From Vicinamibacteria bacterium (GTDB lineage: Bacteria > Acidobacteriota > Vicinamibacteria > Marinacidobacterales > Marinacidobacteraceae), in NCBI GenBank assembly GCA_963422395.1, contig OY729431.1, positions 704,001 through 768,000 on the forward strand: a DNA stretch of 64,000 nt. The letters are read 5' to 3'. A model generated the notes under the pieces. The model was not told the origin of the DNA. It searched no databases and worked only from the letters and a program-made list of their open reading frames with translations. The position numbers and the translations under genes were made by a program. Positions 1 to 64,000 of this stretch are shown here, piece by piece; within the stretch, counting starts at the first letter, position 1, and the number at the start of each line of letters is the position of its first letter.

Positions 1-76
1 GCCGAAGCCGAAGCGGACGGAACCCGGGAGAGAGGCGAGAGACGCTCCCGCCGGCGGGTGCCGGAATAGACTCACC

Positions 77-106
77 GAGAACCTCGCCCCTGAGAACCTC
101 GCTCCT
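77..106 (+). repeat. 15-bp direct tandem repeat upstream of first gene (GAGAACCTCGC[C/T]CCT x2)
   Basis: Read directly: 77-91 and 92-106 with one mismatch. Could be an operator or a slippage product. Confidence 0.6.
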
Positions 107-124
107 GACGGTCGGAGGGCTTGC

Positions 125-2650
125 GTGTCCCGGTTCTCGAAAGCCCTGCTCGAAAAATCCGATCCCCGAAGCTCTGGTCTCGGAGGCTCTCTTCGGGTCT
201 CCGGCTGGCTGTTCGGTCGGTGCCTCGGTCGGTTGTCCGGCCGGTCGGCTGGCTGGTCGGCTGCCGCGGCGGTCGCGGGCACCGCGGCGAGCTTCGGGGC
301 GGGTGCCGCCTTCGCGCAGGCCGCCGAGGCAGAACCAACTATAGAAAGGGTGGAGGACTCCTCGGTTTCCGCTTCGAGGCGGCGAAATTCCGAGGGGGAT
401 GCAGTTTCCGCCGACCGGGGTTCGGGGCGGCTCGCCGAGGGACAGCCGGCGCCCCTGAGCCCGGCCCTGACCGGGCGGATCCTCGGCCCCCCCGCTCCGG
501 CGGCGAACGAGGCGATCCGCCGGGCGGGCGACGGGGGCGTCACCCTGCGCGCCTTCCGGCTCGCCGAGCCGCTCACCGTGGATGGAGCCCTCGACGACCC
601 GGTGTACGAGCAGGTTCCCGGGGCGGAAGGCTTCTTGCAGCAGGAGCCCGACGAAGGGGCGCCCGTTTCGGAGTCCACCCGCGTCTGGGTGTTCTACGAC
701 ACGGGCAGCCTCTACATCGCCGCCCATCTGGAAGAGAACCATCCGGCCGAGTTCATGACCAACGAGATGCGCCGCGACCAGCGGAACATCGGCTGGGGCG
801 ACAGCTTCTCCGTAGTCCTCGACCCGTTCTACGACCGCCGGAACGGTTTCCTGTTCCACACGAACGCGCTGGGCGCCCTCTACGACGCCCAGATAACCGA
901 CGAGCGGAACACCAACAGCGACTGGAACACCGTGTGGTGGGTGAAGACCGAGCGCCTACAGGACGCCTGGACCGTAGAGATGCGGATCCCCTTCCGTTCG
1001 CTGCGCTACGCCGCGGGCGGACCCCAGCTCTGGGGGATCAACTTCCGCCGGCTCATCAAGCACGCGAACGAACGGGCGTTCCTCACTCCCACTCCCCAGG
1101 CGTATAGCCGGGACGGACTGATCCGGCTCTCCAACGCGGCGACCCTCGTCGGCCTCGAAGCGCCGGCAGGATCGAGGCGGATGGAGCTGAAGCCGTATCT
1201 GATCGGGTCTCAGAGCCACGTTCCCCTGAACGACGTTTGGAACGAATGGTCCGGCGATCTCGGCGCCGACTTCAAGTTCGGAGTCACCGACGGACTGACA
1301 GCCGATGTCACCTGGAACACCGACTTCGCGCAGGTGGAGGACGACGAGACCCAGATCAACCTGAGCCGTTTCAGCCTGTTCTACCCGGAAAAGCGCGAGT
1401 TCTTCCTCGAAGGGCAGGGAGTCTTCGACTTCGGCGGCCGCGAAACCCGATTCTTCGGAGGGGCGACGGACGTCCCCATCCCGTTCTTCAGCCGCTCCAT
1501 CGGAATCGAGGACGGCGACGCGGTGCCGATTCTCGGCGGCGCGCGGCTCCACGGCCGCGCCGGCGCCTACCAACTGGGACTCCTGAACATCCAGACCGGC
1601 GGCGTGTCCGCACTCGATGCGGCGAGCACGAACTTCAGCGCCTTCCGGGTGAAGCGGGATCTCTTCTCCCGGTCCAACATCGGGGTCATCGTCACCCACC
1701 GGAACCTGAGCGCCGGCGGCGCCGGAGCGAACTCGCTCTACGGAGTGGACGGGAACTTCAACCCGACCGAGAACATCCGGATCAACACCTTCTACATGGG
1801 GACCCGCGAGCCCGGCGTCGAAAGCGGGCACCGGGCCGCCAGCTACTTCGGCCAATTCCGCTACGACACCGACCTGATCGATCTCACCGCCGAGCGTCTC
1901 TATCTGGGCGAGGACTTCGACCCGGGCATGGGCTTCGTGCGCCGCCGGGACTTCACGAAGAACGGGGGCAGCCTCCAGTTCTCCCCGCGCCCCCGGAGCA
2001 TCAAAGCGGTCCGGCAGTTCGAGTTCGAGGCAGAGGCCAGCAACTACGACCGCCCCGACGGCGAGCTGGAGACGCGCGAGTACCAGTTCGGCGCCCGAGC
2101 CGTCTTCGAGAGCAGCGACCGCCTCATGTTCGACCACACCGTGACCGAAGAGCGGCTCCTCGATGGTTTCGACCTCTCGGACACGGTCGGGGTTCCCGCC
2201 GGGAACTATCGGTTCTCCCGCACCGGGGTACGGGTGCGGATGGGATCCCACCGCGCGCTCTCGGGAATGTTTCGCTACGAGTTCGGAGACTTCTTCGGCG
2301 GCTCCCGCCGGGAAGTGAGTTACTGGGGGCGGGCCGAGGTGAACCAGCGCTTCTCGCTCGAGCCCAACATCAGTTTCAACTGGATCGAGGTGCCGGAGGG
2401 CGAAGTGGAGGCGCAGGTGAGCCGCCTGCGCGCGACCTGGACCGTCTCGCCCCGCAGCTTCGCGGGCGTGCTCGTCCAGTACAATTCGGCGGCTCGATCG
2501 ATTTCGGCGAACGTCCGCTTTCGCTGGGAGTACTCCCCGGGCAGCGATCTGTTCGTGGTCTTCAGCACGAACCGCAATGGGGACGACGGACTCTCCGGGC
2601 TCAGCGACCGGACGCTCGTGGTGAAGTTCACTCGGTTGTTCCGGTTCTGA
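125..2650 (+). CDS. DUF5916-family outer-membrane protein (CBM9-like N-terminal domain plus beta-barrel), paralog 1
   Basis: 841-aa ORF with VDGALDDPVY, W(N)TDFAQVEDD, LSRFSLFYPEKREFFLEG and a C-terminal aromatic residue (KFTRLFRF) typical of beta-barrels. Start uncertain. Confidence 0.8.
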   Translation: MSRFSKALLEKSDPRSSGLGGSLRVSGWLFGRCLGRLSGRSAGWSAAAAVAGTAASFGAGAAFAQAAEAEPTIERVEDSSVSASRRRNSEGDAVSADRGSGRLAEGQPAPLSPALTGRILGPPAPAANEAIRRAGDGGVTLRAFRLAEPLTVDGALDDPVYEQVPGAEGFLQQEPDEGAPVSESTRVWVFYDTGSLYIAAHLEENHPAEFMTNEMRRDQRNIGWGDSFSVVLDPFYDRRNGFLFHTNALGALYDAQITDERNTNSDWNTVWWVKTERLQDAWTVEMRIPFRSLRYAAGGPQLWGINFRRLIKHANERAFLTPTPQAYSRDGLIRLSNAATLVGLEAPAGSRRMELKPYLIGSQSHVPLNDVWNEWSGDLGADFKFGVTDGLTADVTWNTDFAQVEDDETQINLSRFSLFYPEKREFFLEGQGVFDFGGRETRFFGGATDVPIPFFSRSIGIEDGDAVPILGGARLHGRAGAYQLGLLNIQTGGVSALDAASTNFSAFRVKRDLFSRSNIGVIVTHRNLSAGGAGANSLYGVDGNFNPTENIRINTFYMGTREPGVESGHRAASYFGQFRYDTDLIDLTAERLYLGEDFDPGMGFVRRRDFTKNGGSLQFSPRPRSIKAVRQFEFEAEASNYDRPDGELETREYQFGARAVFESSDRLMFDHTVTEERLLDGFDLSDTVGVPAGNYRFSRTGVRVRMGSHRALSGMFRYEFGDFFGGSRREVSYWGRAEVNQRFSLEPNISFNWIEVPEGEVEAQVSRLRATWTVSPRSFAGVLVQYNSAARSISANVRFRWEYSPGSDLFVVFSTNRNGDDGLSGLSDRTLVVKFTRLFRF

Positions 2651-2748
2651 CACGAACGCGGGAGCCCGGCGCCAACTGACGCCAAAGCTAGACTGAGCGA
2701 GCGTCTTCGACCGCCCAATCCGGGAACCGGGTTCCCAGGTGCCGCCTC

Positions 2749-5190
2749 TTGCCGACTCCCCGTTTCGTGTGGCGGGGCGTTGCCGCAGTTTGGTTTTCGG
2801 GCCTGTTGGCCGGTGCCGCGCCCGCTCCGTCAGGACCCGCTCCGCCGCCCGATGACCGCCGGGACCGACGAATCCAGGGACGAATCCAGGACGGACAACA
2901 GGACGGACGAGACGAGCAGGGCGGCCACGACCGCCGGGGCGGCTCTTCGTTCGGCCTGCGCGGGGCGGGCAGGCTCGCGGACCGTCAGCAGGATCCCGGT
3001 GCGGCGATGGCCGGCCGTATCCTCGGTCCACCGGCGCCCGTGGCCGGCGAGTCGGTCCGCCGCGGCGCCGGCGGGCGGGTGACGCTCCGCGCCTTCCGCT
3101 TGGCTGAGCCCCTCACCGTGGACGGGGTGCTCGACGATCCGGTGTACGACCAGGCGCCGGCGGCGGACGGATTCGTGCAGCAGGAGCCCGACGAGGGCGC
3201 GCCGGCCTCGGAGTCCACCCGCGTCTGGGTGTTCTACGACGCGGACAGCCTCTACATCGCCGCCGAGCTGGAAGAATTGCATCCGGGGCGGCTAATGGCC
3301 AGAGAGATGCGCCGCGACCACCGGAGCATCGGCTGGAACGACAGCTTCCAGGTCATCCTCGACACCTTCTACGACCGCCGGAACGGTTTCCTGTTCCATA
3401 CGAACGCGCTGGGGGCGCTCTACGACGCGCAGGTGACCGACGAACGGAACACCAACAGCGACTGGAACACGGTCTGGTGGGTCGAGACCGCAACCGGGGA
3501 ACGGGGCTGGACGGCGGAGATCCGCATCCCCTTCCGCTCACTGCGCTACGCCGCCGGCGGACCCCAGCTCTGGGGGATCAACTTCCAGCGGAACATCAAG
3601 CACCGGAACGAAAAGGTGTTCTTCACCCCCACGCCGCAGGCCTACAACCGGGAGGCGCTGATCCGCCTGTCCAATGCCGCGACGCTCGTGGGTCTCGAAG
3701 CGCCCTCCGGGTCCCGGCGGATGGAGCTGAAGCCGTACCTGATCGGTTCGCAGCAGCACGCTCCCCTGAACGGCGTCGCGAACGAATGGTCCGGCGACCT
3801 CGGCGCCGACTTCAAGTTCGGGGTCACCGACGGGCTGACCGCCGATGTCACCTGGAACACCGACTTCGCGCAGGTGGAAGACGACGAGACCCAGATCAAC
3901 CTGAGCCGTTTCAGCCTGTTCTTCCCGGAAAAGCGCGAGTTCTTCCTCGAAGGGCAGGGGGTCTTCGACTTCGGCGGCCGCCAGACCCGCGCCTTCGGCG
4001 GTCCGACGGACGTTCCCATCCCCTTCTTCAGCCGCTCGATCGGCATCTCGGACAGCTCTGTAGTGCCGATTCTCGGCGGCGCGCGGCTCCACGGCCGCGC
4101 CGGCGCCTACCAACTGGGGCTCCTGAACATCCAGGCCGGCGACGTCCCCGGACTCGATGCGGCGAGCACGAACTTCAGCGCCTTTCGGGTGAAACGCGAC
4201 CTCTTCGCCCGGTCCAGCATCGGAGTGATCGCCACGCACCGCAACGTCGGCGCCGACGGATCGGGCTCCAACTCCCTCTATGGCGCCGACGGGAACTTCA
4301 ACCCGACCGAGAACATCCGGATCAACACCTTCTACATGGGGACCCGCGAGTCCGGCGTCGAAACCGGACACCGGGCCGCCAGCTATCTGGGCCAGTTCCG
4401 CTACGACACCGACCTGATCGACCTCACCGCCGAGCGTCTCTATCTGGGCGAGGACTTCGACCCGGGCATGGGCTTCGTGCGCCGCCGGGATTTCACGAAG
4501 AACGGAGGCAGCCTCCAGTTCTCCCCGCGTCCCCGGGGGATCGAACGGATCCGGCAGTTCGAGTTCAAGGCGGAGGCGAACGACTACCGGCGCCCCGACG
4601 GCGGACTCGAAACGCGGGAGTACTCGTTCGAGGGACGCGCCATCTTCGAGAGCAGCGACCGTTTCGTGGTGGACCACAGCGTGACCGAAGAGCGGCTGCT
4701 GGACGGTTTCGACCTCTCGGACACGGTCGGAGTGCCCGCCGGGAACTACCGTTTCGCCCGCACCGGCGTCCGTTTCTGGATGGGAACGCACCGCGCGGTC
4801 TCCGGATACTTCCGCTACGAGTTCGGGGACTTCTTCGGCGGCTCTCGCCGGGAGGTGAGCTACTGGGGGCGCGCCGAGGTGAACCGCCGCTTCTCCATGG
4901 AGCCGAATATCAGCCTCAACTGGATCGAGGTGCCGGAGGGAGAACTCCGGGCGCAGGTCAGCCGGCTGCGCGCGACCTGGACGGTCTCTCCGCGCAGCTT
5001 CGTGGGAGCACTCCTCCAATACAACTCGGCGGCGCAGCTCTTCTCTGCCAACGTCCGTTTCCGCTGGGAGTACTCGCCGGGCAGCGATGTGTTCATGGTC
5101 TTCAGCACGAACCGCGACGGCGGCGACGGGCTCTCCGGACTCACCGACCGGGCGCTGGTCGTCAAGTTCACCCGGCTGTTCCGGTTCTGA
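2749..5190 (+). CDS. DUF5916-family outer-membrane protein, paralog 2
   Basis: Same motifs as paralog 1. Long near-identical DNA tracts at offset 2540. Confidence 0.8.
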   Translation: MPTPRFVWRGVAAVWFSGLLAGAAPAPSGPAPPPDDRRDRRIQGRIQDGQQDGRDEQGGHDRRGGSSFGLRGAGRLADRQQDPGAAMAGRILGPPAPVAGESVRRGAGGRVTLRAFRLAEPLTVDGVLDDPVYDQAPAADGFVQQEPDEGAPASESTRVWVFYDADSLYIAAELEELHPGRLMAREMRRDHRSIGWNDSFQVILDTFYDRRNGFLFHTNALGALYDAQVTDERNTNSDWNTVWWVETATGERGWTAEIRIPFRSLRYAAGGPQLWGINFQRNIKHRNEKVFFTPTPQAYNREALIRLSNAATLVGLEAPSGSRRMELKPYLIGSQQHAPLNGVANEWSGDLGADFKFGVTDGLTADVTWNTDFAQVEDDETQINLSRFSLFFPEKREFFLEGQGVFDFGGRQTRAFGGPTDVPIPFFSRSIGISDSSVVPILGGARLHGRAGAYQLGLLNIQAGDVPGLDAASTNFSAFRVKRDLFARSSIGVIATHRNVGADGSGSNSLYGADGNFNPTENIRINTFYMGTRESGVETGHRAASYLGQFRYDTDLIDLTAERLYLGEDFDPGMGFVRRRDFTKNGGSLQFSPRPRGIERIRQFEFKAEANDYRRPDGGLETREYSFEGRAIFESSDRFVVDHSVTEERLLDGFDLSDTVGVPAGNYRFARTGVRFWMGTHRAVSGYFRYEFGDFFGGSRREVSYWGRAEVNRRFSMEPNISLNWIEVPEGELRAQVSRLRATWTVSPRSFVGALLQYNSAAQLFSANVRFRWEYSPGSDVFMVFSTNRDGGDGLSGLTDRALVVKFTRLFRF

Positions 5191-5221
5191 CGCGCGGGCC
5201 GTCAGGCCACCACTCCCCTTC

Positions 5222-7711
5222 GTGCTCTCATCCCGCCCGCGATTCGACCGCCCGCGATTCGACCGGCCGCGATTCGACCGGCCCCGATCCGGCCCGTCAT
5301 CCTTCGGCCCATCGCGATCCGGGTGCTTCTCCCCGTTCGCGCTGGCCCTGGGCAGCCTGCTCTGCCCCTCCGCCCTCTTCGCGCAGGGGGATCCCGAGCA
5401 GCGCGGATCGAACGGACGAAAAGCCGCCGAACAGGAGACCGCTGGGCAGGAGGTCGTCGGGCAGGGGACCGATTCCCCGGAGGAACTAGGCTTCGTGGTA
5501 CGGGGTCCGGCAGCACCCGAGCTCCCCGAGATGGTGCGCCGCGACGACCTCGGCGGCGCCACCATGCGCGCCGCCCGGCTCGAAGAGCCGCTCGATTTCG
5601 ACGGCCGCCTCGACGATGCGGTCTACGACCGAGTGCCGGGGGTTTCGGGGTTCCTACAGGCGCTGCCGCTCGAAGGGGAGCCGGCGACCGAGGATACCGA
5701 GGTCTGGGTCTTCTTCGACGACGATGCGGTGTATGTCGCCGGCCGCGCCTGGGATTCTCAGCCCGAGCGGATGGTGGCCACCGAGATGCGGCGCGACAAC
5801 TTCGGCATCTTCAACAACGAGAATCTGGCCGTCATCTTCGACACCTTCTACGACCGCCGGAACGCTTTCTTCTTCTACATGAATCCCATCGGCGGGTTCT
5901 TCGACGGGCTCATCGTGGACGAACGGAATGTCAACCGCGACTGGACCGCAGTCTGGGATTCCCGCGCCGCCCGTTTCGAGGGCGGCTGGACGATGGAGAT
6001 GCGGATTCCGTTCAAGACGCTGCGCTACGCCAGCGGCGGCCCGCAGGTCTGGGGCATCAACTTCCGCCGGGTGGTCCGCTGGAAGAACGAGATCTCCTAC
6101 CTGACCCGCGTGCCCGCCGCGCTCGGCCCGCGGGCGATCACCAAGGTCAGTTCCGCCGGCACCCTCGTCGGTCTCGTCGCGCCGGCCAGCTCGCGGACGG
6201 TCGAGGTGAAGCCGTACGGAATCGGGAGCGCCGCTGGAGCGCGGGGAGACAGCGCCGGTGCCCTCGACCGGGAATTCAGCGGCGATGTCGGCGTGGACGC
6301 GAAGGTCGGGATCACCAGCGGGCTCACCGCCGATCTCACCTGGAACACCGACTTCGCCCAGGTGGAGGCCGACGCGCAGCAGATCAACCTCACTCGGTTC
6401 AGCCTCTTCTTCCCCGAAAAGCGCGAGTTCTTCCTCGAGGGGCAGGGAATCTTCGGCTTCGGAACCTCGACCAGAGCCCCGCCGGCGGGCTCGACCCGCA
6501 GCTTCGGGCCGCCGAGCAGTACCCCGGTGCTCTTCTTCAGCCGGAAGATCGGCATCGCCGACGGCCAGGCGGTGCCGATCCTCGGCGGCGGGCGGGTGAC
6601 CGGGAAGCTGGGCGGTTACCACCTCGGGGCGCTCGCCATCCGCAGCGGGGGAAGCGCCGCCGCCGGCGCTCCGGCGACCGATTTCTCCGTCCTCCGGCTG
6701 AAACGGGATGTGCTGAGCCGCAGCACCGTGGGGGTCATCGGGACCTACCGCTCGCACACCGAGAGCACTTCCAACGCGAGCGGCTGGGGCCGGAACTTCG
6801 CCTACGGGATGGATGCCCGCTTCGGGTTCTTCGAGCACCTCGACATCCGCAGCTACGCCGCCTGGACGCAGAACGAGCGCGAAGACCGGACCGGGATGAG
6901 TTATCTCGGCCAACTCGAGTACGGCGGCGACCGCTACGGGCTGCAGCTGGAGCGGCTCGTCGTCGGCGAGGGCTTCGACCCCGGAATCGGGTTTCTGCGC
7001 CGCCGCGATTTCCAGCGCAACTACGCCGAGGCCCGCTTCAGCCCCCGGCCGTACTCGATTCCCTGGCTGCGCAAGATCGGCTGGACCGGCAGCATCGACT
7101 ACACCACCGACAACGAGGGTGTCCTGGAGACCCGGATCTTTTCGCTGCGCCAGGAAATGGAGTTCGAGAACGGCGACAGCTTCCGCGTGAACGCGGCGCG
7201 CAATCGGGAAGTGCTCGGCGAGGACTTCCAGCTCGGCGACGACCTCGGAGTGGCGGCGGGGGCGTACGACTTCGGCTTCGCCCGCCTCAGCTACCAGGCA
7301 GGCCCCCAGCGTGCGGTCTCGGGCAACTTCGCCTACCAGCAGGGCGGTTTCTTTTCGGGAACCCGGCGGGAACTCGCCTGGCGCGGCCGGGTCGAGGTCA
7401 TGCCGCGGCTCACCCTCGAGCCCTCGTTCTCGCTGAACTGGATCGCGCTCCCCGAGGGGGACTACGACACCCGGCTGGTCGCCTCTCGGGTCAACTACAC
7501 CCTTTCGCCGCGGAGCTTCCTCGCCGCCTTCCTCCAGTACAACAGCGCCGCGAACAGCCTCTCCACGAATGTCCGCTTTCGCTGGGAGTACCAGCCGGGC
7601 AGCGACTTCTATGTCGTGTACAACTCGGTCCGCGACTCCCTGGTCCCCGGCTATCCCGAGCTCGAAACCCAGACCCTCATCGTGAAGTTCACCCGCCTCT
7701 TCCGCTTCTGA
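5222..7711 (+). CDS. DUF5916-family outer-membrane protein, paralog 3 (more divergent)
   Basis: ORF 5087..7711 overlaps paralog 2, so the in-frame GTG at 5222 was chosen. Has NTDFAQVEAD, FPEKREFFLEG and the KFTRLFRF terminus. Confidence 0.75.
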   Translation: MLSSRPRFDRPRFDRPRFDRPRSGPSSFGPSRSGCFSPFALALGSLLCPSALFAQGDPEQRGSNGRKAAEQETAGQEVVGQGTDSPEELGFVVRGPAAPELPEMVRRDDLGGATMRAARLEEPLDFDGRLDDAVYDRVPGVSGFLQALPLEGEPATEDTEVWVFFDDDAVYVAGRAWDSQPERMVATEMRRDNFGIFNNENLAVIFDTFYDRRNAFFFYMNPIGGFFDGLIVDERNVNRDWTAVWDSRAARFEGGWTMEMRIPFKTLRYASGGPQVWGINFRRVVRWKNEISYLTRVPAALGPRAITKVSSAGTLVGLVAPASSRTVEVKPYGIGSAAGARGDSAGALDREFSGDVGVDAKVGITSGLTADLTWNTDFAQVEADAQQINLTRFSLFFPEKREFFLEGQGIFGFGTSTRAPPAGSTRSFGPPSSTPVLFFSRKIGIADGQAVPILGGGRVTGKLGGYHLGALAIRSGGSAAAGAPATDFSVLRLKRDVLSRSTVGVIGTYRSHTESTSNASGWGRNFAYGMDARFGFFEHLDIRSYAAWTQNEREDRTGMSYLGQLEYGGDRYGLQLERLVVGEGFDPGIGFLRRRDFQRNYAEARFSPRPYSIPWLRKIGWTGSIDYTTDNEGVLETRIFSLRQEMEFENGDSFRVNAARNREVLGEDFQLGDDLGVAAGAYDFGFARLSYQAGPQRAVSGNFAYQQGGFFSGTRRELAWRGRVEVMPRLTLEPSFSLNWIALPEGDYDTRLVASRVNYTLSPRSFLAAFLQYNSAANSLSTNVRFRWEYQPGSDFYVVYNSVRDSLVPGYPELETQTLIVKFTRLFRF
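5234..5293 (+). repeat. 15-bp tandem repeat (CG[C/G]CCGCGATTCGAC x3 plus degenerate 4th), encodes RPRFD repeats
   Basis: Read directly from sequence. Confidence 0.8.
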
Positions 7712-7837
7712 CCGCGGGGGCGGGGGGTCGGTTCGCTCGTTCCGCCGGCAGGGGAGGGAACGACGAGGCGGTAGTCAGGCGGCCCGCCCGCAGGCGCCGG
7801 GGCGGCCGCGCGCGCGGCACCCGGACCGCAGGCCGCG

Positions 7838-8419
7838 CTACCAGACGGAGAGGGAGACCCGCGTCTCGGCGTCCTGCACCTCGACTTCCGCGCCGCGGGC
7901 GAGGGCGATCAGCGAAAGCGCCAGCTCCCGGGCATCGCAACGGATCCGGGAGGAGCCTTCGACTTCCTCACAGGCGCCGGCGGCTTCGTCGAGCGCCCGA
8001 AGCGGGGTCCGGACGAAAACCCGGCTGCCGGCTTCCCCGCCTTCGCGCACTCGGATCACCAGGTCTTCGTCCGCTTTGGCGACCCGCAAGAGGAGGTCCT
8101 CGCCATCGGTGATCTCGACGAGTACCGCATCGGGGGCGGCCTTCAGCGCTTCGAGGGTCGCATTGAGAGCCGCGAGCGCCGGCGCCCCGAACTCGTCCAG
8201 CTCTTCCTCCCCGAGGTAGTGCGGAAGGAGATGGTCGGGAGCGAAACGGAGGGCGGCCAGGGGAAGCAGCAGCGGGACCGGCGCGGTGAAGCGCGTCGCC
8301 TCGGGCGAGCCTTCGGCCACGACCGAGACGAGCGCGACGCCGCAGGCCGAGACGCAGGCGCCGAAGAGCAGCGCGGCGATCAGCGCCGCCGCCAGCAGGA
8401 TTCCGAGAACGCGAAGCAT
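7838..8419 (-). CDS. Hypothetical membrane-anchored protein
   Basis: 193-aa ORF with an N-terminal hydrophobic helix; co-oriented 12 bp downstream of 8432..9022. Confidence 0.65.
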   Translation of the reverse strand: MLRVLGILLAAALIAALLFGACVSACGVALVSVVAEGSPEATRFTAPVPLLLPLAALRFAPDHLLPHYLGEEELDEFGAPALAALNATLEALKAAPDAVLVEITDGEDLLLRVAKADEDLVIRVREGGEAGSRVFVRTPLRALDEAAGACEEVEGSSRIRCDARELALSLIALARGAEVEVQDAETRVSLSVW

Positions 8420-8431
8420 GACGAGGAGCGG

Positions 8432-9022
8432 CTACTGCGGTCCGATCCAGACGCGAACCTGGCCGTCCTCGCCTCGCATCGAGACGAGGTCCCCCTCGTG
8501 GCTGCCGAGGCTGCGGATGGCCCGGCGGAAGTCCGGTTCCTCTCCGGCCCCGCTGAAGAGCGCGTCGAGCACTGCCACCGGGAAGCGGATTTCGAGCGAA
8601 CCGTCGTCACCGGAGCCTTCGATCCGGACTTCATCGCCGGTGATCCACCCGTCGAGGCCGCCGCCGTCCTCTGCCGCGAGCTGCACCCGGGCGCCCGGCT
8701 CAGCGCGAAGCGCCTCCCAGAAGGCGCGGAGATCTTCCATCTTCAGCTCCACGCCGTCTTCCGAGCGGCGGGTCGCTTCCTCGAGCATCCGCTCCCCCAT
8801 GGAGTCGCCGAGCGCTTCCACGGCGGCGAGCGGCAGGTTGACCTCGACTTTCGTCTCGTCGGAGTCGTCCTGGACCTGCACATGGAGCCAGGGTTTCGCG
8901 GGCTGGCCGAGCGCCGGCGCGGCGGCGAGCGCAAAGACTCCGACCGCGGCGGCGAAGCCGGCGAACCGACTTCGAAGCGCGGTGCGGGGCAGTTGGGATG
9001 GAATACGCGGGAGAGTGAGCAT
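8432..9022 (-). CDS. Hypothetical secreted protein
   Basis: Signal-peptide-like segment (AAAVGVFALAAAPALG) and two VNLPL/IRFPV-type half-repeats. Start uncertain. Confidence 0.65.
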   Translation of the reverse strand: MLTLPRIPSQLPRTALRSRFAGFAAAVGVFALAAAPALGQPAKPWLHVQVQDDSDETKVEVNLPLAAVEALGDSMGERMLEEATRRSEDGVELKMEDLRAFWEALRAEPGARVQLAAEDGGGLDGWITGDEVRIEGSGDDGSLEIRFPVAVLDALFSGAGEEPDFRRAIRSLGSHEGDLVSMRGEDGQVRVWIGPQ

Positions 9023-9884
9023 GTCCGTTCCTAACGAGAGCGCCTCGGCGGAAGTTCCAGCGCCCCCGCAGCGCCGCCGCTCGCTGCTCTATGTCCCCGC
9101 TTCCAGCGAGCGGATGCTGGCGAAGGCGGCCTCGCGCGGCGCGGGAGTGCTGGTTCTCGACCTCGAAGACGGCGTCCACCCGGAGCACAAGGAGGCGGCC
9201 CGCCGCCGCCTGCCGCGTTCGCGGGCGGAACTGGCCGCGGGAGGTGCATCGGTCGTGGTGCGGGTCAACCCTCCGCTCGGCCCCGGAGGGGGCGCCGATA
9301 TCGAGGCCGCCGCCGCGGCCGGGTTCGATGCGGTGCTGTTGCCGAAGGCGGAGACCGCCGCTGCGGTTCGGGCGGCGCGGCGTCTCCTGGGAGCGCAGGC
9401 TCCGCTGTGGCTCATGATCGAAACCGCCCGGGGAGCCGCTGCGGTGTTTCCGCTCGCCGCGGAGGCGGGGGTGGAAGGGTTGGTGTTCGGCTCCGCTGAC
9501 TTCCGGCTGAGCATGGGGTCCTGCGCGACCCCCGGCGAATCGGAACTCGACCATGTCCGCCAGCGCATCCTGCTCGCGGCACGGGCCGCGGGCGTCTGCT
9601 GCTTCGATGCTCCGTGGTTCGCCTTCCGCGACCTCGACGGGCTTCGCCGCAGCGCCCGGCGCGCCTTCGAGCTCGGTTTCGACGGCAAGTCGGCGATCCA
9701 TCCGGGGCAGCTGCCGGTGATCCACGAGGCGTTCGCTCCTTCACCCGCCCAGCGCTCCTGGGCGGAACGGGTCGTCCGGGTGATGGAAGCCGCCGCGGCC
9801 CAGGGACGGGCGGTCGCCGAGCTCGAGGGAGAGCTCCTCGAGGAGCTCCACCTGCGGCAGGCGAAACGGCTGCTCGGGCGGTAG
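9021..9884 (+). CDS. CitE/HpcH-HpaI family CoA-ester lyase (citrate lyase beta-like)
   Basis: RRSLLYVP, LDLEDGV, MIETARG, GFDGKSAIHPGQ. ATG at 9021 within ORF 8286..9884. Confidence 0.85.
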   Translation: MSVPNESASAEVPAPPQRRRSLLYVPASSERMLAKAASRGAGVLVLDLEDGVHPEHKEAARRRLPRSRAELAAGGASVVVRVNPPLGPGGGADIEAAAAAGFDAVLLPKAETAAAVRAARRLLGAQAPLWLMIETARGAAAVFPLAAEAGVEGLVFGSADFRLSMGSCATPGESELDHVRQRILLAARAAGVCCFDAPWFAFRDLDGLRRSARRAFELGFDGKSAIHPGQLPVIHEAFAPSPAQRSWAERVVRVMEAAAAQGRAVAELEGELLEELHLRQAKRLLGR

Positions 9885-9912
9885 TGCGGTCTGTTGCGCG
9901 GATGGAACCGGC

Positions 9913-11118
9913 TCAGCGCGCCGCGGCGACCACCCGGCCGAGCGCGATGCCGGCCAATTCCGAAAGATCCAGTCTGTCCCCGCTTACATTCCGGAGGAGG
10001 ATCACCGCGGCGTCGGTCTCCGGCTCGATCCAGGCGGCGGCTCGGTATCCGGCGACGCTGCCTCCATGCCCGTAAGCAGTGAACCCGCTTCCCGTCGGAT
10101 CTTCGAGCCGCCGCGCCATGAATCCGAAGCCGTAGCCGCTCGACAGGTCTCCGGCAGCGAACACCTTCGTCAGGTTCTCTCTGCGGACCGCGGCCGGGAT
10201 CACGGCCTCGAAGGGCTCTCCGCCGACTCCGGCGAGAAACCGCAGGAACACCGAGAGATCGGCCAGCGTCGAATAGAGCGCCCCGTTCGGCACCTTGTAG
10301 CCGCGTCCGGCGTGTTCGCGTGCCGGGGTGTCCCCATCGAGCGCGCCGTCGTCCCCGACCGAGACTCCCGCAGCGATCCGCGCGGAGAGTTCCTCCGTCG
10401 GATAGAAGACCGTCGAGTCCATTCCCAGCGGTGCGAGCAGCTTTGCCGCCGCCTCGGCCATGAAGGGTTCGCCGGCGGCGCGCGCAACCGCCGCGCCGAG
10501 CATCGCGTAGCCGATGTTGGAGTACTGGTATCGGGTTCCCGGCTCGTACTCGAAGGAGGTCGCTTCGAGCGCGCGGAACGCCGTCTCGAGCCACTGGTCG
10601 GGCGCGCCGACCAGGTACTCCGGCAGATTCTCCGGCTCGCGGGCGAGCCCGCCGGTCATCGTCCCGAGCTGGTAGAGGCTGGGCCCGGGGGTCCAGGAAA
10701 AGGGATTCCGCACTCGTTCGAGTTCGGGCACGAAGGCCCGCACCGGGTCCCCGAGCCGCGCTTTCCCCTCGTGGACGAGGCGCAGCATGGACATCGCGGT
10801 GACCGGCTTCGTGATCGAGCCGATGCGGAACAGATGGTCGGCGCGGACCGGGACCCGGTGTTCGAGGTCGGCGAAACCGAATCCGCCCGCATACGCGGGC
10901 TCCCCGCCGACGAAGACGCCGAACGCCGCTCCGCCGCGGCCGTCTGCTTCGAAGACCCGGCGGAGGTCTTCGGCAGCGAGGGCCGCCGCTTCGGGAACCG
11001 ACGGAGCGGAGGCCGGTACCGGCTGCGGGCCGCAGGCGGCGGACGCCGCCCCGAGCAGGCACCAAGCGAGCGCCGCCCGTCCGGCCGCAGCGAAGAACGA
11101 GGGAACCGCAGGAGACAT
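9913..11118 (-). CDS. Serine hydrolase, beta-lactamase/class C-like family (likely lipoprotein)
   Basis: SxxK (GSITK), YSN and HGG motifs; lipobox-like ASAAC. Confidence 0.85.
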   Translation of the reverse strand: MSPAVPSFFAAAGRAALAWCLLGAASAACGPQPVPASAPSVPEAAALAAEDLRRVFEADGRGGAAFGVFVGGEPAYAGGFGFADLEHRVPVRADHLFRIGSITKPVTAMSMLRLVHEGKARLGDPVRAFVPELERVRNPFSWTPGPSLYQLGTMTGGLAREPENLPEYLVGAPDQWLETAFRALEATSFEYEPGTRYQYSNIGYAMLGAAVARAAGEPFMAEAAAKLLAPLGMDSTVFYPTEELSARIAAGVSVGDDGALDGDTPAREHAGRGYKVPNGALYSTLADLSVFLRFLAGVGGEPFEAVIPAAVRRENLTKVFAAGDLSSGYGFGFMARRLEDPTGSGFTAYGHGGSVAGYRAAAWIEPETDAAVILLRNVSGDRLDLSELAGIALGRVVAAAR

Positions 11119-11225
11119 GGCGGCCCCGAACGATACCCGGACGCTGCCCGAGATGTGTCGCCGCTCGGACGCCGAGCGGCTTCGTCCACCGGCTGCCGAG
11201 ACGCCGAAGCGGTAGCATCGGGGCG

Positions 11226-14200
11226 ATGCGGCGGCTGACGGCCTTCCTCGGGCTTTTACTCGGTGCAGCGGCGGCAGTCTCGGCGGCAGCAGTCTTGGCT
11301 GCAGGGCCCGAGGAAGGGACGGCCGCCCGCGCGCAGGAGGAAGGCGCCTCGCTCCCGGTCCGGGTCAGCGAGGGGACCAACTTCGCGGCCGCCGTCTCTC
11401 CGGAGGGCGCGGCGATCGTCCTGGACCTGCAGGGAACGCTCTGGCGGCTCGCCGCGGCCGGCGGCGAAGCGACGGCGCTCACCGACGGCCTCGGCGACGA
11501 TCGGCTTCCCGATTTCCACCCCGACGGCCGCAGCGTCGCCTACCAGTCGTTTCGCGCCGGAACCTGGGACATCTGGCAGCTCGCCCTACCCGAAGAGCTG
11601 CCCTCCGGGGAGCTGCCGTTCGGGGAGCCGGAGCCGCTCACCGCGACGAACTTCGACGACCGGGAGCCCGCCTGGTCCCCCGACGGCTCGCGGCTCGCGT
11701 TTTCCTCGGACCGCTCCGGCACCTACGACATCTGGGTGCTGGAACTCGCCAGCGGCGAGGCGTCTCCGGTGACCAGCGCTCTCGGAAACGAATCGCAGCC
11801 CGCCTGGACCCCCGACGGCGCCGGCCTCGTCTTCGTCGCCGCACCCGAGGGCGAAGCCGAGAGCGTCCTGATGCTGCTCTCCCTCGAAGGCGGCGATCCG
11901 ACCCCCGTTCCCGGAACCTCCGGCAGGGTCGCGGCTCCCTCGGTCAGCCCCGACGGTGGCCGCGTCGTCTTCCACCGCCTCCACTATGAGGGGCTGACCC
12001 TGATGGGAAGCCGTTTCGACATCGGAGTCTCGAGCGAATGGGTGCTCGCGCCGCTTTCTCCGGCCGCCGCGCCGGCCGCGAGCGGGGCCCGGACGCTCCC
12101 GGCGGTCCTCACCGCCGCCGGAGAAGACCTCTTCCCGTTCCGCCCGCAGTGGCTCGACGCCGACACCCTGCTCTATACCGCGGACGGAGGAATCCGCCGC
12201 CTCGGGATCGGATCCGCGGGCGTTTCCGGCGGGGAACCCGAAGCGCCCGAGCGGGTCCCGATGTCCCTCACCCTCGCCGTCCGCCGGGCCCCGGAGCGCC
12301 GGGGGAAGATCCGCACCGGGTCCACCGAAGCGATGCCGGTCCGGGGAATCCTCCGGCCGAGCGTCAGCCCCGACGGGACCCGGCTCCTCTACGCCGCGCT
12401 CGGCGACCTCTGGACCGCTCCGCTGGATGGGTCTGCGGCGCCGCAGCCGCTCACCCGCGACAGCTGGCTGGACACCGATCCGGTGTGGCTGCCCGATGGG
12501 CAGAGCGTCCTGTTCGCGAGCGATCGGGGCGGAACGATGGACCTCTGGGAAAAGCGGCTCGACTCGGGGCCGGGTGCGGGGTTGACCCGGCATACCGGCC
12601 GGCTCGGCGCCGAGGTGAGCCCAGCGGTGAGCGCCGACGGTTCGAGGATCGCCTGGCTCGACGAGGCCGGGAACCTGCGGATCACGCCGCGCGGGCCGGA
12701 CGCCGGCCCGGCCTCCGGCGAGGGAGAGACCCTCTACCGGGCGCGGCGGGGCGCGGGAATGCCGAGCTGGTCTCCCGACGGCGACACGATCGCGCTTTCG
12801 AGCCTGAGCCCCTTCTCTTCCCGTTTCCGCGAGGGTCGGAACCGGGTGGTTCTGGTGTCGGCGGCGACCGGCGAGGCGCGCGTCCTCGACGAGCCGGCGG
12901 CGAGCTTCGGAACCCGCGATTCCGACGGTCCGGTCTTCTCTCCCGATGGAAGCCGGCTCGCCTTCGCCCTCGACGGCGGGCTCGCGCTGCTCGCGTTGGC
13001 CGACGACGGTTCGCCCGCCGGGCCGCCGCAGCGGATCTTCGAGGGACCGGTGGACTTCCCCGCCTGGACCCCCGACGGGCAGAGCCTGACTGCGGTTTCC
13101 GGCGCCGGGCTGGTGCGCATCGCGGCGGACGGCAGCGGCTCGGAGCCGATCCGCCTGCGCCACGAATTCGTGGTTCCCGAACCCTCGGGGAAATTGTTGT
13201 TCCACGATGTCGCGGTCCTCGATGTCGAGCGGGGGGAGACTCTGCCCGGCCGGGATGTCCTGGTGGATGGGGGCCGCATCGTCTCCATCGCGCCCACCGG
13301 CGAGCCTTCCGACGACGGCACGCGGGTGGTTCGCGGGGAGGGTTCCACGCTGGTTCCCGGCCTCATCGAGATGCATACCCACCCGCTGGGGCCCGCCTTC
13401 GGGAATCGCTTCGGACGGACGCACCTCGCCTACGGGGTGACCTCGGTGCGGATCCCCGCCGCCGCCACCTACCGCGTTCTCGAAGAGCGGGAGTCCATCC
13501 TTTCCGGGCGGCGGGTGGGCCCGCGCCTGTTCCTGACCGGGACCACGCTCGATGGGAGCCGTATCTACTACCCGGGGGCGGCGGCTCTCACGAGCGAGCG
13601 GGCGGTCGCGGCGGTGCTCGGCCTGGCCCGCGACCTCGATTACGACCTGGTCAAGACCTATGTGCGGCTCGACGACGCCTCCCAGCGGGACGCCATTCGG
13701 CGTGCCCACCGCTTTCGCGCCTTCGTGACCTCGCACGAGCTGTACCCCGCGGTGCGTCATGGAGTGGACGGGATCGAACATCTCAAGGGGACTTCGCGCC
13801 GCGGCTTTTCCCCCAAGGTGACCGACCTCGGACGCTCCTATCAGGATGTCCGCGCGCTCATCGCCGAGTCCGGCGTCTTCTTCACTCCGACGCTGCTGAT
13901 CTACGGCGGCTGGGATCTCGCCCTCGCGCGGGAGCCCGGGCTGCTCGCCGCCGACCGCCGCATCCGCGCCTTCCCCGCCTGGCTGGCTGCCCGCCTGACC
14001 GCTCCGCCGGACGAAGCCGCAGACCCGGCTGCCCGGCTGGCTCTGATGCAGCCCATGTGGGAGACCATCGCCTCGATCGCTGCCGCCGGAGGGCGGATCA
14101 TCGCCGGCACCGACACTCCGATCGTGCCCTACGGGCTGGGACTCCTCCTCGAGATCGAACAGCTGGCGGAAGCGGGGCTCGGCCCCGCGGGGGCGATCCG

Positions 14201-14390
14201 CGCTGCGACCGTGACCGCCGCGGAAGCGCTCGGACTCTCGGGAGAGCTCGGGGTGATCGCACCCGGCGCCCTCGCCGATCTGGTGCTCCTCGAAGGGGAT
14301 CCGCTCGAGGACATCCGCAACCTCCGTCGGGTCCGGGCGGTCGTGTCCGATGGACGGCTCGCGACGCTCGACCAGCTGCTCGCCTTTTGA
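11226..14390 (+). CDS. Secreted amidohydrolase with TolB-like PD40 beta-propeller domains
   Basis: Signal peptide; repeated P-x-W/F-S-PDG motifs; PGLIEMHTH, AGTD and GALADLV amidohydrolase motifs. Confidence 0.85.
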   Translation: MRRLTAFLGLLLGAAAAVSAAAVLAAGPEEGTAARAQEEGASLPVRVSEGTNFAAAVSPEGAAIVLDLQGTLWRLAAAGGEATALTDGLGDDRLPDFHPDGRSVAYQSFRAGTWDIWQLALPEELPSGELPFGEPEPLTATNFDDREPAWSPDGSRLAFSSDRSGTYDIWVLELASGEASPVTSALGNESQPAWTPDGAGLVFVAAPEGEAESVLMLLSLEGGDPTPVPGTSGRVAAPSVSPDGGRVVFHRLHYEGLTLMGSRFDIGVSSEWVLAPLSPAAAPAASGARTLPAVLTAAGEDLFPFRPQWLDADTLLYTADGGIRRLGIGSAGVSGGEPEAPERVPMSLTLAVRRAPERRGKIRTGSTEAMPVRGILRPSVSPDGTRLLYAALGDLWTAPLDGSAAPQPLTRDSWLDTDPVWLPDGQSVLFASDRGGTMDLWEKRLDSGPGAGLTRHTGRLGAEVSPAVSADGSRIAWLDEAGNLRITPRGPDAGPASGEGETLYRARRGAGMPSWSPDGDTIALSSLSPFSSRFREGRNRVVLVSAATGEARVLDEPAASFGTRDSDGPVFSPDGSRLAFALDGGLALLALADDGSPAGPPQRIFEGPVDFPAWTPDGQSLTAVSGAGLVRIAADGSGSEPIRLRHEFVVPEPSGKLLFHDVAVLDVERGETLPGRDVLVDGGRIVSIAPTGEPSDDGTRVVRGEGSTLVPGLIEMHTHPLGPAFGNRFGRTHLAYGVTSVRIPAAATYRVLEERESILSGRRVGPRLFLTGTTLDGSRIYYPGAAALTSERAVAAVLGLARDLDYDLVKTYVRLDDASQRDAIRRAHRFRAFVTSHELYPAVRHGVDGIEHLKGTSRRGFSPKVTDLGRSYQDVRALIAESGVFFTPTLLIYGGWDLALAREPGLLAADRRIRAFPAWLAARLTAPPDEAADPAARLALMQPMWETIASIAAAGGRIIAGTDTPIVPYGLGLLLEIEQLAEAGLGPAGAIRAATVTAAEALGLSGELGVIAPGALADLVLLEGDPLEDIRNLRRVRAVVSDGRLATLDQLLAF

Positions 14391-14541
14391 CCAGGCTGCT
14401 GGCAGACGGGTTGCGCCGATCGAAAAGCGATTTCGGGGCATACTTCGAGATTCGGCGCCTGCGCGTTGTTTCTTCAGGGGAACGCACGGCGTTTACGGGT
14501 CTGGCACGGCTCGCTCTAGCGAGCCTCGATAAGGAAATGAC

Positions 14542-14817
14542 ATGACCAAAGTCGAACTCATTCGAACCCTGGCCGACGCGGCCGGGATCAGTCGCCGGGA
14601 AGGCGCAGCGGTCCTCGACGGGCTCCGCGATCTCGCCGTGGAGGAACTTCGTAGCGGGAACGACTTTCTGTTGCCCGGGATGGTGAAGCTCTCCGTGGTG
14701 CACCGCGAGGCCCGCATGGGCCGCAATGTGCGGACCGGCGAGGCGATCGAAGTCCCGGCCCGGGATGTGGTCCGGTGCAAGGTCTCTCGCCCGTTCCAGG
14801 CCGACTGCTGCGACTGA
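14542..14817 (+). CDS. hup: HU family DNA-binding protein
   Basis: MTKVELI...ARMGRNVRTGEAIEVPA; AAGGA RBS upstream. Confidence 0.85.
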   Translation: MTKVELIRTLADAAGISRREGAAVLDGLRDLAVEELRSGNDFLLPGMVKLSVVHREARMGRNVRTGEAIEVPARDVVRCKVSRPFQADCCD

Positions 14818-14884
14818 CCGCCCGCGTCAGAGGCGGCCGGCACTGCCGGACGGGCCCTCGCTGCCGCTGGCTGGGCCGCGTTCG

Positions 14885-16531
14885 GTGAGCCCTTCGGGGG
14901 AGGCGGCCGGGCGTTCCGGCGCCCACCCGGCGGCCGCCGCTTCGAGGCGCCCGGCTTCGGCCGGCGGCCTCTATCCGGCCGTCGATCTGTCCTCCTACCG
15001 GGACGATGCGGCGCTTTGGCGCCGCGTTCCGATGGAGCTGGTGCGGCGCTACCGGTTCGTTCCGCTGCGAGAAGACGGCGAGCGCCTCTGGATCGCCGTC
15101 GCCGCTCCGGTGCCCGAAGCCGACATGGATCGGCTCGAGCTCTTGCTCCGGCGTCCGCTCGTCGTCCAGGCGGCGGATGAGGACCGGATCCGGGAGATCA
15201 TCGAGCGAAACACGAATTCCAGCTTCCTGCTCGACCGGGCGTCCGAGGACCTTCGCATCGAACGGCTCGGAAGAGATGAGGAAGGGGTGGGGCCGCCGCT
15301 GATCTCGCTCGACGCCCTCGAGAACGATCCGGGCGGCAGCCCGGTGGTCCGCCTGGTGGACTCGCTGCTCGTGAACGCGATCGAGAGGCGCGCGACGGAC
15401 ATCCATATCGAAACGAAGGCCAGCGAGGTCGTCCTCAAGTACCGGGTGGACGGGGTTCTCTACCCGGCGATGGATCCCGTGGACGCAGCCCATCATCAGA
15501 CCATCGCGGCCCGGCTGAAAGTGATGGCGGACCTCGATGTCGCGGAGCGGCGGGTGCCGCAGGACGGCCGGTTCCGGGCGGCGCTCCCCGCTGGCCCCGA
15601 AAGCGGATTGCGCACCGTGGATTTCCGCGTCTCGGTCATGCCGAGCGTCCACGGCGAAGATGTGGTCATCCGGGTGCTCGACAAACAGAGCCTCGGGTCC
15701 CGGTTCGAGGCCCTTTCGCTTCCGGCGCTCGGTTTCGCCGGCCGTGAACTCGAGCTGCTGCGCGCCCACATCCGCCGGCCCTTCGGGATGTTCCTGGCGA
15801 CCGGCCCCACCGGCAGCGGCAAGACGACGACCCTCTACGCGGCGCTCTCGGAAGTCGCCTCTGCGGAGGAGAAGATCGTGACCGTCGAGGATCCGGTGGA
15901 GTACGAAATCGCCGGGGTGACCCAGGTCCCGGTGAACGAAAAGAAGGGGCTCACCTTCGCGCGCGGCTTGCGCTCGATCCTCCGGCACGACCCCGACACC
16001 ATCATGGTGGGTGAGGTGCGGGACCCGGAGACCGCCTCGATCGCCGTCCAGGCGGCGCTGACCGGCCACCTCGTGCTCACCACGGTGCACGCCAACCACG
16101 CCCTCGATGTCATCGGACGGTTCCTCCACATGGGTTCCGATCCGTACAACTTCGTCTCGGCGCTCCACTGCATCGTGGCCCAGCGCCTCGTCCGCCTGCT
16201 CTGCGCCGCCTGCCGGCGGACCGCGGCGCCGGACGCTGCCGAGCGGGAGGCGCTCGAAGCGGTCTCCGAACTCCCGGAGCAGGTCTATCGTCCGGAGGGC
16301 TGCCGGAAGTGCCAGGGAGCCGGATTTCGCGGACGGACCGCCATCGCCGAGGTTCTGCCGCTCAGTCCGACCCTGCGGGAGATGATCCTCGAACGGCGCG
16401 GCGCCCAGGAGGTGCGGCAGCAGGCGGACCGCGAGGGAATGGTCTCGCTGCGGCGGAATGCGCTCGCTGCGGTGGCGCGCGGTCTGACCACCCTCTCCGA
16501 GGTGAATCGGGTGACCTCCGATGACCTCTGA
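14885..16531 (+). CDS. GspE/PilB family secretion/pilus ATPase
   Basis: Walker A GPTGSGKTTT, LRHDPDTIMVGEVRD, AALTGHLVLTTVH and CxxC Zn motifs. In-frame GTG at 14885 chosen. Confidence 0.88.
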   Translation: MSPSGEAAGRSGAHPAAAASRRPASAGGLYPAVDLSSYRDDAALWRRVPMELVRRYRFVPLREDGERLWIAVAAPVPEADMDRLELLLRRPLVVQAADEDRIREIIERNTNSSFLLDRASEDLRIERLGRDEEGVGPPLISLDALENDPGGSPVVRLVDSLLVNAIERRATDIHIETKASEVVLKYRVDGVLYPAMDPVDAAHHQTIAARLKVMADLDVAERRVPQDGRFRAALPAGPESGLRTVDFRVSVMPSVHGEDVVIRVLDKQSLGSRFEALSLPALGFAGRELELLRAHIRRPFGMFLATGPTGSGKTTTLYAALSEVASAEEKIVTVEDPVEYEIAGVTQVPVNEKKGLTFARGLRSILRHDPDTIMVGEVRDPETASIAVQAALTGHLVLTTVHANHALDVIGRFLHMGSDPYNFVSALHCIVAQRLVRLLCAACRRTAAPDAAEREALEAVSELPEQVYRPEGCRKCQGAGFRGRTAIAEVLPLSPTLREMILERRGAQEVRQQADREGMVSLRRNALAAVARGLTTLSEVNRVTSDDL

Positions 16532-16612
16532 CCGCCCGGACGCCGGATCGGGCTCGGCGCGGACTACCGCAGGCCGCCCCGGCTCGTTTCCGCGGGGGCC
16601 GGCGGCGGGCTG

Positions 16613-17488
16613 GTGACGGCGAGCCTCGAACCTCCGGCCGGCGGCTCCGGCTCCGGAGTGGGGCCGGGGGGGGCCGGCAGCGCGTGGCGGCCGCAAGACC
16701 TCGAAGCGCGGCTCGCCCAGCGGGATCGACTCTCCCGGGACGCCCAGCTGCTCCACTTCGACAGCGGCGTGCCTGCCGGGGTCCGGCCCGGCCAGTTCAC
16801 CATGGTGCGCCTCGCCGGCGGCGGGCTGCTGCGCCGGCCGTACTCGTTTTGCGATCTCGCCGGAGACCGCGGCTTCAGCCTGCTGGTCAAGGAAGCGGGC
16901 GTCGGCACCCGGGCGCTCCTGAACCTGCCCGTCGGCGAGGTCCTGTTCGGTCTCGGCCCCCTCGGGACTGCATTCGACCCGCCGCCGCCGGACCGCACCC
17001 CGGTCGTGGTCGCGGGCGGAGTGGGCATCGCCCCGTTCGTGCTGTTCTGCCGCCGTCTCGCCGAGACCGGTCGGCGGGGCATCGTGCTTCTCGGGGGGAG
17101 GAGCGAACCGGACCTCTACCTTCGGGAGAACTTCGCGGAGCTGGGGATGGAGGTGCGCACCGCGACCGAGGACGGAACCCTGGGCCGGCGGGGCTTCGTG
17201 ACCGAATTACTCGAAGCGGCTCTCGCCGACGCCGGCGCGCCCCAGCTCTATTCGTGCGGCCCCACCGGAATGCTCCGGCGGCTGGCCGAGGTTTCGGAGA
17301 CGGCGGGTGTTCCGCACCAGGTGTCCATCGAGCGGCGGATGGGTTGCGGGATGGGCTGCTGTCTCGGTTGCGTGGTCTGGGCGGCGCCTTCGCCCGGGCG
17401 CCCGCCGGAGTACCTGCGAAGCTGTACCGAGGGTCCGGTGTTCGACGCCGGGCGGATCGTCTGGGACCGGGATCCGCATCCGCTTTGA
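16613..17488 (+). CDS. pyrK: Dihydroorotate dehydrogenase electron transfer subunit
   Basis: RRPYS, AGGVGIAP, SCGP and MGCGMGCCLGC [2Fe-2S] motif; adjacent to pyrD. Confidence 0.88.
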   Translation: MTASLEPPAGGSGSGVGPGGAGSAWRPQDLEARLAQRDRLSRDAQLLHFDSGVPAGVRPGQFTMVRLAGGGLLRRPYSFCDLAGDRGFSLLVKEAGVGTRALLNLPVGEVLFGLGPLGTAFDPPPPDRTPVVVAGGVGIAPFVLFCRRLAETGRRGIVLLGGRSEPDLYLRENFAELGMEVRTATEDGTLGRRGFVTELLEAALADAGAPQLYSCGPTGMLRRLAEVSETAGVPHQVSIERRMGCGMGCCLGCVVWAAPSPGRPPEYLRSCTEGPVFDAGRIVWDRDPHPL

Positions 17489-18450
17489 TGGCTTCCGACG
17501 CGGCCGCGCCCGTCGCCATGGGCGTCGAGGTAGCGGGTCTTTCGCTGCCCACGCCGCTGATCGCCGCGAGCGGCACCTTCGGCTACGGCGACGAGTATCA
17601 GGGGGTCGCCGACTACGACTGCATCGGCGCGGTGTCGGTGAAGGGGCTCTACCTCGAACCCCGCGGGGGGTGCCCGCCGCCGCGCATCTGGGAGACGCCT
17701 TCCGGGATGCTGAACGCCATCGGCCTCCAGGAGGTCGGCATCCGGCGCTTCCTCGCCGACAAGCTGCCGGCGGTCCGCGCCCTCGGCAAGATCGTGCTGG
17801 CCAACATCTGCGGCAGTTCGCTCGCCGAGTACGGCGAACTTGCACGGATTCTCGACCAGGCCGAGGGCGTTTGCGGGATCGAGGTGAACATCTCCTGCCC
17901 CAATGTCGCGGCGGGCGGGATCGAATTCGGATGCGATCCGGACCTGGCGGCGCGGGCCACCGAAGTCGTCCGCCAGGGGACCGGGCTGCCGGTGATCCCC
18001 AAGCTGAGCCCGAGCGCCAGCGATCTGGCGGCGGTGGCGCGGCGGGTCGAGGAGGCGGGAGCGGACGCGGTGTCGCTCATCAACACCATCCCCGCGATGG
18101 CGGTGGATGTGGAAACCCGCCGCCCGCGGCTCGCCAACATCGTGGGAGGGCTCTCGGGGCCGGCGATTCGCCCCATCGCCGTCCGCATGGTGTGGGAAGT
18201 CGCCCGCGGCTGCCGGCTGCCGGTGATCGGGATCGGCGGCATCGCCTCCGCCGAGGACGCGGTGGAATTCCTGCTCGCCGGAGCGGCCGCGGTGCAGATC
18301 GGCACGATGAACTTCGTGGAGCCCGGAGTCTGGCGGCGCACTTTCGACGGTCTCGAGGCCTATTGCCGGCGCCATCGCGTCGCCGCGGTGAACGAGCTCA
18401 CCGGGGCGCTGCTGCCGTTTCCAGATCCGGGGTCGGAGGCCGGCCGGTGA
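17488..18450 (+). CDS. pyrD: Dihydroorotate dehydrogenase (family 1B) catalytic subunit
   Basis: ASGTFGYG, NAIGL, EVNISCPN, GGLSGPAIRP; TGATG translational coupling to pyrK. Confidence 0.92.
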   Translation: MASDAAAPVAMGVEVAGLSLPTPLIAASGTFGYGDEYQGVADYDCIGAVSVKGLYLEPRGGCPPPRIWETPSGMLNAIGLQEVGIRRFLADKLPAVRALGKIVLANICGSSLAEYGELARILDQAEGVCGIEVNISCPNVAAGGIEFGCDPDLAARATEVVRQGTGLPVIPKLSPSASDLAAVARRVEEAGADAVSLINTIPAMAVDVETRRPRLANIVGGLSGPAIRPIAVRMVWEVARGCRLPVIGIGGIASAEDAVEFLLAGAAAVQIGTMNFVEPGVWRRTFDGLEAYCRRHRVAAVNELTGALLPFPDPGSEAGR

Positions 18451-19547
18451 TGTCCCCCGGCGCCGGAGCTATTGGCGGTGCGGCGCCGCTTCTTCCGCCT
18501 TGGGCCGCTCCGGCAGGCCGCGGAGAACTCGTGGCTGCCGTGGACACCGGATCCCTCGACAGCGCCCTGCGTCTGCGCGACCGTCTCGCCGGGGCGGTGT
18601 CCTTCTTCAAGATCGGCAAGGAACTCTTCACCGCCGCCGGACCGCCGGTCGTGCGCGAATTCGCCGCGGTGGGCCGGGTCTTCCTCGATCTGAAGTACCA
18701 CGACATTCCCGCTACCGTCCGGGGAGCCGTCCGCTCGGCGGCGGCGCTCGGCGCCAGCATCGTGGATGTGCACGCCTCGGGAGGGCTCCCCATGCTGGAA
18801 GCGGCCGTCGGCGCGGTCCGGGGGGCCCCGCGCCCGCCGCTGCTCCTCGCTGTGACCGTGCTGACCCACCTCGATCCGCGGGCGGCCGCCGAGGTCTTCG
18901 GAACCGGGGACATTCCCGGCCAGGCGCTCCGCCTCGCCCGCCTCGCCCGCGGCGCCGGCCTCGGCGGAGTCGTCGCTTCGGCGGCGGAGGTCGAACCCCT
19001 CCGGGAGGCGTTCGGGGAGGGCTTCGTCCTGTTGGTTCCGGGGGTCCGCCCGAGGTGGGCGCCGGAGGCGCACGATCAGCGCCGGGTGGCCTCGCCCGGC
19101 GAGGCGGCGCGCCGGGGCGCGAACTATCTGGTGGTGGGGCGGGCGATCACGACGAGCCGCGACCCCCGTTCGGCGGCGCTCCGGATCCGGGACGAAGTCG
19201 CCGCTCGACCCCGGTCGAGCCGCCGGGAGGAAGCGGTGCGGGCAGCGCTCCTGCATCGCCCCCGCGACGGCTCTTGGGGCGCTTCGAGCCGAGCAGCGAC
19301 CGAGCGGCCTTCTCGAAGAACAGCGCGTCGCTGCGTTGGGGCATCCATACCGACCGCCATCCCATCCGGGTCGTGCGGCGGAAGGAGACGGCGAGGAGCA
19401 GGAGGCGGAAGGTCATGCCGACGGTCATCGCCCAGGCCGCTCCCCGAACCCCGAGCAGTGGGTACAGCACCAGCAGAACGCCGAGATTGCCGAGCAGGCC
19501 CACTCCCACTGCCCAGGAGCAGATCTCCGGGCGGTCGATGCCCCTGA
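18450..19547 (+). CDS. pyrF: Orotidine-5'-phosphate decarboxylase, with abnormal C-terminal extension
   Basis: FLDLKYHDIPATV, AVTVLT, PGVR, DQRRV, VVGRAIT; TGATG coupling to pyrD. Homology ends near 19205 but there is no stop until 19547. Confidence 0.85.
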   Translation: MSPGAGAIGGAAPLLPPWAAPAGRGELVAAVDTGSLDSALRLRDRLAGAVSFFKIGKELFTAAGPPVVREFAAVGRVFLDLKYHDIPATVRGAVRSAAALGASIVDVHASGGLPMLEAAVGAVRGAPRPPLLLAVTVLTHLDPRAAAEVFGTGDIPGQALRLARLARGAGLGGVVASAAEVEPLREAFGEGFVLLVPGVRPRWAPEAHDQRRVASPGEAARRGANYLVVGRAITTSRDPRSAALRIRDEVAARPRSSRREEAVRAALLHRPRDGSWGASSRAATERPSRRTARRCVGASIPTAIPSGSCGGRRRRGAGGGRSCRRSSPRPLPEPRAVGTAPAERRDCRAGPLPLPRSRSPGGRCP

Positions 19548-20619
19548 AGTGGGTCATGAAAATGCCCATGCAGGCGGCGGCGAGGATGCCGGGTCCCAGG
19601 ATCCATAGGAGCGGAACCGCCGGCAGGAAAGCGTCCGAGAACACGAGCCGCACGACCGGAGTGCTGAGTGCCAGCAGCGCGGCGAGGGCGACCGCGGTGA
19701 CGGCACCCACCACGCGCACGCAGCGCGCAACCAGCAGGGGCTGCTCGTTGTCGGCGATGCGCGGGAGCAGCGCGTTGCCGACGGCCGAGGAGAAATGGGT
19801 GAGTCCCGCCATGAGTGCGCTGGCAGCGGCGAACAACCCGATATCGGCCGGGCGCCCGATCAGTCCGAGAACCAGGATGCCGAGGTGCAGTTCGATTCCC
19901 TGGCCGACCCGCGCGACATGGAACTTCAGGCCGTAGCCGAGGATTCGGGCGAGAGCAGCCCGCGTCGGGATGCCCAGCGACAATCCGCAATGCCGCCGCA
20001 GATCCCGGACGCAGAGAGCTGCCATGACGAGCTGGGCGGCGGCGAAGGAAAGCAGGGCGCCGAAAATTCCGAGTCCCAGGACCCAGACCAGCAGCACGAT
20101 GGCGAGCCCCTGCCCCGCGGCGCGAAGCAGGACGAAGATCCCGACGCGGGCGAAGCGCCGGACTGCGAGGAGGAGGTGCTCGATCGCAGCCGAAAACGCG
20201 ATGAGCGGAACCAGCATCGCCGCCAGTCGAAACTCAGCAGCAGCCGCCTTCTGGAAGAAAGGGATGCCGCTTCCGATCAGGGGGATCGCGAGCGCGATGG
20301 CCGCTCCGCCTCCGGCGAGGGCGATCGCGAGCGCAGAGGACACCGCCTGCGAAACACTCAGCTGTCTCGCGGCGAGGAAGTACTGCGCGCCCTGTTCGGC
20401 GCCGGGGGTGAAGAGGAGCACGAACAGCGAGGCGAACACCAGACAGACGGCGTAGCTCCCCCTGCCTTCGGGAAGGAGCATCCAGGCGAGCATCCCCTGG
20501 ACCAGGAGTCCGAACACCATGAGGCCGATCTGGGTTGCGAGCGCGACTGCGGCGTCTTGCCCGCCGGTGGTGTTCGGGAGGCGCACCGCATCGCCGGCGG
20601 CCGGTTTCGAAGCGGGCAT
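19147..20619 (-). CDS. Wzx-like oligosaccharide flippase (MOP superfamily)
   Basis: About 12 hydrophobic helices; LLPEGRGSYA and IGLFAAA motifs typical of polysaccharide exporters. Confidence 0.75.
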   Translation of the reverse strand: MPASKPAAGDAVRLPNTTGGQDAAVALATQIGLMVFGLLVQGMLAWMLLPEGRGSYAVCLVFASLFVLLFTPGAEQGAQYFLAARQLSVSQAVSSALAIALAGGGAAIALAIPLIGSGIPFFQKAAAAEFRLAAMLVPLIAFSAAIEHLLLAVRRFARVGIFVLLRAAGQGLAIVLLVWVLGLGIFGALLSFAAAQLVMAALCVRDLRRHCGLSLGIPTRAALARILGYGLKFHVARVGQGIELHLGILVLGLIGRPADIGLFAAASALMAGLTHFSSAVGNALLPRIADNEQPLLVARCVRVVGAVTAVALAALLALSTPVVRLVFSDAFLPAVPLLWILGPGILAAACMGIFMTHFRGIDRPEICSWAVGVGLLGNLGVLLVLYPLLGVRGAAWAMTVGMTFRLLLLAVSFRRTTRMGWRSVWMPQRSDALFFEKAARSLLGSKRPKSRRGGDAGALPAPLPPGGSTGVERRLRPGSGAPPNGGRGSS

Positions 20620-20871
20620 GGTCGGCGCGTCGTTCTGCGGCGCAGGCTGCTCGGGGCGCCGCGGGAGACGAAACGCCCAAGGAAAACGTCCGGGGAACGA
20701 GCGGCGCGGGCGGCGGTGCGACCGAGAGTCGCAGACGAACGCGGGACTCTACCCGCCGCCGTTCGCTCCGGCCGATCGGCCCCGAGGCTTCTATCCGTCA
20801 TTGACTTCGGCGAGAGGGTTCCGCTACTCTGCCCCCCGGGCTTGTCATCGCTCCGCATCTGGAGGTTCCTC

Positions 20872-21438
20872 GTGAGAAAAGCCATCGCCACTCTTCTTCT
20901 GCTGACTTTCGCGACGGTCGGCGTTGGGTTTGCGGTGTCGGCGTGCTCGAAGCCGCCTCCCCCGCCCCCACCGCCGCCCGAAGAGCCGCCGCCGCCGCCT
21001 CCTCCGCCGCCGCCGCCGCCTCCTCCGCCGCCAGCGCCGCCGCTGCCGCCGCCCACCGAGCGCGACCTGTATCTCGATGCGGAGATGATGGAACTGCAGA
21101 ACAATCTGTCCGACATCTATTTCGCGTACGATGAGTCCGAGCTGACGGACGCCTCCATGAGCACGCTGCGATCGAATTCCGACTGGCTCCAGCGTCCCTA
21201 TGTGTCGGCCATGATCCAGATCGAGGGCCACTGCGACGAGCGCGGCACCGTGGAGTACAACCAGGCGCTCGGCGAGCGGCGTGCGCGCGCCGCCCATGAC
21301 TATCTGGTGTCGCTCGGAGTTCCGGAGAGTCGGCTCGAAATGGTGAGCTACGGCAAGGAACGCCCGCAGTGCACCGAGAGCAATGAGGACTGCTGGCAGC
21401 AGAACCGCCGCGCGTACTTCCGGATCACCACGAAGTAG
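20872..21438 (+). CDS. pal: Peptidoglycan-associated lipoprotein (OmpA C-like domain) with poly-Pro linker
   Basis: GGAGG RBS plus GTG at 20872; lipobox VSAC; IYFAYD, IEGHCDERGTVEYNQALGERRA, SYGKERP, NRR. Confidence 0.88.
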   Translation: MRKAIATLLLLTFATVGVGFAVSACSKPPPPPPPPPEEPPPPPPPPPPPPPPPPAPPLPPPTERDLYLDAEMMELQNNLSDIYFAYDESELTDASMSTLRSNSDWLQRPYVSAMIQIEGHCDERGTVEYNQALGERRARAAHDYLVSLGVPESRLEMVSYGKERPQCTESNEDCWQQNRRAYFRITTK

Positions 21439-21626
21439 CGCGAAGCAGCAAGTCGTTCACCGCGCCGCGCCGGCGCCCCTCCGGGAGGGAGCCGCCGGCG
21501 CCGGCCCTGCTTATCGCAGTGGGGTGCGTATCTCGACGGGGTTTTCCGGGGTTGTGTTCCCGCCCGGGCGGAGTGCCGGATTTCGGACTCGATCTTGGCG
21601 GGCGAATCGGGTTTTTCGGGTCTTCT

Positions 21627-22691
21627 CTACGGATCTCCGGCTCTTCCCCGCAAGGCGGGGGAGGGAAGGCGGGTGAGTTCGTCGGTCTCGAAGCGCGGGA
21701 GGTCGCGGCGTACCGATCCCCGGAGCAGCCGGAGTCCCTCGGAAGCGCGAACGAATCGTCCGATCGGATAGGCGGGGATTCCGGCCTCGCGCAGTCGGTC
21801 CAGCAGGTCCCCGGTCCCCGATTCGCTGCAGGCGATCAGCAGCGCTCCCGATCCGATGGCGCCGAGGATGTCGAGTCCGTAGTGCGCGAGCAGGCGCTTC
21901 GATTCGAAAAACCGCGGAATCTCCGCCTCTGCGACGATCACGCCGAGCCCGGCAGCTTCGGCCATCTCCCGGATCGCTGTCGCCACTCCGCCTTCGGTGA
22001 CATCGTGCATCGCGTGAACTTCCACCGAGCCGGCGGCGATGCGGGCCTCGGGAAGCACGCTGATGCCGGGTTCTTCGAGGAACCCGAGGCAGCGATCCCG
22101 CAATTCCGCTCCGAATTCCCGGGCGATCTCGTCGCTGCGTTCCGCGCCGATCACCGCGGTGGCCTCGATTGCGATTCCCTTCGTGATGAGGAGCATGTCG
22201 CCTTCCTCGGCGCCGCCGCTCGGTTTGATCCGCTCGGCGGTCGCGTCGCCGACCATGGCGCCCGCAACGATCTCACGCCGTACCGCCGAGGAGATTTCAG
22301 TATGCCCGCCGACGGGAACGGCCCCCACTTCGCAGCAGCCCCGGGCGATGCCGGCGGCGATTTCGGCGAGGCGCGTCTCCCCGGTTCCCCGAGGCACGAC
22401 GACCGAGGAAAGGAACCAGCGCGGCTCCCCGCCGGTGGCCGCGACATCGTTTGCGTTCACGATCACCGAGTGCCAACCGGGATCAGCGCTCGGAAAGGTG
22501 ATCGGGTCGGCCGCCAGCACCAGTCGGGGCGCCCCTCCGGCTCTTGCTACCGCGGCGTCCTCGCCGGGCGCCGGTCCCAAATCGAGGCCGGCTCCCCCGC
22601 CTGGATCCGGGACCAGTGAATCCAGAAAACGCCGGAGGACCCGCGGGGGAAGCTTGCCCTCGCGGAGTTCTTCGAGTTCTTCGTTCGACAT
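21627..22691 (-). CDS. AIR synthase-related (HypE/ThiL/PurM superfamily) protein
   Basis: GKLP, PGEDAAV, DPITF, NANDVA, GGHTE, MHDVTEGG. ATG at 22691. Confidence 0.8.
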   Translation of the reverse strand: MSNEELEELREGKLPPRVLRRFLDSLVPDPGGGAGLDLGPAPGEDAAVARAGGAPRLVLAADPITFPSADPGWHSVIVNANDVAATGGEPRWFLSSVVVPRGTGETRLAEIAAGIARGCCEVGAVPVGGHTEISSAVRREIVAGAMVGDATAERIKPSGGAEEGDMLLITKGIAIEATAVIGAERSDEIAREFGAELRDRCLGFLEEPGISVLPEARIAAGSVEVHAMHDVTEGGVATAIREMAEAAGLGVIVAEAEIPRFFESKRLLAHYGLDILGAIGSGALLIACSESGTGDLLDRLREAGIPAYPIGRFVRASEGLRLLRGSVRRDLPRFETDELTRLPSPALRGRAGDP

Positions 22692-22755
22692 CCGGTTAGG
22701 GTACGGCGCCGCCCGGCGTAGCCCGCCGCGGCCCCGAAACTCTCCCCGGTTCCCC

Positions 22756-24132
22756 ATGCGTCTCGTCGTCCTCGGCGCCGGCCAGATGGGGGCGCATCTG
22801 CTGCGGCAGTTGAGCCGTCTCCCCGACGACCACGACATAACTCTGGTGGAGAAGGATTCGGTAGTCGGCTCCCACTTGCTCCGCAAGTTCGACATCGGGA
22901 TCATCGAGGGAGACGCCCGGGTTCCCGCAGTGCTGCACCAGCACTGCGCCGGCGCCGATGTGCTCTTCGCCCTCACGAACGACGATGCCACGAACCTGCT
23001 CGCGGCGCTCACCGCCACCGACCCCTCGATCGGCGTACAGCGGGCGGTCGTCCGCCTGAGCGATCCCCGCCATGAACAGAGCCCGCTGCTCGGCGAAGAC
23101 AGCCGCCGCTGGAAGATCGAGACGATCCTGCCGGAGGCGCTGGTGGCGCAGGAGATCCTGGGGCTCATCCGCTATCCGGGTGCCCGCTCGGTCCGCTCCT
23201 TCGGCGACGGGGTCCTCGTGCTGCTGCGCGCGGTTCCGCAAGAGCCGTCGGTCTTCGATCGGCCGCTCGAAGAAATAGAGACCGCACCGCGGGGCTGGAT
23301 CCTCACCGGGATCCTGCGCCGGCGCGGCGGGCACCTGGTGATTCCGCGGGGGGCGACCGAGGTACACGATGGGGATGAGGTCTTCGCGGTCGGACCCGCC
23401 GCCGAGGCTTCGAACTTCCTGCGGGCCGTGGGGCTCGACTGGCGGCCCACCAAGCGGGTGGTGATCGCCGGGCTCGGACAGGTCGGCCGGCGCCTGGGGG
23501 AGCTGCTGCTGGATTCGGGAGTGGACATCACGATCATCCGCCACCGGCAAAGCGGCGAGCCCTCGCTTCCCGCCCACACCATCGTCGGCGATGCGACGGA
23601 AGAGGACATCCTGCGGGAGGCCGAAGTGGGCGGTGCCGACTTCTTCGTCGCGGCCACCGCTGCCGACGAAGTCAACTTCATGTCCGCGCACCTCGCCAAG
23701 AAAGCGGGCGCCCGGCGGACGATCGCCCTCCACAACCGCGACGACCTGCGCGAGGTGATGCAGGATCTCGGCGTGGACCATCCGATATCTCCGGGAGTGA
23801 TCACTGCCGGAGCGCTCCTGAAACTCCTGCATTCCCGGGCGATGCTGCGGCTCGACTGGATCGAGGGCGGCGGCGAACTCGTGGAGATCGAAGTGGCGAA
23901 GAACAGCCCCGCCACCAAAGCGCCCCTGCGCGAGCTCGGAGTCCCCCATAGCTGCATCGTGGGCGAGGTGGTGAGAGCGAAGTCGGCCCCCTTCGTCCCC
24001 GACGGCAACACCGAGTTCATCCCCGGTGACCGGGTGGCGCTCTTCATGAGTCAGGGCGCTCGAGGAGAGTCGGGAGAGCCGGAGTCGCTGCTTTGCGAGC
24101 TCGAGCGCCTCTTCGGCAGTTCGGGCCGATGA
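22756..24132 (+). CDS. trkA: Trk potassium uptake NAD-binding subunit
   Basis: Two RCK_N Rossmann motifs (GAGQMG, GLGQVG) plus RCK_C domains; upstream of trkH. Confidence 0.85.
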   Translation: MRLVVLGAGQMGAHLLRQLSRLPDDHDITLVEKDSVVGSHLLRKFDIGIIEGDARVPAVLHQHCAGADVLFALTNDDATNLLAALTATDPSIGVQRAVVRLSDPRHEQSPLLGEDSRRWKIETILPEALVAQEILGLIRYPGARSVRSFGDGVLVLLRAVPQEPSVFDRPLEEIETAPRGWILTGILRRRGGHLVIPRGATEVHDGDEVFAVGPAAEASNFLRAVGLDWRPTKRVVIAGLGQVGRRLGELLLDSGVDITIIRHRQSGEPSLPAHTIVGDATEEDILREAEVGGADFFVAATAADEVNFMSAHLAKKAGARRTIALHNRDDLREVMQDLGVDHPISPGVITAGALLKLLHSRAMLRLDWIEGGGELVEIEVAKNSPATKAPLRELGVPHSCIVGEVVRAKSAPFVPDGNTEFIPGDRVALFMSQGARGESGEPESLLCELERLFGSSGR

Positions 24133-24163
24133 ATCGGAGCCGGTCCCGGTCTCTCCGCCGCCG

Positions 24164-25705
24164 GTGAACCGCGTCGAAATCGCCGCCCTTCTCGGTCGCC
24201 TGGCCGGAGTGCTGGGAGCGGCGATGCTCGCTCCCCTCGGACTCGCGGTCGCTCTCGGCGAGCCGGCCTGGCCGGCTTTCGCCGTTCCGGCCCTGCTCGG
24301 GCTCGGGCTGAGCCGGCTCAGCCGGCGGCTGCCCCTCGACCCTGACGGCCCCGCTTCCGGCAGCGGCGGCTCGCGGGTCTATCTCTTCGTGGTGCTGGCC
24401 TGGGGTCTCGCCGCCGGATTCGGCGCCGTGCCCTACCTCGGCCTCTTCGGTCCCGGTTTTTTCGCCGACGCTCTCTTCGAGTCGGCTTCGGGGTTTTCGA
24501 CCACCGGCGCCACCATCTTCTCCGAGGTGGAGTCGCTGCCCCGTTCGCTGCTCCTGTGGCGGTCGCTCACCCAGTGGCTCGGCGGGCTCGGCATCGTGAT
24601 CGTCTTCGTCTGGCTGCTCGGCCGGCGGCAGTGGGGCGTGGAAGTGCTGTCGGCGGAGGCGCCGGGCCCGACCCCGGAAAAGACCGAGCCGAAGATGAGC
24701 GAGACCGCTCGGGACACGGTGATCGTCGGGATCGTGCTGACCGCGGTGCTCGCCGCGATCCTGCTCGCCCTGGATGTGCCGGCGTTCGATGCGGTCTGCC
24801 ATGCCCTGACCACTCTGGCGACCGGCGGGTTTTCGACCCGCAACGACAGCCTCGCCGCCTTCGATCCCGTCGTCCAGTGGGTGGTCTGCTTCTTCATGTT
24901 CCTCGGCGGCGTCCGATTCGCGATCCACACCTACGAAGGGAAGCGCGTCTGGGCGCGGATCATCGGGGCGGTTCGGCGCCTCGGGAACCGCCGCTGGCGC
25001 CGGCGGGTGTCGGCGCCGCCGACCGCGAGCTACCTGGACGATCCCGAGCTGCGGCTCTACGGGAGCGTGGTCGCGGCCGCCGCGGCACTGCTGTTCCTCG
25101 GCCGGATCTCGGCGGGGGAGGGTTGGGCCGAGGGTCTCCGCCACGCCATGTTCCAGGCGGTGGCGGTGATCACCACCACGGGCTATTCGACCGCAGACTA
25201 CGACCAGTGGTCCCACTTCAGCCGCCTCCTCATCCTCCTCCTGATGTTCTCCGGGGGGTGCGTGGGTTCGACGGCCGGTTCGGTCAAGGTGCTCCGCTGG
25301 CTGATCCTGTTCAAGAAGATGCCGCTCGCCGTCCGGGTGGTGACCCAGCCCCACACCGAACTCCGCGTCCATGTCGGCCGCAGCGTCGTGCGCTCTTCGG
25401 TGAGCTCCACCATCGGCGAGTCCATCCTGCTGTTCTTCGGGGTCGCGGCGGCCGGCGGCCTGGCGGTCTGTGCGATGGGGGTGGATCCGGTCACTGCGTT
25501 CAGCGCCTCGGCGGCCAGCGTGACGAATGTGGGTCCCGGCCTCGCCGCAGTCGGTCCCGCCGCCGACTACTCCTCCCTCCCGGCTGCGGCGAAGCTGCTG
25601 CTCGCGGCGCTGATGATCGCCGGCCGCCTCGAGATCGTGACCGTCGCCGTCTTGCTGTTCAGCCCGCTGAGAGCCCTGCGCGCCCGCCTTCGCTCGGCGC
25701 TTTGA
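24164..25705 (+). CDS. trkH: Trk potassium uptake membrane subunit
   Basis: FESASGFSTTGAT, QWLGGLG, ATGGFS, TTTGY, GSTAGSVK, NVGPG, GRLEI. Confidence 0.9.
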   Translation: MNRVEIAALLGRLAGVLGAAMLAPLGLAVALGEPAWPAFAVPALLGLGLSRLSRRLPLDPDGPASGSGGSRVYLFVVLAWGLAAGFGAVPYLGLFGPGFFADALFESASGFSTTGATIFSEVESLPRSLLLWRSLTQWLGGLGIVIVFVWLLGRRQWGVEVLSAEAPGPTPEKTEPKMSETARDTVIVGIVLTAVLAAILLALDVPAFDAVCHALTTLATGGFSTRNDSLAAFDPVVQWVVCFFMFLGGVRFAIHTYEGKRVWARIIGAVRRLGNRRWRRRVSAPPTASYLDDPELRLYGSVVAAAAALLFLGRISAGEGWAEGLRHAMFQAVAVITTTGYSTADYDQWSHFSRLLILLLMFSGGCVGSTAGSVKVLRWLILFKKMPLAVRVVTQPHTELRVHVGRSVVRSSVSSTIGESILLFFGVAAAGGLAVCAMGVDPVTAFSASAASVTNVGPGLAAVGPAADYSSLPAAAKLLLAALMIAGRLEIVTVAVLLFSPLRALRARLRSAL

Positions 25706-25805
25706 GGACGCAGCGTGCCGCTCGCCGCGCCGCCTCCCCGCTCTCGGGGCTCACGCCACTTCATCCACAGCCTGCTAGAGGATCGGAGCCTCCTACAATC
25801 GGTGG

Positions 25806-27785
25806 ATGCCTGAGCGACCGAACCCGGAAACCCCGAACCCGGAGATCCCGGAACAGGAAATCGAGGTCCTGCTCGAGGAACAGCGTTCCTACCCGCCGCC
25901 GGAGGGATTCCGCCGGACGGCCCGGTTCCGCGACGAATCCATCTACCGCGAGGCGGAGCGGGACCCGGAGGCGTTTTGGGCCGCGGCGGCGGCGAAGCTG
26001 GAGTGGAGTCGGAGCTGGGACCGGGTGCTCGACTGGAAGCCGCCCTTCGCCCGCTGGTTCGTCGGGGGAAAGCTGAACGCCAGCGTCAACTGCCTCGACC
26101 GGCATCTGGCGCGGGGTCTCGCCGACCGACCGGCATTCCTCTGGGAAGGCGAGCCGGGCGACTGCCGAACGCTCCGTTACGGCGAACTCCACCGGGAGGT
26201 CTGCCGCTTCGCGGGCGTTCTGCGGGGCCTCGGGGTGAGAAAGGGTGACCGGGTGGCGATCTATCTGCCGATGATCCCGGAGCTGCCCATCGCGATGCTC
26301 GCCTGCGCCCGGATCGGGGCGCCGCACAGCGTGGTGTTCGCCGGCTTTTCGGCGCAGTCGCTGCGCGACCGGATCAACGATGCCGAGGCGAAAGTACTCG
26401 TCACTGCCGACGGCGGCTACCGGCGCGGCGGGATCGTTCCGTTGAAATCCATCGCCGACGAGGCGCTCACCGACACGCCTTCGATCACTTCCGTCGTCGT
26501 GGTGCGCCGTACCGGCGAAGAGGTTCCGATGCGGCCGGGCCGGGACCGGGATTGGTCCGAGCTGATGGACGGCGCGCCGGACTTCGCCGAACCCGAGGAG
26601 ATGGACGCCGAAGACATCCTCTACATCCTCTACACCTCCGGCACGACCGGAAAACCGAAGGGGATCGTGCACACCACCGGCGGCTATCTCACCGGAGTCA
26701 CGGCGACGGCGAGGGCGGTGTTCGATCTTCGGGATTCGGACATCTGGTGGGCCGCTGCCGACATCGGCTGGGTGACCGGGCATTCCTACATCGTCTATGG
26801 TCCGCTCGCGCTGGGGATCACCCAGGTCCTCTACGAGGGGGCGCCGGACTGGCCGGACCGCTCCCGGATCTGGTCCATCATCGAGCGATACCGGGTCAGT
26901 TGTTTCTACACCGCCCCGACCGCCATCCGCGCGTTCATGAAGTGGGGCGCTTCGCACCCGGCCGGCCGCGACCTCGCTTCGCTCCGCCTGCTCGGGACGG
27001 TGGGAGAGCCGATCAATCCGGAAGCATGGGTCTGGTACCACCGGGAGATCGGCGGCGGCCGCTGTCCGGTGGTGGATACCTGGTGGCAGACCGAGACCGG
27101 GATGATCCTCGCCGCTCCGCTCCCGGGAATCACCACCCTGAAACCGGGATCGGCGACCCGCGCGTTTCCGGGGATCGTTCTCGACATCCTCGACCGCGGG
27201 GGCAACCGGGTCGAGGTCGGCGGAGGCTTGCTCGCGGTCACCCGCCCCTGGCCGGCGATGCTGCGCGGCATCTGGGGGGACGAGGAGCGGTTCCGCAAGA
27301 CCTACTGGAGCCAGTGGAAGGACATCTATTTCCCCGCCGACGGTGCGCGGCGCGACGAGGACGGCGACTTCTGGATCATGGGGCGGGTGGACGATGTGCT
27401 GAATGTCTCGGGCCACCGGCTGGGAGCGGCGGAGATCGAGAGCGCCCTCGTCGAGCACGAAGCGGTCGCGGAAGCGGCGGTGGTCGGGCGTCCGCACGAC
27501 ATCAAGGGCGAGGGGATCGCTGCGTTCGTGGTTCTCCGGGAGGCGGCACCGGGCCGCGAGGATCTCGCCGCCGAGTTGAAGGCCCATGTCGCGGCGGCGA
27601 TCGGGGCCATCGCCCGTCCCGACGACATCGTGTTCGCCGCCGATGTGCCGAAGACCCGCTCGGGCAAGATCATGCGCCGCCTGCTGCGCGACATCGCGGC
27701 GGGCAAGGCCATCGGCGACACGACTACCCTCGCCGACCCCGCGGTCGTCGAGAAGCTGCGAGAGGAGTACGGTGATGAAGACTGA
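25806..27785 (+). CDS. acs: Acetate--CoA ligase (acetyl-CoA synthetase)
   Basis: [44 protein letters not shown]. Confidence 0.95.
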
Positions 27786-29250
27786 AACCCCGACGGTTCG
27801 GGTGATGGAGGATGCTTCGGCCCGGGAGGGCGTCCTGGTGGCGTACCTCCTCGACGATGCGATGCACTTCGCGGCGCCGGCCTCCCTGGAAGATGGCGAG
27901 TTCCTGGCAAGGGCGCATCGGATCTTCGGGGATCCGAGCGTGAAGCGGGAGATCGCCGACCACGGAGGCCCGCAGAGCGCCTCGACCCTGGCTCTCCACA
28001 CCCGCTCCCGCGAGCACGAAGCGGCGCCCGATGCGGTCCGCGTCCTCGCCGCCCGCGCGGTCGGGCACGCCCGTGACTTCGGCCTTTCCGAAGTGGTCTT
28101 CCCGCTGCTCGGGGTCGACGGTCCTCGATTCGCGGGCACGGTCGCCGAAGGCGCCGTCCTCGGCGCCTACCGCTTCGCCCGTTACCTGAAAACCCCCGGC
28201 GACCCCGCGTCCCCCAGCGTGCGGATCGCGGTCTCCGCAGAAGCGCTCCCCGAAGTTCGCCGGAGCGTGGGCCGGGCGGTCCGGCTCGCCGCCGAAGTGA
28301 ATCGAGCCCGCGATCTGGTGAACGAACCGGGAGAGGCGGTCACTCCGGAATCCCTGGCCGGGGAAGCGCGCGCGGTGGCCGCCGAGACCGGCCTCGAGGT
28401 GCAGGTCTGGACAGAAGCAGCCCTCCGCACGGAGGGCTATCCGGGACTGCTCTCGGTGGGGCAGGGCAGCAATCGGCCGCCGCGGCTCATCGTCCTTCGC
28501 CACCGGCCGCCGGCGCCGGGCGCCGCCCACCTCGCGCTCGTCGGGAAGGGGATCACCTTCGACACCGGCGGGATTTCGCTCAAGCCCCCTTCGGGGATGT
28601 GGACCATGAAGGGCGACATGTCGGGCGCCGCCGCCGTGCTCCGGGCGATGTCGGCGGTGGCGCGGGAGGAGGTTCCGGCAACGGTCACCGGCATCGTCGC
28701 GGCGGCCGAGAACTACCCCGGCCCGGCGGCGACTCGGCCTGGAGACATCTTCCGCGCCCGGAACGGCAAGTCGGTGATGGTGGACAACACCGATGCCGAA
28801 GGGCGGCTGGTGCTCACCGACGCGCTGGCGCGGGCCGGGGAGGAAGGCGCCACCCACATCGTCGACATCGCCACCCTCACCGGCGCCGCGGTCCGCGCGC
28901 TCGGAACCGGAGTGGCGGGAATCCTCGGGAACGACCCCGACTGGGTGCGTGCGGTCATCGCTGCGGGCGAGCCGCACGGCGAGGTCTTCTGGGAGTTGCC
29001 CCTGGTGAAGGAGTACCGCGACGAGCTGCGCTGCGACTCCGCCGACCTCAAGAACATCGGCGGAGTGAACGCAGGGGCGATCACGGCGGGGCTCTTCCTC
29101 GAGGAGTTCGTTCCGGAGGGGGCCGCCTGGGCGCACCTCGACATCGCCGGGCCCTTCCTCGTGGAAAAGCCCTGGAAGTACTACCCGAAGGGCGCGACCG
29201 GCTTCGGGGTCCGCACGCTGTTCGAGACCGCCGCCCGGTTCGCCGGGTAG
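27775..29250 (+). CDS. pepA: Leucyl aminopeptidase (M17)
   Basis: [40 protein letters not shown]. Confidence 0.9.
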
Positions 29251-29279
29251 CCCAGGCGGGCGAACGCCGGCCGATCCCG

Positions 29280-30602
29280 ATGGAACTCCGAAGCCTCACC
29301 CTCGAGCGGTACAAGGGCTACGCCGAGCGTGTCACCCTCGACCTCGCGCCCCTGACCATCCTGGTGGGTCCGAACGACTCCGGCAAGAGCGCCCTGGCCC
29401 AGGCGATCCAGTTACTCGCCGGGGGGCTCGCGCCGGCGGATGACGAGGCGCGCGAGCCGCTTCCCCTCGCATCCGGCGGCATCCGGCACGGAAAGACCTT
29501 CGAGGATCTGGTGACCGGCCGCTCTGCGCACGGGTGGATCGGCGTGGGGAGTGTCTTTGCCCCCGCCGCCGGCCGCGAGATCTCTCTCGACGCCACGGTG
29601 CAGAACGTGGTCGCTCCGGGCCAGCCTGCCGAGCGTCAGATCTCGAAGTGGCGGTTGAGCAGCGCGGAAGGCGAAGTGGCGGTGGAACGGCTCTCGCTGG
29701 CCGAAGGTGCCGAATACGGAGTGTCTCTGTCCAGGATGCCGCTGTCGGGCGAGACCTCCGATATCCAGCCGATCGTCTGGCGCGGGCTGCTCCCTGCTGA
29801 ACCCAATGCGGTCGCGGCGTCGCTGGCCGAACCCGTGGAGTTGCTCTGGAAGTGGGCGCGCGGCGTCCGGCACCTGCGGTGCCCGCGCACTCTCGTTCCG
29901 TCACCATTTCGGACCGAACAGGCGCCCGCATACTTCGGCTTCCACGGAAGCGGCGGGGTCGGGTTCAACCAGGGGCCGTTCAACACAGTGCATCGGAGCG
30001 CACCCGCACTCGGCCCGTACGGACGGGATGCGCCGCTCGCCCTGGCTTCCGACGACCACCTCCTCGATTCCGTTCGCGGTTGGTACCGCAGCGCCTTCGG
30101 CGTGAGCCTCGACCTGCGCGTCCATGGGCCGCATCGGGACCTCGTGGTTCGACAGTCGAACGGCGCCGCCGACGTCCTTCTCGAACAGTCCGGGGCGGGT
30201 TTGTCCCAGGTGCTCCCCGTGGCGGTTGCCGTGCTGACCGCGCCGAACGCGGGTCCCGGCGTGGAGATCATCGAGCACCCGGAGGCGGAACTCCATCCAG
30301 CGGCGCACGCTCACGTCGCGGAGCTGCTGCTCGCGAACCTCCCCGGGCCGGCGCGGCCGGTGATCGTGGAGACGCACTCCGAGATGCTGCTGCTCCGGGC
30401 TAGACGCTGGATCGCGGAGAGGCGGCTCACCCCGGATCAGGTGCTCGTCTATTGGGTTTCGCGCGAACCGGACCGGGGTTCCACCCTGCAAAAGATCCGC
30501 ATCACCGAGCACGGGGATATGGACAGCTGGCCCCAGGATGTCTTCATCGAGGACTACGAGGAGATCCTGGCGATCCGCCGCGCGGCGCGGGCGAAAGCGT
30601 AG
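29280..30602 (+). CDS. AAA_21/DUF3696-type ABC-like ATPase (putative defence, NsnB-like)
   Basis: Walker A GPNDSGKS, signature SGAGLSQVLP, Walker B IIEHPEAELHP, H-loop ETHSE, and C-terminal G-x-x-x-x-WP-x-x-x-F as in DUF3696. Confidence 0.8.
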   Translation: MELRSLTLERYKGYAERVTLDLAPLTILVGPNDSGKSALAQAIQLLAGGLAPADDEAREPLPLASGGIRHGKTFEDLVTGRSAHGWIGVGSVFAPAAGREISLDATVQNVVAPGQPAERQISKWRLSSAEGEVAVERLSLAEGAEYGVSLSRMPLSGETSDIQPIVWRGLLPAEPNAVAASLAEPVELLWKWARGVRHLRCPRTLVPSPFRTEQAPAYFGFHGSGGVGFNQGPFNTVHRSAPALGPYGRDAPLALASDDHLLDSVRGWYRSAFGVSLDLRVHGPHRDLVVRQSNGAADVLLEQSGAGLSQVLPVAVAVLTAPNAGPGVEIIEHPEAELHPAAHAHVAELLLANLPGPARPVIVETHSEMLLLRARRWIAERRLTPDQVLVYWVSREPDRGSTLQKIRITEHGDMDSWPQDVFIEDYEEILAIRRAARAKA

Positions 30603-30610
30603 AGCTGCGG

Positions 30611-31594
30611 ATGCGCATCACGATCACGGTGGAGGCCGCGAACGATGCTGCAGCGCACTCCTGGCTGGACCGGATCGTGCATCGGATCGAGGACGGCTGG
30701 CATGTCTGGGACCTGACCGACCTGGCCGAGCCGGCCTCCATGGAGGCCACCTCGTGGTTTCGGGATCCTGGCCGTCAGGGCCAGCGGCTGCGGGAGCTGC
30801 TGCGGGAGCTGCTGCGCACCTCCATACGGCGCGAGGCATGGTCTCCGTCTCTGGCGACGCACGGGAGGCGCTTGCGAGTGACGCCGCATCCGGCTGCAGA
30901 AGGGGAGTCGAAACCGGAGGACGCCTTCCGGCTCGCCGACAAGCCCCTGGTCCTCCTGGTGGAGAACCGGCAGAGCGACGGCTCGTTCCTCAGGCGAGTC
31001 GTCGGGGAGCTGGACCGGACCCTCGGTAAGCTGTGGAAGAAGGACGGCGAACCGATCCGGGTGGACAGTGTGGGCGGCAGCGGCCAGATGCAGCAGGAGG
31101 TGCAGCGCCGAGCCGAGAAATCGGCCCGACCTTGCCGGCTCGTGGTGGTCGTGGACAGCGACCGCGAGGGTCCGGAGGCCCCCCCGAGTTCTGTTGCGCG
31201 AAAACTCGGCGGAGTGTGTGAGGAACACGGCGTTCCGTGCTGGATCCTCGCCAAGCGGGAGGCGGAGAACTACCTGCCTCGAGCTCTTCTCGAGGCACGG
31301 CCCGACACCGGTCCTGCGGATGCCGAGCGGGTGGAGGCGTGGGACCGCCTCGATGAGGACCAGAAGGACTTCTTCGACATGAAGGACGGTTTGTCGAATC
31401 AGCCGTCAGCGACAGAGGAATCCGCGTTCCGCGGGATTTCGCCTGCCGACCGCCAGATCCTCAGCGAGGGGTTCGGGGAGCAGTTGCATACCTGCTGGTG
31501 CCTGGGTGGTACCGCCGAGGTTCGGAGAGAACTCATCGCCCGGAGCCGCGGCGATCTGGAACGCGGTTTGGAGATGATCCGAAGTCAGGTGTAG
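30611..31594 (+). CDS. Putative TOPRIM-like (OLD/RloB/DUF4435-like) nuclease
   Basis: LLVEN..SD, GG.G loop, VVVDSD (DxD) and KREAENYL motifs; 8 bp from the ATPase stop. Confidence 0.65.
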   Translation: MRITITVEAANDAAAHSWLDRIVHRIEDGWHVWDLTDLAEPASMEATSWFRDPGRQGQRLRELLRELLRTSIRREAWSPSLATHGRRLRVTPHPAAEGESKPEDAFRLADKPLVLLVENRQSDGSFLRRVVGELDRTLGKLWKKDGEPIRVDSVGGSGQMQQEVQRRAEKSARPCRLVVVVDSDREGPEAPPSSVARKLGGVCEEHGVPCWILAKREAENYLPRALLEARPDTGPADAERVEAWDRLDEDQKDFFDMKDGLSNQPSATEESAFRGISPADRQILSEGFGEQLHTCWCLGGTAEVRRELIARSRGDLERGLEMIRSQV

Positions 31595-31598
31595 CGAA

Positions 31599-33260
31599 GT
31601 GGCGTCCCCCTTCTCCCGGCGAACCGAGGTCGTCTCCGAAGTCGTGTTCCTCGGGAAACTCGTCGAGCGGATCGTCTCCGGGAAGATTCGGGTCCCGAGG
31701 TTCCAGCGCGCCTTCGTCTGGAGACAGCAAGACATTCACAGACTTCTCGGCAGCGTCTTTCGCGGGTTCCCGATCGGGTCCATCCTGGTCTGGGACACGG
31801 ACCTGAAGATCGCATCCAGCGACCGGATCGGGCCGGTCGATACGGCGCCTCGTCCCGACGGGACCGTGGGGTACCTGCTCGATGGCCAGCAGCGCGTCTC
31901 GACCCTGGTGGGGACGCTGCGCCTCGGTACCGGCCCAGCCATCGAGGATGAACTCGACTGGCGGGTTTACTGCGATCTCGAAACCGGCGAGTTCGTGCGA
32001 GCGCCGAAGGCCGGACCCGGGCCGCAGCATTTCCCGGTGCGGAGCCTGCTCGACACCGCCGGCTTCTTCGGCGCCTGCCGCCGAATTCAGGAGGAAGTGC
32101 AGGATACACGGAGGGCGAGGGAATGGCTCGGCGAGGCCGATCGCCTGGCGAACGCGTTCCGCGACTACCAGCTTCCCCTGATCCACATCAAGGAGGCGGA
32201 TCTCGGTAGCGCGGTCACCGTGTTCGCCCGTCTGAACCGGACCGGGCGGAAGATGACGGCGGATGCGATGGTGTCGGCGCTGACCTACGACGAGGGCGGC
32301 TTCGACCTCGCCGCAAAGATCACGGAGTTCAAGGCCGAACTGAACCAACGGGGGTTCGGAAATCTCGACCGCGTGCTGCTCCTCCGGGCGGTGCTCGCCG
32401 CCCTGAAGCTCGACATCTACGCGCAGGACTGGGCGAATCTGATCCGGAAGCAGGAAGTTCACCCCAAGCTTCCGGGCGCTTTCGAATCGGCCGCCGACGG
32501 CTTGCGACGGGCGCTGGATTTCCTCCGGGAACTCGGGGTGACCTCGGACCGATTGCTGCCGTACGGCCTGCAGCTCGTCCTCCTCACCGAGTTCTTCCGG
32601 CGGTGCCCGGATCCGGCACCGGAGGCGAAGCGAACACTGAGTCGTTGGTTCTGGGTGACCTCCTTCAGCGTTTGGTTCGGCAGCGGCGGCAGTGCGAGAG
32701 TGAGACTCGCACTCCAGGAATTGCGGAATCTGGCGATGGACGCAGGGGCGGACCTCGAGGTCGTGGATCTCGATTCTCCGGCGGCGCCGTTTCCGGAACG
32801 GTTCGACGGACGCAGTTCGCGCGTCCGGGCCTTCCTGCTCTACCTCGGATCGCTCGAGCCGCGATCGCTGCGGGGCACTGGCGCCCTCGATCCGGGTGAT
32901 TTGCTGGCTTCGCGAGGTACCGGAGCGTTGGGGTATGTGGTGGCGAATCCCGCGCGGGGCGACCAGTGGCTCTCGAGCCCGGCGAACCGGATGTTCGTGG
33001 ACGCGGACCATATCGGGCAAGCCTTCGGATCGCTCGGGGCGCGAACGGACGAAGAGCTGGCCGTGCTGCTGCCCACACATGGGTTTGGACCCGAAGCCAT
33101 CGGGTCGATTCGAAGCAACGACCGGGAGGAATTGATCCGCGAGCGGCGCGAGACCCTCATCGAGGGTGAGCGCAAATTCATGGAACAAAAGGAAGTTGCG
33201 CTGCCGATGGCGCGCACGGCGGCGACCGTGGCAGACAGCGAAGCGTCGGACGACGAGTAG
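31599..33260 (+). CDS. DUF262 (ParB-like/GmrSD-type) domain protein
   Basis: PRFQRAFVW, GFPIGSILVW, LLDGQQR, FARLNRTG. Confidence 0.85.
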   Translation: MASPFSRRTEVVSEVVFLGKLVERIVSGKIRVPRFQRAFVWRQQDIHRLLGSVFRGFPIGSILVWDTDLKIASSDRIGPVDTAPRPDGTVGYLLDGQQRVSTLVGTLRLGTGPAIEDELDWRVYCDLETGEFVRAPKAGPGPQHFPVRSLLDTAGFFGACRRIQEEVQDTRRAREWLGEADRLANAFRDYQLPLIHIKEADLGSAVTVFARLNRTGRKMTADAMVSALTYDEGGFDLAAKITEFKAELNQRGFGNLDRVLLLRAVLAALKLDIYAQDWANLIRKQEVHPKLPGAFESAADGLRRALDFLRELGVTSDRLLPYGLQLVLLTEFFRRCPDPAPEAKRTLSRWFWVTSFSVWFGSGGSARVRLALQELRNLAMDAGADLEVVDLDSPAAPFPERFDGRSSRVRAFLLYLGSLEPRSLRGTGALDPGDLLASRGTGALGYVVANPARGDQWLSSPANRMFVDADHIGQAFGSLGARTDEELAVLLPTHGFGPEAIGSIRSNDREELIRERRETLIEGERKFMEQKEVALPMARTAATVADSEASDDE

Positions 33261-33431
33261 GTCGGGGGAATGACCGACATTCGAGGGTAGTAGCGGGCGT
33301 TTGCGCAAAGCCCCGGCGCGGCCTCTCGCTCTCGCCGAGCGCTATCCACGGGAGGCTCGCCTTCGTTCCGGCGGCGCCCTCGGGTCGGGAGCGCTGGCAG
33401 GCGGGATCGAGTCTTCTCGACCCCTGCTGAT

Positions 33432-34649
33432 TCAGTCGTCCTCGCTGCTGTCGTCGGTGTCTCGCAGCCCGGGCGGGGGAGCGGGGCGCCGCCGCAGATC
33501 GGCGATCAGCAGACGGACGACGGCGCCGTAGCTCTGGGCGCCGTCGGGGATGCGCATGGTGCGGAGGTAGGAGTCGTTCACCCGCCGTGCGGCGCCGCGC
33601 GCCAGGCCGCGATGCCGGGCCCAGAAGGTATCGAGCGCGTCGAGATCGCGCCGCGGGCCGGGTCCGAGGGCCGCCCAAACTCGCTCCCGGTCGCGGGGGG
33701 CCGCATGTCGGGCGGCAGCGAGCAGGTGCCGTGCGGCGAAGAAGGATGCGGCGTAGCGGAGATACGGGTGGCGGCGTTGCTGCGAGAGAGCCAGATAGGC
33801 CGCGAAGCTGGCTTCGCCCTCGTGGGTCACGGCGCGCTGGTGCGCCTTCTCGTGAGCCGCGGTGAAGACGACCGCGACATCGGGCGGACCGGTGTTCACC
33901 GTCGGCTCTCCGGTGAACGGGACGAAGATGCCGCTGATCCCCAACTTCGACATGAGTCCGGAAAACACCGCCGCCTTCACGGGCGCCGCCCCGCTCGAAC
34001 CCGGGTCGCCGGGGAGATCGAGCGCGTCGAAGGCGTCATCGATCGCGGCACTCAGATCGCCGAAATCCAGGGGGCTGCGAGAAGCGGTCTCCACCGGAAG
34101 ACCGGCGAGTCCATGGGCCCGGGTGGTCTCGGCGGAGATTCGGGCGGCGAGCTGGAGGAGTTCGCGCTCTCCGATCTCCCCCGTCGGGAGGCCCAGGCGG
34201 TGTTCGAGCCGGGGCCTCGCGTAGTTGAGGCCCCATACCCCCAGGAAGACAGCGTAGAGCGCTCCGGCTCCGGCGAGAGCGAAGAGCCCGAGCTGGGCCG
34301 CTCGGCGCCAGCTGCCGCGGCTCCGGAGAACGGCCGTCCCGGCGGCCTCCTCCGCTCGCTGCGGGCTGGCGGCGCGGCGGCGCAGCGCCTCCCGGGGGAT
34401 CCTCCAGAGAAGCCGGCCCAGTACCAAGAGGGCTGCAATCCCGGTGAACAGCTCGGCCAGTGAAAAGGGCAGGAAGCCGCTGATCCAGGAGAAGGCGCGC
34501 ACCACCAGCGGATAGAAGCCGGTGGTGTAGATCGCTTCGACCCGCTCCGGCTCGAGGAGCGCGAGCCGGAAGATCGCGACCGCCAGCACTCCTGCGGAAA
34601 GCCCGGCGGCGACGAACCCCCTTCTCCGGCTGCGTCCCGCCCACCGCAT
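33432..34649 (-). CDS. DUF3810-like membrane protein with zincin motif
   Basis: VWGLNYAR, GISGIFVPFTGE, AHEKAHQ...EGEASF. Confidence 0.75.
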   Translation of the reverse strand: MRWAGRSRRRGFVAAGLSAGVLAVAIFRLALLEPERVEAIYTTGFYPLVVRAFSWISGFLPFSLAELFTGIAALLVLGRLLWRIPREALRRRAASPQRAEEAAGTAVLRSRGSWRRAAQLGLFALAGAGALYAVFLGVWGLNYARPRLEHRLGLPTGEIGERELLQLAARISAETTRAHGLAGLPVETASRSPLDFGDLSAAIDDAFDALDLPGDPGSSGAAPVKAAVFSGLMSKLGISGIFVPFTGEPTVNTGPPDVAVVFTAAHEKAHQRAVTHEGEASFAAYLALSQQRRHPYLRYAASFFAARHLLAAARHAAPRDRERVWAALGPGPRRDLDALDTFWARHRGLARGAARRVNDSYLRTMRIPDGAQSYGAVVRLLIADLRRRPAPPPGLRDTDDSSEDD

Positions 34650-34658
34650 CGGCGAATT

Positions 34659-35435
34659 CTAACGGGCTCCCCGCGGCTCTCCGTTCGGCGGCCGGGCAGA
34701 CGCCTGCCCCGGGTGAGGTTCGCCCGAGTTCGTTCCTGCCAGCAGGCCTCTCGCCGCCGAAACCGAAGGCGTGCGCGCGAAAGCGGTCCCGCGCAGATGC
34801 CGGGCGGCGAGTTCGTCGAAGGCGGCTTCGGGCGCGGTGAGCGTTCTTCGAGAGAGCCGGGCTGCCATCAGCCCGGTGCGGGTGTGGGGACAGTCCGGCG
34901 CGATCGAGTGGGTGAGTTCGTGGGCGAGCACCCGTCCCAGGGCGATGCCGAGCTGCCGGACGCCCGCGGCGGTCTTCGCTCGGCTCGGGGCGCTGCGAGA
35001 GTCCCCGGACCGCCGCCAGCCGATCGCCCGTTCCGCTGCCCCGCGGGAGAGGAACACCGAACGGCGCTTCCCTTCGGCGCCGATCGCCACCCCGATCGTT
35101 GCCGCGGGCGTCCCCCAGTGCTCGGGAAGCTCCGGATAGATCGTTGCCGGGATCACTTCGGGCCCTCCGGCCCGGACGAAGCGGATCCCCACTCCGCTCC
35201 GTGCGAAGGCGGCCGTCGTCTCTCCCTGGATCCACTTCCGCATCTCCCCTTCCAGGAGCCGGTACGGGTCGTAGAGGCACACCCGGAGCGGGCGGGTGCG
35301 GAGTGGGGCCGGCTCCCGAGCCTGCCGCGAGAGCGAGGCGTCCGCGGCGGAGAGCGAGGCGTCTGCGGCAGAGCCGGCGCCGGCGAAGAGGGACAAAATC
35401 CCGGCGAGGGGGAGGAGCAGGAATCGAACACGCAT
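34659..35435 (-). CDS. Secreted hypothetical protein with HExxH zincin-like motif
   Basis: Signal peptide; LGRVLAHELTH...H...GLM. Confidence 0.65.
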   Translation of the reverse strand: MRVRFLLLPLAGILSLFAGAGSAADASLSAADASLSRQAREPAPLRTRPLRVCLYDPYRLLEGEMRKWIQGETTAAFARSGVGIRFVRAGGPEVIPATIYPELPEHWGTPAATIGVAIGAEGKRRSVFLSRGAAERAIGWRRSGDSRSAPSRAKTAAGVRQLGIALGRVLAHELTHSIAPDCPHTRTGLMAARLSRRTLTAPEAAFDELAARHLRGTAFARTPSVSAARGLLAGTNSGEPHPGQASARPPNGEPRGAR

Positions 35436-36777
35436 GACTCCGCTGACGCAGTACTCCGCGACGGGTTCGGAATCCGCCCCGAGTTCAACGAATTCGCGGG
35501 ATCCGTTGAATCCGGGTCCAAATCCTCGATCGGAGCGGCGCCGTGAGCCGCGCCCGGAACCGCCGGATCTGGCGGTCCGCAGCCCGCTTCGTTTCGACTG
35601 CGCCGTCGTCGGCGGCGGAATCGTCGGCCTCGCCGTCGCTCGGCGGCTCCAAGGTCCCCGCGGCGCCGGTTCGGTGGTGGTGATCGAGAAGGAGTCGGAG
35701 ATCGCTCGTCACCAGACGGGACGGAACAGCGGCGTCATCCATTCCGGCATCTACTACCGGCCGGGCTCGCTCCGAGCCCGGAACTGCCGTAGGGGAGTGG
35801 AGCTCCTGCTGCGGTTCTGCCGCGATCACGGCGTGCCCTTCGCGCTCTCGGGGAAGGTCATCGTGGCCGCGAATCCGGCGGAGCGGGAACGGCTCGGAGA
35901 ACTCCTGCGGCGCGGCGAACGAAACGGCGTTCCCGGCCTCCGCCTGCTCGACCGGCGGGGGCTCCGGGAGATCGAGCCGCATGCGGAGGGAACGGCGGCG
36001 ATCCATTCGCCCGGCACCGGCGTCGTCCGTTTCCGCGAAGTCGCGAGGGCGCTCCGGCGCCGGTTCGAGTCCGCGGGAGGGGTCGTCATGACCGGCGCCC
36101 GGGTGCTCGGCGTGGTCGTTTCCGCCGACGGGACCCGGGTCCTCACGAGCGCGGGCGAGGTCGAATGCGCACGGCTGGTGAACTGCGCCGGCCTCCACGC
36201 CGATCGGGTCGCGCGGCTCGCCGGGGACGAGCCGGGCGTTTCCATCGTGCCCTTCCGCGGCGAGTACTACCGGGTGCGCCCCGAGCGGTCGGGGCTCGTC
36301 CGGAGCCTCGTCTATCCAACCCCGGACCCGCGCTTTCCGTTCCTGGGGGTCCACCTGCACCGGAACCTCGACGGGCGAGTGGGCGCGGGGCCGAACGCGG
36401 TGCTCGCCGCAGCGCGCGAGGGATACCGGCGGCGCGATCTGAACTTCCGGGATCTGGGCGAGATGGTGAGGGATCCCGGGTTCCGGCGGCTCGCGCGGCG
36501 CGAATGGCGGACCGCCCTCGCCGAGATCCGGCGGTCGCTTTCCAAACCGGCGTTCGCCGCGGAGCTGCAGCGGCTGGTTCCCGAACTCGAAGAGGACGAT
36601 CTCGAGCCCGGCCCGTCCGGGGTCCGGGCGATCGCCGTGTCCGCCGACGGCAGGATCGTCGACGACTTTCGCATCGTCCGCCGCGAGAATCGGACCCATG
36701 TGCTGAACGCGCCTTCTCCGGCGGCCACCGCCTGTCTCGCGATCGCCGAACAGGTCGCATCGCTCGTCCTGCAGTGA
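35434..36777 (+). CDS. lhgO: L-2-hydroxyglutarate oxidase family FAD oxidoreductase
   Basis: GGGIVG, HQTGRNSGVIHSGIYY, PFRGEYY, PFLGVH, NAPSPAATA. Start uncertain. Confidence 0.85.
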   Translation: MTPLTQYSATGSESAPSSTNSRDPLNPGPNPRSERRREPRPEPPDLAVRSPLRFDCAVVGGGIVGLAVARRLQGPRGAGSVVVIEKESEIARHQTGRNSGVIHSGIYYRPGSLRARNCRRGVELLLRFCRDHGVPFALSGKVIVAANPAERERLGELLRRGERNGVPGLRLLDRRGLREIEPHAEGTAAIHSPGTGVVRFREVARALRRRFESAGGVVMTGARVLGVVVSADGTRVLTSAGEVECARLVNCAGLHADRVARLAGDEPGVSIVPFRGEYYRVRPERSGLVRSLVYPTPDPRFPFLGVHLHRNLDGRVGAGPNAVLAAAREGYRRRDLNFRDLGEMVRDPGFRRLARREWRTALAEIRRSLSKPAFAAELQRLVPELEEDDLEPGPSGVRAIAVSADGRIVDDFRIVRRENRTHVLNAPSPAATACLAIAEQVASLVLQ

Positions 36778-36886
36778 GCCGCTGCCGTCCCACACACTGC
36801 CTTGCAGGAACCGCGCCGTGGCTGGAGAGCTGGTTCCGGGTAGGATCGAACCCCGTTCCCTGCCCGTTCCCTGGAGGAGTTTCTCG

Positions 36887-38212
36887 ATGCGCCTGCTGTA
36901 TCCCCGACTGCCGATCCGGGTCACCGGCGGAATTCTCGCCGCCGGCGGAATCCTCGCCGCCTCCACCGCAGCGGCCCTGCCGGCGGAGAGATCGCTGGTG
37001 ATCCGCGCCGACCGGCTCATCGTCGGCACCGACGCTCCGGTGATCCTCGCTCCGGTGGTGGTCATCGAGGGTGAGCGGATCGTGGCGGTGGGCCCGGACG
37101 GCGCCGTTTCGGTGCCTGCGGATGCCGAGCTGCTCGATCTCTCCGGGCACACGATCCTCCCCGGGCTGTTCGATTGCCATGTCCACCTGGGCGGGATTCC
37201 GGGTGACGGCGGCGACACCCAGAAGATGCGGGAGACCGTGGCGCACGAGGCGATCTATGGAGTGGCGCACGCGAAGATCACCCTGGAGCAGGGTTTCACC
37301 AGCGTTCGCAACATCGGGGCGGGGAACTACCACGACGCCGCGCTCCGCGACATGATCGAGCGCGGGATCGTTCCCGGGCCCCGGATCCAGGCGGCCACCT
37401 GGGGCGTGGGCGCGACCGGCGGCCATGCGGACATCAACGGCTGGAATCCCGATGTCCCGACCCCCGGGTACGCGATGATCGCGGACGGCGCGGATGCGCT
37501 CCGCCGCGCGGTGCGCTACCAGGTCAAGTACGGCGCCGATGTCATCAAGGTCACCGCGTCGGGCGGGGTCCTCTCCCACGGCGATTCGATCTACGACCAG
37601 GCGTACAGTCTCGAAGAGCTCCGGGCCATCGTCGAGACTGCGGACATGCTCGACACGCCGGTCGGAGCGCACGCTCACTCGCCCGCGGCCATGAACGACG
37701 CCATCCGCGCCGGGGTGGCCAGCATCGAACACGGAACCCTGATAGACGACGAAGGCATCCGCCTCGCCAGGGAGCACGGCACGTTCGTGGTCCCGACGCT
37801 CTACACCCTCGACTACCTCATCGAGGAAGGCGCCGAAAACGGCGTCCCCGAATACGCGATCGCCAAGGCCCGGGAGATCGCAGTGCTGCAGCGCGAGCGG
37901 CTGGCCGCCGCTTTCCACGCCGGAGTCAGGTTCGCCTACGGCACCGACGCCGCCGTGTTTCCCCACGGCAGGAACGCGAGAGACTTCGCGATCATGGTGG
38001 AGGCGATGGACATCTCGCCGATGGCGGCGATTCGCACCGCCACCCTGAACGCCGCCGAGCTGCTTCGCTGGGAGAAGGATCTCGGCTCTCTCGAGGAGGG
38101 AAAGCTCGCCGACATCATCGCGGTCGAGGGAGATCCGCTCGAGAACATCCGGCTGCTCGAGGATGTCCGCTTCGTGATGAAAGGCGGCGAGGTCGTCGTG
38201 AGCCCTCGCTGA
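36887..38212 (+). CDS. Secreted amidohydrolase (Xaa-Pro dipeptidase-like)
   Basis: GGAGGAG RBS; PGLFDCHVH, GADVIK, AHAH, SIEHG, YGTDA, GKLADII. Confidence 0.88.
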   Translation: MRLLYPRLPIRVTGGILAAGGILAASTAAALPAERSLVIRADRLIVGTDAPVILAPVVVIEGERIVAVGPDGAVSVPADAELLDLSGHTILPGLFDCHVHLGGIPGDGGDTQKMRETVAHEAIYGVAHAKITLEQGFTSVRNIGAGNYHDAALRDMIERGIVPGPRIQAATWGVGATGGHADINGWNPDVPTPGYAMIADGADALRRAVRYQVKYGADVIKVTASGGVLSHGDSIYDQAYSLEELRAIVETADMLDTPVGAHAHSPAAMNDAIRAGVASIEHGTLIDDEGIRLAREHGTFVVPTLYTLDYLIEEGAENGVPEYAIAKAREIAVLQRERLAAAFHAGVRFAYGTDAAVFPHGRNARDFAIMVEAMDISPMAAIRTATLNAAELLRWEKDLGSLEEGKLADIIAVEGDPLENIRLLEDVRFVMKGGEVVVSPR

Positions 38213-38256
38213 CCGGATCGGGTCCGGCCGGGTCGGACCCCGAGCCTGGAATCCGG

Positions 38257-39696
38257 CTAACCGTCTCCGATGAGGGCCCTCAGGATCTCGAGGAATTCGT
38301 CGAGATGTTCCGCGTGGGTGCGGAAGATGCCGATCGAGGGGCGGAGCCAGAAGCGGCCGTGGAGCCAGGTCGCGGTGATGAAGATCCGCCCGTCGGCGTG
38401 TATCTCGTCGAGCAGCTTCCGGTTCAGAGCGTCCGTCTCTTCCGGAGACTTCCGGGCCGGCCGCCAGCGAAAGCACATCGTGGACAGTTCCGGGGGCGGT
38501 CCGACCTCGATCTCCGGCCAGCCGCTGAGCTCTTCCTGGAGATAGCACGCGAGCCGCCATTTCTCCTCCAGCGCGGCGGCGAAGGCATCGGTGCCGTGGA
38601 GGAGAAGGGGGAGGAACATCCGCAGCCCGCGGAAGTGCCGGGTGAGTTCCACGGAGCGCTCCGAGGGGGACGGCTCCGCCTGGGGGGCGTCCACCAGGTA
38701 GGGAGCGTCGAAGCGAAAGGTGTCGAGGTGCTTCGCTTCCCGGACCACGACGGCCCCGCTGCCGTAGGGGAGAAAAAGGCTCTTGTGGGGGTCGAGGACG
38801 ATGGAGTCCGATTCCTCGATGCCGCGGAACAGCTGCCGGCGCGCGGGCACCAGCAGGAAGAACCCGCCGTAGGCCGCGTCCACATGGTGCCAGAGACCCT
38901 CGGCGCGGGCGATCCGGGAGATCGCTTGCAGCGGATCCACGGCGCCGGTGTTCGTCGTGCCGGCGGCGGAGACCACGAGCCAGGGGAGCAGCCCGCCGCT
39001 GCGGTCTTCCAGGACCTGCCGGGCCAGTTCTTCGGGAACCATCCGATAGTGCCGGTCCACCGGGATCCTCCGGCAGGGGGCTTCCCCGAGCCCGGCCAGA
39101 TGTACCGCCTTGTGCACCGAATAGTGCTCCTGGTCCGTCACATACACGACCGCCCGCGAGAAATCCCGGGAGCGCAGCCCGCGGGCGTCCCGAGCGGCGA
39201 TGATTCCGGTCAGTCCGGCGACGCTTCCCCCCGAAGTCAGGGTTCCCCCGGAGCCTTCGGGGTATCCCGCCAGCTCGGCGATCCAGCGCACCAGCCGGTT
39301 CTCGAGGTGCACGGCGCCGGGTGAGGCGGGGAAATACCCGGCGAACGCGTTGCCCACCGCCGCCAGGTAATCGCCGAGAGCGCTCGCGAACACGCCGCCG
39401 CCAGGAACCCACCCCAGATCCCGCGGCGAGGCGGGGTTCAGGCCCTGCTGCTCGATTTCCCGGCGGATCAGGTCGAGGAGTTCCGCGAGCGGCCGACCTT
39501 CGGCACCGATCGGCAATCCGGTGATTTCGGGAGATCCGGTCGGTGGACGCCAGGCGGGTCCGTCGGGAAGGGAGTCGAGGAATTCCTCGGCATGGCGAAC
39601 GGCCGCATCGGTCAGGGCGCGCCGCGCCGTCGATCCCGGTTCGAGTCCTGCCGCCCGTCGGCGAAGCGCCTGGGCCTGTCGGCGAAGTTCGTTCAT
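38257..39696 (-). CDS. PLP-dependent group II (aromatic amino acid-like) decarboxylase
   Basis: SGGSVA, HYSVHKA, AGTTNTGAVD, HVDAAYGG, LDPHKSL (PLP lysine). Confidence 0.85.
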   Translation of the reverse strand: MNELRRQAQALRRRAAGLEPGSTARRALTDAAVRHAEEFLDSLPDGPAWRPPTGSPEITGLPIGAEGRPLAELLDLIRREIEQQGLNPASPRDLGWVPGGGVFASALGDYLAAVGNAFAGYFPASPGAVHLENRLVRWIAELAGYPEGSGGTLTSGGSVAGLTGIIAARDARGLRSRDFSRAVVYVTDQEHYSVHKAVHLAGLGEAPCRRIPVDRHYRMVPEELARQVLEDRSGGLLPWLVVSAAGTTNTGAVDPLQAISRIARAEGLWHHVDAAYGGFFLLVPARRQLFRGIEESDSIVLDPHKSLFLPYGSGAVVVREAKHLDTFRFDAPYLVDAPQAEPSPSERSVELTRHFRGLRMFLPLLLHGTDAFAAALEEKWRLACYLQEELSGWPEIEVGPPPELSTMCFRWRPARKSPEETDALNRKLLDEIHADGRIFITATWLHGRFWLRPSIGIFRTHAEHLDEFLEILRALIGDG

Positions 39697-41129
39697 GAGC
39701 TCCTCGTCAGTCTAGGACGCTGCCTTCCGGCGCCGCCGAGGAGGTATCCCAGCGCGCTGGCCGCGGTGAGGCCGAAAGCGTTCGGAATCAGCACTCCCCG
39801 CGGCAACAGCGCCGGGGCGAGAAACCAGTTCCAGTCGAGCGCGGTGTGGAGGAGCCAGAGCCCGGCGCCGGCAGCCATCGCCGCGAGCGCGGCCCGCGGC
39901 CCGCCCCGCTTTCCGAAGAGCCCTGCGGTCAACGGAACGAAGAGTCCCACCAGGGTGAGTTCGTAGGCGTCCTCGAGCAGCGAGTAGGCGTCGAGACCGC
40001 CGAAGGCGTAGAGGAGGCTGGCGGCGCCGACCAGGACGACCGAGATTCTGCTCAGGCGGAGTGTTCCCGCACGGGGCAGCGGGTGACGCAGGAGATTCTG
40101 CGCCAGCACCGACGCCGCCGAGATCAAGGCGCTGTCCACGGTGGAAAGCAGTGCGGAAACGACCACCAGCAGGAGCGCGAGCACGGCCAGCGGGCTGAAG
40201 AGGATCCGACTCAGCGCGGTCAGGAGGTCGCTGCCCGCAGCGGGGAGCAGCAGCCGCGCCGCGAGTCCGAGGACGACCGGGATCGCTCCCAGAGCGAGGT
40301 AGAGCCCGCCGGCGATCAGACAGGCGCGCCGCGCCACCCGTTCGGAGCGGGCGGCGAAGACCCGCTGCATCACATCCTGTCCGGGGATGTTGCCGAGCGC
40401 TCCGGCGAGCAGCAGCCCCGACCAGGCCATGAGAGCCATGGATCCGGAGGGCGCTGCCCGGAGCAGCGGGGGCGGAGTTTCCTGCCCGAGCCGGGCGATG
40501 CCGACGGCCAACGAGCCGCCGCCGAGTTCGGCGAACGCCGACACCGCGAGCGCCGCCAGCCCGACCGCCACGATGACTGCCTGCGCCGCGTCGGTGAGGG
40601 TCACCGACCACATCCCGCCGATCAGGGTGTATCCCACCGAGACCGCAGCGACTGCCAGCAGCGCAGCGCCCAGCGGTATCCCGAAGAGCTCCCCCAGGAG
40701 CGCTCCGAGGACCGCGAACTGCGCCGCGATCCAGCCGAAGAAACTCGGAACCATGATCGCTGCCGAGACGATTTCGGCGCGGCGGCCGAAGCGGACGGCG
40801 AAGAAGTCGCCGAGGGTGAGGAGTCCGAGGCGCCGCAGCGGTCCGGCGTAGAACAACCCCACCAGCAGGAGGCAGATCCCCGGTCCGACGGGTTCGAGGG
40901 CGGCCGCCGGAAGCCCGGTTTCCCGGACCTCTTCCGCCGCTGCGAGCAGGGGGCCGGCGCCGAACCAGGTCGCCAGCAGGCTCAGCGCGGCGAGCCGGGT
41001 TCCCAGCTGCCGCCCGGCGACCAGATAGTCGGAGAGGGTGTGGATGCGCCGCCCGGCGAACCAGGCGACCCCGAAGAGAGCCGCGGTGTAGCACGCCAGC
41101 GCGGCGCCGAGAAGCGCAGTCGGCGCCAC
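39693..41129 (-). CDS. Sodium:solute symporter (choline-transporter-like subfamily)
   Basis: DYLVAGR, LATWFGAG, GGMWSVTLTD, GNIPGQDVMQRVFAA. Confidence 0.8.
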   Translation of the reverse strand: MAPTALLGAALACYTAALFGVAWFAGRRIHTLSDYLVAGRQLGTRLAALSLLATWFGAGPLLAAAEEVRETGLPAAALEPVGPGICLLLVGLFYAGPLRRLGLLTLGDFFAVRFGRRAEIVSAAIMVPSFFGWIAAQFAVLGALLGELFGIPLGAALLAVAAVSVGYTLIGGMWSVTLTDAAQAVIVAVGLAALAVSAFAELGGGSLAVGIARLGQETPPPLLRAAPSGSMALMAWSGLLLAGALGNIPGQDVMQRVFAARSERVARRACLIAGGLYLALGAIPVVLGLAARLLLPAAGSDLLTALSRILFSPLAVLALLLVVVSALLSTVDSALISAASVLAQNLLRHPLPRAGTLRLSRISVVLVGAASLLYAFGGLDAYSLLEDAYELTLVGLFVPLTAGLFGKRGGPRAALAAMAAGAGLWLLHTALDWNWFLAPALLPRGVLIPNAFGLTAASALGYLLGGAGRQRPRLTRSS

Positions 41130-41136
41130 CGCAGGG

Positions 41137-42567
41137 TCAATCCGGTCGGTGCAGGCGGAGAACGGCCTGCGTCCGTTCCGCTGGATCGGAACGGCCGAAG
41201 GTCCCGCCGAACACCATGGCGGCCAGGCTCAGCGGCAGCGCTACCAGGATGGGTCCGAGCCCGATCCCGAGCGCCGGACCGGCGAACAGGACGAGGGTGT
41301 AGGCGAGGATCCCGACGACTAGCGCCGAGACTCCTCCGGCGAGGTTGGCGCGCCGCCACCAGATCCCGAAGACGACCGGCACGAAGAGGCCCGCCGAGAG
41401 CAGGCCGACGCCGGCGGTGTAGAAGCGGGTGAGCAGTTCGGGAGGCGAAAAGGCCCAGTAGAGCGCCGCCGCCCCGACGAGCCAGGTCGCCCCGAGACGC
41501 GCTGCCGCCTGCGTCCGCTTGCCTCTTCGGGACAGCGATCCGCCGAACAGGTCGTGGCAGATCGCCGAACTCACCGCGAGCAGGAAGGCGTCGGTGGTGG
41601 ACATGACCGCCGCCAGCACCGCAGCGACCGCGATGCCCCGCAGGATGGGCCCGAAGCGGTCGGCGACGATGCGCAGGAACACCTCGTCGGGATCGGTCAG
41701 ACCGGGGAACTCCACGATTCCCACCGGGGCGACCACGAGGATCGCGGCGAGGATCATCACCCCGTACCCGACGGTGGCGAGGTTGAGCGAAATCCGCGCG
41801 CTCCGGGGGGTCCTCGCGGTGGCCACCCGCATCACGATGTGCGGGATGACCGGGATGGCGGTGGCCCAGATGATGAAGTAGCTCGGATAGCCGCCGCCGC
41901 CCGCGGGCAGCCGTCCGAAAGCCGGAGAAGCGGCGGTGGCTTCCGCGAGCGGGGAGAACGGCGAACCCGCGGCGGCGATCACCGCCGTCGTGACCGCTCC
42001 CATGAGCAGGAACAACAGCGCCCCCTGCATCACATCGGTGACCGTGACCGCCACCATCCCGCCGAAGGACACATACAGGACGAACACCAGTGTGGCGACC
42101 GTGATCGCGGTCCGGTAATCCACTCCCAGGAGCGCTTCGGCGGTGATCCCCGCTGCTTTCATCTGGGCCACCATGTACACCGTCAGCGACACCACGATGA
42201 TCGTGGGGACCAGGACCCGCACCACCCGGTGGGGGTAGCGGAAGACCAGGAAGTCGGTGATCGTGAACCGGGCCAGCCGCCGGAGCGGAGCGGCGACCAG
42301 GATGGCGGCGAGCGGAAACCCCACGACCGCCCCGGCGAAGAGCGCGAGCGTCGCCGGAATGCCGCCCGAGTAGGCGAGCCCGAGCACCCCCACCAGCGAT
42401 CCGCCGCTCGCGAGGCTGGCCAGGATCGCGAGCGCGTTCACCCCGGCGCCCACCCGCCGCCCGGCCACCCAGTACTCGTCGGCCGAGCCGAGCACCCGGC
42501 GGGTCGCCAGTGCCCCGACGACCACGCAGACCAGCAGGTAGGCGAGGACGAGCCAGCGTTCGATCAT
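41137..42567 (-). CDS. Sodium:solute symporter family protein
   Basis: EYWVAGR, GGMVAVTVTDVMQG, PHIVMR, AAVMSTTD. ATG at 42567. Confidence 0.85.
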   Translation of the reverse strand: MIERWLVLAYLLVCVVVGALATRRVLGSADEYWVAGRRVGAGVNALAILASLASGGSLVGVLGLAYSGGIPATLALFAGAVVGFPLAAILVAAPLRRLARFTITDFLVFRYPHRVVRVLVPTIIVVSLTVYMVAQMKAAGITAEALLGVDYRTAITVATLVFVLYVSFGGMVAVTVTDVMQGALLFLLMGAVTTAVIAAAGSPFSPLAEATAASPAFGRLPAGGGGYPSYFIIWATAIPVIPHIVMRVATARTPRSARISLNLATVGYGVMILAAILVVAPVGIVEFPGLTDPDEVFLRIVADRFGPILRGIAVAAVLAAVMSTTDAFLLAVSSAICHDLFGGSLSRRGKRTQAAARLGATWLVGAAALYWAFSPPELLTRFYTAGVGLLSAGLFVPVVFGIWWRRANLAGGVSALVVGILAYTLVLFAGPALGIGLGPILVALPLSLAAMVFGGTFGRSDPAERTQAVLRLHRPD

Positions 42568-42797
42568 GGATTTTTTCCGGACCCGGCCCGATCGGCGGGC
42601 TCGTCCCGTTCCGCCGGCGGAGCGGCTTCCGACAGGAGAAGCAGCAGCAGGATCGCCGGCGACCCCAGCAACAGGGCCGCCATGAGCCAGCCGAATGCCG
42701 CCACCCCGAGCACCTGGATATCCCGGAACCACGGCAGGAAGGCCAGCGCCGAGAACCCGATCAGCCCGACGAGTGCGGCGCGCTCCCTCCGGGGCAT
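42564..42797 (-). CDS. Small two-helix membrane protein (SSS transporter partner)
   Basis: 77 aa, two hydrophobic helices; stop overlaps the SSS start (ATGA-type coupling), a common arrangement for SSS accessory subunits. Confidence 0.6.
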   Translation of the reverse strand: MPRRERAALVGLIGFSALAFLPWFRDIQVLGVAAFGWLMAALLLGSPAILLLLLLSEAAPPAERDEPADRAGSGKNP

Positions 42798-43001
42798 CGG
42801 AAAGAAGCGGCGACTCGTGGTTCGGGGGTCTGGCAGCGGCACGATTCGGGAGGGATACCGAGTGTATTCCGATCGAACCGCAAAGCCGGCCGCTCGCTGC
42901 GCGGCCAGCATGGCCCCGCGAACTCGCAGCGGGGCGACTTCGTCCACCCGCTGTCGAAGCTCCCCTATCATGGCCGCCGCTCCGATCGGAACCGGCCCAC
43001 C

Positions 43002-43793
43002 GTGCGCGTCATCACCTGGAACCTCAATTCGATCCGCACCCGCCGGAACCGGCTGTTCCGCCTGCTCGAGCGCCACCGGCCCGATGTCCTGTGCCTTCAG
43101 GAACTTCGCGCCGAGGCCGGAGTTTTTCCCACCGCCGAGGTGCGGGCCGCCGGATACCACGCACTCGTCCACGCGCAAGCAGCGCGGAACGGGGTGGCGA
43201 TCCTTTCCCGGGAGCCCGCCCGAGAACGGCGCCGCGGCTTGCCGCCTTGCGCGGCGCGCGGCGAAGCGCGGCTGCTCGACGCCTCGGTGGGGGGAGTGCG
43301 GGTGGTCTCTGCGTATGTCCCCAACGGCAAGGCGGTCACCCATCCCGACTGGGAGTACAAGCTGGGCTGGTTCACCGGGCTGCGGGAGCACCTCGATCGG
43401 GAAGGGGACGCCGGGGAGGCCCTGATCCTCTGCGGCGACTTCAATGTGGCGCCCAGCGATCGGGACGCGAGCTCGCCGAGCCGGGAGAGCGTGCTCTGCC
43501 ATCCTGCGGCCCGGGCCGCGCTCGCCCGCATCCGGACCTGGGGGCTCCTCGACGCCTACCGGCTGGTCTTCGCCGAGGGCGAAGAACCGAAGAAGGGGAT
43601 CTACACCTGGTGGGACTACACCCGGATGGCCTTCGCTCGGAACGAGGGGGCGCGGATAGACCACATCTATCTCACCCGGCCGCTCGCCGGGAAGGTCGAA
43701 GCCGTCTTCGTGGACCGCGACGAGCGCCGCCAGAAGAAGGGGCAGGACATCCCCTCGGACCACGCCCCGGTGGTCTGCGATCTCGCCCTCTGA
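43002..43793 (+). CDS. xth: Exodeoxyribonuclease III
   Basis: ITWNLNSIR, LCLQE, YVPNG, GDFNVAP, YTWWDY, RIDHI, SDHAPV. Confidence 0.9.
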   Translation: MRVITWNLNSIRTRRNRLFRLLERHRPDVLCLQELRAEAGVFPTAEVRAAGYHALVHAQAARNGVAILSREPARERRRGLPPCAARGEARLLDASVGGVRVVSAYVPNGKAVTHPDWEYKLGWFTGLREHLDREGDAGEALILCGDFNVAPSDRDASSPSRESVLCHPAARAALARIRTWGLLDAYRLVFAEGEEPKKGIYTWWDYTRMAFARNEGARIDHIYLTRPLAGKVEAVFVDRDERRQKKGQDIPSDHAPVVCDLAL

Positions 43794-43934
43794 CCCGTCA
43801 GCGCCGCCCGCTCCGGGAGCGCAGCGCGCGGCGAATGGCTCTTGCGTCGGAAGGGTCTCTTGTCCTACCCTTGTCTGCTACTCGCTGCGTCTTCGGAACC
43901 GGTTTTCCCTAGCCGCTCTCCAGCGTTCAGAACC

Positions 43935-46481
43935 ATGCGCTTTTTCTTGGGCTTCGCTGCTCTAGTGCTCGCTGCAGGCAACCACGCCCAGATCTCTCAC
44001 GCCCGGGCCTTCGAGGCCCGGATCTCCGAAGCCCGGAACCCCGAGGCCCGCTTTTCGCCAGAGAGCCCCGGGCTGTCGGCGGTGCGTGGGTGGTCGTCGG
44101 GGTCGGGGTCGGGGGTGGGGGTTTCAGGAGTTGGGGCTGGGTCGTCGGCGGAGCACAACCGGATGGTTCGGACGTATTGCGTGGTGTGTCACAACGACCG
44201 GATGCGGACGGGGAACATGTCGTTGTCGGGTTTCGATGCGGGGGATGCGTCGTCGAGTCCGGAGTTGTCGGAGAAGGTGGTATCGAAGCTGCGTTTGGGG
44301 ATGATGCCGCCGCCAGGGGCGCGTCGTCCGGCGGAGGAGGTATTGGAGGAGGTTGCGGGGTCTTTGGAGGGTCAGTTGGATCGGAATGCGGAGGAGCATC
44401 CGAATCCGGGGAGGCGTTCGTTTCAGCGTTTGAATCGTGCGGAGTACACGGCGGCGGTTCGGGATTTGCTGGCGTTGCCGGTGGATGCTGCGGAGTATTT
44501 GCCTCAGGACACGATCAGCGCGAACTTCGACAACATCGCGGATGTTCAGTTGTTGTCGGCGACATTGATGGATTCGTATTTGCGTGCGGCGGGCGAGATC
44601 AGTCGGCTGGCGGTGGGCGATCCGAACGCTGTGCCCGCCGAGACGAGCTACTTCGTTTCCCGCTGGTCTTCGCAGCGCCTACAGGTCGAGGGCGCTCCGT
44701 ACGGAACCCGCGGCGGGATCGCGGTGGAGCACACTTTTCCGGCCGACGGACACTATGTGTTCCGGGTTTCGCTGCATCATGAGGTCTGCGGCCCGATCGT
44801 CGGCACCGCTGCCGGAGCGCTGAACTCGGAGCAGGATCCCGAGCAACTCGAAGTCTCGATCGACGGCGAGCGCGTGGCGCTGCTCGCGATCGATCCCTGG
44901 ATGCACACTTCGGACCCGAACGGGGCGACGATGCGGACCGAGCCCATCTTCATCGAAGCCGGGCCGCGCCGGGTGGCCGCTGCCTTCCTGCGCCAGTTCG
45001 ATGGCCCCGTTCAGGACTTGATCTCTCCGCACGACTGGTCGCTGGCGAGCACGAACATCGCGCTCACCTACGGCATCCACAGCCTGCCGCATCTGCGGGA
45101 TGTACTGATTCGCGGTCCGTTCGAGGCGACGGGGGTATCGGAGACGCCGAGTCGGAGTCGGATATTCGGTTGTCGTCCACTGTCGTCGGAGGAGGCGGTT
45201 GGGTGCGCGGAGGAGATCTTGGGACGTTTGGGGCGTTTGGCGTATCGCCGGAGTTTGACGGGGGAGGAGTTGGGAGCGTTGATGGAGCTGTATGCGTCGG
45301 GTTCGGAGAGTGTGGGTTTCGAGGAGGGGATTCGGATGGGGATCGAGGGGATGCTGGCGAGTCCGAACTTCGTATTTCGGATCGAGGAGCCGGTGGATCC
45401 CCGTGAGGCGGCGTTCGGGTATCGGCTGAGCGACACGGACCTGGCGTCTCGTTTGTCGTTTTATCTTTGGGGGACGATACCGGACGAGGAGTTGCTGGAT
45501 TCGGCGGAGTCGGGGCGTTTGTCGGATGCGGAGGAGTATGAGGGTCAGGTGCGTCGGATGCTGTCGGATCCGCGTTCGCTGGCGTTGTCGAAGCGTTTTG
45601 CGAGCCAGTGGTTTCGGTTACAGGATTTGGAGAAGATCAACCCGAACGTGCGTTTGTTTCCGGATTTCCATCAGCAGCTGAAGGAGGCGATGGTGGAGGA
45701 GACGGAGCGTTTTTTCCATCATTTGGTATTGGAGGACCGGAGCGTATTGGAGTTGTTCACGGCGGACTACACATTCGTGAATGAGCGATTGGCGAAGCAC
45801 TACGGGATGACGGGGGTAGCGGGGCCGGAGCACCGTTTGGTGCGGTATGGGGATGCGGGCCGGCGTGGGATATTCGGTCACGGGAGCATTTTGACATTGA
45901 CTTCGCATCCGTATCGGACATCGGCGGTGCTGCGGGGCAAGTGGGTGATGGAGGTATTGCTGGGGAGCCCGCCGCCGCCGCCGCCGCCGAATGTTCCGGA
46001 CCTGGACGCGACGGCGGCGACGGCGGATGGGCGTGAGCTGACGGCGCGGGAGCGTTTGGAGATCCATCGGGACAACCCGGCGTGCCGTTCGTGCCACCGG
46101 ATGATGGACCCGATCGGGTTGGCGCTGGAGCACTACGATGTGACGGGTCGGGAGCGGGTGAAGGACTCGGGGCAGCCGATCGATGCGTCGGGAGAGTTCT
46201 ACGACGGGACGGCGATTCGGGATGTGGGTGATCTGCGGGCGGCGCTGCTGCTGCGGCCGACGCCGCTGCTGCGGACGTTCACGGAGAACCTGATGGCGTA
46301 TGCGTTGGGGAGGCGGGTGGAGTATTACGATCAGCCGCGGGTGCGAGAGATCGTGCGCGAGGCGGCGGAGTCGGACTATCGGATGTCGGCGTTCTTGTTG
46401 GGCGTGGCGCGGAGTCCGGCGTTCCAGAGGAAGGGAGTTTCGGAGCCGTCGCCGGTGGCGACGGAGCTGGGCGAGCCCTGA
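43935..46481 (+). CDS. DUF1592-family multidomain cytochrome c protein (PSCyt/PSD domains), copy 1
   Basis: Signal peptide; CVVCH and CRSCH heme motifs; RLNRAEY, LASRLSFYLW, SPNFVFR, RGKWV, PPPPPP, DPIGLALE. Confidence 0.82.
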   Translation: MRFFLGFAALVLAAGNHAQISHARAFEARISEARNPEARFSPESPGLSAVRGWSSGSGSGVGVSGVGAGSSAEHNRMVRTYCVVCHNDRMRTGNMSLSGFDAGDASSSPELSEKVVSKLRLGMMPPPGARRPAEEVLEEVAGSLEGQLDRNAEEHPNPGRRSFQRLNRAEYTAAVRDLLALPVDAAEYLPQDTISANFDNIADVQLLSATLMDSYLRAAGEISRLAVGDPNAVPAETSYFVSRWSSQRLQVEGAPYGTRGGIAVEHTFPADGHYVFRVSLHHEVCGPIVGTAAGALNSEQDPEQLEVSIDGERVALLAIDPWMHTSDPNGATMRTEPIFIEAGPRRVAAAFLRQFDGPVQDLISPHDWSLASTNIALTYGIHSLPHLRDVLIRGPFEATGVSETPSRSRIFGCRPLSSEEAVGCAEEILGRLGRLAYRRSLTGEELGALMELYASGSESVGFEEGIRMGIEGMLASPNFVFRIEEPVDPREAAFGYRLSDTDLASRLSFYLWGTIPDEELLDSAESGRLSDAEEYEGQVRRMLSDPRSLALSKRFASQWFRLQDLEKINPNVRLFPDFHQQLKEAMVEETERFFHHLVLEDRSVLELFTADYTFVNERLAKHYGMTGVAGPEHRLVRYGDAGRRGIFGHGSILTLTSHPYRTSAVLRGKWVMEVLLGSPPPPPPPNVPDLDATAATADGRELTARERLEIHRDNPACRSCHRMMDPIGLALEHYDVTGRERVKDSGQPIDASGEFYDGTAIRDVGDLRAALLLRPTPLLRTFTENLMAYALGRRVEYYDQPRVREIVREAAESDYRMSAFLLGVARSPAFQRKGVSEPSPVATELGEP
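44072..44631 (+). repeat. G/T-skewed repeat block A, copy 1 (pairs with 50170-50729)
   Basis: Offset 6098; about 3 substitutions seen by eye. Line 44341-44400 has G27 C7 T15 A11 (manual count). Confidence 0.9.
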
Positions 46482-47882
46482 GCTAGGAGAGAGCGATGCA
46501 CTATCTGACAGGGAAGAGAGTTCCGCGGCGGAGTTTTCTGCGGGGAGCGGGTGCGGCGGTGGCGCTGCCGTTTCTGGATGCGATGGTTCCGGCGAGCGTG
46601 ATTGCGAAGCCGGGGGCGTCGGAGCGAACGCGGCTGGTGGCGATCGAGATCGTGCACGGCGCGGCGGGGAGCAACGAGTATGGGCGGGAGCAGAACCTGT
46701 GGTCGCCGGCTGCGGAGGGTGCGGAGTTCGATCTGTCCGAGGGTGCGTTGAGCCCGCTTGCGCCGTATCGGGACCATGTGACGATCGTGAGCGATTGTGA
46801 TGTGGAGCCGGCAGAGGCGGAGACGGCGCGTGAGATCGGAGGGGACCACTTCCGTTCGAGCGCGGCGTTCCTGACGCAGTCGCATCCGAAGCAGACGGAG
46901 GGTTCGGATGTGCACGCGGGGACTTCGCTGGACCAGCTGTATGCGGCGCGCTTCGGCCAGGAGACGCCGATTCCTTCGATGCAGCTGTGCATCGAGACGG
47001 TGGACCAAGCGGGAGGGTGCGCGTACGGGTATGCGTGCGTGTACACGGACACGATCAGCTGGGCGTCGCCGACGCAGCCGCTGCCGATGACGCGGGACCC
47101 GCGGATCGTGTTCGATCAGCTGTTCGGCGCGGGGGGGACGCCGGAGGGCCGAGTGGCGCGTCAGCAGGCGCGCAAGAGCGTGCTGGACTTCATCGGAGAG
47201 GAAGTCCGGCGGCTCCAGGGGGCGCTGGACCCGGAGGATGTGCGGCGGATGGACCGGTATCTGACGGACATCCGTGAGATGGAGCGTCGGATCGAGCGGA
47301 TCGTGGAGCGGAACACGAGCGGAGAGCTGCGTGACCTGCCGGAGGCGCCGTCGGGAGTCCCGGACTCGTTCGACGAGCATGTGAAGATCATGTTCGACCT
47401 GCAGGCGCTGGCGTTCCAGTCGGACATGACGCGGGTGTTCAGCTTCAAGCTGGGACGGGATGCGTCGAGCCGGGTGTATCCGGAGAGCGGAGAAGCGACG
47501 GCGTTCCACCCGGCATCGCACCACGGGAACGACCCGGAGCGGGTGGAGGTTCTGGGACGGATCAATCGGTACCATGTGGGCTTGGTCCCGTATTTCATGG
47601 AGCGGCTCGCGGGGATCGAGGAGGGAGACCGCTCGCTGCTGGACAAGACGATGATCCTGTATGGGTCCCCGATGGGAGACCCGAACATCCACAACCACAA
47701 GCGGGTTCCGTTCTTCGTCGCAGGCGGTGCGAACGGGGCGCTGGAGCATGGCCTGCATTTGCGGGCGGCGGCGGGTACGCCGCTGGCGAACGTGATGCTG
47801 ACGCTGTTGCACGAGCTGGGTCTGGACGACCTCCCGCGCTTCGGAAACAGCACCGGAGAGTTCTCCCTTTCGGCGTGAGCCG
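45113..47882 (+). repeat. G/T-skewed repeat block B, copy 1 (2770 bp; pairs with 51211-53980)
   Basis: Offset 6098; identical translations in several frames on both strands of the ORF track. Line 45241-45300 has G28 C9 T14 A9. Confidence 0.92.
46496..47878 (+). CDS. DUF1552 (HXXSHH) family protein with Tat-like signal, copy 1
   Basis: RRSFLRGAG..VALPFLDAM; HPASHH motif; canonical neighbour of DUF1592 genes. Confidence 0.85.
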   Translation: MHYLTGKRVPRRSFLRGAGAAVALPFLDAMVPASVIAKPGASERTRLVAIEIVHGAAGSNEYGREQNLWSPAAEGAEFDLSEGALSPLAPYRDHVTIVSDCDVEPAEAETAREIGGDHFRSSAAFLTQSHPKQTEGSDVHAGTSLDQLYAARFGQETPIPSMQLCIETVDQAGGCAYGYACVYTDTISWASPTQPLPMTRDPRIVFDQLFGAGGTPEGRVARQQARKSVLDFIGEEVRRLQGALDPEDVRRMDRYLTDIREMERRIERIVERNTSGELRDLPEAPSGVPDSFDEHVKIMFDLQALAFQSDMTRVFSFKLGRDASSRVYPESGEATAFHPASHHGNDPERVEVLGRINRYHVGLVPYFMERLAGIEEGDRSLLDKTMILYGSPMGDPNIHNHKRVPFFVAGGANGALEHGLHLRAAAGTPLANVMLTLLHELGLDDLPRFGNSTGEFSLSA

Positions 47883-48378
47883 GGGGCGCGCCGGGGAGGA
47901 GATCTGGAAAATGGAGATGGAGAGGAACGGAGAGAAGCGGAAGGCGGGGCTGTTGCTGTGCCTCGCGGCGGGGCTCGCGGCGGCGTGCCTATCGCTGGCG
48001 GGGGCCTCGTTCGCGGCGCGGGTGCCGCCGGTTCTGGAGGCGGCGAAGCGTGGAGATGTCGAGGCGCTGCGGTCGGAGCTGCGGTCGGGGGGAGATGTGA
48101 ACACGGCGCAGGGGGACGGTTTCACCGCGCTGCACTGGGCGGCGAAGACGGGGAGCCGCGAGGTGGCGGAGGTGTTGATCGCGGCGGGAGCGGACCTGCG
48201 GGCGACGACGCGGCTGGGAAGCCACATGCCGTTGCATGTGGCGGCGGCAGCGGGGCAGCCGGGGGTTGCGGAAGCGCTGCTCGAGGCCGGCGCTCCGGTC
48301 GCTGCAACCACCGGAACCGGCGCTCGGCCCATCCACTTCGCCGCCGCCTCCGGGAACCCCTCCCTGATCGAAGTGCTC
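47870..48378 (+). repeat. Repeat block C: ankyrin gene 5' part, copy 1 (pairs with 56975-57483)
   Basis: Offset 9105; near-identical from about 47995; G-skewed until about 48280. Confidence 0.85.
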
Positions 48379-49977
48379 GCGGGGAAGGGCGCTGACCTGA
48401 ATGTGGTCGAACCGCAGTGGGGGCAGACCCCGCTCATGTTCGCCGCCGCCACCGGCCGCGCCGCGGCGGTCGAGGCGCTGCTGGTTCGAGGGGCGGATCC
48501 CTCCGCGACGGCCTCGGTCCTCGATGTGGCGGCGCGGGCAGAAGCCGACCTGCTGGCCCGCCGGGCCCGTCAGGCGCGGGTAGATCGCGAGCGGGGCGGG
48601 GCCGGCGTGATCTACGACCCTCGGGAACGGGACAAGCAGCGCAAGGAAGCGCAGCGGCGGGCGAAGGCGGCCGCTGCCGCCAAGGCGGAGCGCGAGAAAG
48701 GGCGCACCGAAGAAACGCCCGCAGCCTCCGGTTCCGGAAAGAGCGGCTCTGCGGATCTCGCCGACCTGAAGCTGGAGGGAAAGAAGCCAGCGGAGGACGG
48801 GGAGGGCGCAGCCGATGCGGAAGCGTCCGAAGCCGAAAAGGACGAACACGCGGAGGCTCACGGCCACCCCGAAGACGAACTCGTCCGGGAAGAAGAGAAG
48901 ACCCGGAAAGAAGACGAGCAGAAGGCCGCCGCCCGGAAGGGTGGTGACTCCGGGAAGGAAAACCGGCAGCCGCTGCGGTATGCCGAACTCGTGGGCACCC
49001 ACGGCGGTCTGACGGCGCTGCTGCTCGCTGCCCGCGACGGCCATCTCGAAGCGGCGGCGGCTCTGCTGGACGGAGGCGCCGCTGTCGATCAGCGAGCTGA
49101 AGGACACCGGACGACCCCGCTTCTGATGGCCGCCATCAACGGCCACTACGACCTCGGCATGGAGCTGCTCGCCCGCGGTGCCGACCCGAACCTCAGGAAC
49201 ATCTCCGGTGCCGCTCCGCTCTATGCAGCCATCAACGCCCGCTGGATTTCCCAACCCTTCCACCCGCAGCCGGCAGACCACCTGCAGCAGCAGAACTCGC
49301 ATGTCGAGTTCATGGAAGCGCTGATCGAGGCCGGCGCCGATATCGATGCTCGGCTCGAGCGGAAGCAGTGGTACAGCACCTACAACACCGACCAGCTCGG
49401 AGTGAACCGGGCCGGGGCGACCGCCTTCTGGCGCGCTGCGTACGCGCTGGACATTCCGGCGATGGAACTGCTCGTTGCGCACGGTGCGGACCCTTCGATT
49501 CCCACCATGAAGGTCCCCGAACGGACGCTGCGCCGGCTGACGGACCTGGTCTCCGAAGATCCGGAGGAGGATCCTTCGGGGCTGCCCGAGGTGCCCTACG
49601 GAGGGCCTGGCGTCTATCCGATCCACGCTGCCGCCGGGGTGGGCTACGGGCTGGGTCTCGCGGCGAACTCGCATCGCCACGCTCCCGACGCCTGGCTGCC
49701 GGCGGTGCAGTACCTGGTGGAGGAACACGGCGCCGATCCGGACGCCCGAGACCACAATGGATACAGCGTCATCCACCACGCCGCTTCGCGCGGGGACAAC
49801 GAGATGATCGAGTATCTGATCGGGAAGGGCGCCGATCCGTTGGCGGTCGCCCGGACCGGCCAGACGACGATCGATCTCGCGAACGGTCCGGTGCAGCGGA
49901 TCAGCCCCTTCCCGGAAACCATCGCGCTACTCGAAGGTTACGGCGCCAAGAACAACAACCGCTGCGTCGGGTGCTGA
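47875..49977 (+). CDS. Secreted ankyrin-repeat protein with C-terminal CxxC, copy 1
   Basis: Multiple G-x-T-(A/P)-L-H/M repeats; signal-like helix; ends NNNRCVGC. True start may be an ATG near 47911. Confidence 0.82.
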   Translation: MSRGRAGEEIWKMEMERNGEKRKAGLLLCLAAGLAAACLSLAGASFAARVPPVLEAAKRGDVEALRSELRSGGDVNTAQGDGFTALHWAAKTGSREVAEVLIAAGADLRATTRLGSHMPLHVAAAAGQPGVAEALLEAGAPVAATTGTGARPIHFAAASGNPSLIEVLAGKGADLNVVEPQWGQTPLMFAAATGRAAAVEALLVRGADPSATASVLDVAARAEADLLARRARQARVDRERGGAGVIYDPRERDKQRKEAQRRAKAAAAAKAEREKGRTEETPAASGSGKSGSADLADLKLEGKKPAEDGEGAADAEASEAEKDEHAEAHGHPEDELVREEEKTRKEDEQKAAARKGGDSGKENRQPLRYAELVGTHGGLTALLLAARDGHLEAAAALLDGGAAVDQRAEGHRTTPLLMAAINGHYDLGMELLARGADPNLRNISGAAPLYAAINARWISQPFHPQPADHLQQQNSHVEFMEALIEAGADIDARLERKQWYSTYNTDQLGVNRAGATAFWRAAYALDIPAMELLVAHGADPSIPTMKVPERTLRRLTDLVSEDPEEDPSGLPEVPYGGPGVYPIHAAAGVGYGLGLAANSHRHAPDAWLPAVQYLVEEHGADPDARDHNGYSVIHHAASRGDNEMIEYLIGKGADPLAVARTGQTTIDLANGPVQRISPFPETIALLEGYGAKNNNRCVGC

Positions 49978-49984
49978 CAAGAGG

Positions 49985-52579
49985 ATGCGGCGTTTGACTT
50001 TCGATGGCGAGGCGAGGGTCGGCCGCGTTCCCTTTGCGATTTCCGTTTTCCTGATTTCCCTGCTGCCGATTGCCGCCGGGGCCTCTTCGGCTGCGGCAGC
50101 ACCGTCTCTCCCACCGTCCTCGCCGCAGGCGTCAGCGGTCGAAGGATCGCCGCCGCTTTCCGCTTCTGCGCTGTCGGCGGTGCGTGGGTGGTCGTCGGGG
50201 TCGGGGTCGGGGGTGGGGGTTTCAGGAGTTGGGGCTGGGTCGTCGGCGGAGCACAACCGGATGGTTCGGATGTATTGCGTGGTGTGTCACAACGACCGGA
50301 TGCGGACGGGGAACATGTCGTTGTCGGGTTTCGATGCGGGGGATGCGTCGTCGAGTCCGGAGTTGTCGGAGAAGGTGGTGTCGAAGCTGCGTTTGGGGAT
50401 GATGCCGCCGCCAGGGGCGCGTCGTCCGGCGGAGGAGGTATTGGAGGAGGTTGCGGGGTCTTTGGAGGGTCAGTTGGATCGGAATGCGGAGGAGCATCCG
50501 AATCCGGGGAGGCGTTCGTTTCAGCGTTTGAATCGTGCGGAGTACACGGCGGCGGTTCGGGATTTGCTGGCGTTGCCGGTGGATGCTGCGGAGTATTTGC
50601 CTCAGGACACGATCAGCGCGAACTTCGACAACATCGCGGATGTTCAGTTGTTGTCGGCGACATTGATGGATTCGTATTTGCGTGCGGCGGGCGAGATCAG
50701 TCGGCTGGCCGTGGGCGATCCGAACGCTGCGCCCGCCGAGACCGGCTACCATGTGTCGCGTTGGGCGTCCCAGCTGGACCAGGTCGAGGGCGCTCCGTAC
50801 GGAACCCGCGGCGGGATCGCGGTGGAGCATGTCTTTCCCGCTGACGGTGCATACCGATTCCGAGTGGCGTTCCACCATGAGACGACCGGCGCGATCGTGG
50901 GTTCGGGATCGAGTTCGCTCCATACCCTGGACGCTCCGGAACGAGTGGAGATCTCGATCGACGGCGAGCGGGTGGCGCTGCTCACGGTCGACCGCTGGAT
51001 GCATGTCTCCGATCCCGACGGGGTCAACTTGCGGACCGAGCCCATCTTCGTCCGCGGGGGGCCGCGCCGGGTTGCTGCTGCCTTCCTGAAACATTACGAG
51101 GGTCCGGTCCTCGACTTGATCTCTCCGCACGACTGGTCGCTGGCGAGCACCGCGACCTCGAGGACCTACGGCATCCACAATGTCCCCCACCTGCGGGATT
51201 TCTTCATCACCGGTCCGTTCGAGGCGACGGGGGTATCGGAGACGCCGAGTCGGAGTCGGATATTCGGTTGTCGTCCACTGTCGTCGGAGGAGGCGGTTGG
51301 GTGCGCGGAGGAGATCTTGGGACGTTTGGGGCGTTTGGCGTATCGCCGGAGTTTGACGGGGGAGGAGTTGGGAGCGTTGATGGAGCTGTATGCGTCGGGT
51401 TCGGAGAGTGTGGGTTTCGAGGAGGGGATTCGGATGGGGATCGAGGGGATGCTGGCGAGTCCGAACTTCGTATTTCGGATCGAGGAGCCGGTGGATCCCC
51501 GTGAGGCGGCGTTCGGGTATCGGCTGAGCGACACGGACCTGGCGTCTCGTTTGTCGTTTTATCTTTGGGGGACGATACCGGACGAGGAGTTGCTGGATTC
51601 GGCGGAGTCGGGGCGTTTGTCGGATGCGGAGGAGTATGAGGGTCAGGTGCGTCGGATGCTGTCGGATCCGCGTTCGCTGGCGTTGTCGAAGCGTTTTGCG
51701 AGCCAGTGGTTTCGGTTACAGGATTTGGAGAAGATCAACCCGAACGTGCGTTTGTTTCCGGATTTCCATCAGCAGCTGAAGGAGGCGATGGTGGAGGAGA
51801 CGGAGCGTTTTTTCCATCATTTGGTATTGGAGGACCGGAGCGTATTGGAGTTGTTCACGGCGGACTACACATTCGTGAATGAGCGATTGGCGAAGCACTA
51901 CGGGATGACGGGGGTAGCGGGGCCGGAGCACCGTTTGGTGCGGTATGGGGATGCGGGCCGGCGTGGGATATTCGGTCACGGGAGCATTTTGACATTGACT
52001 TCGCATCCGTATCGGACATCGGCGGTGCTGCGGGGCAAGTGGGTGATGGAGGTATTGCTGGGGAGCCCGCCGCCGCCGCCGCCGCCGAATGTTCCGGACC
52101 TGGACGCGACGGCGGCGACGGCGGATGGGCGTGAGCTGACGGCGCGGGAGCGTTTGGAGATCCATCGGGACAACCCGGCGTGCCGTTCGTGCCACCGGAT
52201 GATGGACCCGATCGGGTTGGCGCTGGAGCACTACGATGTGACGGGTCGGGAGCGGGTGAAGGACTCGGGGCAGCCGATCGATGCGTCGGGAGAGTTCTAC
52301 GACGGGACGGCGATTCGGGATGTGGGTGATCTGCGGGCGGCGCTGCTGCTGCGGCCGACGCCGCTGCTGCGGACGTTCACGGAGAACCTGATGGCGTATG
52401 CGTTGGGGAGGCGGGTGGAGTATTACGATCAGCCGCGGGTGCGAGAGATCGTGCGCGAGGCGGCGGAGTCGGACTATCGGATGTCGGCGTTCTTGTTGGG
52501 CGTGGCGCGGAGTCCGGCGTTCCAGAGGAAGGGAGTTTCGGAGCCGTCGCCGGTGGCGACGGAGCTGGGCGAGCCCTGA
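49985..52579 (+). CDS. DUF1592-family cytochrome c protein, copy 2
   Basis: Same architecture as copy 1, with a different signal peptide and central domain; GAGG RBS. Confidence 0.82.
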   Translation: MRRLTFDGEARVGRVPFAISVFLISLLPIAAGASSAAAAPSLPPSSPQASAVEGSPPLSASALSAVRGWSSGSGSGVGVSGVGAGSSAEHNRMVRMYCVVCHNDRMRTGNMSLSGFDAGDASSSPELSEKVVSKLRLGMMPPPGARRPAEEVLEEVAGSLEGQLDRNAEEHPNPGRRSFQRLNRAEYTAAVRDLLALPVDAAEYLPQDTISANFDNIADVQLLSATLMDSYLRAAGEISRLAVGDPNAAPAETGYHVSRWASQLDQVEGAPYGTRGGIAVEHVFPADGAYRFRVAFHHETTGAIVGSGSSSLHTLDAPERVEISIDGERVALLTVDRWMHVSDPDGVNLRTEPIFVRGGPRRVAAAFLKHYEGPVLDLISPHDWSLASTATSRTYGIHNVPHLRDFFITGPFEATGVSETPSRSRIFGCRPLSSEEAVGCAEEILGRLGRLAYRRSLTGEELGALMELYASGSESVGFEEGIRMGIEGMLASPNFVFRIEEPVDPREAAFGYRLSDTDLASRLSFYLWGTIPDEELLDSAESGRLSDAEEYEGQVRRMLSDPRSLALSKRFASQWFRLQDLEKINPNVRLFPDFHQQLKEAMVEETERFFHHLVLEDRSVLELFTADYTFVNERLAKHYGMTGVAGPEHRLVRYGDAGRRGIFGHGSILTLTSHPYRTSAVLRGKWVMEVLLGSPPPPPPPNVPDLDATAATADGRELTARERLEIHRDNPACRSCHRMMDPIGLALEHYDVTGRERVKDSGQPIDASGEFYDGTAIRDVGDLRAALLLRPTPLLRTFTENLMAYALGRRVEYYDQPRVREIVREAAESDYRMSAFLLGVARSPAFQRKGVSEPSPVATELGEP
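50170..50729 (+). repeat. G/T-skewed repeat block A, copy 2
   Basis: Matches 44072-44631. Confidence 0.9.
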
Positions 52580-53980
52580 GCTAGGAGAGAGCGATGCACT
52601 ATCTGACAGGGAAGAGAGTTCCGCGGCGGAGTTTTCTGCGGGGAGCGGGTGCGGCGGTGGCGCTGCCGTTTCTGGATGCGATGGTTCCGGCGAGCGTGAT
52701 TGCGAAGCCGGGGGCGTCGGAGCGAACGCGGCTGGTGGCGATCGAGATCGTGCACGGCGCGGCGGGGAGCAACGAGTATGGGCGGGAGCAGAACCTGTGG
52801 TCGCCGGCTGCGGAGGGTGCGGAGTTCGATCTGTCCGAGGGTGCGTTGAGCCCGCTTGCGCCGTATCGGGACCATGTGACGATCGTGAGCGATTGTGATG
52901 TGGAGCCGGCAGAGGCGGAGACGGCGCGTGAGATCGGAGGGGACCACTTCCGTTCGAGCGCGGCGTTCCTGACGCAGTCGCATCCGAAGCAGACGGAGGG
53001 TTCGGATGTGCACGCGGGGACTTCGCTGGACCAGCTGTATGCGGCGCGCTTCGGCCAGGAGACGCCGATTCCTTCGATGCAGCTGTGCATCGAGACGGTG
53101 GACCAAGCGGGAGGGTGCGCGTACGGGTATGCGTGCGTGTACACGGACACGATCAGCTGGGCGTCGCCGACGCAGCCGCTGCCGATGACGCGGGACCCGC
53201 GGATCGTGTTCGATCAGCTGTTCGGCGCGGGGGGGACGCCGGAGGGCCGAGTGGCGCGTCAGCAGGCGCGCAAGAGCGTGCTGGACTTCATCGGAGAGGA
53301 AGTCCGGCGGCTCCAGGGGGCGCTGGACCCGGAGGATGTGCGGCGGATGGACCGGTATCTGACGGACATCCGTGAGATGGAGCGTCGGATCGAGCGGATC
53401 GTGGAGCGGAACACGAGCGGAGAGCTGCGTGACCTGCCGGAGGCGCCGTCGGGAGTCCCGGACTCGTTCGACGAGCATGTGAAGATCATGTTCGACCTGC
53501 AGGCGCTGGCGTTCCAGTCGGACATGACGCGGGTGTTCAGCTTCAAGCTGGGACGGGATGCGTCGAGCCGGGTGTATCCGGAGAGCGGAGAAGCGACGGC
53601 GTTCCACCCGGCATCGCACCACGGGAACGACCCGGAGCGGGTGGAGGTTCTGGGACGGATCAATCGGTACCATGTGGGCTTGGTCCCGTATTTCATGGAG
53701 CGGCTCGCGGGGATCGAGGAGGGAGACCGCTCGCTGCTGGACAAGACGATGATCCTGTATGGGTCCCCGATGGGAGACCCGAACATCCACAACCACAAGC
53801 GGGTTCCGTTCTTCGTCGCAGGCGGTGCGAACGGGGCGCTGGAGCATGGCCTGCATTTGCGGGCGGCGGCGGGTACGCCGCTGGCGAACGTGATGCTGAC
53901 GCTGTTGCACGAGCTGGGTCTGGACGACCTCCCGCGCTTCGGAAACAGCACCGGAGAGTTCTCCCTTTCGGCGTGAGCCG
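51211..53980 (+). repeat. G/T-skewed repeat block B, copy 2
   Basis: Matches 45113-47882. Confidence 0.92.
52594..53976 (+). CDS. DUF1552 family protein, copy 2 (identical protein to copy 1)
   Basis: 460-aa translation identical to 46496..47878. Confidence 0.85.
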   Translation: MHYLTGKRVPRRSFLRGAGAAVALPFLDAMVPASVIAKPGASERTRLVAIEIVHGAAGSNEYGREQNLWSPAAEGAEFDLSEGALSPLAPYRDHVTIVSDCDVEPAEAETAREIGGDHFRSSAAFLTQSHPKQTEGSDVHAGTSLDQLYAARFGQETPIPSMQLCIETVDQAGGCAYGYACVYTDTISWASPTQPLPMTRDPRIVFDQLFGAGGTPEGRVARQQARKSVLDFIGEEVRRLQGALDPEDVRRMDRYLTDIREMERRIERIVERNTSGELRDLPEAPSGVPDSFDEHVKIMFDLQALAFQSDMTRVFSFKLGRDASSRVYPESGEATAFHPASHHGNDPERVEVLGRINRYHVGLVPYFMERLAGIEEGDRSLLDKTMILYGSPMGDPNIHNHKRVPFFVAGGANGALEHGLHLRAAAGTPLANVMLTLLHELGLDDLPRFGNSTGEFSLSA

Positions 53981-54042
53981 AAGACCTGGAAAGGGCGTTT
54001 CGCGCTAGTTCACTGTTTTTCTGGAAGATGAGGATTCCTTTC
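53981..54042 (+). promoter_or_regulatory. AT-rich leader, probable promoter/RBS of the TonB-dependent receptor
   Basis: Local AT enrichment (ctagttcactgtttttctgg) in a high-GC background, and AGGA before the ATG at 54043. No consensus promoter resolved. Confidence 0.3.
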
Positions 54043-56916
54043 ATGTACAAAGTGTTTATGCACAAAATTCCCATGTTGGTCTTGCCAACGCTACTCATGG
54101 CGGTTTCCGCGCCTGCCCAGCAGACCGGGACGGTCACGGGGACGGCGTCGGATGAGCAGGGTGCGGTATTGCCTGGGGTGGCGGTGACGGTGGACAGCGA
54201 TGCGTTGATAGCGCCGCGCAGCACGACGACCGGGTCTGGGGGTTCTTACAGCCACCCGGCGCTTCCGCCGGGTGAGTATCGGGTGACCTTCGCGCTGTCG
54301 GGTTTCCAGACGGTGATTCAGGAGGGGGTCCGGGTGAGCGTGGCGCGGACGCTGGAGGTGAACGCGACGATGGGACTTTCCGGGGTGGAGGAGACGGTGA
54401 CGGTGACGGGGGACGCCCCGGTGGTGGATGTGCGCAGCGCGACGATCCAGACGAACATCGAGCGGGAGTTGCTGGAGGCGGTACCCACGGGACGGAATCC
54501 ATGGGTGATGGCGGGGCTGGTTCCGGGGATGGTGACGACCCGGATCGATGTCGGTGGGAGCAACGGGATGCAGCAGTACGGCATGGAGATTTTCGGATCG
54601 TCGGCGACGATGCAGAGTTTTCAGGTGGACGGTCTGAAGGTGAACTGGCCTGGGGGGACCGGGGGTTGGACGATGCAGTACTACGGATTTTCGATGTATG
54701 AGGAGTTCAACTTCCAGACCTCGACGCACACTGCGGAGTCGGACACCGGCGGGGTTTTGATGAACATGGTGGTGAAGTCTGGGGGGAACGAGTTCAGCGG
54801 CGACGCGATCGGGCTGTACAACGCGACGGACCTGCAGGGGGAGCCGGCGGAGGCGGGGGGTGCGCCGATCACGCGATCTTTGGACCTGAACGGGACCCTC
54901 GGGGGCCCGATCGTGCGGGACCGGGCGTGGTTTTTCACTGCCTATCGGCACTGGGTGCACGATCAGGAGGTGACGGTTCCGGCGGACTATGTGGGAGCGA
55001 CGCCGGTGGACGACAATCGGATTCGCAATCTTTCGGGGAAGTTGACTTGGCAGGCGAGCGACAACGATCGCCTTTTCGTGACGCTGCAGCGGAACTGGAA
55101 GCAGCGTTTCCACCGGCGCGACAGTCCGTATACGGCGGTTCCGGACGATCTCGCCCGGTTCCAGGACCAGTGGGCCGACAACGCCATCCTGTCCTACAAC
55201 CGGGTGCTGGGCGATGCGGCGCTGCTGGATCTCCGCTTCGGGAGGATGTGGGGAACCACTCCGTACATTCTGTATTCCGAGTATTGCGGGGTTCCGGTGG
55301 ACGAGTATCCGGACGCCCGCCCCTGTACCGAGAACGACATATCGGTCATCGACCCGGTGCGTGCGGAGCAGTTCAACGCGGATCGGCGTGGGGAGTATTG
55401 GAACCCGAACTACCGCAACCAGTTCAACGGCTCGCTGACCTACTACCTGGACACGGCATCTGGTTCGCACAACTTCAAGGTCGGTGCGCAGGCGTCGCGA
55501 GAGGGGATGGACACCCGGACCTTCAAGAGCGGTGATGCGTATGGGGAGCTGAGCGACGGGGTTCCGAGCCGGATCAACATTTCGAGGACTCCGAACTTCA
55601 AGATGGAGAGGTTGAACACCTGGGGGGCGTTCATCCAGGATGCCTGGACGATCGGGGACCGGCTGACGCTGAACCTCGGGGTGCGGCTCGACGGGATCTA
55701 TGGTTATGTTCCGGAGCAGAGCAGTCCGGCGGGGACTTGGACTGCGCTTTCGGACCAGCTCGCCGGGGACATTTTTTCGGTGAACAGCGAGATCACGGGG
55801 TTGCCGGACTGGCCGCTGAACATCGGCCCGCGGCTGAGCTTCGCCTACGACCTTTTCGGCGACGGCCGCGCGGCGCTGAAGGGTGGCTGGGGCCGTTACT
55901 ACACGCAGATGGGGAGCGCGCTGCCAGCGAGCGCGAACCCGAACGGGGGGTCTTCCGCCTGGGTGGGTTGGAACGATCTCGACGGGGACAAGCTGGTGGA
56001 CATCGGGCCCTCGGGGACCCTGGCGGACAGCCCCGAGGTGGACCTGAGCAAGTTCGAGGGATTCACGGGGGGGGCGACCACGGTGTACGACCGTGACGCG
56101 AACCGGCCGTACAGCGACGACATATCGCTGGGAGTGGACATGACGATGGGGTCGGATGTGTCGATCAGCGCGACGTACCATCGGCGCCAACACCGGGATT
56201 CGCTGGGGGTTCTGAACCGGGCTCGCCCGCCGTCCGGCTACGAGCAGAGCAGTTTTTCCTGTTCCAACTGTCCGGAATCTTCCTATACGGTCTATGAGCT
56301 GAAGGATGAGTATCGCGGTCTCCAGGACAATGTGATCACGAGTATCGACAAGCTGCAGAGCAACTACAACGGGGTTGCGGTGCAGATCCAGAAGCGTTTT
56401 TCGAACCGCTGGCAGCTGCTGGGGGGGGCGACCTTTTCGAGCCACCGTGGGGTACCGCACGCGTTGCCGTGGGACAACACCGACTGGAACAACCCGAACC
56501 GGGAGATCAACCGGCTGGACGGAGCGGTGCTGACGGATGTGCCGTGGGTATTCAATGTAGCGGGGAGCTACCTGGCTCCGTACGACATCCAGGTCGGCTG
56601 GAACTATCGTGCGAGGGCGGGGAACCCGCTGGTATCGACGGCGCGGGCGACGGGGCTGGTTCAGGGTTCGGAGTCGATCTACGCCTACGAGCGTGGCGAC
56701 GAACGGACCGAGACGATCACGGATTTGCTGGACATCAACCTCCGCAAGGGTTTCGATCTCGAGGGGGTGCGGGTCGAGTTCGGCGCGGACATGGCGAACA
56801 TTTTCAACTCGCAGAAGGCGGACGCCTTGATCACGGGCTTCGGCTCGCGCTATCTGCAGCCGTCCCGCGTGCTGCCCCCGCGAATCTTCCGCTTCACCGC
56901 GAAACTGCTCTTCTGA
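54028..56916 (+). CDS. TonB-dependent receptor with N-terminal carboxypeptidase-regulatory-like domain
   Basis: GTVTG..D..GAVLPGV, ETVTVTG, KSGGNEFSG, FIQDAW..GDRLTLNLGVR, PRLSFAYD, terminal Phe. Start may be 54043 or 54058. Confidence 0.88.
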   Translation: MRIPFMYKVFMHKIPMLVLPTLLMAVSAPAQQTGTVTGTASDEQGAVLPGVAVTVDSDALIAPRSTTTGSGGSYSHPALPPGEYRVTFALSGFQTVIQEGVRVSVARTLEVNATMGLSGVEETVTVTGDAPVVDVRSATIQTNIERELLEAVPTGRNPWVMAGLVPGMVTTRIDVGGSNGMQQYGMEIFGSSATMQSFQVDGLKVNWPGGTGGWTMQYYGFSMYEEFNFQTSTHTAESDTGGVLMNMVVKSGGNEFSGDAIGLYNATDLQGEPAEAGGAPITRSLDLNGTLGGPIVRDRAWFFTAYRHWVHDQEVTVPADYVGATPVDDNRIRNLSGKLTWQASDNDRLFVTLQRNWKQRFHRRDSPYTAVPDDLARFQDQWADNAILSYNRVLGDAALLDLRFGRMWGTTPYILYSEYCGVPVDEYPDARPCTENDISVIDPVRAEQFNADRRGEYWNPNYRNQFNGSLTYYLDTASGSHNFKVGAQASREGMDTRTFKSGDAYGELSDGVPSRINISRTPNFKMERLNTWGAFIQDAWTIGDRLTLNLGVRLDGIYGYVPEQSSPAGTWTALSDQLAGDIFSVNSEITGLPDWPLNIGPRLSFAYDLFGDGRAALKGGWGRYYTQMGSALPASANPNGGSSAWVGWNDLDGDKLVDIGPSGTLADSPEVDLSKFEGFTGGATTVYDRDANRPYSDDISLGVDMTMGSDVSISATYHRRQHRDSLGVLNRARPPSGYEQSSFSCSNCPESSYTVYELKDEYRGLQDNVITSIDKLQSNYNGVAVQIQKRFSNRWQLLGGATFSSHRGVPHALPWDNTDWNNPNREINRLDGAVLTDVPWVFNVAGSYLAPYDIQVGWNYRARAGNPLVSTARATGLVQGSESIYAYERGDERTETITDLLDINLRKGFDLEGVRVEFGADMANIFNSQKADALITGFGSRYLQPSRVLPPRIFRFTAKLLF

Positions 56917-56974
56917 TGTTCTCGGGAGCGCGTCTTTGAGTTTCGACTGCTGCGCGGGAGCGCTGTTCTCGCTG

Positions 56975-57483
56975 TCGGCGTGAGCCGGGGGCGCGCCGGG
57001 GAGGAGACCTGGAAAATGGAGATGGAGAGGAACGGAGAGAGGCGTAGGGCGGGACTGTTGCTGGTTTTCGCGGCAGGGCTTGCGGCGGCGTGCCTATCGT
57101 TGGCGGGGGCCTCGTTCGCGGCGCGGGTGCCGCCGGTTCTGGAGGCGGCGAAGCGTGGAGATGTCGAGGCGCTGCGGTCGGAGCTGCGGTCGGGGGGAGA
57201 TGTGAACACGGCGCAGGGGGACGGTTTCACCGCGCTGCACTGGGCGGCGAAGACGGGGAGCCGCGAGGTGGCGGAGGTGTTGATCGCGGCGGGAGCGGAC
57301 CTTCGGGCGACGACGCGGCTGGGAAGCCACATGCCGTTGCATGTGGCGGCGGCAGCGGGGCAGCCGGGGGTTGCGGAAGCGCTGCTCGAGGCCGGCGCTC
57401 CGGTCGCTGCAGCCACCGGAACCGGCGCTCGGCCCATCCACTTCGCCGCCGCCTCCGGGAACCCCTCCCTGATTGAAGTGCTG
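56975..57483 (+). repeat. Repeat block C, copy 2
   Basis: Matches 47870-48378. Confidence 0.85.
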
Positions 57484-58854
57484 CTCGCTCACGGCGCTTC
57501 GCCCGACGCTCGGGAGAGCGCGTGGGGGCGCACCCCGCTCATGTTCGCCGCGGTCAACGATCGGGCTGAAGCCGTTCGGGTGATCATGGAGGCTGGGGCG
57601 GATCCCTCGATCACCGCGGAGATCCTCGATGTAGTGGAGCGCGCCCGGCTGGACATGGAAGAACGGCGCGCTCGGCAGGCCCGCCTCGCCGAGGAGCGGG
57701 GCGGGACCGGCATCATCGAGGCCGAACGTCCGCTGCCCGCCAACGGGACTGACCGCCGCGCACCGAAAGGGACGGGTGCTGCGGGGACGGCCGGTCTGCC
57801 GCCGGATCCCCTCGAGCCGGACCCCGACTCGGAGCGCGATCCGAACGAGCCGAAGCCGATCACTTACGAAGAGCGCGTCGGCACCCACGGCGGGTTGACC
57901 GCCCTGCTGCTCGCTGCCCGGGAAGGCCGTATCGAGAGTGCGCTCGCCCTGCTCGACGCCGGCGCCGCTATCGACCAGCGCGCCGCCGGCAGCGGAACGA
58001 CTCCGCTTCTGATGGCGACCATCAACGGTCACTTCGATCTCTCGATGGAGTTGCTCGCACGGGGCGCCGACCCGACGCTCGCGGATGCGCAGGGAGCCAC
58101 GCCGCTCTACGGCGCGGTCAACACCCGATGGATCCCCAAGGCGCGCCATCCGCAACCGGCCGACTACCTCCAGCAGAAGACTTCGCATCTCGAGCTCCTG
58201 CAGGCGCTGCTCGACGCCGGCGCCGAGGTGAACGCCCAGATCGAGAGCTCGCTCTGGTACACAGTCTTCAATGTGGACCAGTTGGGTGTGGACCGCAGCG
58301 GTGCGACAGCCTTCTGGCGGGCGGCCTATTCGCTCGACATCCCGGCGATGAAGCTGCTCGTGGCCAATGGTGCCGACCCCCACATCCCGACGACCCGGGT
58401 GCCGGAGCGGCGGCGTCTTCCCCGGCTCGTCGAAGACGACGCGGCTGATCCGTCGGGCCTGCCGCCCACTGCCTTCGGAGGGCCGGCGGTCTATCCGATC
58501 CACGCCGCTGCTGGGGTGGGCTACGGACTCGGGCTCGCCGCGAATTCACACCGCCACGCTCCCGACGCCTGGCTGCCGGCAGTGCGGTACCTGGTGGAGG
58601 AGTGCGGGGCCGATGTAACCCTGCGCGACCACAACGGGTACAGCACGATCCATCACGCGGCTTCGCGCGGGGATACCGAGATGGTGCAGTACCTGATCGA
58701 CGAGGGGGCGGATCCGCTCGCAGTGGCGCGCACCGGCCAAACGACCATAGATCTCGCCAACGGTCCGGTGCAGCGCATCAATCCGTTCCCGGAAACGATC
58801 GCCCTGCTCGAAAGGTACGGCGTGAAGAACAACCACGCCTGCGTCGGCTGCTGA
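56980..58854 (+). CDS. Secreted ankyrin-repeat protein with C-terminal CxxC, copy 2
   Basis: Paralog of 47875..49977; ends NNHACVGC. Confidence 0.82.
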   Translation: MSRGRAGEETWKMEMERNGERRRAGLLLVFAAGLAAACLSLAGASFAARVPPVLEAAKRGDVEALRSELRSGGDVNTAQGDGFTALHWAAKTGSREVAEVLIAAGADLRATTRLGSHMPLHVAAAAGQPGVAEALLEAGAPVAAATGTGARPIHFAAASGNPSLIEVLLAHGASPDARESAWGRTPLMFAAVNDRAEAVRVIMEAGADPSITAEILDVVERARLDMEERRARQARLAEERGGTGIIEAERPLPANGTDRRAPKGTGAAGTAGLPPDPLEPDPDSERDPNEPKPITYEERVGTHGGLTALLLAAREGRIESALALLDAGAAIDQRAAGSGTTPLLMATINGHFDLSMELLARGADPTLADAQGATPLYGAVNTRWIPKARHPQPADYLQQKTSHLELLQALLDAGAEVNAQIESSLWYTVFNVDQLGVDRSGATAFWRAAYSLDIPAMKLLVANGADPHIPTTRVPERRRLPRLVEDDAADPSGLPPTAFGGPAVYPIHAAAGVGYGLGLAANSHRHAPDAWLPAVRYLVEECGADVTLRDHNGYSTIHHAASRGDTEMVQYLIDEGADPLAVARTGQTTIDLANGPVQRINPFPETIALLERYGVKNNHACVGC

Positions 58855-58946
58855 ACGCGCTCCTCCGGGAAGCCCATCCGCCCTCCCGGCCCCCCCTCGA
58901 TACTTCCTCGCCGATTTTTCCAGCCGTCCTCGGAGGCCGCTGCCTC

Positions 58947-59906
58947 ATGCGTCGTTCTGACCGATTTTTCTTCGCTTTCCTGTTGTCGACCGCGTTCTTC
59001 CTGTTCCTTTCGGCCTCGCTGCACGGGCTTGCGGCCCATCCGGCGAACGCCCAGGAGGTGGACTGGGACGCCGTGGAAATCACCACCGAGGACCTGGGGC
59101 ACGGCATCCATGTCCTCTTCGGCCGCGGCGGCAACATCGCCCTCTCCACGGGCGCGGACGGGGCTCTGCTGGTGGACGACCAGTACGCGCCGCTGACCGA
59201 AAAGATCCTCGCTGTGGTCGCTTCCCTCACCGGGGAGCCGGTGCGATTCGTCGTCAACACCCATTGGCACGGCGACCACACCGGCGGAAACGAGAACCTC
59301 GGCAAGGCCGGAAGCCTGATCGTGGCCCACGAGAATGTCCGGCGGCGGATGAACCCGGCGGATTTCGCCGACCTGGTCGGCCGCAGCGATCAGGCGGCTG
59401 CCGCAGCGCTTCCAGTGGTGACCTTCGAGCAGGATGTCACCCTGCACTGGAACGGCCTCGCCATCGAAGCGCGCCACCAGCCGAACGCCCATACCGACGG
59501 TGATTCGGTCATCTTCTTCGGCGATGCGAATGTGGTCCACATGGGCGATCTGTTCTTCAACGGCGCCTTCCCCTTCATCGATGGGGACTCGGGCGGCGGG
59601 ATCGATGGAATGATCGCGGCGGCCGAGACGGTCGCGGACCGGACCGACGAGCAGACCCGGATCATTCCCGGCCACGGGCCGGTGACCGACCGCGCGACCC
59701 TGCTGGCCTACGGTGAAGCGCTGCGCGCGGCACGGGAACGCATCGCCGAGCGTGTGGAAGCCGGCCAGAGCGAGGACGAAGCGGCCGCCGATCATGCCGC
59801 GATCGTGAGCGGAATCGGAACCGACATCGGCTGGGCTCCCGATGCGGTCGGATTCGTGAGCGCCGAGCGCTTCGTCCGGCTCGTCCACCGCAGCCTCAGC
59901 CAGTAG
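58947..59906 (+). CDS. Secreted MBL-fold metallo-hydrolase (cyclase-like)
   Basis: GGAGG RBS; signal peptide; NTHWHGDHTGGN, AHTDGD, MGD, IPGHG. Confidence 0.85.
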   Translation: MRRSDRFFFAFLLSTAFFLFLSASLHGLAAHPANAQEVDWDAVEITTEDLGHGIHVLFGRGGNIALSTGADGALLVDDQYAPLTEKILAVVASLTGEPVRFVVNTHWHGDHTGGNENLGKAGSLIVAHENVRRRMNPADFADLVGRSDQAAAAALPVVTFEQDVTLHWNGLAIEARHQPNAHTDGDSVIFFGDANVVHMGDLFFNGAFPFIDGDSGGGIDGMIAAAETVADRTDEQTRIIPGHGPVTDRATLLAYGEALRAARERIAERVEAGQSEDEAAADHAAIVSGIGTDIGWAPDAVGFVSAERFVRLVHRSLSQ

Positions 59907-60055
59907 CGACCGGCAGCGAAGCCTCGGTCGGATGCCCGTCCGGATCGGGGCCGGTCGGCTGCTCCTCAGGTTCCGATCCGCCTGCGGTGACGGTTTTCGT
60001 CGCCTTACTCGGAGAAGATGCCCCGGACGCTGTGGTTCGCGTCCATAGCCTGGAG

Positions 60056-61327
60056 ATGAGCAACTTTCGCTTCCTGCACGCGGCCGACATCCATCTCGAC
60101 AGCCCGCTGCGGGGACTCGAAGGACACGACCGCCAGATCGCAGACCGGATTCGCTCGGCGCCGCGCGCCGCCCTCGAAAACCTGGTCCAGAGGGCGGTCG
60201 GCGACCGCGTGCACTTCGTCGTCATCGCCGGGGATCTCTACGACGGCTCCTGGAAGGACTACCGCACCGGCCTGTTCTTCGCCGAACAGATGAGCCGGCT
60301 CCGCGAGGCCGAGATCCCGGTGTTCCTCCTCTACGGGAACCACGACGCCGAGAGCCAGATCACCAAGCCGCTGCAGCTTCCCGAGAATGTGAAGGTATTC
60401 CCCTCGCGGAGTCCGGGCACCTTCACCCTGTACGACCACGGGGTAGCGCTCCACGGTCAGAGTTTCAAGACGCGGGCGGTGACCGAGGATCTCGTCCCGG
60501 ACTATCCGTCGCCGCGCTCCGGGCTGTTCAACATCGGGGTGCTCCATACCGGGCTCGGCGGGATGGACGGACACGACGACTACGCGCCCTGCACCGTTCC
60601 CGAACTGGCGGCGAAGGGATACGACTACTGGGCGCTGGGGCACATCCACCGCCGTCAGATCCTGCAAGAGCGGCCGTGGATCGTTTTCCCGGGCAATCTT
60701 CAGGGAAGGCATGCGCGGGAGACCGGTCCGAAGGGTGCCTTCCTGGTGAGCGTGAACGGCGGCGAAGTGGAGGCAGCCTCGCCGGTGAACCTGGATGTGG
60801 TGCGCTTCACGGTGCTGGCCGTCGCTGTGCCCGGGGCGGACACCATGGACGAAGTTGTCGAAGCGGTCCGCGGGGCTGCCGGAGCCGCAGCTGCGGAAGC
60901 GGAGGGCCGACTGCTCGTCTGCCGCGTCCGTCTCACCGGACGGAGCCCGATCCACAGCCAGCTAGTGAGCGAAAACGACCATCTGCTCGCCGAGGCGCGG
61001 TCCGCCACGCTCGGACTCGGAGACGAGATGGTGTGGATCGAGCGAATCCTCGTCGAGACGAAACCGCCGATGGACCCAGCGGCGCTGGCACGACGGAAGG
61101 ATGCGCTCGGCGACCTGCTGCGCATGTTGCGCGAGGCTCCCCACGACACCGCGTTGGTGGACGACCTGAAGAGCGATGTCGGGGTCCTCGCCACTCGCCT
61201 TCCGCACGAAGTGGGCGAGGGGGTCGAGGAGGCTGCGCTTCGCGCCGCTCTCGACGGCGACACCACGGCGCTGATCCAGGAAACCGCTCCGTACCTGCTC
61301 GCCCGTCTGACTGCTGAGGATTCCTGA
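60056..61327 (+). CDS. SbcD/Mre11-like metallophosphoesterase exonuclease (YhaO family)
   Basis: HAADIHLD, AGDLYD, GNHD, YWALGHIH, PGNLQGRH. Confidence 0.88.
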   Translation: MSNFRFLHAADIHLDSPLRGLEGHDRQIADRIRSAPRAALENLVQRAVGDRVHFVVIAGDLYDGSWKDYRTGLFFAEQMSRLREAEIPVFLLYGNHDAESQITKPLQLPENVKVFPSRSPGTFTLYDHGVALHGQSFKTRAVTEDLVPDYPSPRSGLFNIGVLHTGLGGMDGHDDYAPCTVPELAAKGYDYWALGHIHRRQILQERPWIVFPGNLQGRHARETGPKGAFLVSVNGGEVEAASPVNLDVVRFTVLAVAVPGADTMDEVVEAVRGAAGAAAAEAEGRLLVCRVRLTGRSPIHSQLVSENDHLLAEARSATLGLGDEMVWIERILVETKPPMDPAALARRKDALGDLLRMLREAPHDTALVDDLKSDVGVLATRLPHEVGEGVEEAALRAALDGDTTALIQETAPYLLARLTAEDS

Positions 61328-61331
61328 CGCA

Positions 61332-64000
61332 ATGCGTTTCGCGCGCCTCGATCTGATCCGCTTCGGGTGTTTCACCGATGTCTCCCTCGAGCTGCCCTCG
61401 AACGAAGGGCGCGATTTCCATATCGTGATCGGGGCGAATGAAGCCGGCAAGACCACCACCGTGACCGCGGTGGAGGATCTGCTGTTCGGGATTCCGGGTC
61501 GGACGCCCTACGCCTTCCGCCACGACTACGCCGCCCTGCGGCTCGGCGCCGTGATCGAGCAGGGAGAACAGCGTCTCGAATTCCGGCGGCGGAAAGGGAG
61601 CCGGGACACCCTGCTGGGGGGCGGCGATCTTCCCTTGCCCGGCGGGGAGGGACGCCTGCTGCCGTATCTGGGCGGGGTGGATCGAAACTTCCTGGCTCGT
61701 ATGTTCAATCTCAGCCACGAGAGGCTGGCGCGAGGCGGAAGGGAGATTCTGGACGCTGAGGGCGAGGCGGGACGGGCGCTCTTCACTGCCGGCTCGGGCT
61801 TGATGGAGCTGCGCCAGCAGGCGCTGAACCTGGAGAAGGAGGCCGAATCGCTCTGGGCGCCGCGGAAGTCGAAGCAGCGTCTCTACTACCAGGCGCAAGC
61901 CCGCCTCGTCGAGACGGAACGCATCCTCCGAGACACGATCCGGCGGCCGAAGGAGTGGAAGGAGTTGCACAAGGGATTCGAGGCCGCCGAGGAACAGACG
62001 GAGGCACTGCATCGGAAATTCGAGGAGCGGGTTTCCGAGATGAAGCGGCTTTCCCGAATTCGCCGCGTATCGGCGGCGGTCCGGCGGAAGGAAGCGCTGG
62101 ACCGGGAGATCGAAGCGCTCGGCCCGGTGATCGAGTTTCCCGAAACCGCTGCCGAAGAGTTGGAAGGCGCGGTGCGCGAGGAGGAAACCACGGCAGCGGG
62201 CATCGAAGCGCTGGCCGAGGAGCGGGGTCGGAAGCAGGAGAAACGCCGGGCCATCGAACGCGACGACGCGCTGCTCGGGAGGCGGGATGCGATCCAGGAG
62301 CTGCGCGAACGGCGGAGCCAGATCCTCCAGATGCGGTCCGACCTTCCCAAGCGCCGCGCCGAGCTGGAAACCGCGATGGACGATCTCCGACGGCTCGGAC
62401 GCGAAGCCGGCTGGGAGAGTCCTCGAGCGAGTTCTGACGCGGAAGCCCTCGACACGGAAGCGCTGCTTTCCCGGGTTCCCTCGCGGGCTCGAGTTTCCGA
62501 AGTGCGAGACCTGCTGCAGCGGCACGGCGCGCTGGAGGAGGCGAAGAGAGGAGCAGAGGAGGCTCTCGACGCCGCAAACAGCCGCCTTGCCGGACAGGAA
62601 GCGAAAATCGAGGGTAGCGTCGCTCCCGTGGACATCTCCCGGCTCGACGCAGTGCTCGCGGAGACCCGCGGCGTACCCGACCTGGAGTCGGCAATTCGGT
62701 CGGGCCGCAAGGCGGTCGCCGAAGCGGAAGACCGGATCGCCCGACTGCGGCAAGCACTTCGTCCATCGGTTCCCGACGAAACGAGATCGGAGGACATCGG
62801 AGCGTTGGCCGCCCTTCCGCGCGCCGTGGTGCAGGAGTGCCGCGATCGGCAGCGGGATCTCGGGAACGAGCTTCGGGAGATTGAAAGGAGACTCGCGGAA
62901 CAGCGGCGGCTCTTGGATCGCCGGCGTCAGGAGCGCACCCGGAGCGCCGGGGAAGAGCGCCTCGAAACGAGGGAATCCCTGGACCTCGTGCGGACCCGGC
63001 GCGACGATCTCTGGAAGCGCCTGCGGCGCCGGTATCTCGGCGACGATCCTGCAGATCAGGTTGCCGATCGGGAGATCGAGGCAGCGCCGCCAGAGAGCGA
63101 GGAGAGGTTGGCGGAGGGATTCGAAGCGGCGGCCCGCGAGGCGGACCTCATCGCCGACCGGCGTTTCGACGGTGCGGCCGCTGCCGGCCGGCTGGCCGAG
63201 CTGGATCGGACGATCCGCGGTCTCGAAGCCGATGTCGAGGAGGCCGCCGCCGAGGAAGCCGCGACGAAGCAGAAGATCCAGGAAATGGAGACCGAGTGGC
63301 GTTCGAGGTGGACCGATTGTCCGTTCGAGCCGGATTCGCCGGCGGCGATGCTGGAGTGGTTGGACCAGCGCGATTCCATCGTCGCGATACTCGGGGAGCG
63401 GCAGAGCGCCGCCATCGAGCTCGACGCTCTGCTTGCGGCAGAGCGCCGCGCCCGGGAGCAGCTGACGGCGGCCCTCGCGGCCTCGGGGGGCGAGCAGCAG
63501 GCGATGCGGGACGAAAGCGTGCGTGTCCTGATGGGGCAGGTCGAAGGCCTGGTGCGGGGGCAGCGCGAGCGGTCGCGTCGGAACGAAGAAGCGCGCGAGG
63601 CACTGCGCACAGCGCGAGCCGAGCAAGAACGCGAAGCGAGCCGCGCCCGAAAGGCCGGTGAAGAGTGGGGCGTCTGGAGAGATGCCTGGAGTGCCTCGCT
63701 GCAGCGGATCGGCCTCGACCCCGAAACCTCTCTGGTTTCGGTAGCCGCGCAGCTGGATCTCTTCGACGCGATGCGAGAGAAGGAGGCTCGTGTCGAGGAA
63801 TTGCGCGTCAAGCGAATCGGCGCCATGGAGCGCGACATCGGTGTGTTCGAATCTCTGGTGGAGCAGATCCTCGGGGAAATCGCCCCGGATTTCGCCGGCC
63901 TCCCGGCCGATGAGGCGGTGCGCCGGCTCGGAGAACGGCTCGACCGCGAAATCGATCACAGCAAGGAGTGCGAGGCGCTCGACGCCGAAACCCGCCGGAT
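61332..64000 (+). CDS. YhaN/AAA_27 family SMC-like ATPase (runs off the window edge)
   Basis: Absent from the ORF track because it has no stop. Manual translation gives MRFARLDLIRFGCF...IGANEAGKTT...DLLFGI, followed by coiled-coil-like sequence; 4 bp after the YhaO-like gene. Confidence 0.82.
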   Translation, partial: MRFARLDLIRFGCFTDVSLELPSNEGRDFHIVIGANEAGKTTTVTAVEDLLFGIPGRTPYAFRHDYAALRLGAVIEQGEQRLEFRRRKGSRDTLLGGGDLPLPGGEGRLLPYLGGVDRNFLARMFNLSHERLARGGREILDAEGEAGRALFTAGSGLMELRQQALNLEKEAESLWAPRKSKQRLYYQAQARLVETERILRDTIRRPKEWKELHKGFEAAEEQTEALHRKFEERVSEMKRLSRIRRVSAAVRRKEALDREIEALGPVIEFPETAAEELEGAVREEETTAAGIEALAEERGRKQEKRRAIERDDALLGRRDAIQELRERRSQILQMRSDLPKRRAELETAMDDLRRLGREAGWESPRASSDAEALDTEALLSRVPSRARVSEVRDLLQRHGALEEAKRGAEEALDAANSRLAGQEAKIEGSVAPVDISRLDAVLAETRGVPDLESAIRSGRKAVAEAEDRIARLRQALRPSVPDETRSEDIGALAALPRAVVQECRDRQRDLGNELREIERRLAEQRRLLDRRRQERTRSAGEERLETRESLDLVRTRRDDLWKRLRRRYLGDDPADQVADREIEAAPPESEERLAEGFEAAAREADLIADRRFDGAAAAGRLAELDRTIRGLEADVEEAAAEEAATKQKIQEMETEWRSRWTDCPFEPDSPAAMLEWLDQRDSIVAILGERQSAAIELDALLAAERRAREQLTAALAASGGEQQAMRDESVRVLMGQVEGLVRGQRERSRRNEEAREALRTARAEQEREASRARKAGEEWGVWRDAWSASLQRIGLDPETSLVSVAAQLDLFDAMREKEARVEELRVKRIGAMERDIGVFESLVEQILGEIAPDFAGLPADEAVRRLGERLDREIDHSKECEALDAETRR

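Follow-up and report, generated by a model that had tools for sequence, protein, structure and literature searches.

Gene conversion and a strand-asymmetric synonymous skew in two old paralogous units of a Vicinamibacteria genome: a GRINS-type locus

Why should sequence identity and nucleotide skew switch on and off together inside single genes? This question is raised by a locus in the genome of a Vicinamibacteria bacterium, at which two units of PSCyt/PSD, DUF1552 and ankyrin-repeat genes share blocks that are rich in G and poor in C on the coding strand (Table 1). The window analysed is a stretch of 64,000 nucleotides (contig OY729431.1, positions 704,001–768,000), and all coordinates refer to it unless stated otherwise.

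Table 1. Features of the locus (tracts are called converted or unconverted according to the interpretation favoured in the text)
Feature	Position	Strand	Product	Evidence or remark
PSCyt/PSD protein gene, unit a	43842..46481	+	879 aa	ORF list; Pfam DUF1587, DUF1595, DUF1592, DUF1588, DUF1585
Block A copy 1, converted G-skewed tract	44072..44631	+		98–100 % identical to 50170–50729
Unconverted island, unit a	44632..45112	+		between DUF1587 and DUF1595 domains; 57–78 % identical to 50730–51210
Block B copy 1, converted tract	45113..47882	+		matches 51211–53980
DUF1552 (HXXSHH) gene, unit a	46496..47878	+	460 aa	Pfam PF07586, E 4e-82
Block C copy 1, 5' part of ankyrin gene a	47860..48446	+		93.4 % identical to 56965–57551
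Ankyrin-repeat gene, unit a	47875..49977	+	700 aa	Pfam Ank families
PSCyt/PSD protein gene, unit b	49985..52579	+	864 aa	Pfam; GC3 skew 0.47
Block A copy 2	50170..50729	+		self-BLAST, identity windows, skew
Unconverted island, unit b	50730..51210	+		identity windows, skew, tree
Block B copy 2	51211..53980	+		self-BLAST, identity windows, skew
DUF1552 gene, unit b	52594..53976	+	460 aa	Pfam
Barrel gene: CarboxypepD_reg and outer-membrane beta-barrel (TonB-dependent-receptor-like)	54028..56916	+		Pfam
Block C copy 2	56965..57551	+		self-BLAST, skew
Ankyrin-repeat gene, unit b	56980..58854	+	624 aa	ORF list; Pfam

Self-BLAST of positions 40000–62000 returned three matches: 44072–47882 versus 50170–53980 (96.65 % identity, 3822 columns), 47860–48446 versus 56965–57551 (93.39 %, 590 columns) and 48990–49977 versus 57876–58854 (75.7 %, 999 columns). 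Resolved into 60-nt windows, identity between the copies is 98–100 % at 44107–44586, falls to 57–78 % at 44647–45126 and is 100 % in every window of 45127–47826. A first-pass annotation had described three paired blocks as (near-)identical, which is correct for A and B, while C is only about 93 % identical and runs on for about 70 bp past the end assigned to it. Its claim that one tract crosses gene boundaries applies to block B, the first copy of which spans the 3' part of the PSCyt/PSD gene, a 14-bp spacer, the whole DUF1552 gene and the start of the ankyrin gene; the DUF1552 proteins of both units are identical. Beyond block C, the ankyrin genes of the two units share 75.7 % identity and their skew is about 0. 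Two scanned ORFs upstream of the locus had no Pfam match.

In 150-nt windows (30-nt step), mean GC skew was 0.356 and 0.362 in the two copies of block A, 0.269 in block B and 0.285 and 0.296 in the two copies of block C, compared with −0.02 and +0.03 in the diverged islands (mean absolute 0.044 and 0.067); 300-nt windows across the genome had a mean of 0.001 (sd 0.083). Skew and identity both change at the block edges, within single ORFs. The coupling previously seen by eye is thus recovered by computation, and the underlying manual counts (G27/C7, G28/C9 and G19/C24) were exact on recount. Third codon positions carry the skew, in keeping with the proposed synonymous recoding: GC3 skew amounts to 0.70 for A, 0.64 for the PSCyt/PSD part of B, 0.41 for DUF1552 and 0.40 for C, as against −0.06 and −0.08 in the islands. 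Four genes at the locus reach values of 0.41–0.47 (0.43 for the PSCyt/PSD gene of unit a), i.e., above the 99th percentile (0.23) of 1244 crude ORFs with a mean of −0.10. Among codons, the ratios in converted tracts versus island are 99:0 versus 15:8 for GCG:GCC, 39:1 versus 5:12 for ACG:ACC and 61:1 versus 12:10 for CCG:CCC, and TTG occurs 44 versus 3 times; of the codon shifts claimed initially, those to GCG and TTG are evident, that to GAT is weak (GAT:GAC 29:36 versus 6:13). GC3 content is 0.75–0.84 in the tracts and 0.81–0.82 in the islands.

Tracts of this kind were described in 2021 as GRINS without known mechanism (Nivina et al. 2021, PMC8256042), and the sections of that paper used here define them by duplication over >500 bp at >80 % DNA identity within the genome together with mean absolute GC and TA skews each >0.15, the two skews being correlated at r = 0.70. 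Blocks A (560 bp, 98–100 %), B (2770 bp, 100 %) and C (587 bp, 93.4 %) all exceed the limits for length, identity and GC skew. Mean absolute TA skew exceeds 0.15 in A (0.196/0.208) and not in B (0.108) or C (0.111/0.120), so that A alone counts as GRINS under the formal rule, B and C lying below the genome background of 0.146–0.149; with this background, the TA threshold lies at noise level in this 68 % GC genome. GC–TA skew correlations are 0.29/0.43 in A, 0.54 in B, −0.04/0.14 in C and −0.18 in the background. The locus further shares with GRINS, as far as they are characterized in those sections, an intense third-position skew that starts and stops abruptly inside ORFs, a greater similarity of copies within the genome than between homologous loci, a link to gene conversion, skews of both signs in one genome and transposases as frequent carriers. 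It is a GRINS-type case, and one that homogenises its copies. It differs in its carriers (PSCyt/PSD, DUF1552, ankyrin and barrel genes), in belonging to the Acidobacteriota, a phylum outside the five covered in PMC8256042, and in that two whole paralogous units are homogenised over family-level time rather than modules diversified. The initial statement that GRINS occur mainly in PKS genes understates the same sections, which report them in 53–90 % of genomes from five phyla and most often in transposases; an occurrence outside PKS is for this reason not new in itself. The literature found to use the term GRINS is all on PKS or NRPS.

The age of the duplication was assessed in 14 Vicinamibacteria genomes from 5 genera. 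The gene order PSCyt/PSD–DUF1552–ankyrin–PSCyt/PSD–DUF1552–(insert)–ankyrin–MBL is conserved in 14/14, and the island tree contains two deep clades (SH-aLRT 100 each), each with one copy per genome. Judged from these sequence comparisons, the duplication is shown to predate the divergence of the family. Island copies pair by genome in none of the 14 genomes, whereas the DUF1552 copies are sisters by genome in 9 and the PSCyt/PSD 3' tract pairs by genome in 5. Orthologues across genomes share 84–89 % protein identity, with both copies of a genome scoring equally, and DNA path lengths to the nearest relatives amount to 0.22–0.31 substitutions per site as compared with 100 % identity within the genome. 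A pre-divergence duplication is hence combined with mosaic clustering by genome or by paralogue type, as defines concerted evolution. Since the duplication is older than the family and yet the tracts pair by genome, their identity is attributed with high confidence to gene conversion, as the first-pass annotation had supposed. An old duplication, paralogues more alike within genomes than orthologues and recurrent conversion also characterize the long-lasting concerted evolution treated in a 2018 Commun Biol paper (PMC6053082, considered in part); what the present locus contributes beyond this is a compositional footprint seen in the converted tracts alone, together with mosaic boundaries conserved across genera. 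A term search of that paper gave no hit for "skew" or "GC content".

Skew follows the converted extent, which varies by genus. Conversion covers A, B and DUF1552 in G000, G008 and G003, part of B and DUF1552 in g5, and only DUF1552 in g6, where the PSCyt/PSD copies are unskewed; in g2, both conversion and skew are scant. In the 9 non-g2 genomes, windows with ≥95 % identity between copies have mean GC3 skews of 0.26–0.56 and those with <90 % identity of −0.27 to 0.00. Over 420 windows of 40 codons (14 genomes × 30), identity and GC3 skew are correlated with a Spearman rho of 0.72, although such window statistics overstate significance because the genomes are kin. The independent evolutionary events are few, about four. 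Among orthologues in relatives, the skewed codon usage is limited to those whose own copies undergo homogenisation, so the first-pass annotation's refuting condition of equally skewed single-copy orthologues does not hold. A causal link between skew and conversion activity appears quite likely.

The same columns of the alignment provide a direct comparison: third positions contain G 0.63 and C 0.21 where converted versus G 0.40 and C 0.49 in unconverted g6. At four-fold sites, converted windows (n = 2756) have G 0.79, C 0.08, T 0.11 and A 0.03, as opposed to C 0.47 and G 0.46 in unconverted windows (n = 4854); the DUF1552 gene of unit a alone has G 0.76 and C 0.08. Two-fold pyrimidine sites mostly retain C (0.77 converted, 0.83 unconverted), and G at two-fold purine sites is 0.97 versus 0.84. 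The skew is shown to be derived and synonymous. The gain of G from C at four-fold sites with C retained at two-fold sites argues against models of deamination or transitions only and directs the search towards strand-asymmetric transversion or mismatch-repair biases. The tautomer model in the consulted sections of PMC8256042 yields transitions and does not predict C-to-G changes. Parsimony-polarised synonymous changes comprise 75 G>C versus 12 C>G among those fixed in both copies and 18 G>C versus 1 C>G among differences between copies; read literally, the tracts would currently be losing G, but the count is judged to be distorted by the distance of the outgroups and the skew in composition, and neither supports nor excludes an ongoing drive.

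As a whole, the observations are likely best explained by old paralogous units, recurrent conversion and synonymous sites driven to G within the converted tracts. Two tandem units, each with a PSCyt/PSD, a DUF1552 and an ankyrin gene, go back to a duplication before the family diverged, and recurrent intrachromosomal gene conversion has since homogenised tracts A, B and, less recently, C, which may represent an older or decaying converted tract. The island of ~480 bp, the N-terminal regions and the greater part of the ankyrin genes escape and remain diverged. In recurrently converted tracts, synonymous sites have been pushed to G on the coding strand, chiefly from C at four-fold and from A at two-fold purine sites, with a smaller rise in T. 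We infer a strand-asymmetric bias in recombinational repair or fixation (biased gene conversion or recombination-linked mutagenesis), which would accumulate only under long recurrent conversion and fade once conversion ends. Chances are about even that such a bias, and not a pre-existing skew, stands at the beginning. Any specific molecular route is improbable when taken singly; candidates are C–C mismatches in heteroduplex DNA that escape MutS and C-to-G mutagenesis of a single-stranded recombination intermediate.

Some known processes resemble this scheme in part. GC-biased gene conversion has no preference between G and C and increases GC content. A fixation bias during conversion could likewise shift composition where conversion recurs, but a symmetric gain of G and C is not seen here, GC3 being unchanged or lower; since the shift is G versus C on one strand, a strand-asymmetric process is needed. 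Fungal repeat-induced point mutation introduces C-to-T changes and drives copies apart. Like strand-coordinated mutation clusters, it is a compositional change affecting one strand and aimed at duplicated DNA or single-stranded recombination intermediates; at the present locus, however, identity between the copies persists and C-to-T plays a minor part, two-fold pyrimidine sites mostly retaining C.

The order of events is addressed by the barrel gene, which is inserted between the DUF1552 and ankyrin genes of unit b in this genome only and is missing there in 13 relatives. Positions 54115–56916 are a 97.3 % copy of genome positions 289326–292127. Over the first 360 codons, GC3 skew is +0.31 to +0.50 in the gene at the locus and +0.30 to +0.61 in the two copies taken together; in orthologues (17 rows, 15 relatives) it is at most +0.19 in any window and none is skewed. 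In this gene, two-copy in one genome only, skew is shown to arise with the two-copy state. According to a model proposed in the discussion of Nivina et al. 2021 (PMC8256042, part of the text), a tract may instead become skewed for an unrelated cause, its low complexity or G-richness then raising recombination, with identity as the consequence. The correlation of identity and skew has no direction and would suit this order as well, and so would the strong skew at just 69–95 % identity in block C and the first 180 barrel codons, the barrel skew peaking in the first three windows, where the copies are least alike; skew can therefore outlast identity. The unskewed barrel orthologues nevertheless argue against a skew that came first, as do the unconverted PSCyt/PSD genes of g6, among which there is no skewed copy, and the blocks show no enrichment of canonical G-quadruplex motifs, A having one and the other two lacking any. 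Moreover, skewed single-copy DNA is nearly absent: repeats make up 2.58 % of the genome, and 25 of the 29 regions with a 600-bp |skew| >0.25 lie inside repeats (at least 500 bp in this count), 3 of the other 4 being shorter repeats or arrays. Conversion or duplication is conversely possible without skew. In the sister family, G036 has six dispersed DUF1552 copies 99.1–99.7 % identical to a seventh (skew 0.02–0.04) and G034 a 3261-bp tandem pair of 99.97 % identity (skew 0.04); skew thus requires more than identity. Among the 14 genomes, windows of high identity without skew occur in G003 (97 % identity, skew −0.18), in PSCyt/PSD of G013 (100 %, +0.05) and in DUF1552 of G018 (99 %, −0.08; 100 %, +0.13). 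Skew as the initial event is accordingly regarded as rather unlikely.

Genome-wide, |skew| >0.3 was found in 20.4 % of repeat windows versus 0.5 % of non-repeat windows, and the strongly skewed repeats are mostly IS elements. The coding strands of IS481 and of a tandem-repeat ORF are rich in C (four-fold C 0.67–0.69), so the sign of the skew varies. Only 18 of the 29 skewed regions have their G-rich strand as the leading one, and 6 of these 18 belong to this locus. Because strong skew elsewhere in the genome sits in repeats such as IS elements, the coupling fits a general repeat-associated process rather than a locus-specific device. The first-pass annotation had seen here a candidate diversification system, i.e., dedicated machinery recoding and diversifying envelope genes. 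The products would be of envelope or secreted type, and ankyrin and receptor genes could plausibly be targets of diversifying selection, but nothing points to such a system: diversity between the paralogues is lowest in the tracts, the differences being kept by the diverged island, what can be seen is two paralogous units made alike, and IS elements and other repeats show the same coupling. Such a system is very unlikely.

Still slightly less probable is an origin of the skewed stretches from a donor with other codon usage that recombined into both copies. The lower GC content of the tracts (0.58–0.68 versus about 0.70) and the IS elements sharing the signature would agree with it. The skewed tracts are, however, orthologous across genomes and group as the unconverted island does, G000 clustering with G008 and G003 in one island clade as well as in the trees of DUF1552 and of the PSCyt/PSD 3' tract; every genome would have to be hit twice at identical boundaries, the four-fold composition is far beyond the ORF distribution of this genome, and no such donor came to notice among 80 related loci.

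Tentatively, persistently homogenised multi-copy DNA might be pushed to G (and T) on one strand by a strand-asymmetric bias of recombinational repair throughout the family, although this extension is doubtful. Were it to hold, GRINS would not be genetic elements but a trace left by biased gene conversion, and the locus, whose conversion tracts vary in extent and age over at least 14 genomes, would constitute a natural time series for measuring the strength and spectrum of the bias. The locus is a clean GRINS case in ordinary genes of another phylum, and has advantages over PKS cases in that its two copies are old and contain their own unconverted segment as a control, in having related genomes in which other tracts are converted or conversion has ended, and in including a gene duplicated in one genome only. 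In practical terms, such tracts distort gene trees, predictions of horizontal transfer based on codon usage, and short-read assemblies.

An assembly or polishing collapse, or very recent duplication of units with expression-selected codon bias, has a very low probability: a 36-kb terminal overlap (98.5–99.4 % identity) implies that the assembly is not fully curated and read-level support consists of short-read contigs only, but the same architecture and identical tracts recur in 9 separate assemblies, the island tree and synteny rule out a recent duplication, and selection for expression cannot produce an on/off pattern inside one gene. Public short-read contigs from 3 studies terminate where the blocks do and have about double depth. 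Contigs of 560 bp and 2770 bp correspond exactly to 50170–50729 and 51211–53980, each at about 2x the depth of unique flanks; this hints at two exact copies and is not a measurement of copy number. Block B forms one contig in run X1, which belongs to a different study; the contig has ~2x flank depth and 24 differences from this genome, which suggests that both copies carry the same strain differences.

The locus comprises two tandem paralogous units (a and b), each consisting of a PSCyt/PSD, a DUF1552 and an ankyrin-repeat gene. For the five locus proteins tried, NCBIfam yields no name above its cut-offs. The genome, G000, is represented by a single 2.908-Mb contig (68.4 % GC), with the window at 704001-768000.

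Genes of the two-unit locus (window coordinates)
Gene	Unit	Position	Strand	Domains
PSCyt/PSD-type protein	a	43842-46481	+	DUF1587, DUF1595, DUF1592, DUF1588, DUF1585
DUF1552	a	46496-47878	+	
Ankyrin-repeat	a	47875-49977	+	
Second PSCyt/PSD	b	49985-52579	+	
Second DUF1552	b	52594-53976	+	
CarboxypepD_reg/beta-barrel outer-membrane		54028-56916	+	
Second ankyrin	b	56980-58854	+	
Metallo-beta-lactamase-fold (MBL), following the second ankyrin gene			+	

Self-alignment of the window pairs 44072-47882 with 50170-53980 (96.65 % identity), 47860-48446 with 56965-57551 (93.4 %) and 48990-49977 with 57876-58854 (75.7 %). Windows of 60 nt divide the first pair into three parts: (i) 44107-44586 with 98-100 % identity, (ii) a diverged stretch, here termed island, with only 57-78 % (44647-45126), and (iii) a 2.7-kb stretch, 45127-47826, with 100 % in each window. 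Thus, the first-pass annotation had placed block A (44072-44631/50170-50729) and block B (45113-47882/51211-53980) exactly, while its block C, also described as (near-)identical, is indeed a repeat, but of only ~93 % identity. Contigs from public runs provide a hint at strain level: in run X1, from another study, block B forms one contig with 24 differences to G000 and about twice the depth of its flanks. In some runs, parts of unit a are hardly covered or not covered at all, as the identical contigs were assigned to unit b. In one public contig (run X6), window position 44282 is joined to 50381, i.e., 6098 bp corresponding to one unit are skipped; this junction may stem from an assembly-graph path across block A or from a population variant with one unit only.

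Mean GC skew (150-nt windows) amounts to +0.36 (block A), +0.27 (block B) and +0.29 (block C), and is about zero in the islands, the remaining parts of the ankyrin genes and the flanks; the three manual G and C counts of the first-pass annotation were reproduced on recount. The skew is located at third codon positions, with GC3 skews of 0.70 in block A, 0.64 in the PSCyt/PSD part of B and 0.41 in DUF1552, versus -0.06 and -0.08 in the two islands. Across 1244 crudely predicted ORFs of G000, GC3 skew averages -0.10 (sd 0.10; 99th percentile 0.23). Values for the two PSCyt/PSD and two DUF1552 genes lie between 0.41 and 0.47; the only other ORFs reaching this range encode transposases, are unannotated (a few) or contain tandem repeats (one). 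For base usage, sites from nine genomes were pooled into converted (at least 98 % identity between copies; 4992 codons) and unconverted classes (below 90 %; 8238 codons).

Base usage at synonymous sites in converted and unconverted codons
Sites	Converted	Unconverted
Four-fold	G 0.79, C 0.08, T 0.11, A 0.03	C 0.47, G 0.46, T 0.05, A 0.02
Two-fold pyrimidine, C share	0.77	0.83
Two-fold purine, G share	0.97	0.84

Accordingly, the dominant change is a C-to-G transversion wherever G is synonymous, as opposed to an overall replacement of C by T. In G000 alone, the codon ratios are 99:0 for GCG:GCC, 39:1 for ACG:ACC and 61:1 for CCG:CCC; Tyr and Asp codons ending in T are also more frequent.

Searching 40 relatives for DUF1552 showed that almost all genomes of the family (f1) carry two top matches of nearly equal score, separated by a few kb. 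A match is present in 23 of 24 family genomes, G006 being the one family relative searched that yielded none; the tally of 34 of 41 from this search includes genome G033. Synteny, window and tree analyses covered 14 of 24 family relatives, with loci taken from the 13 relatives with long contigs; fragmented assemblies, most of them of genus g2, were left out (G001, G002, G009, G011, G016, G017, G019, G020, G023 and G024, with the gene truncated at contig ends in G017 and G023). All 13 relatives share the gene order PSCyt/PSD, DUF1552, ankyrin, PSCyt/PSD, DUF1552, ankyrin, MBL, varied by insertions in some and a rearrangement in one. Compared with these 13, only the window's genome carries the barrel gene between the second DUF1552 and the second ankyrin gene.

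Three trees were calculated from codon alignments of 28 copies (two from each of 14 genomes). The island tree resolves two clades (SH-aLRT 100 each), in both of which every one of the 14 genomes is represented by a single copy, so that the duplication is older than the split of the five genera compared. The DUF1552 copies are sister by genome in 9 of 14 cases, with the a and b copies of genus g2 (five genomes) falling into separate clades, and the 3' tract of the PSCyt/PSD gene in 5 of 14. Since the tracts differ by 0.22-0.31 substitutions per site between genomes and are identical inside one genome, conversion recurred after speciation. The two old paralogous units have thus undergone recurrent gene conversion.

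In G000, G008 and G003, the first-unit island clusters with those of the second unit in the other 11 genomes, and the second-unit island with those of the first; the islands or the PSCyt/PSD genes have exchanged places in this clade, with the order of the ankyrin genes unchanged. In G010, the units are located 1.3 Mb apart on opposite replichores (384000-396000 and 1692000-1704000), each in the direction of replication. Despite this distance, the two DUF1552 genes have retained 95-100 % identity, and their GC3 skews amount to 0.23-0.56.

The extent of conversion differs between genera, including blocks A and B plus DUF1552 in G000, G008 and G003, parts of B plus DUF1552 in G004 and G012, and DUF1552 only in G013, G015, G005 and G010; in genus g2, the copies are 77-100 % identical with little skew. 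In the nine non-g2 genomes, mean GC3 skew is 0.26-0.56 at 95 % or higher identity between copies versus -0.27 to 0.00 below 90 %. Considering the same alignment columns, third positions contain G 0.63 and C 0.21 in converted genomes, versus G 0.40 and C 0.49 in unconverted ones. The synonymous recoding to G is confined to converted tracts and derived. Identity between copies correlates with GC3 skew (Spearman 0.72; 420 windows of 40 codons each), although p-values overstate the case, since the genomes are kin and represent only about four independent changes; the boundary pattern is a stronger argument than the window statistics.

Several cases argue against a simple rule according to which identity makes skew. 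Some windows of the family are identical between copies yet lack skew. In a sister family (f3), G036 harbours at least seven dispersed DUF1552 copies of 99.1-99.7 % identity with skews of 0.02-0.04, and G034 a 3261-bp tandem pair (99.97 % identity) with a skew of 0.04. In addition to identity, skew therefore requires a long period, repeated cycles of conversion or some factor specific to the lineage. The 9.2-Mb genome of G036 contains 34 DUF1552 matches altogether, at least 15 of which score almost equally and share one 520-aa open frame; the seven sampled copies are alike over 1.7-2.2 kb.

The barrel gene represents a second, independent case within the window. Its segment 54115-56916 is a 97.3 % copy of genome positions 289326-292127, whereas the orthologue in the relatives examined is single-copy or accompanied by an old neighbour of 63-83 % identity. 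The comparison included 19 of 30 loci, leaving out 10 from fragmented assemblies and one distant paralogue. According to the first-pass annotation, skewed codon usage in single-copy orthologues would speak against its reading; for the barrel gene such usage is absent from all 17 orthologue rows (15 relatives), where GC3 skew is at most +0.19 in all 60-codon windows and mostly negative. Within the first 360 codons, both copies in G000 display +0.30 to +0.61, with raised values elsewhere too, indicating that the skew arose along with the two-copy state. On either side of the inserted segment (53981-56964), there is an imperfect direct repeat of 23 bp (53958-53980 and 56965-56987) composed of the final DUF1552 bases plus 4 bp; hence, a remnant of the DUF1552 3' end persists upstream of the second ankyrin gene. 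The two barrel copies are unrelated upstream and in the signal peptide (window 54028-54115; genome 289229-289341) and alike from the ...CCCAGCAGACCGGGA stretch (at about window position 54115) through the stop codon, i.e., they share the mature-protein part only.

Throughout G000, repeats of at least 500 bp and 80 % identity account for 2.58 % of the genome. An absolute GC skew above 0.3 was found in 20.4 % of repeat windows versus 0.5 % of non-repeat windows, and 25 of 29 regions with a 600-bp absolute skew above 0.25 lie inside such repeats. Of the remaining four, three correspond to repeats of lesser length or to a short tandem array; the fourth (C1:1555701-1556300, skew +0.28), the sole such region without a repeat match in self-alignment, may represent skewed single-copy DNA. 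Insertion sequences make up the other skewed families (IS481, and DDE_Tnp_1 with or without DUF772). Three IS families show the G-rich four-fold signature (G 0.61-0.81), and IS481 together with a tandem-repeat ORF of 405-bp period its mirror image (four-fold C 0.67-0.69). The latter array (C1:516138-523306; period ~405 bp, copies ~90 % identical) is part of a 2487-aa minus-strand ORF and has a four-fold C of 0.69 and a TA skew of ~0.5 on the plus strand. A second tandem pair of non-IS paralogues, with LVIVD/Big_2 domains (C1:618383-622561), is 94.8 % identical over 2 kb. Its GC skew is -0.17 for the whole stretch and reaches -0.26 to -0.27 in two sub-regions of 900 bp; the G-rich strand is the coding strand.

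The locus is filed as a case of the GRINS type (repeats of intense nucleotide skews; Nivina et al. 2021, PMC8256042), with which it agrees in the length and identity of the repeats, in GC skew and its concentration at third codon positions, and in the similarity of copies within the genome. The GRINS threshold for TA skew is passed by block A only; in this GC-rich genome, that threshold falls at background level. According to PMC8256042, transposases are the commonest GRINS carriers outside Streptomyces, in agreement with the skewed IS elements of G000; phylum and gene families of the present locus are not described in the main text of that paper. In the literature searched, five papers, each dealing with PKS or NRPS, use the phrase "repeats of intense nucleotide skews", and a 2018 survey of long-lasting prokaryotic concerted evolution (PMC6053082) makes no mention of skew. 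The first-pass designation as a candidate diversification system finds no support, the tracts being the homogenised parts of the genes and the phenomenon genome-wide. The value of the locus rather is that of a natural comparative system for the GRINS mechanism.

As for the source of the skew, a strand-asymmetric bias linked to recombination is inferred. One candidate route would be biased correction of heteroduplex DNA: E. coli MutS shows only very weak recognition of C-C mismatches, and mismatch repair leaves them uncorrected (PMC5416779). With the C-C mismatch escaping repair, a C/G difference would convert one way only, set by the strand transferred. This route predicts the dominant class of changes, but not the rise of T. 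Alternatively, cytosine mutagenesis on a single-stranded recombination intermediate could lead to a C-to-G outcome. The large excess of C-to-G over C-to-T argues against plain cytosine deamination and also against the transition-based tautomer model presented in PMC8256042. MutS_V was found in 41 of 41 genomes searched (including G033), so that its mere presence cannot explain the difference between skewed and unskewed genomes. G033, flagged as unpublished, enters only this tally and the DUF1552 tally of 34 of 41.

In a McDonald-Kreitman-like contrast aimed at telling a mutation bias from a fixation bias, 82 polarised within-genome differences (36 more being unpolarised) were compared with 314 changes that both copies share as fixed. 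The predominant direction is away from G in either class, although parsimony over-counts G>X here due to a G share of ~0.8 at four-fold sites and distant outgroups; no difference was seen between the classes (Fisher p = 0.46 for C>G versus G>C; p = 0.66 for to-G versus from-G), and the contrast favours neither bias. Among the 29 skewed regions of G000, the sign of the skew has no consistent relation to replication direction, the G-rich strand being the leading one in 18 and not in 11. The locus itself is co-oriented with replication in all genomes checkable (G000, G015, G005, G010 and G013), rendering effects of replication and transcription inseparable here. G-quadruplexes were rejected as driver: blocks B and C lack canonical motifs and block A contains a single one, compared with a genome density of 0.128 per kb.

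Two minor features of the G000 contig were also observed. A dispersed repeat of ~160-200 bp, present in dozens of copies in both orientations with 76-97 % identity (e.g., C1:107981-108179 and C1:134921-135115), looks like a MITE or REP-like element. Furthermore, the contig ends overlap by ~36 kb (1-35903 and 2872301-2908270; 98.5-99.4 % identity), which looks like an untrimmed circular overlap, possibly across two strain variants.
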